A stretch of 34,963 bases of DNA, taken from positions 1-34,963 of the forward strand of contig CALVIA010000001.1 of NCBI GenBank assembly GCA_944329255.1, read 5' to 3'. Positions 1-34,963 of this stretch are shown in pieces. Each line of letters starts with the position of its first letter. Positions within the stretch are counted from its first letter, which is position 1. The notes below the pieces were generated by a model. It made no database searches and was not told the origin of the DNA. It worked only from the letters and a program-made list of their open reading frames with translations. This DNA is from an uncultured Bacilli bacterium (GTDB lineage Bacteria; Bacillota_I; Bacilli_A; RF39; UBA660). A program made the position numbers and the translations under genes.

Positions 1-458
1 GTTGGTTCATCCATTATTAAAATTTTAGGTTTATTTAATAATGCCATAGCTATATTTAATCTTTGTTTCATCCCTAATGAATATGTTCTAACTTTATCAT
101 TTATTTTATTTGATAATCCAACTAAATCTACAATTTTATCTATTTCTAATTTATCTATTTTATATATTCTAGCTTTTAATTTCAAATTACTCATACCTGT
201 TAAATATGTATAAAAATTTTGCGAATCCATTACACTTCCGATTACTTTTATATTTTTTTTATAATTTAAATCCATATCATTATCATTTATAAATATTTTT
301 CCGGAATCTTTTTTTTGTAACCCTAAAATAATACTTATCAAAGTAGTTTTTCCAGCACCATTTGGTCCAAGCAAGCCAACAATGTCTCCATCTTTAATTT
401 GTATACAAATATTATTTAAAATATTTTTTTTACAAATATCTAAACATTTTAAAATCAT
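1..458 (-). CDS. ABC transporter ATP-binding protein (partial; C-terminus runs off the left edge)
   Basis: Minus-strand ATG at 458. My translation reads MILKCLDICKKNILNNICIQIKDGDIVGLLGPNGAGKTTL..., which contains Walker A (GPNGAGKT). Further on are an ABC signature-like YSLGMKQR and a Walker B ILIMDEPT at the window edge. This ORF is not in the supplied track because it is truncated. Confidence 0.85.
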   Translation of the reverse strand, partial: MILKCLDICKKNILNNICIQIKDGDIVGLLGPNGAGKTTLISIILGLQKKDSGKIFINDNDMDLNYKKNIKVIGSVMDSQNFYTYLTGMSNLKLKARIYKIDKLEIDKIVDLVGLSNKINDKVRTYSLGMKQRLNIAMALLNKPKILIMDEP

Positions 459-502
459 TTTTATCACCTAGTTATTTATTCTTGGTTAAAAATTATTTTC
501 CC

Positions 503-535
503 TTAAAAAAAAGACTTTTTAAAAGTCTTTTTCTG
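503..535 (-). terminator. Rho-independent terminator after the PFOR gene
   Basis: The minus strand reads AAAAAGAC-TTTTAAAA-GTCTTTTTTTTAAGG, a GAC/GTC-cored stem followed by a T-run. The hairpin contains the TAA stop at 519-521. Confidence 0.6.
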
Positions 536-3500
536 ATAAATTTTTATAATATTCAAATCTTTCTTTAACATCTTCTTTTAATTTTTGAAATAATATATTA
601 GCTTTTTCTTCATTTATTATTTTTAAAGCATTAAATCTTGTTTCATTATCAATAAATTTATCTAATAAATCAAAATTTGGTTTTTTACTATCTAAATTAA
701 ATTCTTTAGTTTTTCCGTTATATCTAAATAATGGAAAATATCCACTTGAAACAGCTAATTTTTGTTCTTCAATTTGACTTTCCATTCCTGTTTTTATGCC
801 ATGGTTGATACATGGAGAATATGCAATTATAATAGAAGGTCCATCATGTTTATCGGCTTCATTAAATGCTTTAATAACAGCATTCATGTTTGCCATTGAA
901 ATTTGTGCTACATATGCGTTTTTATAACACATTGCAATTCTTGCTAAATCCTTTTTATTATTTTCTTTTCCGTTAGATGTAAATTTTGCTATTGATCCTC
1001 TATTTGATGATTTTGATGATTGCCCACCAGTATTTGAATAAACTTCTGTATCTAACACCAATATTTTAACTCTATTGTTACTTGATAATACATGGTCTAT
1101 TCCACTAAATCCGATATCATATGCCCATCCATCTCCACCAACGATCCATATATCTCTTGAGATAATAAAATCTTTTAAATCTTTTAATTTAGATTCATTA
1201 AAATCAAAGCTATCATATACTTCTTTTGTTACATTATAATTATCATAATTTTCTAACCATTTTTTTATTAATTCTTTATTTTTACCATCTATTTCTTCTT
1301 CCATTATTTTTTTTACTTTTGTTCTATTGGAATAATACGATAACAACATACCATATCCAAATTCCGCATTATCTTCAAATAACGAATTTGCCCATGGAAT
1401 TTTGTATGGAATACTTGGAAAAGAAGCTCCATAAATTGATGAACAACCTGTTGCATTTGCAATTGCGATTTTTTCTCCAAATAATTGTGTTAATAATTTA
1501 ATATATGAGGTTTCTCCACAACCCGCGCATGCCCCACTAAATTCAAATTTTGGTGTTTTAAATTGTGTTCCCTTAACTGTAGAATTAATTTGTTCATTTT
1601 TTTCTTTTACTTTTAATAAATATTCAAAATTATTATTGTCATTTACTTCATCAAAATGAGACATAGTTATTGCCTTACTTGGACAAATATTAGCACAAAT
1701 TGAACAACCAGTACAATCTAATTTAGAAATTCCTATCGTATATTGATATTTAGATCCAATTGCATTCCTTAGATTATTTTTTAATGATTTAGGAGCAGAT
1801 TTTACTTCACTTTCATCTAGTAAATATGGCCTTATTACAGCATGTGGACATACAAAAGAACATTGATTACATTGAATACATTTATCTTTATTCCATACTG
1901 GAACCATTTCTGCAATTCCTCTTTTTTCGTATTTAGTTGTTTCTGTTATAAAACTACCATCCTTATAGGGAATAAAATCACTTACCTTTAATTTATTCCC
2001 ATCAAGAGAATTTATCATATCAAATACCTTATTAATTTTTTTATTTTTGTCATCAATAAATTCTATGTCATTAAATAATACTTTTATTTCAATTAAATTT
2101 TTTAAAGTTTTTTCAATAGCATCAATATTTGAATTTATTACTTCTTCTCCCTTTTTTAAAAATCTTTTTCTTACATTTTCTTTTATAAAATCTATATATT
2201 TTTCATATCCAGTTACGTACAAAATACAAGTTTCTAAAATTGTACTTATTTTATTTTTTAAGCCACATTTATTAGCTATACTATAAGCATCTATTGTATA
2301 AAATTTTATATTTTTTTCTTTTATTATTTTTTTTAAATTATTATCTAATAATTCATTTACCTCTTTTTCTTTTAAGGATGTTACGTATATAAATGTTCCA
2401 TTATCTTTTATATTAGATAACATATCATATTTTGTTAAATAGCTTTCTTTTGAACAAACAACCAAATTTGGATTATTTACAAAATATGTACTTTTTATAG
2501 GATTATTAGATATTCTTATATGACTTCTTGTAATACCTCCACTTTTTTTTGAATCATATTGAAAATAACCTTGAACATATTTTTTTGTATTATCACCTAT
2601 TATTTTTAATATATCTTTAGAACATGATACCATTCCATCTGATCCATATCCATATACTAAAAAATCAATTGAATTTGTATTTGTATGATATTCAGATACA
2701 GGAATACTCAAATTTGTTACATCATCCTCTATTCCAACAGTAAATCCATTAAAATTATTTTTTGATAACATAAAATCATATACTGCCTTTATATGCGCAG
2801 GATTAGTATCTTTACTTGATAATCCATATCTTCCACCAATAATATTAGGTTTATTTAAAACATTAGAATATATGCTTACAACATCAAGATAAAGAGGTTC
2901 ACCAATAGAACCCGGTTCTTTTGTTCTATCTAAAACTGCTATATTTTTTACTGTTTTAGGCATTGCATCAAAAAAATATTTAGATGAAAAAGGTCTATAT
3001 AAATGAACTTCCAATAATCCAATATCTTCTTTTAAATCATCTATTACTTCCTTTATTGTTTCACAAACACTTCCCATTGCTACTATTACTCTATTTGCGT
3101 TTTTATCTCCATAATATTCAAAAGGAGCATAATTTTTAGAAGTTTTTTTATTAATTTTTTTCATATAATCATTAACTATGTCTGGAAGTTTATCATAGTC
3201 TTTATTTCTTACTTCTGCCATTTGAAAATATACATCTTCCATCATAGCAGTCCCTTTTACCTTACTATTTATACTTAAGGCTTTATTTCTAAATTCAGTT
3301 ATTTTTTTAAAATCAATTAAATCTATAATATCTTCTTTTTCCAATATATTTATTTTATTTATTTCATGACTTGTTCTAAAACCATCAAAAAAATTTATAA
3401 AAGGAATACTAGCCTTTATAGAAGAAAGATAACTTATTATAGTTAAATCAGATACACTTTGTACAGATGAAGATGCCATTATAGCAAATCCTGTTGGTCT

Positions 3501-3893
3501 AACTGCATAAATATCTTGATGATCTCCTAATATGCTTAGAGCATGTGTTGCAATACTTCTTGCCGCAACATTAATAACACAGGGTAACATTTCTCCTGCT
3601 ATTTTATACATATTAGGTATCATTAAAAGCAATCCTTGACTAGCAGTAAAAGTTGTTGCAAGACTACCATTAGTTAATGCTCCATGTACAAATCCTGCTG
3701 CACCCGCTTCACTTTGCATTTCAATTACTTTTACTGGCATATCAAATATATTAGTCATTCCATTTGATGACCATTCATCAATATATTCTGCCATAGTTGA
3801 AGATGGAGTAATTGGATATATTCCTGCTATATCAGAAAACATATATGCGCTTCTTGCACAAGCTTCATTACCATCTATAGTTTTTATTATCAT
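519..3893 (-). CDS. nifJ: Pyruvate:ferredoxin (flavodoxin) oxidoreductase, single-chain PFOR
   Basis: About 1125 aa. It has two ferredoxin-type 4Fe-4S motifs (CIQCNQCSFVCP and CTGCSICANICP), a TPP-binding GGDGWAYDIG motif, and the typical N-terminus IDGNEACARSAYMFSDIAGIYPITPSS. I prefer the ATG at 3893 (MIIKTIDGNEA), which has AGGATGTGA upstream. The track start at 3917 overlaps the predicted -10 box. Confidence 0.93.
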   Translation of the reverse strand: MIIKTIDGNEACARSAYMFSDIAGIYPITPSSTMAEYIDEWSSNGMTNIFDMPVKVIEMQSEAGAAGFVHGALTNGSLATTFTASQGLLLMIPNMYKIAGEMLPCVINVAARSIATHALSILGDHQDIYAVRPTGFAIMASSSVQSVSDLTIISYLSSIKASIPFINFFDGFRTSHEINKINILEKEDIIDLIDFKKITEFRNKALSINSKVKGTAMMEDVYFQMAEVRNKDYDKLPDIVNDYMKKINKKTSKNYAPFEYYGDKNANRVIVAMGSVCETIKEVIDDLKEDIGLLEVHLYRPFSSKYFFDAMPKTVKNIAVLDRTKEPGSIGEPLYLDVVSIYSNVLNKPNIIGGRYGLSSKDTNPAHIKAVYDFMLSKNNFNGFTVGIEDDVTNLSIPVSEYHTNTNSIDFLVYGYGSDGMVSCSKDILKIIGDNTKKYVQGYFQYDSKKSGGITRSHIRISNNPIKSTYFVNNPNLVVCSKESYLTKYDMLSNIKDNGTFIYVTSLKEKEVNELLDNNLKKIIKEKNIKFYTIDAYSIANKCGLKNKISTILETCILYVTGYEKYIDFIKENVRKRFLKKGEEVINSNIDAIEKTLKNLIEIKVLFNDIEFIDDKNKKINKVFDMINSLDGNKLKVSDFIPYKDGSFITETTKYEKRGIAEMVPVWNKDKCIQCNQCSFVCPHAVIRPYLLDESEVKSAPKSLKNNLRNAIGSKYQYTIGISKLDCTGCSICANICPSKAITMSHFDEVNDNNNFEYLLKVKEKNEQINSTVKGTQFKTPKFEFSGACAGCGETSYIKLLTQLFGEKIAIANATGCSSIYGASFPSIPYKIPWANSLFEDNAEFGYGMLLSYYSNRTKVKKIMEEEIDGKNKELIKKWLENYDNYNVTKEVYDSFDFNESKLKDLKDFIISRDIWIVGGDGWAYDIGFSGIDHVLSSNNRVKILVLDTEVYSNTGGQSSKSSNRGSIAKFTSNGKENNKKDLARIAMCYKNAYVAQISMANMNAVIKAFNEADKHDGPSIIIAYSPCINHGIKTGMESQIEEQKLAVSSGYFPLFRYNGKTKEFNLDSKKPNFDLLDKFIDNETRFNALKIINEEKANILFQKLKEDVKERFEYYKNLSEKDF

Positions 3894-3916
3894 ATATTCA
3901 CATCCTATCATATACA

Positions 3917-3945
3917 ATTATAATACATTTAAATATTCATTACAA
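3917..3945 (-). promoter_or_regulatory. SigA-type promoter for the PFOR gene
   Basis: The minus strand reads TTGTAA (3945-3940), a 17-nt spacer, then TATAAT (3922-3917). It lies just downstream of the tsf terminator. Confidence 0.45.
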
Positions 3946-3954
3946 TGACTAATA

Positions 3955-3986
3955 ATAATAAAAAAGATAAGATTAATATCTTATCC
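3955..3986 (-). terminator. Rho-independent terminator after tsf
   Basis: The minus strand reads GATAAGAT-ATTA-ATCTTATC followed by TTTTTTATTATT. The stem includes the tsf TAA stop at 3981-3983. Confidence 0.6.
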
Positions 3987-4853
3987 ATTTATTTGTTTAG
4001 CAACCTCTTCAGCAAAATTATCTTCTCTTTTTTGAATTCCTTCTCCAACCTCATATCTAATCATATTCTTAATAATTCCACCTTTAGATTTAACATACTC
4101 ACTAACACTTAAAGAATCATCTTTAACAAAAGGTTGTTCAGTTAAACATACTTCTTTATAATATTTTTTAATTCTACCTTCGACCATTTTTTCAGCTATT
4201 TCAGCAGGTTTACCTTCATTTATAGCTATTTGTTTTTGAATTTCTCTTTCATGTTCTACATCAGCAGTTGGAACTGAATCAATACTTAAATATTTAGGTC
4301 TCATAGCAGCAGCGTGCATAGATACATCTTTTGCAACATCACTATCTGCACCTTCAATTACAGTTAATACAGCAATTTTTCCACCCATGTGAATATATGA
4401 ACCAAAATTTTCATTATCATTTTTTTCTATAATTTCAAATCTTCTAAAACTTAATTTTTCTCCAATTTTAGCTGTTTTATTTGTAATTGTATCTGCTAAT
4501 GTTCCTTCATTAGTTGATAATTTTAATGCTTCATCTATTGTTTTAACATTTGAATTAATTAGTAAATTAGAAATTGTATTGATTAATTCTTTAAATTCAT
4601 CATTTTTTGCAACAAAATCAGTTTCTGAATTTACTTCTATAATAACTGCTTTATTACCATCTATAAGAATATTAACAAGTCCTTCAGCAGCAACTCTATC
4701 AGCTTTTTTTGCAGCTTTAGAAATTCCTTTTTCTCTTAACCACTCAGAAGCTTTATCGATATTACCATTAGTTGCTTCTAAGGCTTTTTTACAATCAAGC
4801 ATACCAGCACCAGTTAATTCTCTTAATTCTTTTACCATACTTGCAGTAATCAT
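3981..4853 (-). CDS. tsf: Translation elongation factor Ts
   Basis: Canonical N-terminal UBA-like motif MVKELRELTGAGMLDCKKALEATNGNIDKASEWLREKG, at EF-Ts length (290 aa). GGAGG RBS upstream. Sits immediately downstream of rpsB as in most bacteria. Confidence 0.97.
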   Translation of the reverse strand: MITASMVKELRELTGAGMLDCKKALEATNGNIDKASEWLREKGISKAAKKADRVAAEGLVNILIDGNKAVIIEVNSETDFVAKNDEFKELINTISNLLINSNVKTIDEALKLSTNEGTLADTITNKTAKIGEKLSFRRFEIIEKNDNENFGSYIHMGGKIAVLTVIEGADSDVAKDVSMHAAAMRPKYLSIDSVPTADVEHEREIQKQIAINEGKPAEIAEKMVEGRIKKYYKEVCLTEQPFVKDDSLSVSEYVKSKGGIIKNMIRYEVGEGIQKREDNFAEEVAKQING

Positions 4854-4870
4854 AATAACCTCCTAAACAA

Positions 4871-5818
4871 CTATTTTAAACTTGCAATAAGTTCATCTTT
4901 TTTCATTTTTGAATATCCTTCAATATTCTTTTCTTTTGCCATTTTTTTAAGATCAGCAACTGTTAATTTAGTTAAATCAATTTCTTCTTTAACGGCTTTT
5001 TCTTTTTTAACAGATTCTTTCTTAACTTCTTTTTTTTCTTCTTTAGTTTCTTCTTTTACTTCTTTCTTTACATTTTCAACTGTTTTTTCTTTTTTAGAAT
5101 TTGTTTTTTCATCTTCAGTAACAAAATCTAACATTGGGCAACCATAAACTTCTGCGATTGCATTATTTAATACACCCATAACTACTTTTACAGCACGAAT
5201 TGCATCATCATTAGCTGGAATAACATAATCAACATCATCTGGATCACAATTAGTATCTACAATTCCAAATACAGGAATATGTAATCTTCTTGCTTCCTTA
5301 ATTGCGTTAATCTCTTTTCTAGGATCTACAATTATAATAGCTTCAGGAACTTTTTTCATATTACGAATACCACATAAATATTTATTTAATTTATCGTATT
5401 CTTTCTTTATCTTAATTACTTCTTTCTTTGGAAGTTGTTCAAAAATTCCATCTTTCTCCATTTTTTCAATTTCATCTAAACGATTGATTCTTCTTCTAAT
5501 TGTTCTAAAGTTAGTTAAAGTTCCACCTAACCATCTTTCATTTACATAAAACATATTAGTTCTTTCAGCTTCTTCTTTAGCAGCTTCTTGTGCTTGTTTC
5601 TTTGTACCAACAAATAATACCTTTCCACCATTTTCAGCAATTCTATGAAGTTCAGCATATGCTTCTTCAATTAATTTAACAGTTTTTTGTAAATCAATGA
5701 TATAAATATCATCTCTAGCAGTAAAAATATATTCTTTCATTTTTGGATTCCATCTTTTAGTTTGATGACCAAAGTGAACTCCAGCTTCAAGTAAATAACT
5801 TTTTGAAACTACTGTCAT
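4871..5818 (-). CDS. rpsB: 30S ribosomal protein S2 with a K/E-rich and Rho_N-like C-terminal extension
   Basis: S2 core motifs [28 protein letters not shown] and [33 protein letters not shown]. The true start is the ATG at 5818 (MTVVSKSY), preceded by AAAGGAGGAATGTAAT. The 21 codons upstream of it in the track ORF are not S2-like. Confidence 0.95.
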
Positions 5819-6070
5819 ATTACATTCCTCCTTTTGTTTTTTTCTTCTAGATACTTCTAATAAACACCACCATAAAGGCACTAGGCATTTAAATTCATAT
5901 CTATGTGTTTTAAAAAAGCCACTTGTATTATAACAAAATTAATTTTATAAAACAAGTGTATAATATTATATTATTATGATTTAATTAAATTATATTTATT
6001 GATTATATTTATATGAATTATGCAATTTATATTTTTAGTATTTATATTTACAAACACTATATATTTTTTA

Positions 6071-8200
6071 TTATAATCTAATAGGGTTAAAATCTATTTC
6101 TAATTTTATTTTATTTTTTTTATAGTTTATTATTTCATTTAATACTTCATATAATAATTCTTTATTTTTATATTTTATTATTAATTGAAATTTATATATA
6201 TTATTTATTTTTAAAGATACTGATGGACCTAATATAGTATATTTTTCATCTAATCTTTTTTTTAAATATTTATTTATTTTATCTATTTCTTTATTACATA
6301 AATCAAAATCCTCTGACAATAATCTAATTGCAACTAAAAAACAAAATGGTGGATAATTAAGTTGTTTTCTTATTTTAATTTCCTTATTAAAAAAGCCTTC
6401 ATAATCATGATTTTTTGCATACATTATTGAATAATGATTTGGATTATATGTTTGAATTAATGCTATTCCTTCTTTTTCTTTTCTACCAGCTCTACCAGAA
6501 ACTTGTGTTAATAAACTAAATGTTTTTTCTGAACTTTTATAATCAGGTATATTTAAATTTGAATCTCCATTTAAAACTATAACCAAAGTAACATTATTAA
6601 AATCTAGTCCTTTAGAAATCATTTGAGTTCCAAGTAATATATCATATTTACAATTATTAAAGTCATTAATTATTTTTTCATGCATTCCTTTATTACTTGT
6701 TGAATCTTTATCCATTCTTATTACTTTAACATTAAATTTTTCTTTTAGTAATTCCTCTATTTTTTCAGTTCCAATTCCTTTTAACAATATATATTTGGAA
6801 TTACAATTTGGACATGTATTTGGTTTTTGCTTTGTATATCCACAATAATGACATCTTAAGGTATTATTAGATTTATGATATGTAAGACTTATATCACAAT
6901 TTGGACATTTAATTACATTTCCACATTCATTACAAATAATATAATTAGAATATCCTCTTCTATTTATTAATATCATTATTTGTTCTTTTTTATTAATTCT
7001 ATCATTTATTAATTCAATTGCTCTATTTGATAAAATAGAATTTCCATTTTTCATTTCTTCTTTCATGTCTATTATTTCTACTTTTGGAAGTTTGTTATTA
7101 TTTACTCTTTTTAACAAAGTTATTAATTCATATTTTGAAACCTTACTTCTTGCATAACTTTCAAGTGATGGTGTTGCACTCCCTAATAATAGCTTTGCAT
7201 TATTTATTTCAGCTCTTTTTATTGCAATATCTACTGCACTATATCTTGGATTGTTTTCTTGTTTATATGTATCTTCGTGTTCTTCGTCAATTATTATTAT
7301 TCCTATATTAGTTAGTGGTGCAAATATTGCGCTTCTTGTTCCTATTGCTAAATTTACTTTATTTTCATTTATTTTTCTCCACTCATCATATCTTTCACCT
7401 TCAGATAAACTACTATGTAAAACTGCAATTTTATCAAAAACACTCCTAAATCTTTCTATTAATTGAGTTGTTAAAGAAATTTCTGGAACCAACACTATTG
7501 CCGTTTTATTATTATTTATGCAATCTTTTATTAAATGCATATAAACTTCTGTTTTTCCACTTCCTGTTACACCATACAATAAATTTATCATTTTATTACT
7601 TTTTTTAATTTTATCGTATGCTTTTTTTTGATCAACAGTTAATTTATTTAAATCTCTTATTTCAATATTTTCTTTATTTAACCTATAAATTTCTGTTTTT
7701 GTAGCTTTTAAAACATTATTTTCAATTAATCTTTTTAAAATTGCTTTGTTTTTTATTTCACTTATTTTAATAGCTTTATTATCTTTAAATAAATCTAAAA
7801 TATTTTTTTCTCCCCTTGTTGGAGCTTCTATATCTTTAATTTTTTCTATATAAGTTTCATATTTAATATTTTTATTTTTTTTATTAAATTTTATTGCACT
7901 AGGCAACATACTTTCATATGATGATATTAATGAACATAAATATGTTTTTTTCATATATTTACCTAATTCAATTAGTTCTTTATTTAAAATTGGTGTGTCA
8001 TCTATTATAGAAATAATTTCTTTTGTTTCAAATTCGCATTCATTTTTTATATTGATTATTAATCCTGTTATAATTCTATTTGATAGTGGTACTTCTACTC
8101 TACATCCCAATTTTATTTTATTTTCAATATTTTTATTTATTTTATAAGTAAATATTTTTTCTCCAAATGATTTAATGTTTACTAAGACATCTATATACAT
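6071..8200 (-). CDS. priA: Primosomal replication restart helicase PriA
   Basis: Walker A GVTGSGKTEVY and DEEH box IIIDEEHE. Cys-rich zinc-binding insert CNECGNVIKCPNCDISLTYHKSNNTLRCHYCGY...CPNC, and C-terminal helicase motifs TQVSGRAGR. 709 aa. Confidence 0.93.
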   Translation of the reverse strand: MYIDVLVNIKSFGEKIFTYKINKNIENKIKLGCRVEVPLSNRIITGLIINIKNECEFETKEIISIIDDTPILNKELIELGKYMKKTYLCSLISSYESMLPSAIKFNKKNKNIKYETYIEKIKDIEAPTRGEKNILDLFKDNKAIKISEIKNKAILKRLIENNVLKATKTEIYRLNKENIEIRDLNKLTVDQKKAYDKIKKSNKMINLLYGVTGSGKTEVYMHLIKDCINNNKTAIVLVPEISLTTQLIERFRSVFDKIAVLHSSLSEGERYDEWRKINENKVNLAIGTRSAIFAPLTNIGIIIIDEEHEDTYKQENNPRYSAVDIAIKRAEINNAKLLLGSATPSLESYARSKVSKYELITLLKRVNNNKLPKVEIIDMKEEMKNGNSILSNRAIELINDRINKKEQIMILINRRGYSNYIICNECGNVIKCPNCDISLTYHKSNNTLRCHYCGYTKQKPNTCPNCNSKYILLKGIGTEKIEELLKEKFNVKVIRMDKDSTSNKGMHEKIINDFNNCKYDILLGTQMISKGLDFNNVTLVIVLNGDSNLNIPDYKSSEKTFSLLTQVSGRAGRKEKEGIALIQTYNPNHYSIMYAKNHDYEGFFNKEIKIRKQLNYPPFCFLVAIRLLSEDFDLCNKEIDKINKYLKKRLDEKYTILGPSVSLKINNIYKFQLIIKYKNKELLYEVLNEIINYKKNKIKLEIDFNPIRL

Positions 8201-8224
8201 AATATCACCATAAATTATTATAAC

Positions 8225-8253
8225 AAAAAAGAGTGTCGTTTGACACTCTTTTT
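8225..8253 (-). terminator. Rho-independent terminator after the Cys-repeat gene
   Basis: GAGTGTC (8231-8237), loop, GACACTC (8242-8248). The minus strand continues with TTTTTTGTTA. It lies directly after the stop at 8252-8254. Confidence 0.65.
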
Positions 8254-10231
8254 ATCTTTTACTTGTTATAGCAACATTTGTTTCTCTTTTTTCTCCTGTA
8301 TATATCCATCCTTCTAATTTTGTACTTGTACTCCATTTATAAACTTTTTCAGTTTTTGTTTTATATATAGGAGTAGCATCTTTTATATCACTTGAACTTT
8401 CTGTAATATAACATTTATTTCCTACAAGAGTATATCCACCTGTACAATAATATATTGGATTAATACTATCTGTTTTTGTAATAATACATTTATTTCCACT
8501 TAATGTTCCATATTTACATGTATAAATACTATCAGCATATTCTACATCAGATATTTCACATTTTGTTCCATTTAATGTTCCAACTGGACAGCTATATACT
8601 TTTTCTGCATTTTCTTCTTTATTTAATGTTATTACACACATGTTACTACTATTTAATGTTCCCTCTTCACATTTATAACCTAAAGTAGCAGGTTTAGATG
8701 TTTGAGTAGGAACAATACATTTATTTCCGCTTAATGTTCCATTTGTACACTTATATGATACATTTGCATCTATTGTATTTGATGAACTTATAATACATTT
8801 ATTTCCACTTAATGTTCCATTTGTACATTTATATGATAGATTTGCATCTGTTGTACTTGATGATGAAATTATACATTTACTTCCGCTTAGTGTTCCACTT
8901 GAACATACATATCTATAACTTGCAGCTACAGTTGATGTTCCACCCCCTGTACATTTATAAGTTCTTGTACATTCTTCATATACTCTACTTGAACCAATTT
9001 GATATAAATATTTTCTAGTAAATGTTGGTGTAGATGTTGTGCTTACAGATGTTGTATATGTTTTATTAGAACATACCCACTTTGTATATCCACAACTTTG
9101 TGGATTATCAATAATACACTTTGTTCCACTTAATCTACCATTTGTACAATAGTATTGTTTACTAGCATTTACTGTATAACTTGATGAAATAATACATTTA
9201 TCTCCACTTAATGTTCCATTTGAACAACTATATACTTTTTCTGCATCTACTGTTGTAGAAGACCCTATTATACATTTTGTTCCACTTAATGTTCCATTTG
9301 TACAACTATATACTTTTTCTGCATCTACTGTTTTAGTTCCATCTATGATACAACTTGTTCCATTTAATATACCTTCACTACAAGTATATACTTTTTCTGC
9401 ATTTACTACTTTTACATCATTAACTATACATTTATTTCCAACTAATATTCCATCTGTACATTTATATGATAAGTCTGCATCAACTACATCATCTTTACCT
9501 TTTACACATTTGTTTAAACTAGATGCATATATATATCCGTTTGGACATTCTAATGTAGCATCAATTTTTTCTGTTTCAATTTTTTCACACTTGTTATTTT
9601 CTTTATTATATGCATATCCATCTTTACATTTTAAACTTGCATCTTCTATTTTTTCTACTTCAGATTCTTTAATACACTTATTATCTTTTAATGTATATCC
9701 ATCAGCACATACATATTTTTCAATGTATTTTGTTTCTTCTATTCTGTAGAATTTATATTCAGTAACTTTCTTTGTTTCGTCAGTTCCATTACCTACTTCT
9801 ACATTACATGTTCCATCTTCACATACATCATAACATCCGAAGTATTCAATTACATAATCTTCTTCTTCTCCACATGATAAGAATGTTTTAAATATGTACT
9901 CGCTGCCTTCCTTTGTTACTTCAACATATGATTTTTGTGGATCACATGTTTTTCCATCACTATCAGTAAATTCTATTAACATTTTATTATTTAACATATC
10001 TTCTAATGTTAATTTCTTTACTTCACCTTCTTTAGGTAATTTTGAAACTGTAAAATAACTTTTTGCAGCATCTGTCATTGTAGTTATGTTTTGTGCAAAA
10101 ATCTTATCATAAAAAGGATTAAGATTTGGCATAGGCATTAACCACATTAACAAAAATATAAATAATAATACAATTAAAATTTTAACAATTAAATCTCTGA
10201 AGAAATAATTTTTATTGTTTTCATTATACAT
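8252..10231 (-). CDS. N-terminally membrane-anchored protein with about 15 tandem two-cysteine repeats (function unknown)
   Basis: ATG at 10231 with GAGGGGGA 5 nt upstream. One hydrophobic helix (LIVKILIVLLFIFLLMWLM) is followed by repeats of Y-x-C-x-x-G-x-L-x-G-x-K-C-I (for example YSCTNGTLSGTKCII, YKCTNGTLSGNKCII). The periodicity is also visible at DNA level. Confidence 0.75.
   Translation of the reverse strand: MYNENNKNYFFRDLIVKILIVLLFIFLLMWLMPMPNLNPFYDKIFAQNITTMTDAAKSYFTVSKLPKEGEVKKLTLEDMLNNKMLIEFTDSDGKTCDPQKSYVEVTKEGSEYIFKTFLSCGEEEDYVIEYFGCYDVCEDGTCNVEVGNGTDETKKVTEYKFYRIEETKYIEKYVCADGYTLKDNKCIKESEVEKIEDASLKCKDGYAYNKENNKCEKIETEKIDATLECPNGYIYASSLNKCVKGKDDVVDADLSYKCTDGILVGNKCIVNDVKVVNAEKVYTCSEGILNGTSCIIDGTKTVDAEKVYSCTNGTLSGTKCIIGSSTTVDAEKVYSCSNGTLSGDKCIISSSYTVNASKQYYCTNGRLSGTKCIIDNPQSCGYTKWVCSNKTYTTSVSTTSTPTFTRKYLYQIGSSRVYEECTRTYKCTGGGTSTVAASYRYVCSSGTLSGSKCIISSSSTTDANLSYKCTNGTLSGNKCIISSSNTIDANVSYKCTNGTLSGNKCIVPTQTSKPATLGYKCEEGTLNSSNMCVITLNKEENAEKVYSCPVGTLNGTKCEISDVEYADSIYTCKYGTLSGNKCIITKTDSINPIYYCTGGYTLVGNKCYITESSSDIKDATPIYKTKTEKVYKWSTSTKLEGWIYTGEKRETNVAITSKR
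8374..9754 (-). repeat. In-frame coding tandem repeats (about 75-110 nt units) encoding the two-Cys motif
   Basis: Near-identical DNA units recur, for example acatttatttcc[g/a]cttaatgttccatttgtaca at about 8718 and 8796, with related copies near 8480 and 9130-9300. All lie in the frame of the 8252..10231 CDS. Confidence 0.7.
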
Positions 10232-10361
10232 ACAAATCCCCCTCTTTCATTTGATTGCCCTATATTATACACATTTTTTTTATTTTGTCAACTATTGTAC
10301 AAAAATGGGCTTTTTTTTATATTTTCTCTTTATATATTATATAATTAATATAGGTGGTATT

Positions 10362-12089
10362 ATGAAAGAAAGAAAAAAGAAAAATATTATTCATAAAGTA
10401 TTTAGTACTTTAGCTTTATTAGTGAGTTTATCATACTTAACTTATAAAATAGTTAATATTGATTCTATATTAAACAACATTATAATTTTATCTATCCCGT
10501 TGTTTATATTTTTAATTAGTTTAATTATATTTATATTTTCTTTAAAATCTGAAAATAAAAAATTATTTATTATAACTTCATTATTGTTAATTATTTTTAC
10601 AGGATTTTATTTTATAAATGATTTAAATATAATAACTCTTCCAAAGGAAGAAGTACTTCTATCTTATAAAAATAAATCTTATCTTGATTTTAAAGAATGG
10701 GCTGATAGTAAAAATATAAAAATTGTAGTTGAATATGAAAATAGTGATACTATTGAAAAAGGTAAAATAATAAGATTAGACAAAAATGAAGGGACTTTAG
10801 TAAAAGATATTAAAACGATAAATGTAGTTGTATCTGATGGACCAAATCCCGATAAACTATTAATTATTCCAAGTATGTTAGGATGGAACGTTGACGATGT
10901 TATTACTTATGTTAAAGAAAACTTTATGACTAATGTAATAGTAAATTTTGAATTTTCAACTAGTGAAAAAGATATTGTTATTAAACAAAGTATAAATGGT
11001 GAAATAAGAAGAAGCGAAGAATTGACTATTACTGTTTCTTTAGGAAATGAAAATGATGTAATTAAGAACGTTGAAATGATTGATTTATCTAACAAAACCT
11101 TATTTGAAGCATCTATATGGTTAAAAAGAAATTGCATTAATTATGAATTAAATTATGAATTTAGTGATAATATAGACAAAGATATAATTCTAAATCAAAG
11201 TATAAAAAGTGGTGAAGAAGTAAATATTGATGAAAATGTTATAACATTGACTGTATCTAAAGGAAAAGCTATTACAATAGTAGATTTTACTAAAATGGAT
11301 GTTAATGAAGTAACTGACTGGATAATTAAAAATGATTTAAAAATAAAGTTTGAAGAAATATATGATGAAAGTATTGAAACAGGAAAAATAATTAAGCAAG
11401 ATATAGAAGTTGGTACAAAAGTAGCGACTAATACTTTGATTACAATTACTATATCAAGAGGTCAAATAAAAATGGAAAAATTTGAATCTTTATATGAATT
11501 TAAAGAATGGGCAAATAAATATAATATAAAATATAATGAATCTTATGAATATAGCAATAGCGTAGCAAAAGGTAAAGTTATTAGTTATTCATATAAAGAG
11601 GATGAAATTATTGATCCTGATGATGTTGTATACGTTAAAGTATCGTTAGGAAAAGCTATTACAATTCCTTCTTTTATAGGTAAAAGCAAATCAGAAATAC
11701 AAAATACATGTAATAGTTTAGGTTTAAGATGTTCATTTACAACAGGAACATATACTAAATATAATGCAAATATTGCATATGCACAATCAAGAACTGCTGG
11801 ATCAAAAGTAGCATCTGGTTCATCTATCACAATAACATTAAGTAAAGGAATTCCTACAACAAGTAAATTATATATTAATGGAAGTTTAACTATATCTGGT
11901 AGCGCTGATACTACTATATCGTTATTAACCGATTTTTTTAATAAGAATTATCCTGGAGTTAATTTTATATTTAAAAAAGTTAAGCATAATACGTTAAATA
12001 ATGGAATGATATCCGATAATTCTCCTACTAATGCTGGAAGTTCTGTAACCCAAGGAAAAACTTATACTATATATATAGTTTCAAATTAA
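10362..12089 (+). CDS. Membrane protein with about six PASTA-like modules and no kinase or PBP domain
   Basis: I prefer the ATG at 10362 (MKERKKKN), which has GGTGG upstream. The N-terminal hydrophobic segments are followed by repeated modules of about 65 aa ending in V.VS.G / ITIS.G (VVVSDG, ITVSLG, LTVSKG, ITISRG, VKVSLG, ITLSKG), as in PASTA domains. This is the only plus-strand gene in the window. Confidence 0.75.
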   Translation: MKERKKKNIIHKVFSTLALLVSLSYLTYKIVNIDSILNNIIILSIPLFIFLISLIIFIFSLKSENKKLFIITSLLLIIFTGFYFINDLNIITLPKEEVLLSYKNKSYLDFKEWADSKNIKIVVEYENSDTIEKGKIIRLDKNEGTLVKDIKTINVVVSDGPNPDKLLIIPSMLGWNVDDVITYVKENFMTNVIVNFEFSTSEKDIVIKQSINGEIRRSEELTITVSLGNENDVIKNVEMIDLSNKTLFEASIWLKRNCINYELNYEFSDNIDKDIILNQSIKSGEEVNIDENVITLTVSKGKAITIVDFTKMDVNEVTDWIIKNDLKIKFEEIYDESIETGKIIKQDIEVGTKVATNTLITITISRGQIKMEKFESLYEFKEWANKYNIKYNESYEYSNSVAKGKVISYSYKEDEIIDPDDVVYVKVSLGKAITIPSFIGKSKSEIQNTCNSLGLRCSFTTGTYTKYNANIAYAQSRTAGSKVASGSSITITLSKGIPTTSKLYINGSLTISGSADTTISLLTDFFNKNYPGVNFIFKKVKHNTLNNGMISDNSPTNAGSSVTQGKTYTIYIVSN

Positions 12090-12093
12090 AAAT

Positions 12094-12130
12094 AAAAATC
12101 TACACGATACGTTCGTGTAGATTTATTTTT
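12094..12130. terminator. Bidirectional rho-independent terminator between the convergent PASTA gene and gatB
   Basis: ATCTACACGA (12098-12107), loop TACGT, TCGTGTAGAT (12113-12122). A-runs on one side and T-runs on the other give T-tails on both strands. Confidence 0.7.
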
Positions 12131-12141
12131 ATTTAAATATT

Positions 12142-13572
12142 TTATAAATTATTGTTTTTTCTATTTTCTAATTCTTTTATTAATAAATCATTAGTAATTT
12201 TTGGATTTGCTTGTCCTTTTGTTTCCTTCATTACTTGACCCATTAAAAATTTAATACTTCTATCAAGACCATTTTTATAATCTTCAACTGCTTTTATATT
12301 ATTATTTATTACATTATTAATTATATTTAATAAATCATTACTATCACTTATTTGTTTTAAACCTTTTTTATTAATTATATCTTGAACATTTCCTTTGTTT
12401 TCTAATAACTCACTAATAATTTCTTTTGCAATTTTAGAAGATATTTCATTTTTATCTAATTTATCTACTATATCTTTTATATTTTCTTTTGTTACATTTA
12501 ACTCGTTAAATTTCATATATCTTTTATTCATATAAGATAAAATATCTGCCGTTAATATATTTGCACATAATACTGGATTAACGTTTTCTTCTATTAATTC
12601 GTTTAATAAAATATTTAAATCCATATTTTGAATAAGTGATTTTATAGTTACATCGTTTATTCCTAATTTTTTATATTTTTCTTTTAATTCGTTTGGTAGC
12701 ATTGGAATCGTTTTTTTAATGCATTTAATCCATTCATCGTCTATAATAATTTTAGGAATATCTGGTTCTGGAAAGTACCTATAATCATTACCTGTTTCTT
12801 TTTTTCTCATTAATATAGTAGTACTTGTTTTATCATCCCATCTTCTTGTTTCTTCAGAAATTTTTATACCTTCTTCTATTAATTTTGTTTGTCTTTTTAT
12901 TTCGTATAAAATGCTTTGCGCTACAGCACTTATTGATCCAATATTTTTTATTTCTACTTTAGTGCCTAATTCATCGGTTTCACTTAATGAAATATTTAAA
13001 TCGCATCTCATACTTCCTTCTTCTATTTTTACATCACTAATATTTGAATATAATAATATTTCTCTTAAATTTTCTAAATATAAAACTGCTTCTTTTTCAT
13101 TTGATATAACAGGTTTAGTAACAATTTCTATAAGTGGAATTCCTGCTCTATTAAAGTTTAATAAAGTATGATTGTTTTCATGAATACTTTTACAAGTATC
13201 TTCTTCCATATGGATTTCTTCAATTTCAATATTCTTTTTTATACCATCATATTGTACTTCTATATAACCATTTCTTCCTATTGGAGTATTATTTTGAGTT
13301 ATTTGAAAATTTTTAGGAATATCTGGATAAAAATAATTTTTTCTATCAAAAAATATTTCTTTTGTAATATCACAATGTAAAACTAATGCTGTTTTTATCC
13401 CCAAATCTAGTAAAGCTTTATTTAAAGTAGGTAAAGTTCCTGGATATCCTAAATCTATTTCGTTAATCATTTTATTAGGTACTTCTCCATATGTATTTTT
13501 GGAAGGAGAAAAAGCTTTACTATTAGTTTTTAATTCACAATGTACTTCTATTCCTATAGTTGGTTTTAACAT
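12142..13572 (-). CDS. gatB: Asp/Glu-tRNA(Asn/Gln) amidotransferase subunit B
   Basis: N-terminus KPTIGIEVHCELKTNSKAFS, plus DLGYPGTLP, NRAGIPLIEIVT, RCDLNISL and a C-terminal YqeY-like tail FLMGQVMKETKGQANP. Overlaps gatA by 7 nt. Confidence 0.95.
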   Translation of the reverse strand: MLKPTIGIEVHCELKTNSKAFSPSKNTYGEVPNKMINEIDLGYPGTLPTLNKALLDLGIKTALVLHCDITKEIFFDRKNYFYPDIPKNFQITQNNTPIGRNGYIEVQYDGIKKNIEIEEIHMEEDTCKSIHENNHTLLNFNRAGIPLIEIVTKPVISNEKEAVLYLENLREILLYSNISDVKIEEGSMRCDLNISLSETDELGTKVEIKNIGSISAVAQSILYEIKRQTKLIEEGIKISEETRRWDDKTSTTILMRKKETGNDYRYFPEPDIPKIIIDDEWIKCIKKTIPMLPNELKEKYKKLGINDVTIKSLIQNMDLNILLNELIEENVNPVLCANILTADILSYMNKRYMKFNELNVTKENIKDIVDKLDKNEISSKIAKEIISELLENKGNVQDIINKKGLKQISDSNDLLNIINNVINNNIKAVEDYKNGLDRSIKFLMGQVMKETKGQANPKITNDLLIKELENRKNNNL

Positions 13573-15002
13573 ATTTTACCTCCTACTTCTTTTTCAATAA
13601 AACTTGCTAGTTTATACATTTTTGCTTCATCAAATTTATTGCCTATAATTTGTAATCCAATAGGCAATTTATTTTTCCCTTCTCCTATTTTTATACTCAT
13701 TCCTGGAAGACCAGCCATATTTACTGGAATAGTAAATAAATCATCATTAAAGCTTTTTGTAGCATCATTAATACCTTCATTAAATTTTCCAGCAAAGTCA
13801 GTTGTTGTAGGTCCAATTACTAAATCATATTCTTCAAATAGTTTTTGAAAACTATCACTTATCTTTTTTCTTATTTTTAGTGCTTTATAATAGTATGTCT
13901 TTGCATTTTTTCCACTTAAGACATATGAACCAATCATCATTCTTCTTTTAACTTCCTCACCAAATCCTTCTTTTCTTGTATACTTATACATTTCATCTAT
14001 ACTACTTACTTCTTTGTCTGTTTGATATCCATATCTAACTCCATCAAATCTTGCTAAATTTGATGATGCTTCTGCTAGTGCAATTATTTGATATAAAGGA
14101 ACTGCATATTCTACATAATCAATGTCAACATATTCTACTTTAACATTGTTATCTTTTAATAACTCGATTATATTTTCTATATTATTTTTTATTTCTTTAT
14201 TAACAACATCACTCATATAAAAATTTGGAACTGCAATTTTCATACCATCAATTTTTTCACCAATTAATCGTGTAAAATCTTCATTAGTATCAGATGATGT
14301 TAAATCTTTTTCATCTTTTCCACATAAAATATTAAGTAATAAGGCATTTTCATATACATTTCTTGAAAAAGGTCCTATTTGATCTAGTGATGATGCAAAT
14401 GCAACTAATCCATATCTAGATATTCTTCCATATGTTGGCTTTAATCCAACTACTCCATTAAAAGCTGCTGGTTGTCTTATAGATCCTCCTGTATCACTTC
14501 CTAATGAAAAAGGAACTATTCCTCTTGAAACAGCAACAGCAGAACCGCCACTACTTCCTCCAGAAACTCTTTCTTTATCATAACTATTTAAAACATTACC
14601 ATAATAACTTGTTTCGTTAGTTGAACCCATCGCAAATTCATCCATGTTTAATTTTCCTATTATTATCATATTTTTTTCTTTTATTTTTTTTATTACTGTT
14701 GCATCATAAGTAGGAATAAAATTTGATAATATTTTAGATGCACAAGTTGTTTTTAAATTCTTTGTTATAATATTATCTTTAATAGCAATAGGAATTCCAA
14801 ATAATAAATTATCAACTTCTTTATTTTCTAATTCTTTAGCTTTTTTTATTGCATTTTCTTTATCTAATGTAATAAATGTATTATATTCTTTGTTTTCTTC
14901 AATGCGATTAAAACATTCCATAACTAAATCTAATGGTTTGATTTCTTTATTAATTAATTTTTTATTTATTTCTTTTATACTTAAATCTAAATAATTACTC
15001 AT
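13566..15002 (-). CDS. gatA: Asp/Glu-tRNA(Asn/Gln) amidotransferase subunit A
   Basis: Amidase signature GGSSGGSAVAVS...GSDTGGSIRQPAAFNGVVGLKPTYGRISRYG. 478 aa. Overlaps both gatC and gatB. Confidence 0.95.
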   Translation of the reverse strand: MSNYLDLSIKEINKKLINKEIKPLDLVMECFNRIEENKEYNTFITLDKENAIKKAKELENKEVDNLLFGIPIAIKDNIITKNLKTTCASKILSNFIPTYDATVIKKIKEKNMIIIGKLNMDEFAMGSTNETSYYGNVLNSYDKERVSGGSSGGSAVAVSRGIVPFSLGSDTGGSIRQPAAFNGVVGLKPTYGRISRYGLVAFASSLDQIGPFSRNVYENALLLNILCGKDEKDLTSSDTNEDFTRLIGEKIDGMKIAVPNFYMSDVVNKEIKNNIENIIELLKDNNVKVEYVDIDYVEYAVPLYQIIALAEASSNLARFDGVRYGYQTDKEVSSIDEMYKYTRKEGFGEEVKRRMMIGSYVLSGKNAKTYYYKALKIRKKISDSFQKLFEEYDLVIGPTTTDFAGKFNEGINDATKSFNDDLFTIPVNMAGLPGMSIKIGEGKNKLPIGLQIIGNKFDEAKMYKLASFIEKEVGGKIC

Positions 15003-15282
15003 TTAAAAACCTCTTTATTTCAATATAATTTCCATTTGATTTAGGTGCATTTTTTAATATATCTACATCTTCATTTACAAAAACATCTTCTCTATAAATA
15101 TTTTTATTATTTGATGGACTAATCAATATTTCTTCTTCATCAATATTTACCTTATTAATTAAATCAATTTGATTCATTATTTGTTTTAATTCAACTTTAT
15201 ATTTGATAATATCATTTTCATCAACTTCAATTTTTGCTAAATCTGCAACATGAAGTACTTCTTCTTTAGTTAATTCATTCAT
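14995..15282 (-). CDS. gatC: Asp/Glu-tRNA(Asn/Gln) amidotransferase subunit C
   Basis: About 95 aa with the GatC-like motif EVLHVADLAKIEVDENDI. Positioned first in the gatCAB operon. I prefer the ATG at 15282 (MNELTKEE) over the track start at 15315. Confidence 0.88.
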   Translation of the reverse strand: MNELTKEEVLHVADLAKIEVDENDIIKYKVELKQIMNQIDLINKVNIDEEEILISPSNNKNIYREDVFVNEDVDILKNAPKSNGNYIEIKRFLNE

Positions 15283-15327
15283 AATATCACTCTTTTCTTC
15301 CTTATAGTATAGCATTTTTAAACAAAC

Positions 15328-15356
15328 AAAAAAAGACTTTACATTGTCTTTTTTAA
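15328..15356 (-). terminator. Rho-independent terminator after the small basic protein gene
   Basis: The minus strand reads AAAAGAC-AATGTAAA-GTCTTTT followed by TTTGTTTG. Confidence 0.5.
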
Positions 15357-15365
15357 TTAATATAA

Positions 15366-15632
15366 CTAAAATTGCATTATAATTAAATATGCAACTAGCA
15401 TCATAAGAGACACAATTGCCATACCAATTAATATTGATACATTAGTATCTAATATATTTACACTTTTTACAACTGGTGTAATAATCTCTTTTTCAGCTGG
15501 TTTAACTGTAACATTTTTTACTGCTTTTTTAGTAGTTTTCTTTGCTACTGGTTTTTTATTTTTAGTACTTGCAGTAGTCTTTTTTGCAGCTGTTTTTGTT
15601 GTAGTTTTTTTTGCTGTACTTTTTGTAGCCAT
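15366..15632 (-). CDS. Small tail-anchored protein with a Lys/Thr/Ala-rich (histone H1-like) N-terminus
   Basis: ATG at 15632 preceded by AAAGGAGTGAAATA. The product is MATKSTAKKTTTKTAAKKTTASTKNKKPVAKKTTKKAVK... and ends in one hydrophobic helix (ILIGMAIVSLMMLVAYLIIM). It has its own promoter-like and terminator-like elements. Confidence 0.55.
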   Translation of the reverse strand: MATKSTAKKTTTKTAAKKTTASTKNKKPVAKKTTKKAVKNVTVKPAEKEIITPVVKSVNILDTNVSILIGMAIVSLMMLVAYLIIMQF

Positions 15633-15667
15633 TATTTCACTCCTTTTTATACTATATTTATATGTAT

Positions 15668-15696
15668 AGTATAACATAAATATATGGCAATGTGAA
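15668..15696 (-). promoter_or_regulatory. Putative promoter of the small basic protein gene
   Basis: The minus strand reads TTCACA (15696-15691), a 17-nt spacer, then TATACT (15673-15668) with TG at -15/-14. This places the track's upstream Met outside the transcript. Confidence 0.35.
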
Positions 15697-15699
15697 GAA

Positions 15700-16149
15700 T
15701 TAATTGTTATTTTTTCTAAGTCTTAGTACAGATTCTAATCTTGCTGCTCTTAAAACTTGATTATCAAGTGAACCATATGATATATCTAAATTTAATAAAT
15801 GTCCATTATTAAATATTACTGTACTTGTAAATTCATTTTTTTTATAATTTTGTAAATTTTTTAATGAAACCCAAGTGCATTCATATAATCTTGGTGATGT
15901 TGTTGGAAAAAATATTATCTCTCTTGATTCTTCTATTATTATTGGTGCTTTATGACTAACACCTATTAAATTTTTAGTTCCCTGACTTCTACCTTGATAT
16001 GAACTTCCAAAATATTCACAACTTTTTTCTATTATTTTCTTTACTGGTAAATTCACGATAAAAATTCTATCTTTTTCTATAATTTTAGATGTTTTTTCAT
16101 TTATTGGTAAGATAGCAAAAGTATCGTCGTTTATTTCATATTCATCCAT
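15700..16149 (-). CDS. comK: ComK-family competence transcription factor
   Basis: Reads in parallel with B. subtilis ComK: SKIIEKD, YFGSSYQGRSQGT, VSHKAPII, FFPTTSP, ISYGSLDNQVLRAARL. RBS GGGAGG upstream. Confidence 0.8.
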   Translation of the reverse strand: MDEYEINDDTFAILPINEKTSKIIEKDRIFIVNLPVKKIIEKSCEYFGSSYQGRSQGTKNLIGVSHKAPIIIEESREIIFFPTTSPRLYECTWVSLKNLQNYKKNEFTSTVIFNNGHLLNLDISYGSLDNQVLRAARLESVLRLRKNNN

Positions 16150-16244
16150 AAAGTAAACCTCCCTTCTAATTATAACTTCTCATAAAAGTTACAACTTCCT
16201 CTAAATTATCATTAAATATAATCGAAAATTGACGAATTTTGTAT

Positions 16245-16278
16245 TAAAAAATAAAAAGACAACTAAAAAGTTGTCTAA
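16245..16278 (-). terminator. Rho-independent terminator after the DUF2207 gene
   Basis: The minus strand reads AGACAAC-TTTTTA-GTTGTCT followed by TTTTATTTTTT. The hairpin contains the TAG stop at 16275-16277. Confidence 0.55.
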
Positions 16279-18125
16279 AATCTTCCACCAGAAGATCCTC
16301 CTCCACCGGAGAAACCTCCACCACCTGAGAATCCTCCTCCAAATCCTCCTCCTGAAGATGAAGATGATTCTGCTATTTTAGCATTGGCAGCTGAAATAGC
16401 ATCATTTACAGAAGAAATGATACTTCTATTTATTGCATTATTTATTATTAAATAATCATACATGTTAATATCATGATCTTCTATATTTGGTATTTTAATT
16501 TCCATTTGTTTTTTTAATTTATCTGCAATTTTAAAAACATGGGCATAAACTAGATATTTTTCCCAAAGAGCAATTTCAGGTAATTCTTTTTCACTAAAAT
16601 TTCCAAAATCATTTAAAAAATTTTTTAATGCTTTCCATTTAGAATATAATTCACAGCCTTCTTTTGTTCTTTTTTTTGCAGTAAAAATATAAATAGCTAA
16701 TATAATTGAAATAAAAATAGCAAAAAAAGATAAAAATGTTGATACATTTAATATAAATTGTAATAAAAATGGAGTTAAAAGAAATAAAATAATTATTATA
16801 CTAATTTCCTTTTTTTCGTAAAATTTTAAATCAATAGCTCTATTTTTACTTTTTTCTATCCATTTATTATAATTTTTTATAAATTTTCTTGCCTTTGCTT
16901 CGGATTTGCTGGAATCTTTCAAATCTGATAATATAAAATAATTATCGTTGCCAAAATCTCTTATAAGCCAATCTCTTAAATCAAGTTCATTTTCTGTTAA
17001 TGGTTCTTTTAAATTATCATTATTTAATATTAATTTGTAATCTTTTTCATTTTTCTTAAATAATCCTTTACTTTTTGTATTTATCTCCTCTATTAAAAAA
17101 CCTTTTTTATAAATTATATTTAATAAAGCTGATGAAAGTCCATTTGTTGTAATTCTTTTAGTCATTAAATATTCTATTGTTTCTGGAGAATGATTAGAAG
17201 GAAAATCTCTATAATATTTTTGATTAAAATTAGATTTATACTCTTTATCATATTTGTTATAAAATTTATATACAAATATTAAACATGCAATAATCCATGT
17301 ACTCATGCTAATATTTAAAAATAATTTTTTAGTTTTCTCTTTTTTTTCTAATTCCTCATAATATTTTTTTAATTCTTCTCTTTCTTTATTTGCTTCATCT
17401 GCTTTTTTAGTTTCTTCTTCTATAATAACATTTAACATATCTTTATTTGTTTGTTTAGTTGTATTTACAAGATTTTTATCAAAAGTTAGTCTTATATCAA
17501 ATGCAGTATTTGAATAATAATCTTCAATCTCAAAAACAACATATTTTTTTTCATCATCTATATCTATATTTCCCCATAATGGTCCATGAGCCCATGCTCT
17601 TAAATCATTTGCATTATTAGGAAGTATTACTTTGATTGATACATTATCTAAGTCTTCATTAAATTCATTTGATAACATATTAAGTCTTAGTTCATTTATG
17701 TCGTTATGCCCTACAACAATATTCTTTAAAATATATTCGACATAAAAAGCTTTATTCCTATCACTAGGATTATATAACATTAAACTTATTCCATTATATA
17801 ATTCTTCTTCTGTATATTTTAAATAATCTCCTTTATTTGCATTACTTGTTTTTGTAAAACAAGTTCCTATATCATTTAATAAATTATTCTTATTTGACTC
17901 ACATATTTTTAATATTTCTATATCTTCAGCACTATAAATTTTATTTTCATCAAAATATTTAAAGATTAAATTTAAATTAAATCCGTTATATTTACCATCT
18001 AAAGCAATTGCCTCTTTTACTTTTATATCTCCATTTTCTAATATTTCTATTTCTTGTTCCATACTACTTGCATTTACTATAAATGGAAATGTAAATAGTA
18101 GTAATAAAATAAATATTTTTTTCAT
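16275..18125 (-). CDS. DUF2207-family membrane protein
   Basis: Signal peptide MKKIFILLLLFTFPFIVNASS, then a large extracytoplasmic domain and internal TM helices. Ends in the characteristic Gly/Ser-rich tail SSSSGGGFGGGFSGGGGFSGGGGSSGGRF. Sits directly downstream of lemA, the usual pairing. Confidence 0.8.
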   Translation of the reverse strand: MKKIFILLLLFTFPFIVNASSMEQEIEILENGDIKVKEAIALDGKYNGFNLNLIFKYFDENKIYSAEDIEILKICESNKNNLLNDIGTCFTKTSNANKGDYLKYTEEELYNGISLMLYNPSDRNKAFYVEYILKNIVVGHNDINELRLNMLSNEFNEDLDNVSIKVILPNNANDLRAWAHGPLWGNIDIDDEKKYVVFEIEDYYSNTAFDIRLTFDKNLVNTTKQTNKDMLNVIIEEETKKADEANKEREELKKYYEELEKKEKTKKLFLNISMSTWIIACLIFVYKFYNKYDKEYKSNFNQKYYRDFPSNHSPETIEYLMTKRITTNGLSSALLNIIYKKGFLIEEINTKSKGLFKKNEKDYKLILNNDNLKEPLTENELDLRDWLIRDFGNDNYFILSDLKDSSKSEAKARKFIKNYNKWIEKSKNRAIDLKFYEKKEISIIIILFLLTPFLLQFILNVSTFLSFFAIFISIILAIYIFTAKKRTKEGCELYSKWKALKNFLNDFGNFSEKELPEIALWEKYLVYAHVFKIADKLKKQMEIKIPNIEDHDINMYDYLIINNAINRSIISSVNDAISAANAKIAESSSSSGGGFGGGFSGGGGFSGGGGSSGGRF

Positions 18126-18134
18126 ATTTCCTCC

Positions 18135-18162
18135 AAAAAAAACTTACATAAAGTAAGTTTTA
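18135..18162 (-). terminator. Hairpin plus T-run between lemA and the DUF2207 gene (terminator or attenuator)
   Basis: The minus strand reads AAACTTAC-TTTAT-GTAAGTTT followed by TTTTT. This runs straight into the GGAGG RBS of the DUF2207 gene. The stem abuts the lemA TAA stop. Confidence 0.45.
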
Positions 18163-18714
18163 AAATGATACCTTTGGTGCTTCTTTTTCTCCTTCAGTTA
18201 CTTCAAAGTACTTCATAGGTTTAAATCCAAACATTGATGCAACTATATTCGAAGGAAACATTTCTAATTTATTTGTATATAACAATACTGTATCATTATA
18301 AAATTGTCTGGATATAGCAATTTTATCTTCACAATCTTTTAAATCTCCTTGTAATTGCATAAAATTATTATTTGCTTTTAATTCAGGATATGATTCAGTA
18401 AGAACCATAAGTCTACTTAATGCTTTATTTAATTCACCACTAGCTTCCATTTCTTCTTCTGGAGTAGTAGATGATTTAAATTTATTTCTTGCATTAATTA
18501 CTGCTTCTAATGTTTCACTTTCATGCTTAGCATATCCCTTTACAGTTTCTACTAAATTTGGTATTAAATCAAATCTTCTTTTTAATTGTACATCAATTTG
18601 TGCCCAATTATCTTTTACTTTATTTCTTAAAGAAACAAGTGCATTATATGTCCCAATTAAAAATAAAACGACAATAACTATTATAGCTATAACTATCCAT
18701 ATCCATAATTTCAT
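18160..18714 (-). CDS. lemA: LemA family protein
   Basis: One N-terminal TM helix, then the canonical LemA core YNALVSLRNKVKDNWAQIDVQLKRRFDLIPNLVETVKGYAKHE...ESYPELKAN. I prefer the second ATG (18714), which is 7 nt after GGAGGG. Confidence 0.9.
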   Translation of the reverse strand: MKLWIWIVIAIIVIVVLFLIGTYNALVSLRNKVKDNWAQIDVQLKRRFDLIPNLVETVKGYAKHESETLEAVINARNKFKSSTTPEEEMEASGELNKALSRLMVLTESYPELKANNNFMQLQGDLKDCEDKIAISRQFYNDTVLLYTNKLEMFPSNIVASMFGFKPMKYFEVTEGEKEAPKVSF

Positions 18715-18735
18715 ATACATCCCTCCTATGCTAAA

Positions 18736-18744
18736 ATTATATCA
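18736..18744 (-). promoter_or_regulatory. TG-extended -10 element upstream of lemA
   Basis: The minus strand reads TGATATAAT within the 33-nt gap between the last LRR paralog and lemA. I identified no convincing -35 box. Confidence 0.3.
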
Positions 18745-18753
18745 TATATTTTT

Positions 18754-20355
18754 CTATTTTTTCTTAAAATTTAATAAAATTTCAAATAAATTCTTTTTTT
18801 CTTCATTTTTTGGTTTATTCTCTTTGTTTATTAATTGATTTATGTTTTTATTATATTTTAAACTATTCTTCCCTTTTTCTTTTAAATTTAAAGCATTAAA
18901 TGTTTCTAATTCCATATTTAATTCTAATAAATAATCTCCGTATTTTTCTAATTCTGGAGTATCTAATATTTTTAATTTTTTATTTTTATTTAAAAAAGAA
19001 TTTCCAATATATTTTATTTTTTCTAAATATAATTCATTCAACTCTTTATTATTATACATAAAAAAATCTTCAATTTGTTCTAATTTAGGCATAATAATTT
19101 TATTAATAGATTCATTAAAATATAAAAAATATGATTTTATTTTTTTTATATTTGGCAAAAAAATACTTTTTAGTTGCGTATTAAAATATAAAAATGAATC
19201 TCCTATTTCTTCAACTAAAGGAAGTTCTATTTTTTTTAAAATTGTATTATCATTTAAAAATCTATTTTTTATTATTTTAGTTTTTTCTAATATTATTTCC
19301 TTTAAATACTTTGAACGAGACAAAAAATTATCTTCTATGATTATTGAATAATTGTCATACATGGATATAATTCTATTATTTTTATCTAATTTTATAATTA
19401 TATTTTTTTCATCATTTAAATAAATTATTACTCTTTTACCATCTTCTATATTTTGCACTTCTATTTTTTTTATATTATCATTAATATTTACAAAGCCATC
19501 TTTTAACTCCTCATCTAATAAATTAACTTTTTTATTTTTTAAATCTAATACAAAGTAATCCATTATCAAATATTTTTCATCATACTTTTTTGGTGTTAAA
19601 TTATTTAAAATAATATTATTTTGGCAATAATAAATTTTATTTATTAAATAGTTATATTTATAGTATTTATTATCTTTTCCAATTACATAACCTGGTATAT
19701 CAAAATCACTTTTTATTATACGTTGTTTAAGTCCATAATGTACATCAAAGCTTTTGGTAAGTCCTCCTATAATGTTATCTAAATTATTTGAAAATGTAGC
19801 ATCAGGATTTCTTACCTTATGATTATATCTATTTTTTATAGACAATATGTGATACTCATCTTTTGTAAATTGAATGCTTATCACACTTGTTCCATATTCA
19901 TCATCTCTTATTGGATTAGTAAAATCTGCTCTTTTTATTTCATCAGCATTATCTTTTACTGCAAAGAAAACATATGAATCTTCTAATCTTTTTTCTCTAA
20001 AAGTACATAATTCTTCTGTATCATGGTAATATTTTCTAAATGATTGTATTTCGTCTTCAGTTTCGCACTTGTACAATGTATATCCAGCTTCTTTTAATAA
20101 CTCTTCTGGAGTTTTTAAAGTACTAGTTTTTACTTTTTCTTTTGTATAAAAGAAACTGTTAATAAAATTTACAAATTTACTTTCCAAATTATTATTTTTA
20201 ATATCAATATATAGGTCTCTTGATACATCAAAATTTTTAATTAATGTTTGTGATAATAGTCCTGGATAATTATCTAAAATTGTAGGAAAAGATTTTCTAC
20301 AAAAACGCATCATTTCTTCACCATATTTTTTCTTTATTATTTTTAAATCATCCAT
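18754..20355 (-). CDS. LRR paralog 1 (last in the operon): conserved unknown N-domain, about 8 LRRs of 22 residues, and a K-rich tail
   Basis: 533 aa. N-terminus MDDLKIIKKKYGEEMM..., with the invariant family blocks LCTF, VFFAVKDN, DEYGTSVISIQFTKD, LSIKNRYNH, DATFSNNLD, YKYNY and YYCQNN. C-terminal repeats follow L..L.LP.L..IG..FL..N. No signal peptide or TM segment. Confidence 0.9.
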   Translation of the reverse strand: MDDLKIIKKKYGEEMMRFCRKSFPTILDNYPGLLSQTLIKNFDVSRDLYIDIKNNNLESKFVNFINSFFYTKEKVKTSTLKTPEELLKEAGYTLYKCETEDEIQSFRKYYHDTEELCTFREKRLEDSYVFFAVKDNADEIKRADFTNPIRDDEYGTSVISIQFTKDEYHILSIKNRYNHKVRNPDATFSNNLDNIIGGLTKSFDVHYGLKQRIIKSDFDIPGYVIGKDNKYYKYNYLINKIYYCQNNIILNNLTPKKYDEKYLIMDYFVLDLKNKKVNLLDEELKDGFVNINDNIKKIEVQNIEDGKRVIIYLNDEKNIIIKLDKNNRIISMYDNYSIIIEDNFLSRSKYLKEIILEKTKIIKNRFLNDNTILKKIELPLVEEIGDSFLYFNTQLKSIFLPNIKKIKSYFLYFNESINKIIMPKLEQIEDFFMYNNKELNELYLEKIKYIGNSFLNKNKKLKILDTPELEKYGDYLLELNMELETFNALNLKEKGKNSLKYNKNINQLINKENKPKNEEKKNLFEILLNFKKK

Positions 20356-20366
20356 AATAATACATC

Positions 20367-20651
20367 CTAGCCGTATAATCTTTTTAATCTAATATTTTTA
20401 TTATTTTTCATTATAACAAGTATTTCGTCTTCACTTGGATTTTCTCTTCCATATTTTGAATCTAGAGCTCCGAAAGATGCCACAAAATTATTAATATCTT
20501 TTATTAATTTATCAGACATATATAATACATCATTTACTTCAATTTTATCTATGATATCGTATAATTCTATATGAAAAAAATATTCATTATTTTCTTCATC
20601 CTTTACAAAACAATTATTTTTTTCAATTTTTTTTACTATTAATTTTTTCAT
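20367..20651 (-). CDS. 94-aa hypothetical protein embedded in the LRR array
   Basis: Its ATG at 20651 lies 1 nt after the TAA of paralog 2 (TAATATG). Its TAG stop is 11 nt before the paralog 1 ATG. The product MKKLIVKKIEKNNCFVKDEENNEYFFHIELYDIIDKIEVNDVLY... is hydrophilic, with no motif I recognise with confidence. Confidence 0.6.
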   Translation of the reverse strand: MKKLIVKKIEKNNCFVKDEENNEYFFHIELYDIIDKIEVNDVLYMSDKLIKDINNFVASFGALDSKYGRENPSEDEILVIMKNNKNIRLKRLYG

Positions 20652-20652
20652 A

Positions 20653-22392
20653 TTATTTAATACTTCCTTTATTTAATTTTATGTTATCATTTACTGGTAA
20701 AATCCTATATCCTTTTTTTTGTAAACAGGGAGTATAAAACTCATAGAGTGATGTGTTTGATGGCAAAAAATCACTACCAATTTCAATTAAGTTAGGGGCA
20801 TAGAACCTAATTAACAAATCATTTTCTAATAAAAAATAATTACATATAATTTCAACTTTTGGTAAAACTAATTCTTTCAATGAAACATTTTTGCCTAAAA
20901 AATATGAACCAATTTCTTTTACATTAGGTAATATTACTGTTTCTAATATTTTATTTTTAAACATGAAACTTTCATCAATTTGTTCTAATTTTGGAAAATA
21001 TATTCTGTACATACTATTATTGCTATCTAAAAAATTTTTACCTACTCTTTTTAATTTATTGGCGTTTATATATTCTAAAAATTCATTTGAAAACAAAAAT
21101 GAGTTTTCTATTTTTTCTACATTTGGTATATATATTTTTTTCAAACTTCTATTTTTATACATAAAGTCAGATCCAATTTCTCTTAAATTTGGAAAATCTA
21201 ATTGTTCTATATTATTATCATTATATAAAAAACAATTTTTTATTATTTCTAAATTATATAATGAATAATTTTCTAAATGTTCATTTGAATATAAAAAATT
21301 ATTTCCTGCTATTCTTAAATTTGGCAAATATAATTTTTTTATATTTTTTACATTTGATAAATAATTGTCATCAGCTTGAAGTAGTTCTGTATCTATTAAC
21401 GATATCATGCGATTTGCATCATCAAGTTCAAAAATTAAATCGTCCTTTTCATCTCTTTTTAAAATGATTTTTTTTATTTTCCCTTGTTTTTCAATAATAA
21501 TATTATTAATTTTACCTATAGTTTCCTGAAAAGAGTCATCTACCCATTCATCATATAATCTAATTTCTTTTTTTTGAAAATCTAAAATAAAATATTCAAA
21601 AACTAAAATTCTTTCATCATATTTTTTTACATCGAAATTATCTATTATTATATTATTAGGACAATAATATATATTATCATGTTCATAATTATACTTATAA
21701 TATTTTCCATCATTCGAAAGAACATATCCAGGTAATTCAAATTCAAGATGAACATATTTTTGCTTTAATCCATAATATTTTTCAAAGCTTTTAGTAAGAC
21801 CTTCTATAATATTATCCAAATTATTAGAAAAAGTTGCATCTGGATTTTTAACTTTGTGATTATATCTATTTTTTATAGATAAAATATGTTCTTCATCTTT
21901 TGTAAATTGAATGCTTATTACACTTGTACCATATTCATCCTGTCTTTCTGGTCTATTAAAATTTTCTCTTTTAATTTCTTCAACATTATCTTTTACTGCA
22001 AAAAATACATAATAATTTTCTAATCGGTTTGAATTAAAAGTACATAGTGCTTCATCATATCTATAATATTTTTTAAAAGATTGAACTTCATCTTCAGTGT
22101 TACATTTATAAAGAATATATCCTGCTTCCTTTAATAACTCTTCTGGGCTTTTATTTTTATCTGTTTCTTGTTTTTTTTGAATTTCAATAAAACTATAAAT
22201 ATATCTTCTAAAATTTAACTCTAACCCATATTTTTTTAAATCATTATATAAAAGATGATTTGGATAAAAATGAGAAAGCATAATTTCAGATAATAAACCA
22301 GGTTTATTATCTAAAATTGTTGAAAATAATTTTCTACATAAATGCATCATATTTTCGCCATATTTCTTTTTTATAATCTTTAAATCATCCAT
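20653..22392 (-). CDS. LRR paralog 2: conserved unknown N-domain plus about 10-11 LRRs
   Basis: 579 aa with the same invariant blocks as the other copies. Its ATG overlaps the TAA of paralog 3 (TAATG at 22390-22394). Confidence 0.9.
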   Translation of the reverse strand: MDDLKIIKKKYGENMMHLCRKLFSTILDNKPGLLSEIMLSHFYPNHLLYNDLKKYGLELNFRRYIYSFIEIQKKQETDKNKSPEELLKEAGYILYKCNTEDEVQSFKKYYRYDEALCTFNSNRLENYYVFFAVKDNVEEIKRENFNRPERQDEYGTSVISIQFTKDEEHILSIKNRYNHKVKNPDATFSNNLDNIIEGLTKSFEKYYGLKQKYVHLEFELPGYVLSNDGKYYKYNYEHDNIYYCPNNIIIDNFDVKKYDERILVFEYFILDFQKKEIRLYDEWVDDSFQETIGKINNIIIEKQGKIKKIILKRDEKDDLIFELDDANRMISLIDTELLQADDNYLSNVKNIKKLYLPNLRIAGNNFLYSNEHLENYSLYNLEIIKNCFLYNDNNIEQLDFPNLREIGSDFMYKNRSLKKIYIPNVEKIENSFLFSNEFLEYINANKLKRVGKNFLDSNNSMYRIYFPKLEQIDESFMFKNKILETVILPNVKEIGSYFLGKNVSLKELVLPKVEIICNYFLLENDLLIRFYAPNLIEIGSDFLPSNTSLYEFYTPCLQKKGYRILPVNDNIKLNKGSIK

Positions 22393-24095
22393 TATTTAGC
22401 TCCTTTGCTTATATTAAAATTAAACCAGTTATTATTTAATTTTGGGACATTAATTTCTCTTAAGCATATGACTGAATCTAAAAAATATATCCCTACATCA
22501 TATAAATTTGGGGCATTAAAAACTTCTAATTTAGTGTTACACATTAAAAATTCATTACCAACTGTTTCCAAATATGGTGCATTGAATTCTTTTAACTCTA
22601 TATTTTCTTTTAAAAACATATTTTTTATTTCCTTAATATTAGGTATGTAAATATAGTTTAATTTTTTATTATCAGTGAGAAATGGTGAATTAATATAAAG
22701 AAGTGATGGTAAATATAATTCTTCTAATTCTGTATTATGTGGCAAAAACCATGTATTTATTATTTTTAAATTTGGTGCAATAAATTGTTTTAATTCTCTA
22801 TTACAAAATAATATACCATTATTTATTTCTTCTATTTTACCTAAATTTAAATATTTTAAATTTTTATTATTCATCAAAAATTCATCATCAACAAATTTTA
22901 TATTAGGTAAATATAAAGTTGTAAGTAAAGAATTTTTTAAAAATGATTTACCTGCATATTCCAAGTTATATATATCAATATTTTCTATACTAGATAACTT
23001 TATAAAGTTATCCCCAGTTTTAATTAATTTTGGCATATTAACATATTTTATATGTTTTACATTGCTTAAAAAATTATTATCAACATATTTTGTAATCTCA
23101 TCATAATAAGAAGTTATATTATTAGTTTTATTTGTTTTTATTACTACATTATTTAAATTATTAAAATTTATAATAACAATTTTTCCTAATTCATTATTTT
23201 CTATTTGAATATTTTTTATATCATTAAATAAATTAGTAAAAGAATCATTTATTCTTTTATCATATAATTTTACAGTTTTGTTTTTTATATCAATTATAAA
23301 ATAATCGATTAAAAAATATTTTTCATCTAATTTTATTGGGTTAAAATTATCTATTATTATATTATTAGGACAATAGTATATATTATTTATTTCATAATTA
23401 TATTTATAATATTTATTATCATTAGCAAATACATAGCCGGGTATTTCAAAATTTTTATGAATATTTTTTTGTTTCATACCATAATATTCTTCAAAACTTT
23501 TTGTTAATCCCTCAATAATATTATCAAGATTATTTGAAAATGTTGCATCTGGATTTGATACAGAATGATTATATCTATTTTTTATTGATAATGTATGATT
23601 ATCATCTTTTGTAAACTGAATGCTTATTACTGAGGTTCCATATTCATCTTGTCTTTTTGGATATAAAAAATTTTTTCTTCTTAATTCATTTGCATTTTCT
23701 TTCACTGCAAAAAATACATAATTTGTATCTAGTCTTCCTCCTATAAAAGTACATAACTCTTCATTTTCACTATAATATTTTTTAAAAGATTGAATATCAC
23801 TTTCATTTTTACATTCGTACAAAATATATCCACATTCTTTAAGAAGTTCTTCTGGAGATTTATCTACTCTAACTAATTCTTTTTCTTTATCTAAAAAACT
23901 ATATATATATGTAGCAAAAGATGTTATTAAATGATTTTCTGTTATATCATTATATAAAAATTTTGATGGTTCAAAATGAGATAGTAAAATATTACTTAAA
24001 AGTCCCTCTTCTTCTAAAAGTGTAGGAAATAATTTTCTACACAAATGCATCATGTTTTCTCCATACTTTTTCTTAATTATTTTTAAATCATCCAT
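22392..24095 (-). CDS. LRR paralog 3: conserved unknown N-domain plus about 10-11 LRRs
   Basis: 567 aa with the same invariant blocks. GAGGT RBS in the 19-nt gap after paralog 4. Confidence 0.9.
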   Translation of the reverse strand: MDDLKIIKKKYGENMMHLCRKLFPTLLEEEGLLSNILLSHFEPSKFLYNDITENHLITSFATYIYSFLDKEKELVRVDKSPEELLKECGYILYECKNESDIQSFKKYYSENEELCTFIGGRLDTNYVFFAVKENANELRRKNFLYPKRQDEYGTSVISIQFTKDDNHTLSIKNRYNHSVSNPDATFSNNLDNIIEGLTKSFEEYYGMKQKNIHKNFEIPGYVFANDNKYYKYNYEINNIYYCPNNIIIDNFNPIKLDEKYFLIDYFIIDIKNKTVKLYDKRINDSFTNLFNDIKNIQIENNELGKIVIINFNNLNNVVIKTNKTNNITSYYDEITKYVDNNFLSNVKHIKYVNMPKLIKTGDNFIKLSSIENIDIYNLEYAGKSFLKNSLLTTLYLPNIKFVDDEFLMNNKNLKYLNLGKIEEINNGILFCNRELKQFIAPNLKIINTWFLPHNTELEELYLPSLLYINSPFLTDNKKLNYIYIPNIKEIKNMFLKENIELKEFNAPYLETVGNEFLMCNTKLEVFNAPNLYDVGIYFLDSVICLREINVPKLNNNWFNFNISKGAK

Positions 24096-24114
24096 ATGTT
24101 ACCTCATATATCAT

Positions 24115-25653
24115 TTATAACTTTTTTTCTCCATCTTCATCTAAACTTGCCATATAACCTATACCTTTTTCAGTTAAACTATCCAATTGAATATTTTTTA
24201 AATTTTTTGCATTTAAGACAAAACTATTCCCTACTTTTTCTAATTTAGGGGCAAATATATTTTCGATTACTTTATTTGAACTCATAAAACTATCCCCTGC
24301 TTGAGTAATTTCAGGAAGACTTAATGTTGTTAACTTTTCATTAAATTCTAAAAAGCTATCTCCAACTTCTTCTAATTTTGGAAAATTTATTGTCTTTAAG
24401 TTCCTTGCAATTCTTAAAAAATTATTTTTTACTTTTTTTAAGTTAGGAAAAGAAACTTGCTCTATTTTCTCTGCATAATCAAGAAACAAATTTCCAGTTT
24501 CTTCTAATAGAGGCATATCAATATTAGATAAAGAAGAACAAGACTCTAAAAAACTATCTCCAACCTTTTTTACATTAGGAAAATACACTTCTTCAAGACC
24601 ATTTATTCCAGCTAAAAAGTTATCCGGACATTCTTTTAATGTTTCGTCGTAAATAGTTTTTATTTTATTGTCTTTACCAGCAAATAAAATAATATTATCA
24701 CCATTTTCCTTAAATAATATTATTCTCTTTCCTTCTTTATTATTTTCTATTTGAATATTTTTTATATTATTTAACCTATCTGTAAATTTATCACACAATA
24801 ATTGTTCATCATAAGGAATAAATTTTTTATTTTTTAAATCAAACAAAAAATAATCAATTAATAAATATTTTTCATCTAATTTTTTTGGATTAAAATTATC
24901 TATTATAATGTTATTTGGACAATAATATATATTATTTATTTCATAATTGTATTTATAAAATCTTCCATCATTTGCTTGAACATAATCTCTTAAAAATATT
25001 CCCTTACTATCATGTTTTTGTATCATACCATAATATTTTTCAAAACTTCTTGTTAAACCTGGAATAATATTATCTAGGTTGTTTGAAAATGTTGCATCAC
25101 ACATTGGTACTGTATGATTATATCTATTTTTAATTGATAAAGTATGACTTTGATCTCTTGTAAACTGAATGCTTATAACACTTGTGCCATATTCATCTTC
25201 TCGTTTTGGGGTAGAAAAATTTTCTCTTTTAATATCATCCACATTATCTTTAACTGCAAAAAATACATGACAAGTATCCAATCTATTCCCCCTAAAGGTA
25301 CATAGTTCTTCTCCATTTTTATAATATTTTTTAAAACTTTGTATATCTTCTTCACTTTTACATTCATAAAGAGTATATCCAGCTTCTTTTAATAATTCTG
25401 TTGGGGTTTTATAAACCTCAGGTAATGGCATTTCTTTTACATCAACAAAATTATAAATAAAATTTGAAAATTCTCTTTCCTTTCCTTGTTCAATAATATC
25501 TTCATACAATTCTTTTGACGGATTAAAATGATTTAATAATAATTCTGATAATAGTCCAGGATTATTATCTAGTATTGTAGAAAATAATCTTCTACATAAA
25601 TGCATCATATTTTCACCATATTTTTTCTTAATAATTTTTAAATCTTCATTCAT
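24115..25653 (-). CDS. LRR paralog 4: conserved unknown N-domain plus about 8 LRRs
   Basis: 512 aa, starting MNEDLKIIKKKYGENMMHLCR. It carries the family blocks but has local deviations: PMCDATF where the others have NPDATF, and KGIFLRDYV where they have F[ED][IL]PGYV. AGGTGA RBS upstream. Confidence 0.9.
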   Translation of the reverse strand: MNEDLKIIKKKYGENMMHLCRRLFSTILDNNPGLLSELLLNHFNPSKELYEDIIEQGKEREFSNFIYNFVDVKEMPLPEVYKTPTELLKEAGYTLYECKSEEDIQSFKKYYKNGEELCTFRGNRLDTCHVFFAVKDNVDDIKRENFSTPKREDEYGTSVISIQFTRDQSHTLSIKNRYNHTVPMCDATFSNNLDNIIPGLTRSFEKYYGMIQKHDSKGIFLRDYVQANDGRFYKYNYEINNIYYCPNNIIIDNFNPKKLDEKYLLIDYFLFDLKNKKFIPYDEQLLCDKFTDRLNNIKNIQIENNKEGKRIILFKENGDNIILFAGKDNKIKTIYDETLKECPDNFLAGINGLEEVYFPNVKKVGDSFLESCSSLSNIDMPLLEETGNLFLDYAEKIEQVSFPNLKKVKNNFLRIARNLKTINFPKLEEVGDSFLEFNEKLTTLSLPEITQAGDSFMSSNKVIENIFAPKLEKVGNSFVLNAKNLKNIQLDSLTEKGIGYMASLDEDGEKKL

Positions 25654-25689
25654 ACTTTCACCTGCTTACACAATTTTTTATTCTTTTTT

Positions 25690-27471
25690 TCATATGTTTT
25701 TATTAAATGGAATAAAATTATTACCTTTACTCTCTAACAATGGTAAATTTAATGTACTAATATCATAATTATAATACAAAAAATCATTACCAACAATCCT
25801 AAGATTTGGCGCATAAAAATCACTTAAATTAAAAGCTGAATTTAAAAATCCATTCCCAACAATTTCTAAACTATCCAAATTTATTGTTTTTATTTCATTG
25901 TTAGAAAACATAAAGAAATTACCTACATATTTTAATTTTTTTAATGAAATTTCTTTTATCTTTGATAATGCCATAAAAAAGTCTTGTACTTTTTCTAATT
26001 CATCTAAATTTAGCATGACTAATTTTTCATTATTATACAAAAAAGAATTTCCTATGTTTTTTACTTTTGGCATAAATAAAAATTGCAAACTATTATTTTC
26101 TCTTAAAAAATTGTTTCCTATACTAACAGCGTTTGGTAGTGATAAATATTCAATATTTGAATTGTGATACATAAAAGAGTTTCCTATAGATACTACATTT
26201 GGAATTGCAATTTTTTTTAATATTTTATTGGAAGGTAAAAAAGAATCTTCAATTACTTTTAGAAATGGAAGAGATAACTCCTTTAATCTTAAATTGCTAT
26301 TTAAAAAATTAGATTTAATTGTTTTTAAATTTATCATACTTACTTCTTCTAAGTCTTCATTCGAATATAAAAATCCATGTCCTATTTCCTCTAAATTTGG
26401 CATATTTATATATTTTAAACTTTCATTATAAGTTAAATAATTATCACCAATAGTTTTAATATTAAAATCACTAACAGCAATTAATCTATTTTTATCATCT
26501 AAAATTAAATCAGTTGATTTTTCGTTCATTTTTATTTTTATTTTTTTTGTATTATCACAATTATATATTTCTATATTTGTAATATTATTAAACTGTTCTA
26601 CAAAATAATCTTTTATGTCTTTATCATATAATTTTACTTTTTTTTCTTTTAAATCTATTAAAAAGTAATCTAATAATATGTATCTTTCATCTAATTTGTA
26701 AACTGTAAAATTATCAATAACAATGTTATTTGGACAATAATATACATTGTTTATTTCATAATTATATTTATAATGTCTACCATCATTTGCCATAACATAT
26801 CCCGGAATTTCGAATCTTACTTGTTTAAATTTTTGAATTAAATTATATTCTTTTTCAAATGCTTTTGTAAGTCCTGGTGTAATTGCATCAAGATCATTTG
26901 AAAAAGTTGCATCTGGATTTTTTACAGAATGATTATATCTATTTTTTATTGATAAAACATTTGAATCATCTTTTGTAAATTGAATGCTTATTACTGAAGT
27001 ACCATATTCATCTTCTCTTCTTGGATTAGTAAAATCTTCTCTATTTAATTTATCAGCATTATCTTTTATAGCAAAAAAAACATAACATTTATTTAATCTA
27101 TTGCCTTTAAATGTACAAAGTTCTTCTCCTTCATAATAATACTTTTTAAATGCTTGTATATCTTCCTCACTCTTACATTCATATAAAGTATAACCTGATT
27201 CTCTCATTAATTCATTAATTGTTTTATTAACAACAATTTCTTTTTTAAATATACTTTTATCTATAAAAGAATATATATAACTTCTAAATAAATTTTCTAA
27301 TAAATTTTCTGTAATATCATAATATAAATGTTTTGATGGATTAAATTTAGATAATAATATATGAGATAATAATCCTGGTTTTATATCCATTAAAGTGGAA
27401 AACAAATCCCTACATAAATGCATCATATTTTCTCCATATTTTTTCTTTATTATTTTTAAATCCTCATTCAT
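25690..27471 (-). CDS. LRR paralog 5 (first in the operon): conserved unknown N-domain plus about 12 LRRs
   Basis: 593 aa, starting MNEDLKIIKKKYGENMMHLCR. AGGTGA RBS and a near-consensus promoter lie immediately upstream. It has the longest LRR tract, with 12 IG..F[LM] units counted by eye. Confidence 0.9.
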   Translation of the reverse strand: MNEDLKIIKKKYGENMMHLCRDLFSTLMDIKPGLLSHILLSKFNPSKHLYYDITENLLENLFRSYIYSFIDKSIFKKEIVVNKTINELMRESGYTLYECKSEEDIQAFKKYYYEGEELCTFKGNRLNKCYVFFAIKDNADKLNREDFTNPRREDEYGTSVISIQFTKDDSNVLSIKNRYNHSVKNPDATFSNDLDAITPGLTKAFEKEYNLIQKFKQVRFEIPGYVMANDGRHYKYNYEINNVYYCPNNIVIDNFTVYKLDERYILLDYFLIDLKEKKVKLYDKDIKDYFVEQFNNITNIEIYNCDNTKKIKIKMNEKSTDLILDDKNRLIAVSDFNIKTIGDNYLTYNESLKYINMPNLEEIGHGFLYSNEDLEEVSMINLKTIKSNFLNSNLRLKELSLPFLKVIEDSFLPSNKILKKIAIPNVVSIGNSFMYHNSNIEYLSLPNAVSIGNNFLRENNSLQFLFMPKVKNIGNSFLYNNEKLVMLNLDELEKVQDFFMALSKIKEISLKKLKYVGNFFMFSNNEIKTINLDSLEIVGNGFLNSAFNLSDFYAPNLRIVGNDFLYYNYDISTLNLPLLESKGNNFIPFNKNI

Positions 27472-27489
27472 ATTATCACCTACAATAGA

Positions 27490-27518
27490 ATTATACCATT
27501 ATTAATTTTTAATTGCAA
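27490..27518 (-). promoter_or_regulatory. Near-consensus SigA-type promoter driving the LRR paralog array
   Basis: The minus strand reads TTGCAA (27518-27513), a 17-nt spacer, then TGG-TATAAT (TG-extended; -10 at 27495-27490). It lies about 18 nt before the RBS and ATG of paralog 5. Confidence 0.6.
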
Positions 27519-27541
27519 AAAAAACAATGAATTATTCATTG
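27517..27541 (-). terminator. Rho-independent terminator after the 306-aa gene
   Basis: The minus strand reads CAATGAA-TAA-TTCATTG followed by TTTTTTTT. The last Ts of the tail form the start of the array promoter -35 box. Confidence 0.55.
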
Positions 27542-27550
27542 CTTTATCGA

Positions 27551-28471
27551 TTATTTAGTTAATATTTTATCAATTTTAGTATTTTTTAGTTTTAACTCAT
27601 AATTATGTATTTCTTCTGCTATTTTATCTTCACTTTTTTCTTTTATTTTTTGAAGTAAATTTAAAAGTTCAATTCTTTTTAAATTTAATGTATTTTTTTC
27701 TTTATTTAAACAAATTGTCCTATCATAATTAGATATAGTAGCTGAATTAATATTAATTTCTTTACAATTTACATTTAAATTCTGATAGTCATTAGAATTT
27801 ATTTTAATATTATCAATTGCATTTATATTACTAAGTTTATTTGATAATATTCTTTTAGAATGTAATTCAATTTTATTAGCTAAAAGACATGAATTATTTA
27901 AAATCAAATCATCTAAAACTTCAATTCTTAAAATTAATCGTTTTGAAAGAAAACCAACTGACGAATTATTAATTTGCATTTTTTTTGCAATAATTGTTAA
28001 ATTATTTGTAAAATAATTGTTATTAAGTATTTTACATTTATCTATTATTATTTCATTTGCTTTTAATGATGTATACCCAAATTGATTAATTTCAGAGTTT
28101 TTTATAATACATTTATCATAAAATTGTGTACATAATCCATAATTAAATTTACAATTATCAAAAATAATTTCACAATTATCATATCCATAAACATTTACTT
28201 CATAATCAAAACATTTGTCTTTTATAATATATATAATTTTTTTATTCAAATTATATTTTTTTGCTAAATTAATATTTTTTTCTAAAACCCCACAATGAAA
28301 AAAATATTTTATGCTTTCAGAAGCTTTAAAACAATTTTTTTCTTTATATCTGTCGTCTACATAACATACTAATTTATCATCAAATTCTTCAACTTTCCCT
28401 AAATTATTTGTAATTTCTAATTTAACATAGTTTCTAATGTGGTTTAATAAAAATTCTTTTGCTTTAATCAT
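27551..28471 (-). CDS. 306-aa hypothetical protein with Asn/Ile/Cys-rich repetitive (beta-solenoid-like) core and C-terminal coiled coil
   Basis: RBS GGGGGA 5 nt before the ATG, and a TG-extended -10-like TGTGATAAT upstream. Short repeats of the I.I.NC.I type recur (CEIIFDNCKF, KCIIKNSEI, NEIIIDKCKI, IDNIKINSN, CKEININSATI). The tail is heptad-like: LNLKRIELLNLLQKIKEKSEDKIAEEIHNYELKLK. No signal peptide. Confidence 0.7.
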   Translation of the reverse strand: MIKAKEFLLNHIRNYVKLEITNNLGKVEEFDDKLVCYVDDRYKEKNCFKASESIKYFFHCGVLEKNINLAKKYNLNKKIIYIIKDKCFDYEVNVYGYDNCEIIFDNCKFNYGLCTQFYDKCIIKNSEINQFGYTSLKANEIIIDKCKILNNNYFTNNLTIIAKKMQINNSSVGFLSKRLILRIEVLDDLILNNSCLLANKIELHSKRILSNKLSNINAIDNIKINSNDYQNLNVNCKEININSATISNYDRTICLNKEKNTLNLKRIELLNLLQKIKEKSEDKIAEEIHNYELKLKNTKIDKILTK

Positions 28472-28506
28472 AATTTCCCCCTAAATCATGGAATATATTA
28501 TCACAT

Positions 28507-28537
28507 AAAAAGGAATATGTAAATATTTACTTATTCC
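28507..28537 (-). terminator. Hairpin plus T-run after pheT
   Basis: The minus strand reads GGAATAAGTAAAT/ATTTACATATTCC, a 13-bp imperfect palindrome, followed by TTTTT. The pheT TAA stop (28527-28529) lies inside the stem. Confidence 0.5.
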
Positions 28538-30896
28538 TTAATTTTGCGTTATATTCATTTTCAACATTTAAAATTATATTATTAAATGATTTTATTACTT
28601 CTTCATCTGTTAATGTTTTATTAGCATCTTGAAAAGTAATTTTAAATGCCAAAGATTTTTTGTTTTCTTCTATATTATTAAATACATCAAATACTGTTAC
28701 ATTAGATACAATTCTTCCACCTTTTTTTGATATTGTATTTATAATGTCTCCAGCATTTACATTATTATCTACAATAAATGCCATATCTTTTATTACAGAA
28801 GGATATTTAGGAACTTCTTTTGATTTTATCTTTTTAATATCTAATTCATATAGTTTGTCTAAATTCAATTCACATACATAAATATCTTTTTTATTAACAC
28901 TTGGATGTGGTTTTCCAATATAACCAATTACATAATCATCTACTAATATTTCTGCACTAATTCCTGGATGAAATGATTTTAATTTTTTTTCAGTACTTAA
29001 TTTATATCTTTTTATTAATCCTAAATATGTTAATATGTTTTCTAATACTCCTTTTATTGTATAAAAATCAACATTTATTTTACCATTCCATGTATTTTCA
29101 ATATAATTACCAGTCATTAAAATAGATAATTTATTAGATTCTTTATATTCTTCTTCCATATAATATACTTTACTTATTTCAAATATATTAATATCTTTTA
29201 TATTTCTTGATAAATTATATTCTGCTACTTTTAATAAAGATGGTATTAACATATATCTCATTATACATTTGTCTATTGATAAAGGATCTTTTACTTTTAT
29301 GTATTCAAATGTTTCATTTTTAAACATTTCTATTTCTTCTTTACTAACAAGGGAATAAGTAATTACTTCATTTAAAGACATAGAATATAATCTATTTTTT
29401 ATATCTTTTATATATTTATTTTTAGATAAATATTTACCTCTTTTAATTCTAGTTATTGGAAGAGTTCCTTTCATATTATCATATCCATGAATTCTTCCAA
29501 TTTCTTCAATTAAATCTTCTTTTATGTTTATATCTAATCTTCTAGTTGGAACATATACTTTAAAAACATCATCACTATATTTATATTTAAAATTTAGTCT
29601 TTTAAAAATATTTGCTATTTCTTCTTCTTCAATTTTCATTCCTAATACATCATTAATTTTTGATGTTTCTATATCAATAATTTTTTCATTTAAATCTTTA
29701 TTATTAAAACCTACTACCCCAGTTAAAATATCTCCATTTGCGTATTTATTTAGTAAATATGCAGCTCTATTTAATGCTTCAATTGTCCTTTTTGGATCTA
29801 TTCCTTTTTCAAATCTCATTGATGCTTCACTTCTTAATATTTCTTTTGAAGTATACCTTATATTATATGGATCAAAAATTGCACTTTCAATTAGTATATT
29901 TTTGGTTTGATTTGTAACTTCTGTATCTAATCCACCCATAACTCCAGCTAATGCAATAGGATGAGTTTCATCACATATTACAATATCAGTATCTTTTAAA
30001 TTTCTTTCAATACCATCTAAAGTTGTAATTTTTTCATTATTATTTGCTTGCCTTATAATTATTTTATTACCAACTTTATCATAATCAAAAAAATGAAGTG
30101 GTTGTCCATATTCAAGCATTACATAATTACTTATATCTACTACATTATTAATAGGTCTTATTCCACAAGACATAAGTCTTGATTTAATAAAATCTGGACT
30201 TTCTTTTATTACAATATTTTTTACAATTCTAGATAAATACGCATAACATCTTTTAGTATTACATTCTATTTTTATATAATCTTTAGTGTTTTCTTTTATT
30301 TCTTTTATATTAATTTCAGGCATATTTATGCTTTTATCATATATTGCTGATATTTCATATGCCATTCCTAGCATAGATAATAAATCAGATCTATTAGCTG
30401 TTAATTCATAATCTGTATATATATCATTTAAGCATAAATATTCTTTTGCATCTATTCCTACTGGTGCATCTTCATTTAATATATGTATTCCTTTTTTATC
30501 TTCTTCTGTAATATACTTAGATTCTAATCCAAGCTCAGCTAAAGAACATATCATTCCGTTTGATTCAATACCTCTTATTGTAGACTTCTTTATTTCACCA
30601 CCTGGTAATTTTGCACCAACTTTTGCAACAATTACTTTTTGATTTACATCAACATTTGGTGCTCCACATACTATTTGATATATTTTATCTCCTAAATCAA
30701 CTTCACATATATTTAAATGATCTGAATCAGGGTGAGGACGTTTTGATACTACTCTTCCTATTACTAAATTAGTAGCTTTACATAATTCATTTATACTCTC
30801 ATATTCATTTCCAACAAAAAGCATTTTATTAGCAATATCTTCGGGACTTTCTTCAACATTAATTAATTCTTTTAACCAATTATTACTGACTCTCAT
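28527..30896 (-). CDS. pheT: Phenylalanine--tRNA ligase beta subunit
   Basis: 789 aa. N-terminal tRNA-binding domain [12 protein letters not shown]...VCGAPNV, then B3/4 and B5 regions and the C-terminal FDX-ACB-like domain. ATGA overlap with pheS. Confidence 0.95.
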
Positions 30897-31942
30897 AAAT
30901 CCTCCTTTTCTATTTTATCAAACTCTTTTAAAAACCTTTGATCATTTATATAAAAATTCCTTATATCGCTTATTCCATATTTCAACATTGCTATTCTTTC
31001 TGGGCCAATTCCAAATGCAAATCCAGTGTATTTTTCACTATCATACCCGCATGCATTTAAAACATTTGGATGTACCATACCAGCTCCTAAAATTTCAATC
31101 CATCCAGTATTTTTACAAATACTACATCCTTTTTTACCACAATTAAAACATGATACATCAACTTCTATACTTGGTTCTGTAAATGGAAAATAGCTTGGTC
31201 TAAATCTTATTTCTCTTTTTTCACCAAACATTTTTTTTGCAAATATTTCTAATGTTCCTTTTAAATCTGACATAGATATATTTTTATCAACTACTAATCC
31301 TTCTATTTGATGAAATTGATGAGAATGAGTTGCATCATCATTATCTCTTCTATAAGTTTTACCAGGACATATAATTCTAATTGGAGTTTTTTCTAAGTTA
31401 TTTAACATAGTTCTAACTTGAACAGGGGAAGTTTGTGTTCTAAGCAACACATCATCTGTAATATAAAATGAATCTTGGCTATCCCTTGCTGGATGTCCTT
31501 TTGGTAAATTAAGCATTTCAAAATTATATAAATCAGATTCTACTTCTGGACCTTCTAATACATCATATCCCATTGAAATAAACAAATCTTCTATTTCATT
31601 AATGACTTTTGTAATTGGATGAATACAACCAACGTTTATATTAGTTGCAGGTAATGTAACATCTATTTTTTCTTTATTTAATTTTTCTTCTAATTCGATA
31701 ATTTCTAATTTTGATTTAATATCATTAAATAAATCATCAGCATATTTTTTAAACTCATTTATAAGCTTACCACATTCTTTTTTTTCTTCAATAGATAAAT
31801 TCTTCATATTATTAGAAAATTCCTGTATTTTGCTCTTTTTTCCTAAATAATGAACTTTTATATCATTTAATTCACTTAATGATTTAATATTTTCAATATT
31901 ACTTTCTAATTCATTTTTTAAATTATTTATTTCGTTAATCAT
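30893..31942 (-). CDS. pheS: Phenylalanine--tRNA ligase alpha subunit
   Basis: Class II aaRS motifs [35 protein letters not shown] and [30 protein letters not shown]-box leader lies immediately upstream. Confidence 0.96.
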
Positions 31943-31954
31943 AAATCCTCCTTG

Positions 31955-32165
31955 TAAATAAAAAAATCTATGTCTAAGGGTTCATAAGAACGGTACCACC
32001 TTAGTTCATAGATTCTATGCACTTATCCTTTAACGCAGGAAACGTTATATATTTTGTATATACACTCAATTGACGAATTCATAAACAGTTATTACTAATT
32101 TGCACCAACCACTAGTTCTCTTTAAATACTTATTTATTACTACTTCAATTTCATCGCTTTCACGA
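31955..32165 (-). promoter_or_regulatory. T-box riboswitch leader (Phe, UUC specifier) with intrinsic terminator
   Basis: On the minus strand there is a stem I start AGCGATGA and an AGAGA box. GAATTCG contains TTC at 32077-32075, followed by a purine. The conserved T-box sequence AACTAAGGTGGTACCG is at 32006-31991. The alternative terminator pairs TCTATGAACTAAGG with CCCTTAGACATAGA, followed by T7 at 31966-31960. Confidence 0.85.
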
Positions 32166-32168
32166 TAT

Positions 32169-32196
32169 ATTATAGCATAAAAAATACATATTTCAA
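32169..32196 (-). promoter_or_regulatory. Promoter of the pheST T-box leader
   Basis: The minus strand reads TTGAAA (32196-32191), a 16-nt spacer, then TGC-TATAAT (TG-extended; -10 at 32174-32169). The -35 box overlaps the TGA stop of the 65-aa ORF. Confidence 0.55.
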
Positions 32197-32390
32197 TTAT
32201 TTTCTATATATTCTTTAATACATTTGTCTATATTTTTATAAACCAAATAATCTTTTTTTTCTAATGTTAGATAATCAATTAATTCTCTTTCACTAATATT
32301 TATTTCATCAGCAATATATTCTAATTTAATATTAGAATCATGTATTTGTTTTAAAATATCATATCTTATTTCTTTACATAAATCATCCAT
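32193..32390 (-). CDS. 65-aa putative HTH protein (candidate antitoxin or regulator)
   Basis: Begins 1 nt after the stop of the 254-aa ORF. The segment IKLEYIADEINISERELIDYLTLEKK resembles an XRE-type helix-turn-helix. Confidence 0.5.
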   Translation of the reverse strand: MDDLCKEIRYDILKQIHDSNIKLEYIADEINISERELIDYLTLEKKDYLVYKNIDKCIKEYIENN

Positions 32391-32391
32391 A

Positions 32392-33156
32392 TTATATCCT
32401 CTTTATTCCTCTTGCTTTTTCGTATAAAGCCTCCAAAACCTCATCATACTTTAAACTTGATGTTTCAATTAATTGTCTTTTTGAATCATCATCTTTTATC
32501 ATTTCTTTATAACCATTTATAATAGATGAATTGTTTTTTATTCTTTTATCTAAAGAATCATATATTGCTTTAGGAGACATTCCCTTTTTTTCAGTTGTCA
32601 TTAATGCAATAACAGAGTCGTTACCTAAAAATTGATAAAATAATCTTATGTTTCCCTCTTTTATTTCAAATACATCTTTAAAACCTTTTAACATTCTATT
32701 TTTACTTTGATCGTGTTTTCTTGGATCAAATTCATATTTTTTTAATATATCAATAGCTGTTATCAATGAACTCATATTTTCATCAGCAATACTTTTTGAG
32801 TCTTGTAATATACAATTTTTACCCATACTTGTTTCTAAAAATACAACATTTTTTCTACCAGTTGGCATTAATTCACTATCATTTAGTATTTTACTACTTA
32901 TTAAAACATTTATTATATTTTTTCTTTTAATTAAATCATCTATTTGTGGTTTTAATAATGCTTTTTCTTTAACACTTGATTCATTATATAATTCATATGC
33001 ACTACTAATTTCCCCATCTATATAAACTCCTATATTATTTAATAAATCTATATATCCATCTTGCATACTATCTGGAAGGGAACTAGTAAAATCATCTATA
33101 TCCATTTCCAATAATGAATTTATATATCTATTTAAATATTTATCATCAAAAGACAT
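32392..33156 (-). CDS. 254-aa protein with a central RelE/ParE (HigB/Gp49-like) toxin-fold segment flanked by extra domains
   Basis: AGGTGA RBS within the 8-nt gap after frr. The segment RMLKGFKDVFEIKEGNIRLFYQFLGNDSVIALMTTEKKG matches the L.G...L.E.R....IR..Y.F.....I.L...F.KK pattern of Gp49/HigB-type RelE/ParE toxins. About 95 N-terminal and 60 C-terminal residues are unassigned. Confidence 0.45.
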   Translation of the reverse strand: MSFDDKYLNRYINSLLEMDIDDFTSSLPDSMQDGYIDLLNNIGVYIDGEISSAYELYNESSVKEKALLKPQIDDLIKRKNIINVLISSKILNDSELMPTGRKNVVFLETSMGKNCILQDSKSIADENMSSLITAIDILKKYEFDPRKHDQSKNRMLKGFKDVFEIKEGNIRLFYQFLGNDSVIALMTTEKKGMSPKAIYDSLDKRIKNNSSIINGYKEMIKDDDSKRQLIETSSLKYDEVLEALYEKARGIKRI

Positions 33157-33164
33157 TTTATCAC

Positions 33165-33707
33165 CTACACAGTCATTAACTCTTTTTCTTTAATACTTAA
33201 TTTACTATCCACATCTTTGTTATATTTTGTAATTAAATCCTGTACTTTTTCCATACCTCTTTTTTCTTCATCTTCAGGTAATTCTAATTTCTTAATATCA
33301 TTATTTGATTCTTGTCTTATATTTCTTAGTGCTATTTTAGCGTCTTCAGCAATACTTTTTACCTCTTTAACATACTCTTTTCTTCTTTCTTCTGTTAATT
33401 CAGGTATAACTAACATTACAACCTCCCCATTATTATTAGGAGTAAGTCCTATATTAGCTTCATATATTCCCTTTTCTATATCAGAAATACAAGATTTATC
33501 AAATGGTTTAATAACAAGTTGTCTTGCTTCAGGAACTGAAATTGTTGCAAGCTGAATTAAAGGAGTACTAACTCCATAATATTTAACCATAACATTATCT
33601 AATATTCTAGGATTAGCCCTTCCTGCTCTAACATTAGTAAATCTTTTTTCCATATTTTCTAATGCTTTAATCATTTTTTCTTCAGTATCTTTTATAATAT
33701 TTTCCAT
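33165..33707 (-). CDS. frr: Ribosome recycling factor
   Basis: 180 aa with canonical motifs: MEKRFTNVRAGRANPRILDNVMVKYYG, ISVPEARQLVIKPFD, LTEERRKEYVK and AKIALRNIR. Confidence 0.96.
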   Translation of the reverse strand: MENIIKDTEEKMIKALENMEKRFTNVRAGRANPRILDNVMVKYYGVSTPLIQLATISVPEARQLVIKPFDKSCISDIEKGIYEANIGLTPNNNGEVVMLVIPELTEERRKEYVKEVKSIAEDAKIALRNIRQESNNDIKKLELPEDEEKRGMEKVQDLITKYNKDVDSKLSIKEKELMTV

Positions 33708-33857
33708 AAATCCTCCATTTTATATATTAAGTATATCATTTATTTAATATTTTTTAAATATCTTTTTATAATAATTATATAAATAAAAGTTTATATATTT
33801 TGGCTTTATTTTCCTTTTATCAAAAAAATTTTTATATTATTTGGTTATGTATTAAAT

Positions 33858-33892
33858 TTAAAAAAGTATGATTAATTTAATCATACTTTTTT
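33858..33892 (-). terminator. Rho-independent terminator after the radical SAM gene
   Basis: AAAAAGTATGATTAA / TTAATCATACTTTTT is a long perfect palindromic stem flanked by A and T runs. It lies immediately after the TGA stop at 33892-33894. Confidence 0.65.
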
Positions 33893-34878
33893 CATGATAT
33901 TTGGTGCTTAGTTTTCCAATTTTCAAATTCTATTTTTTCTTTTTCTGTTTCAATTTCCTGATGATAATAATGTTTCGTAAATTCTCCACACGAACTACCT
34001 ATTTCTTTTCCAGGAGGAGAATATGTTTTAATTCTAAGATTTGGAACTTGTTTTAAGATTTCTTTTATCCATAAATCTTCATTATCACTTCTTTTTAAAT
34101 CATTAATTGGATTAAATCTTATAAATTTAATTGTAATATTATATTTCTTTAGCAATTTACATATTTTATTTAATTCATTTATACTATCATTGACATCTTT
34201 TATTAAAGTATAATGAATTTCAACAGGATCATTTGTTCTATGCAATTTAATATATTCATTCATTATTATATTGTTTGATTGTAATACATTTCTATAATTT
34301 CCTAAATATGATAATGCCTCATCAACTGTTACATTTGTACTTGGAATTAAATCAAATCTTTCTTTATCAAATGGAGTATGCATAGAAAAATGTATTTTTA
34401 ATGGAATATTTAGTTTATTTACTAATTCTGTAAGCTTTAAAATATTTTTATTGGGCATCATAGTTGCTAATGCATACCCTATACTTTCATATTGAAATCT
34501 ATCTCTGATTGATTTTTCCATTTTATAAATATCTAGAAGTAAATTTATATTTAATAATGGTTCTCCAACACCCATAAAAGATATAAGTAATTTTTTCTTG
34601 GATGTTCTCTTTTTTCCATTTACACTTAATGTTTGAATTAAACATTTTATAAAATCTTTTGAATTAATTGGAATCATAGCTTTGTTTAAACCTTTATTTG
34701 TTAAATGACACATTTTACATCCAAGATTACAAAAATGATGTGTTGGAACACATACAACATCAATATTTTTTTTATTATCAAGCAATGTCATTTCTATTAT
34801 TTTATTATTTCCTATATCAAATACAGTTTTTATAGAATTATCGGAAAAGTCTTTAAAAACTCCTAATTTTTTTATCAT
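33892..34878 (-). CDS. Radical SAM enzyme of the RlmN/Cfr type, lacking the usual N-terminal accessory domain
   Basis: CVPTHHFCNLGCKMC gives the CxxxCxxC cluster plus the upstream Cys equivalent to RlmN C118. Also present are FMGVGEPLLN, HFSMHTP...IP, IHYTLIKDVNDS, IKFIRFNP and a C-terminal GKEIGSSCGEF (compare DIDAACGQL). I prefer the ATG at 34878 (GGGGTG 6 nt upstream) over the track's GTG at 34887. Confidence 0.7.
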   Translation of the reverse strand: MIKKLGVFKDFSDNSIKTVFDIGNNKIIEMTLLDNKKNIDVVCVPTHHFCNLGCKMCHLTNKGLNKAMIPINSKDFIKCLIQTLSVNGKKRTSKKKLLISFMGVGEPLLNINLLLDIYKMEKSIRDRFQYESIGYALATMMPNKNILKLTELVNKLNIPLKIHFSMHTPFDKERFDLIPSTNVTVDEALSYLGNYRNVLQSNNIIMNEYIKLHRTNDPVEIHYTLIKDVNDSINELNKICKLLKKYNITIKFIRFNPINDLKRSDNEDLWIKEILKQVPNLRIKTYSPPGKEIGSSCGEFTKHYYHQEIETEKEKIEFENWKTKHQIS

Positions 34879-34963
34879 ATCAAACACCCCATTTGCTTTA
34901 AATATTTATTTTACATATAAAAAATTATCATTATAAAAGTTAGATTTTTTATTTAATTCATTT

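Follow-up and report, generated by a model that had tools for sequence, protein, structure and literature searches.

In this work, five tandem minus-strand paralogues were found in a 34,963-nt stretch of DNA (the window) from an uncultured Bacilli bacterium, each encoding a constant N-terminal head and a variable tail of leucine-rich repeats (LRRs), and we infer that the head is a new domain family set on a known repeat scaffold. The reading that we favour, tentatively and at somewhat less than an even chance, is a cytoplasmic repertoire, in which a constant catalytic or docking head would act on targets picked by the variable LRRs, together with a small dedicated partner. The features of the locus are collected in Table 1. 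All five ORFs listed in the first-pass annotation were recovered with the positions and lengths given there, but its description of a five-gene array was incomplete, as the gene for a 94-aa companion protein sits between copies 4 and 5. The intergenic gaps within the array range from -1 to 36 nt, and the best minus-strand promoter match lies upstream of copy 1; it is a consensus match only, with no enrichment over shuffled sequence. An AT-rich hairpin with a T8 run was also observed just ahead of this site, directly after the upstream gene. The earlier proposal of a single operon is plausible for the five paralogues and the small gene, since the promoter match and the short gaps support it. 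Its limits are less certain, because the only terminator-like site found is the distal one in Table 1, so the transcription unit could extend over LemA and DUF2207, which may be co-transcribed with the array. Neither of these two genes is a conserved partner of the head-LRR family in a comparison of neighbourhoods across the family loci.

Table 1. Features of the head-LRR array and its surroundings (positions in the window)
Feature	Position	Strand	Description
Paralogue 1	25690..27471	-	593 aa; head and ~10 LRRs
Paralogue 2	24115..25653	-	512 aa; head and ~6 LRRs; missing in related strain L076
Paralogue 3	22392..24095	-	567 aa; copy chosen for modelling; stop overlaps paralogue 4 start by 1 nt
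Paralogue 3, residues 1-65	23901..24095	-	five short helices; most conserved N-terminal stretch DLKIIKKKYGExMMHLCR
Paralogue 3, residues 76-216	23448..23870	-	alpha/beta core, four strands; carries the family-invariant residues
Paralogue 3, residues 217-340	23076..23447	-	beta-hairpin-rich connector (YKYNY, YYCPNN) and four-strand element into the solenoid
Paralogue 3, residues 341-567	22395..23075	-	LRR tail, 22-residue period
Paralogue 4	20653..22392	-	579 aa; small gene 1 nt downstream
Companion small protein gene	20367..20651	-	94 aa; C-terminus LKRLYG, then stop
Paralogue 5	18754..20355	-	533 aa; head and ~6 LRRs, then Lys-rich C-terminus
Promoter-like site	27490..27518	-	TTGCAA, 17 nt, TG-TATAAT; within the 79-nt gap that precedes copy 1
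LemA	18160-18720	-	
DUF2207	16275-18125	-	
Sole terminator-like hairpin	16276-16257	-	

The heads of the five paralogues are 59-69% identical, where half to two-thirds had been estimated by eye, and the blocks LCTF, VFFA[VI]K[DE]N, DEYGTSVISIQFT, LSIKNRYNH, DATFSN, YKYNY and YYC[PQ]NNI are identical in 5/5 copies. In the constant head of ~215 aa, a helical bundle at the N-terminus precedes a four-stranded alpha/beta core, and a beta-rich connector of ~120 aa joins it to the LRRs, so that head and connector form an N-terminal module of ~340 aa. Two AlphaFold models of paralogue 3, one of the whole head and one of the isolated core, were both confident (pLDDT 93-95). The predicted N-terminal helices have pLDDT values of 91-98 over residues 1-60 and 85 over residues 61-70, and the predicted core reaches a pLDDT of 94.7 with a pTM of 0.88. 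The segment previously described as a 45-aa linker is present, but it was modelled as a confident four-strand beta element and not as a flexible linker. The family-invariant residues of the core (paralogue 3 numbering) are Y90, C95, E112, R140, R148, Y152, S155, R174, Y175 and N176; another Arg, an Asp, a Gln and a second Cys are nearly invariant. There are four conserved Cys in the head, and conservation along the protein is highest over the first ~25 residues. An invariant His had also been proposed; its conservation falls below 90% in one of three broader alignments, and a Cys-His catalytic pair is therefore doubtful.

The head could be assigned to no family, as the first-pass annotation had supposed. 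No match was obtained with Pfam and NCBIfam for the five copies, with Pfam for 80 family members, with PADLOC and PHROGs, or in a profile search against PDB sequences. With the predicted models, Foldseek found no relative in the PDB: the best E-value was 0.2 with the whole head and 1.5 with the core, and TM did not exceed 0.24. Against BFVD, the best E-value of the head model was 0.012. The finding was to be considered ordinary if the head fell into a known family, and the profile and structure searches placed it in none. Two candidate assignments were rejected. A PD-(D/E)xK nuclease fold for the core has no nuclease in the Foldseek list (best E 1.5), and weak Rpb5_N matches in 7 of 80 members, at E 0.011 or worse, are its sole sequence hint. 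For a PcfJ-like assignment, the hhalign probability against the pCF10 PcfJ prototype was 0.1, and three weak BFVD matches (E 0.15-0.44) were the only lead. PARP catalytic fragments recur in Foldseek as weak matches (E 0.4-7.9, TM ≤0.22); by eye, the order of the invariant head residues is neither the R-S-E nor the H-Y-E of ADP-ribosyltransferase motifs. Because the head is modelled with confidence and has neither a sequence nor a structural relative in the libraries searched, it may represent a new fold or a new family of enzymes.

The tails are only 34-40% identical among the five paralogues. They share a repeat period of exactly 22 residues, with ~5-10 repeats detected per copy, and the consensus xx[IL]xLPN[VL]xxIG[ND]xFLxxNxxL of the BspA/TpLRR type. 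Pfam LRR_5 (PF13306) recognises the tail of paralogue 4 with 54.3 bits against a cut-off of 27.7; the tails of paralogues 1, 2, 3 and 5, which are 34-40% identical to it, remain below Pfam detection. The LRR_5 threshold is passed by 38 of 80 diverse family members, and the family clusters at the 90% identity level carry no precomputed Pfam domain other than PF13306. The head-LRR family comprises ~1,270 clusters (1,272) at 50% identity and more than 3,298 at 90%, the latter number being 2,151 with a divergent-branch query, and the head begins at residue 1-21 among the 150 matches listed. All members derive from AT-rich, uncultured Bacillota binned from animal-gut metagenomes, the only complete chromosome among the matches is 1.46 Mb long, and the public sources examined carry no label for the family beyond "hypothetical" or "leucine-rich repeat protein". 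The layout noticed in the window, a constant head and a diversified LRR tail amplified in tandem, thus holds for the whole family: multi-copy loci are same-strand tandem arrays in 24/24 cases, with a maximum of 11 copies in one 20-kb locus, and copy number differs between strains. Between strains, dN/dS values of 0.03-0.44 indicate purifying selection on head and tail alike, and not diversifying selection on the tails, and hence that the genes are functional.

As to their location, the head-LRR proteins probably act in the cytoplasm, judging from their sequences. In the five window copies, the motif scan and the upstream-codon check agree with the earlier finding of no signal peptide, TM helix, LPXTG, lipobox or Walker A motif. 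With only 1-11 in-frame codons between each start and the preceding stop, a hidden signal peptide is impossible. It had been argued that homologues with secretion or anchoring signals would weaken the case; neither a signal peptide nor LPXTG occurs in any of the 384 members checked (270 and 114 in two sets), and the only hydrophobic segments over the TM threshold are five weak ones in the first set, all in LRR tails. Even with no recognisable signal, the proteins may leave the cell by an undescribed export route or be set free when cells lyse. It is somewhat unlikely, in our estimate, that the array is a repertoire of BspA-like adhesins for the host surface, exported non-classically by an undescribed exporter that recognises the ultra-conserved N-terminus, in vesicles, or through lysis as with LytA and endolysins. 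BspA-type LRRs, the class of these tails, are described as classically extracellular and occur in mucosal organisms (PMC2843621, PMC4206474), which counts against a cytoplasmic reading, and known BspA-like expansions in mucosal microbes mediate host contact, according to the portions of the literature drawn on here. The confinement of the hosts to the gut, where they are known only from metagenome bins, the strong conservation at the N-terminus and the variable copy number would also suit adhesins, as would a synonymous divergence that, over part of the array, is ~4-10 times the flanking value, a pattern that recalls contingency loci. On the other hand, the organism does employ canonical Sec signals, one of them in a neighbouring gene of the window that served as control, no secretion gene is enriched beside the family arrays, and the sole cell-wall-binding match is one partial LysM in one protein. 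Furthermore, Cys makes up 1.7% of the residues, much as in the window's cytoplasmic proteins and ~2.5 times the share in the neighbouring envelope proteins, and the four conserved head Cys point the same way, as do fusions of the small partner to DUF1292, none of the five retrieved having a hydrophobic signal-like N-terminus.

A cytoplasmic location would also be compatible with immune sensors against phages or mobile DNA, in which the LRR senses an invader protein and the head is the effector, in the manner of an NLR without the NTPase. Such a role, proposed earlier as intracellular sensing of invaders, would fit a variable, sensor-like solenoid on a constant head, tandem amplification, strain-level change of copy number and locus-specific hyperdivergence, but we consider it rather unlikely, since the context gives it no support. 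PADLOC returned 0 matches for all seven locus proteins, and the neighbours are housekeeping genes and not defence islands. The family was found on no phage record, plasmid or viral contig, so there is no visible counterpart in an arms race. Moreover, purifying selection acts on the tails between strains, and the proteins have neither an NTPase switch nor a recognisable effector fold, PD-(D/E)xK included.

The small companion gene is the strongest functional clue at the locus. Its product belongs to a conserved family of ~95-aa proteins. No other neighbour of the family genes is enriched, and the small gene is present in 27 of 70 loci (~40%; 69 fetched loci and this window). It follows a head-LRR gene directly in 26 of 28 cases, at a distance of -32 to +28 nt, and it often overlaps this preceding gene, frequently by 4 nt. 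The C-terminus always reads L-[KQRT]-R-x-Y-G; the R, Y and G of this terminal RxYG are invariant, with the stop directly after, in 22/22 aligned members and in the DUF1292 fusions that occur in some genomes. The association with family genes extends to distant members and to these fusions. The gene occurs once per array and is missing from ~60% of the fetched loci, and one array of 11 copies also lacks it, so its product is no obligatory 1:1 subunit. A toxin-immunity module, with the head as toxin and the small protein as immunity protein or antitoxin, seems highly improbable to us. A directly downstream, often overlapping small gene is indeed what immunity genes look like, and the conserved head would let one small protein cover several copies, but the gene is too often absent for this. 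Polymorphic toxins have the opposite layout to this family, in which the N-terminal module is the conserved one and a binding solenoid varies, and neither a trafficking domain nor a toxin-family match was found. An invariant C-terminal RxYG is not known as a feature of immunity proteins.

For the cytoplasmic repertoire that we favour, we propose that the head performs one conserved biochemical job, either catalysis on, or docking to, a conserved cellular component, and its invariant residues resemble a pocket that may hold an anionic or nucleotide-like ligand. The choice of protein target would fall to the diversified LRR solenoid, and as each solenoid would select its own, the array would be a repertoire of specificities. 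The small protein would be the dedicated partner, whether regulator, inhibitor or substrate. The proposed mechanism is drawn from the architecture of the proteins and not from a known activity or binding partner. A bolder version, which we consider unlikely, is a cytoplasmic system of gut Bacillota that has so far gone unrecognised, in which a head of novel fold, either an enzyme or an adaptor to a conserved machine, would modify or deliver a range of intracellular or invader proteins, each picked by its own LRR tail, and the RxYG protein would be a tag, cofactor or regulator. The family is large and obscure and is restricted to gut lineages that are abundant but uncultured, with metagenome bins as their only record, and in these organisms tandem head-LRR copies take up from 9 to over 20 kb. 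Its function would inform how gut bacteria with reduced genomes deal with hosts, partners or invaders, and the small partner, whose C-terminal Gly tail is invariant, is a concrete experimental handle. Moreover, signal-less proteins with BspA-type LRRs call the default label of "surface adhesin" into question.

By comparison with known systems, the head-LRR family shares with the BspA-like families the LRR_5 repeat class and many paralogues in host-associated microbes. Multigene families of the BspA-like/TpLRR type include Tannerella BspA, 26 genes of Ca. Mycoplasma girerdii and 911 TvBspA genes of Trichomonas vaginalis, as given in the portions of the literature drawn on here. The known bacterial examples in the same portions are surface proteins, and 23 of the 26 M. 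girerdii proteins have a C-terminal TM segment and five a signal peptide, whereas the 384 head-LRR members have neither a signal peptide nor a convincing TM helix. The ~340-aa N-terminal module has no Pfam match and does not appear in those BspA descriptions. Listeria internalins likewise have 22-residue LRRs and are a multigene family of Bacillota. They carry a signal peptide, an N-cap, an inter-repeat Ig-like domain and LPXTG or GW anchoring, and of these the signal peptide and LPXTG were searched for in the head-LRR family and not found. NLR/STAND sensors resemble the head-LRR proteins in their N-terminal constant module and C-terminal LRR, and in the cytoplasmic location that is probable for the latter, but they have an NTPase domain with Walker A; the motif scan and Pfam detected neither here, and the defence library gave no match. 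The statement of the first-pass annotation that the five proteins are neither internalin-type adhesins nor STAND/NLR NTPases is thus borne out. The 94-aa partner is like ubiquitin-like proteins in its basic residues followed by a C-terminal Gly at the stop (LKRxYG against LRLRGG), although by eye its sequence pattern appears all-beta rather than beta-grasp. In the survey of enriched neighbours, which showed the small gene alone, no E1, E2 or JAB gene was noticed. In its logic, the repertoire that we favour resembles, by analogy only, IpaH/SspH/SlrP-type effectors (LRR and NEL E3 ligase) and eukaryotic F-box-LRR proteins, also multigene families, in which one constant catalytic or docking module is joined to a variable LRR that serves as substrate receptor and picks the protein target. 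The domain order of IpaH is opposite to that of the head-LRR proteins, the hosts here have no T3SS, nothing in the PDB matches the fold of the head, and Pfam found neither NEL nor F-box domains in 85 members. If the bolder version given above is true, such a head-LRR system would be a bacterial counterpart of the logic of F-box-LRR, IpaH-like or NLR-lite proteins, built from unrelated parts.

The window represents core chromosome (PFOR, tsf, rpsB, priA, gatCAB, comK, DUF2207/LemA, pheST and frr). Five ORFs of the lengths claimed by the first-pass annotation are present in it on the minus strand, and all the sequence blocks quoted there are identical across 5/5 copies. The gene inventory was correct in its five paralogues but overlooked a 94-aa ORF between copies 4 and 5. 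The intergenic gaps in the array range from -1 to 36 nt, and a promoter-like site precedes copy 1. However, promoter matches show no excess over shuffled sequence in the 22% GC DNA of the window, so the site fits an operon without proving it. The promoter-like site and the tight gene packing are consistent with the operon that had been proposed, although the only terminator-like hairpin was found beyond LemA and DUF2207, and therefore the transcription unit may be longer than the five-gene array.

Features of the head-LRR array and its putative transcription signals
Feature	Position (nt)	Strand	Length	Remarks
Promoter-like site	27518-27490	minus		TTGCAA, 17 nt, TG-TATAAT; best minus-strand match; 79-nt gap before copy 1
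Copy 1	25690-27471	minus	593 aa	
Copy 2	24115-25653	minus	512 aa	
Copy 3	22392-24095	minus	567 aa	
Copy 4	20653-22392	minus	579 aa	
Companion ORF	20367-20651	minus	94 aa	1 nt past copy 4, 11 nt ahead of copy 5
Copy 5	18754-20355	minus	533 aa	
Terminator-like hairpin	16276-16257			sole one found; beyond LemA and DUF2207

Elsewhere in the window, ribosomal protein S2 (4871-5881, minus strand) carries a C-terminal extension that matches Rho_N (residues 302-335, E 8e-10), an unusual rpsB fusion. A 659-aa protein (8252-10231, minus strand) has one N-terminal hydrophobic segment and 39 Cys (5.9%), without a match in Pfam (E 1e-5 or lower) or NCBIfam (E 0.01 or lower). The sole long plus-strand gene (10215-12089), whose TTG start is doubtful, encodes four PASTA repeats; the Stk1/PknB PASTA-kinase model is matched by the C-terminal part of its product alone (155 bits, cut-off 450), and no kinase domain was detected. 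The product of 33892-34887 (minus strand, GTG start) is a radical-SAM protein resembling RlmN/Cfr (91 bits against a cut-off of 290) and is either a divergent RlmN or the result of a mis-called start.

By comparing the five copies pairwise, the first ~290 residues (the head) were found to be 59-69% identical, and the connector of ~50 residues that follows 23-48% identical. The connector, previously described as a linker of ~45 aa, is semi-conserved as stated, but it was confidently modelled as four beta strands and is therefore predicted to be structured. The AlphaFold2 model of residues 1-340 (numbering of paralogue 3; 80-sequence alignment) reached a pLDDT of 92.8 and a pTM of 0.84, and consists of five short helices (2-65), an alpha/beta core (81-205) and a beta-hairpin-rich region (221-332). 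In case the beta-rich part masked the core in the fold search, residues 76-216 were modelled separately (pLDDT 94.7, pTM 0.88). The heads of the five copies matched nothing in Pfam and NCBIfam, and the only recurrent Pfam signal among 80 members searched singly was RNA_pol_Rpb5_N (7 members, E 0.011 or worse). No match was obtained in PADLOC and PHROGs, and profiles of 5 and 33 sequences gave a best E of 0.13 against PDB sequences. For the 1-340 model, Foldseek against 350,542 PDB chains gave E 0.2 and TM 0.16 at best, and for the isolated core a best E of 1.5 with TM 0.24 or less. The best match of the head model in BFVD was an uncharacterised phage protein (E 0.012). Confident models together with the lack of a match in any library searched argue that the head is, as modelled, a well-defined domain without detectable relative in these libraries, and the first-pass annotation was right in leaving it unassigned.

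Several identities were tried for the head. A PD-(D/E)xK nuclease was considered on account of three features: the predicted alpha-beta-beta-beta-alpha-beta topology, residue D150 together with S170-x-K172, and the weak Rpb5_N matches. It was rejected, as Foldseek with the isolated core found no nuclease. For a PARP/ART-like head, weak PARP matches recurred in the head and core Foldseek searches, none of them significant. Three weak BFVD matches prompted a comparison with PcfJ; hhalign against the pCF10 prototype gave a probability of 0.1, and the relationship was rejected. A Cys-His protease triad (C115/H177/N188) was discarded because H177 is less than 90% conserved in a 150-sequence alignment and no papain-like or NlpC fold was matched. 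This is the His reported earlier as invariant, and it drops under 90% in one of three broader alignments. Across 80-150 diverse members, Y90, C95, E112, R140, R148, Y152, S155, R174, Y175 and N176 are invariant, and C115, R121, D150 and Q160 nearly so. Such a combination of residues is suggestive of either a conserved docking surface or a pocket that accommodates an anionic or nucleotide-like ligand.

The tails are 34-40% identical pairwise, and 22-residue leucine-rich repeats of strict period are present in all five copies, as had been described, with ~5-10 repeats detected per copy. Derived from 1,626 units of the family, the consensus reads xx[IL]xLPN[VL]xxIG[ND]xFLxxNxxL, with variability concentrated at positions 1, 2, 4, 9, 10, 13, 14, 17, 18, 20 and 21. 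The copy 4 tail scores 54.3 bits with Pfam LRR_5 (BspA type; cut-off 27.7), whereas the tails of the other four copies lie below Pfam detection and yet follow the same consensus. LRR_5 was matched by 38/80 diverse members.

The five copies lack a Walker A motif, lipobox, LPXTG and any TM-like segment, as well as a signal peptide, in agreement with the first reading. Moreover, there are just 1-11 in-frame codons between the upstream stop and each start, therefore no signal peptide is concealed by a wrong start call. Homologues were also checked for signals that these copies might have lost: neither LPXTG nor an N-terminal hydrophobic signal occurs in the 270 + 114 members retrieved, and the five segments over the TM-like threshold all lie within LRR tails, none resembling a real TM helix. 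Cysteine is depleted from exported proteins in Firmicutes. The family averages 1.7% Cys (head 1.70%, tail 1.60%), within the range of cytoplasmic enzymes of the window (0.6-2.3%) and ~2.5x higher than the neighbouring envelope proteins (DUF2207 0.65%, LemA 0.54%, PASTA protein 0.64%). DUF2207 has a textbook Sec signal, so signals are recognisable in this organism, and the retrieved fusions of the small companion protein to DUF1292 also start without a hydrophobic signal-like stretch. Taken together with the missing signals, these features favour the cytoplasm as the location of the family. Adhesins leaving the cell by non-classical export would be compatible with the missing signals, through another export route or release on lysis; set against the Cys content and the recognisable Sec signal next door, we regard this explanation as rather doubtful. 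Cell-wall-binding tails were rejected as a sign of extracellular life: a partial LysM match after the head (27/43 profile positions, E 5.6e-7) occurs in a single member, P0137 (residues 293-319), where a chimeric assembly is possible, and ZoocinA_TRD matches are weak (4/80 members, best E 0.0024).

Searching 1.84 billion cluster representatives exhaustively with HMMER yielded 1,272 clusters at 50% identity, 755 of them with E at or below 1e-30, and the head begins at residue 1-21 in 150/150 of the matches listed. At 90% identity, word-indexed searches gave more than 3,298 clusters, and 2,151 with a profile of the most divergent branch; the sole precomputed Pfam domain was PF13306, and names were limited to 'leucine-rich repeat protein' or 'hypothetical protein'. 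Every genomic match lies in a metagenome-assembled genome of animal-gut origin (human, rabbit, chicken or ruminant); the labels are Bacilli, 'Tenericutes', 'Mycoplasma sp. CAG:611', Ca. Onthousia, Ca. Caccenecus, Ca. Onthoplasma and, for some bins, Clostridia, with no cultured isolate among them. The head was not found in 50,697 phage records, 72,556 plasmids and 2.9 million viral contigs, and carriage by such elements was dropped for want of an instance in these searches.

Tandem arrays recur among 69 related loci, with 11 and 10 copies in the largest (L013 and L016) and 5-6 in several more. In 24/24 multi-copy loci every copy lies on one strand (median gap 40 nt), and the flanks are housekeeping genes that vary by locus (pcrA, polA, murC, obg, dnaN, gyrB). 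Two loci come from strains of the same species as the window. In L075 the array layout is unchanged, and in L076 (8183-11707, against 22392-27471 in the window) paralogue 2 is missing, leaving four copies between otherwise collinear flanks; this is a clean copy-number polymorphism within the array. Between strains, dN/dS is 0.03-0.44 in heads and tails alike, so the genes are functional and under purifying selection, and nothing points to positive selection on the tails. In L076, the upstream gene, copies 1 and 3 and the head of copy 4 show a synonymous divergence of 0.16-0.33, against 0.03-0.06 in the flanks, which points to recombination or an exchange of alleles at this locus. The paralogue heads are only 65-83% identical in DNA and lack long identical tracts, therefore recent gene conversion was rejected; an invertible promoter was also rejected, no inverted repeats flanking the promoter. 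The gene directly upstream of the array (27551-28471, minus strand, 306 aa) is as hyperdivergent between strains as the array (dN 0.053, dS 0.158; flanks 0.03-0.06). It is Cys-rich (12 Cys, 3.9%), without a signal peptide or a match in Pfam, NCBIfam, PADLOC or PHROGs, and is not conserved beside arrays elsewhere.

Of all the features of the locus, the small gene proved the most informative. Clustering of all ORFs in 70 loci (69 + window) revealed one enriched neighbour, a protein of ~87-103 aa with 28 gene copies in 27 loci, the 94-aa ORF included. In 26/28 cases the small gene directly follows a family gene (gaps -32 to +28 nt, 4-nt overlaps frequent), and its product ends in an invariant L-[KQRT]-R-x-Y-G before the stop. 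The small protein has no relative in Pfam and PDB, and an hhalign probability of 0.2 with the beta-hairpin region of the head indicates that it is unrelated to the head. Its family comprises 107 clusters, ~25 of which are ~177-aa proteins with an extra N-terminal domain before the same domain and C-terminus; the extra domain matches DUF1292 (PF06949) in four. The searchable literature yielded no functional information on DUF1292, UPF0473 or YrzB. In L070 such a fusion gene shares a 4-nt overlap with a head-LRR gene, and in L073 a distant 85-aa member lies 21 nt ahead of two head-LRR genes. A distinct subfamily made up of the copies that precede the small gene was rejected, the enrichment being weak and explicable by genome relatedness. 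Beside the L070 pair, four near-identical genes of ~93-106 aa (6000-12226, opposite strand, MTKKSYLxDNK... start) are interleaved with unannotated plus-strand genes and constitute a second, uncharacterised family of small repeated genes.

We tentatively hypothesize, at slightly short of an even chance, that the head would perform one conserved job, that the LRR would provide specificity and that the small protein would act as a regulator, inhibitor or substrate. A toxin-immunity role for the head-LRR genes and their small partner is very improbable. The intracellular sensing of invaders put forward in the first-pass annotation found no support, and we judge it unlikely.

The defining features of internalin, IpaH/NEL, STAND and known defence systems were tested on the family and are absent from it, so the earlier statement that the proteins are neither internalin-type nor STAND is upheld. 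The proposal of a multigene family not described before, in which a constant head is joined to a variable LRR, also stands. A signal-less family of ~1,270 clusters with a novel head, amplified in abundant uncultured gut bacteria, is worth a specialist's pursuit. Of the kinds described so far, BspA-like (TpLRR) multigene families come closest, with only the repeat class in common. Of the 26 BspA-like members in Ca. M. girerdii, 23 carry a TM segment at the C-terminus and 5 a signal peptide (PMC4206474), and T. vaginalis has 911 BspA-like genes treated as coding for candidate surface proteins, >190 with TM domains (PMC2843621). In contrast to BspA-like families, the present family is without any targeting signal, has a universal N-terminal module unmatched in the libraries searched and comes with a small partner of its own. 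We class it as a new domain family built on an LRR scaffold of the BspA type.
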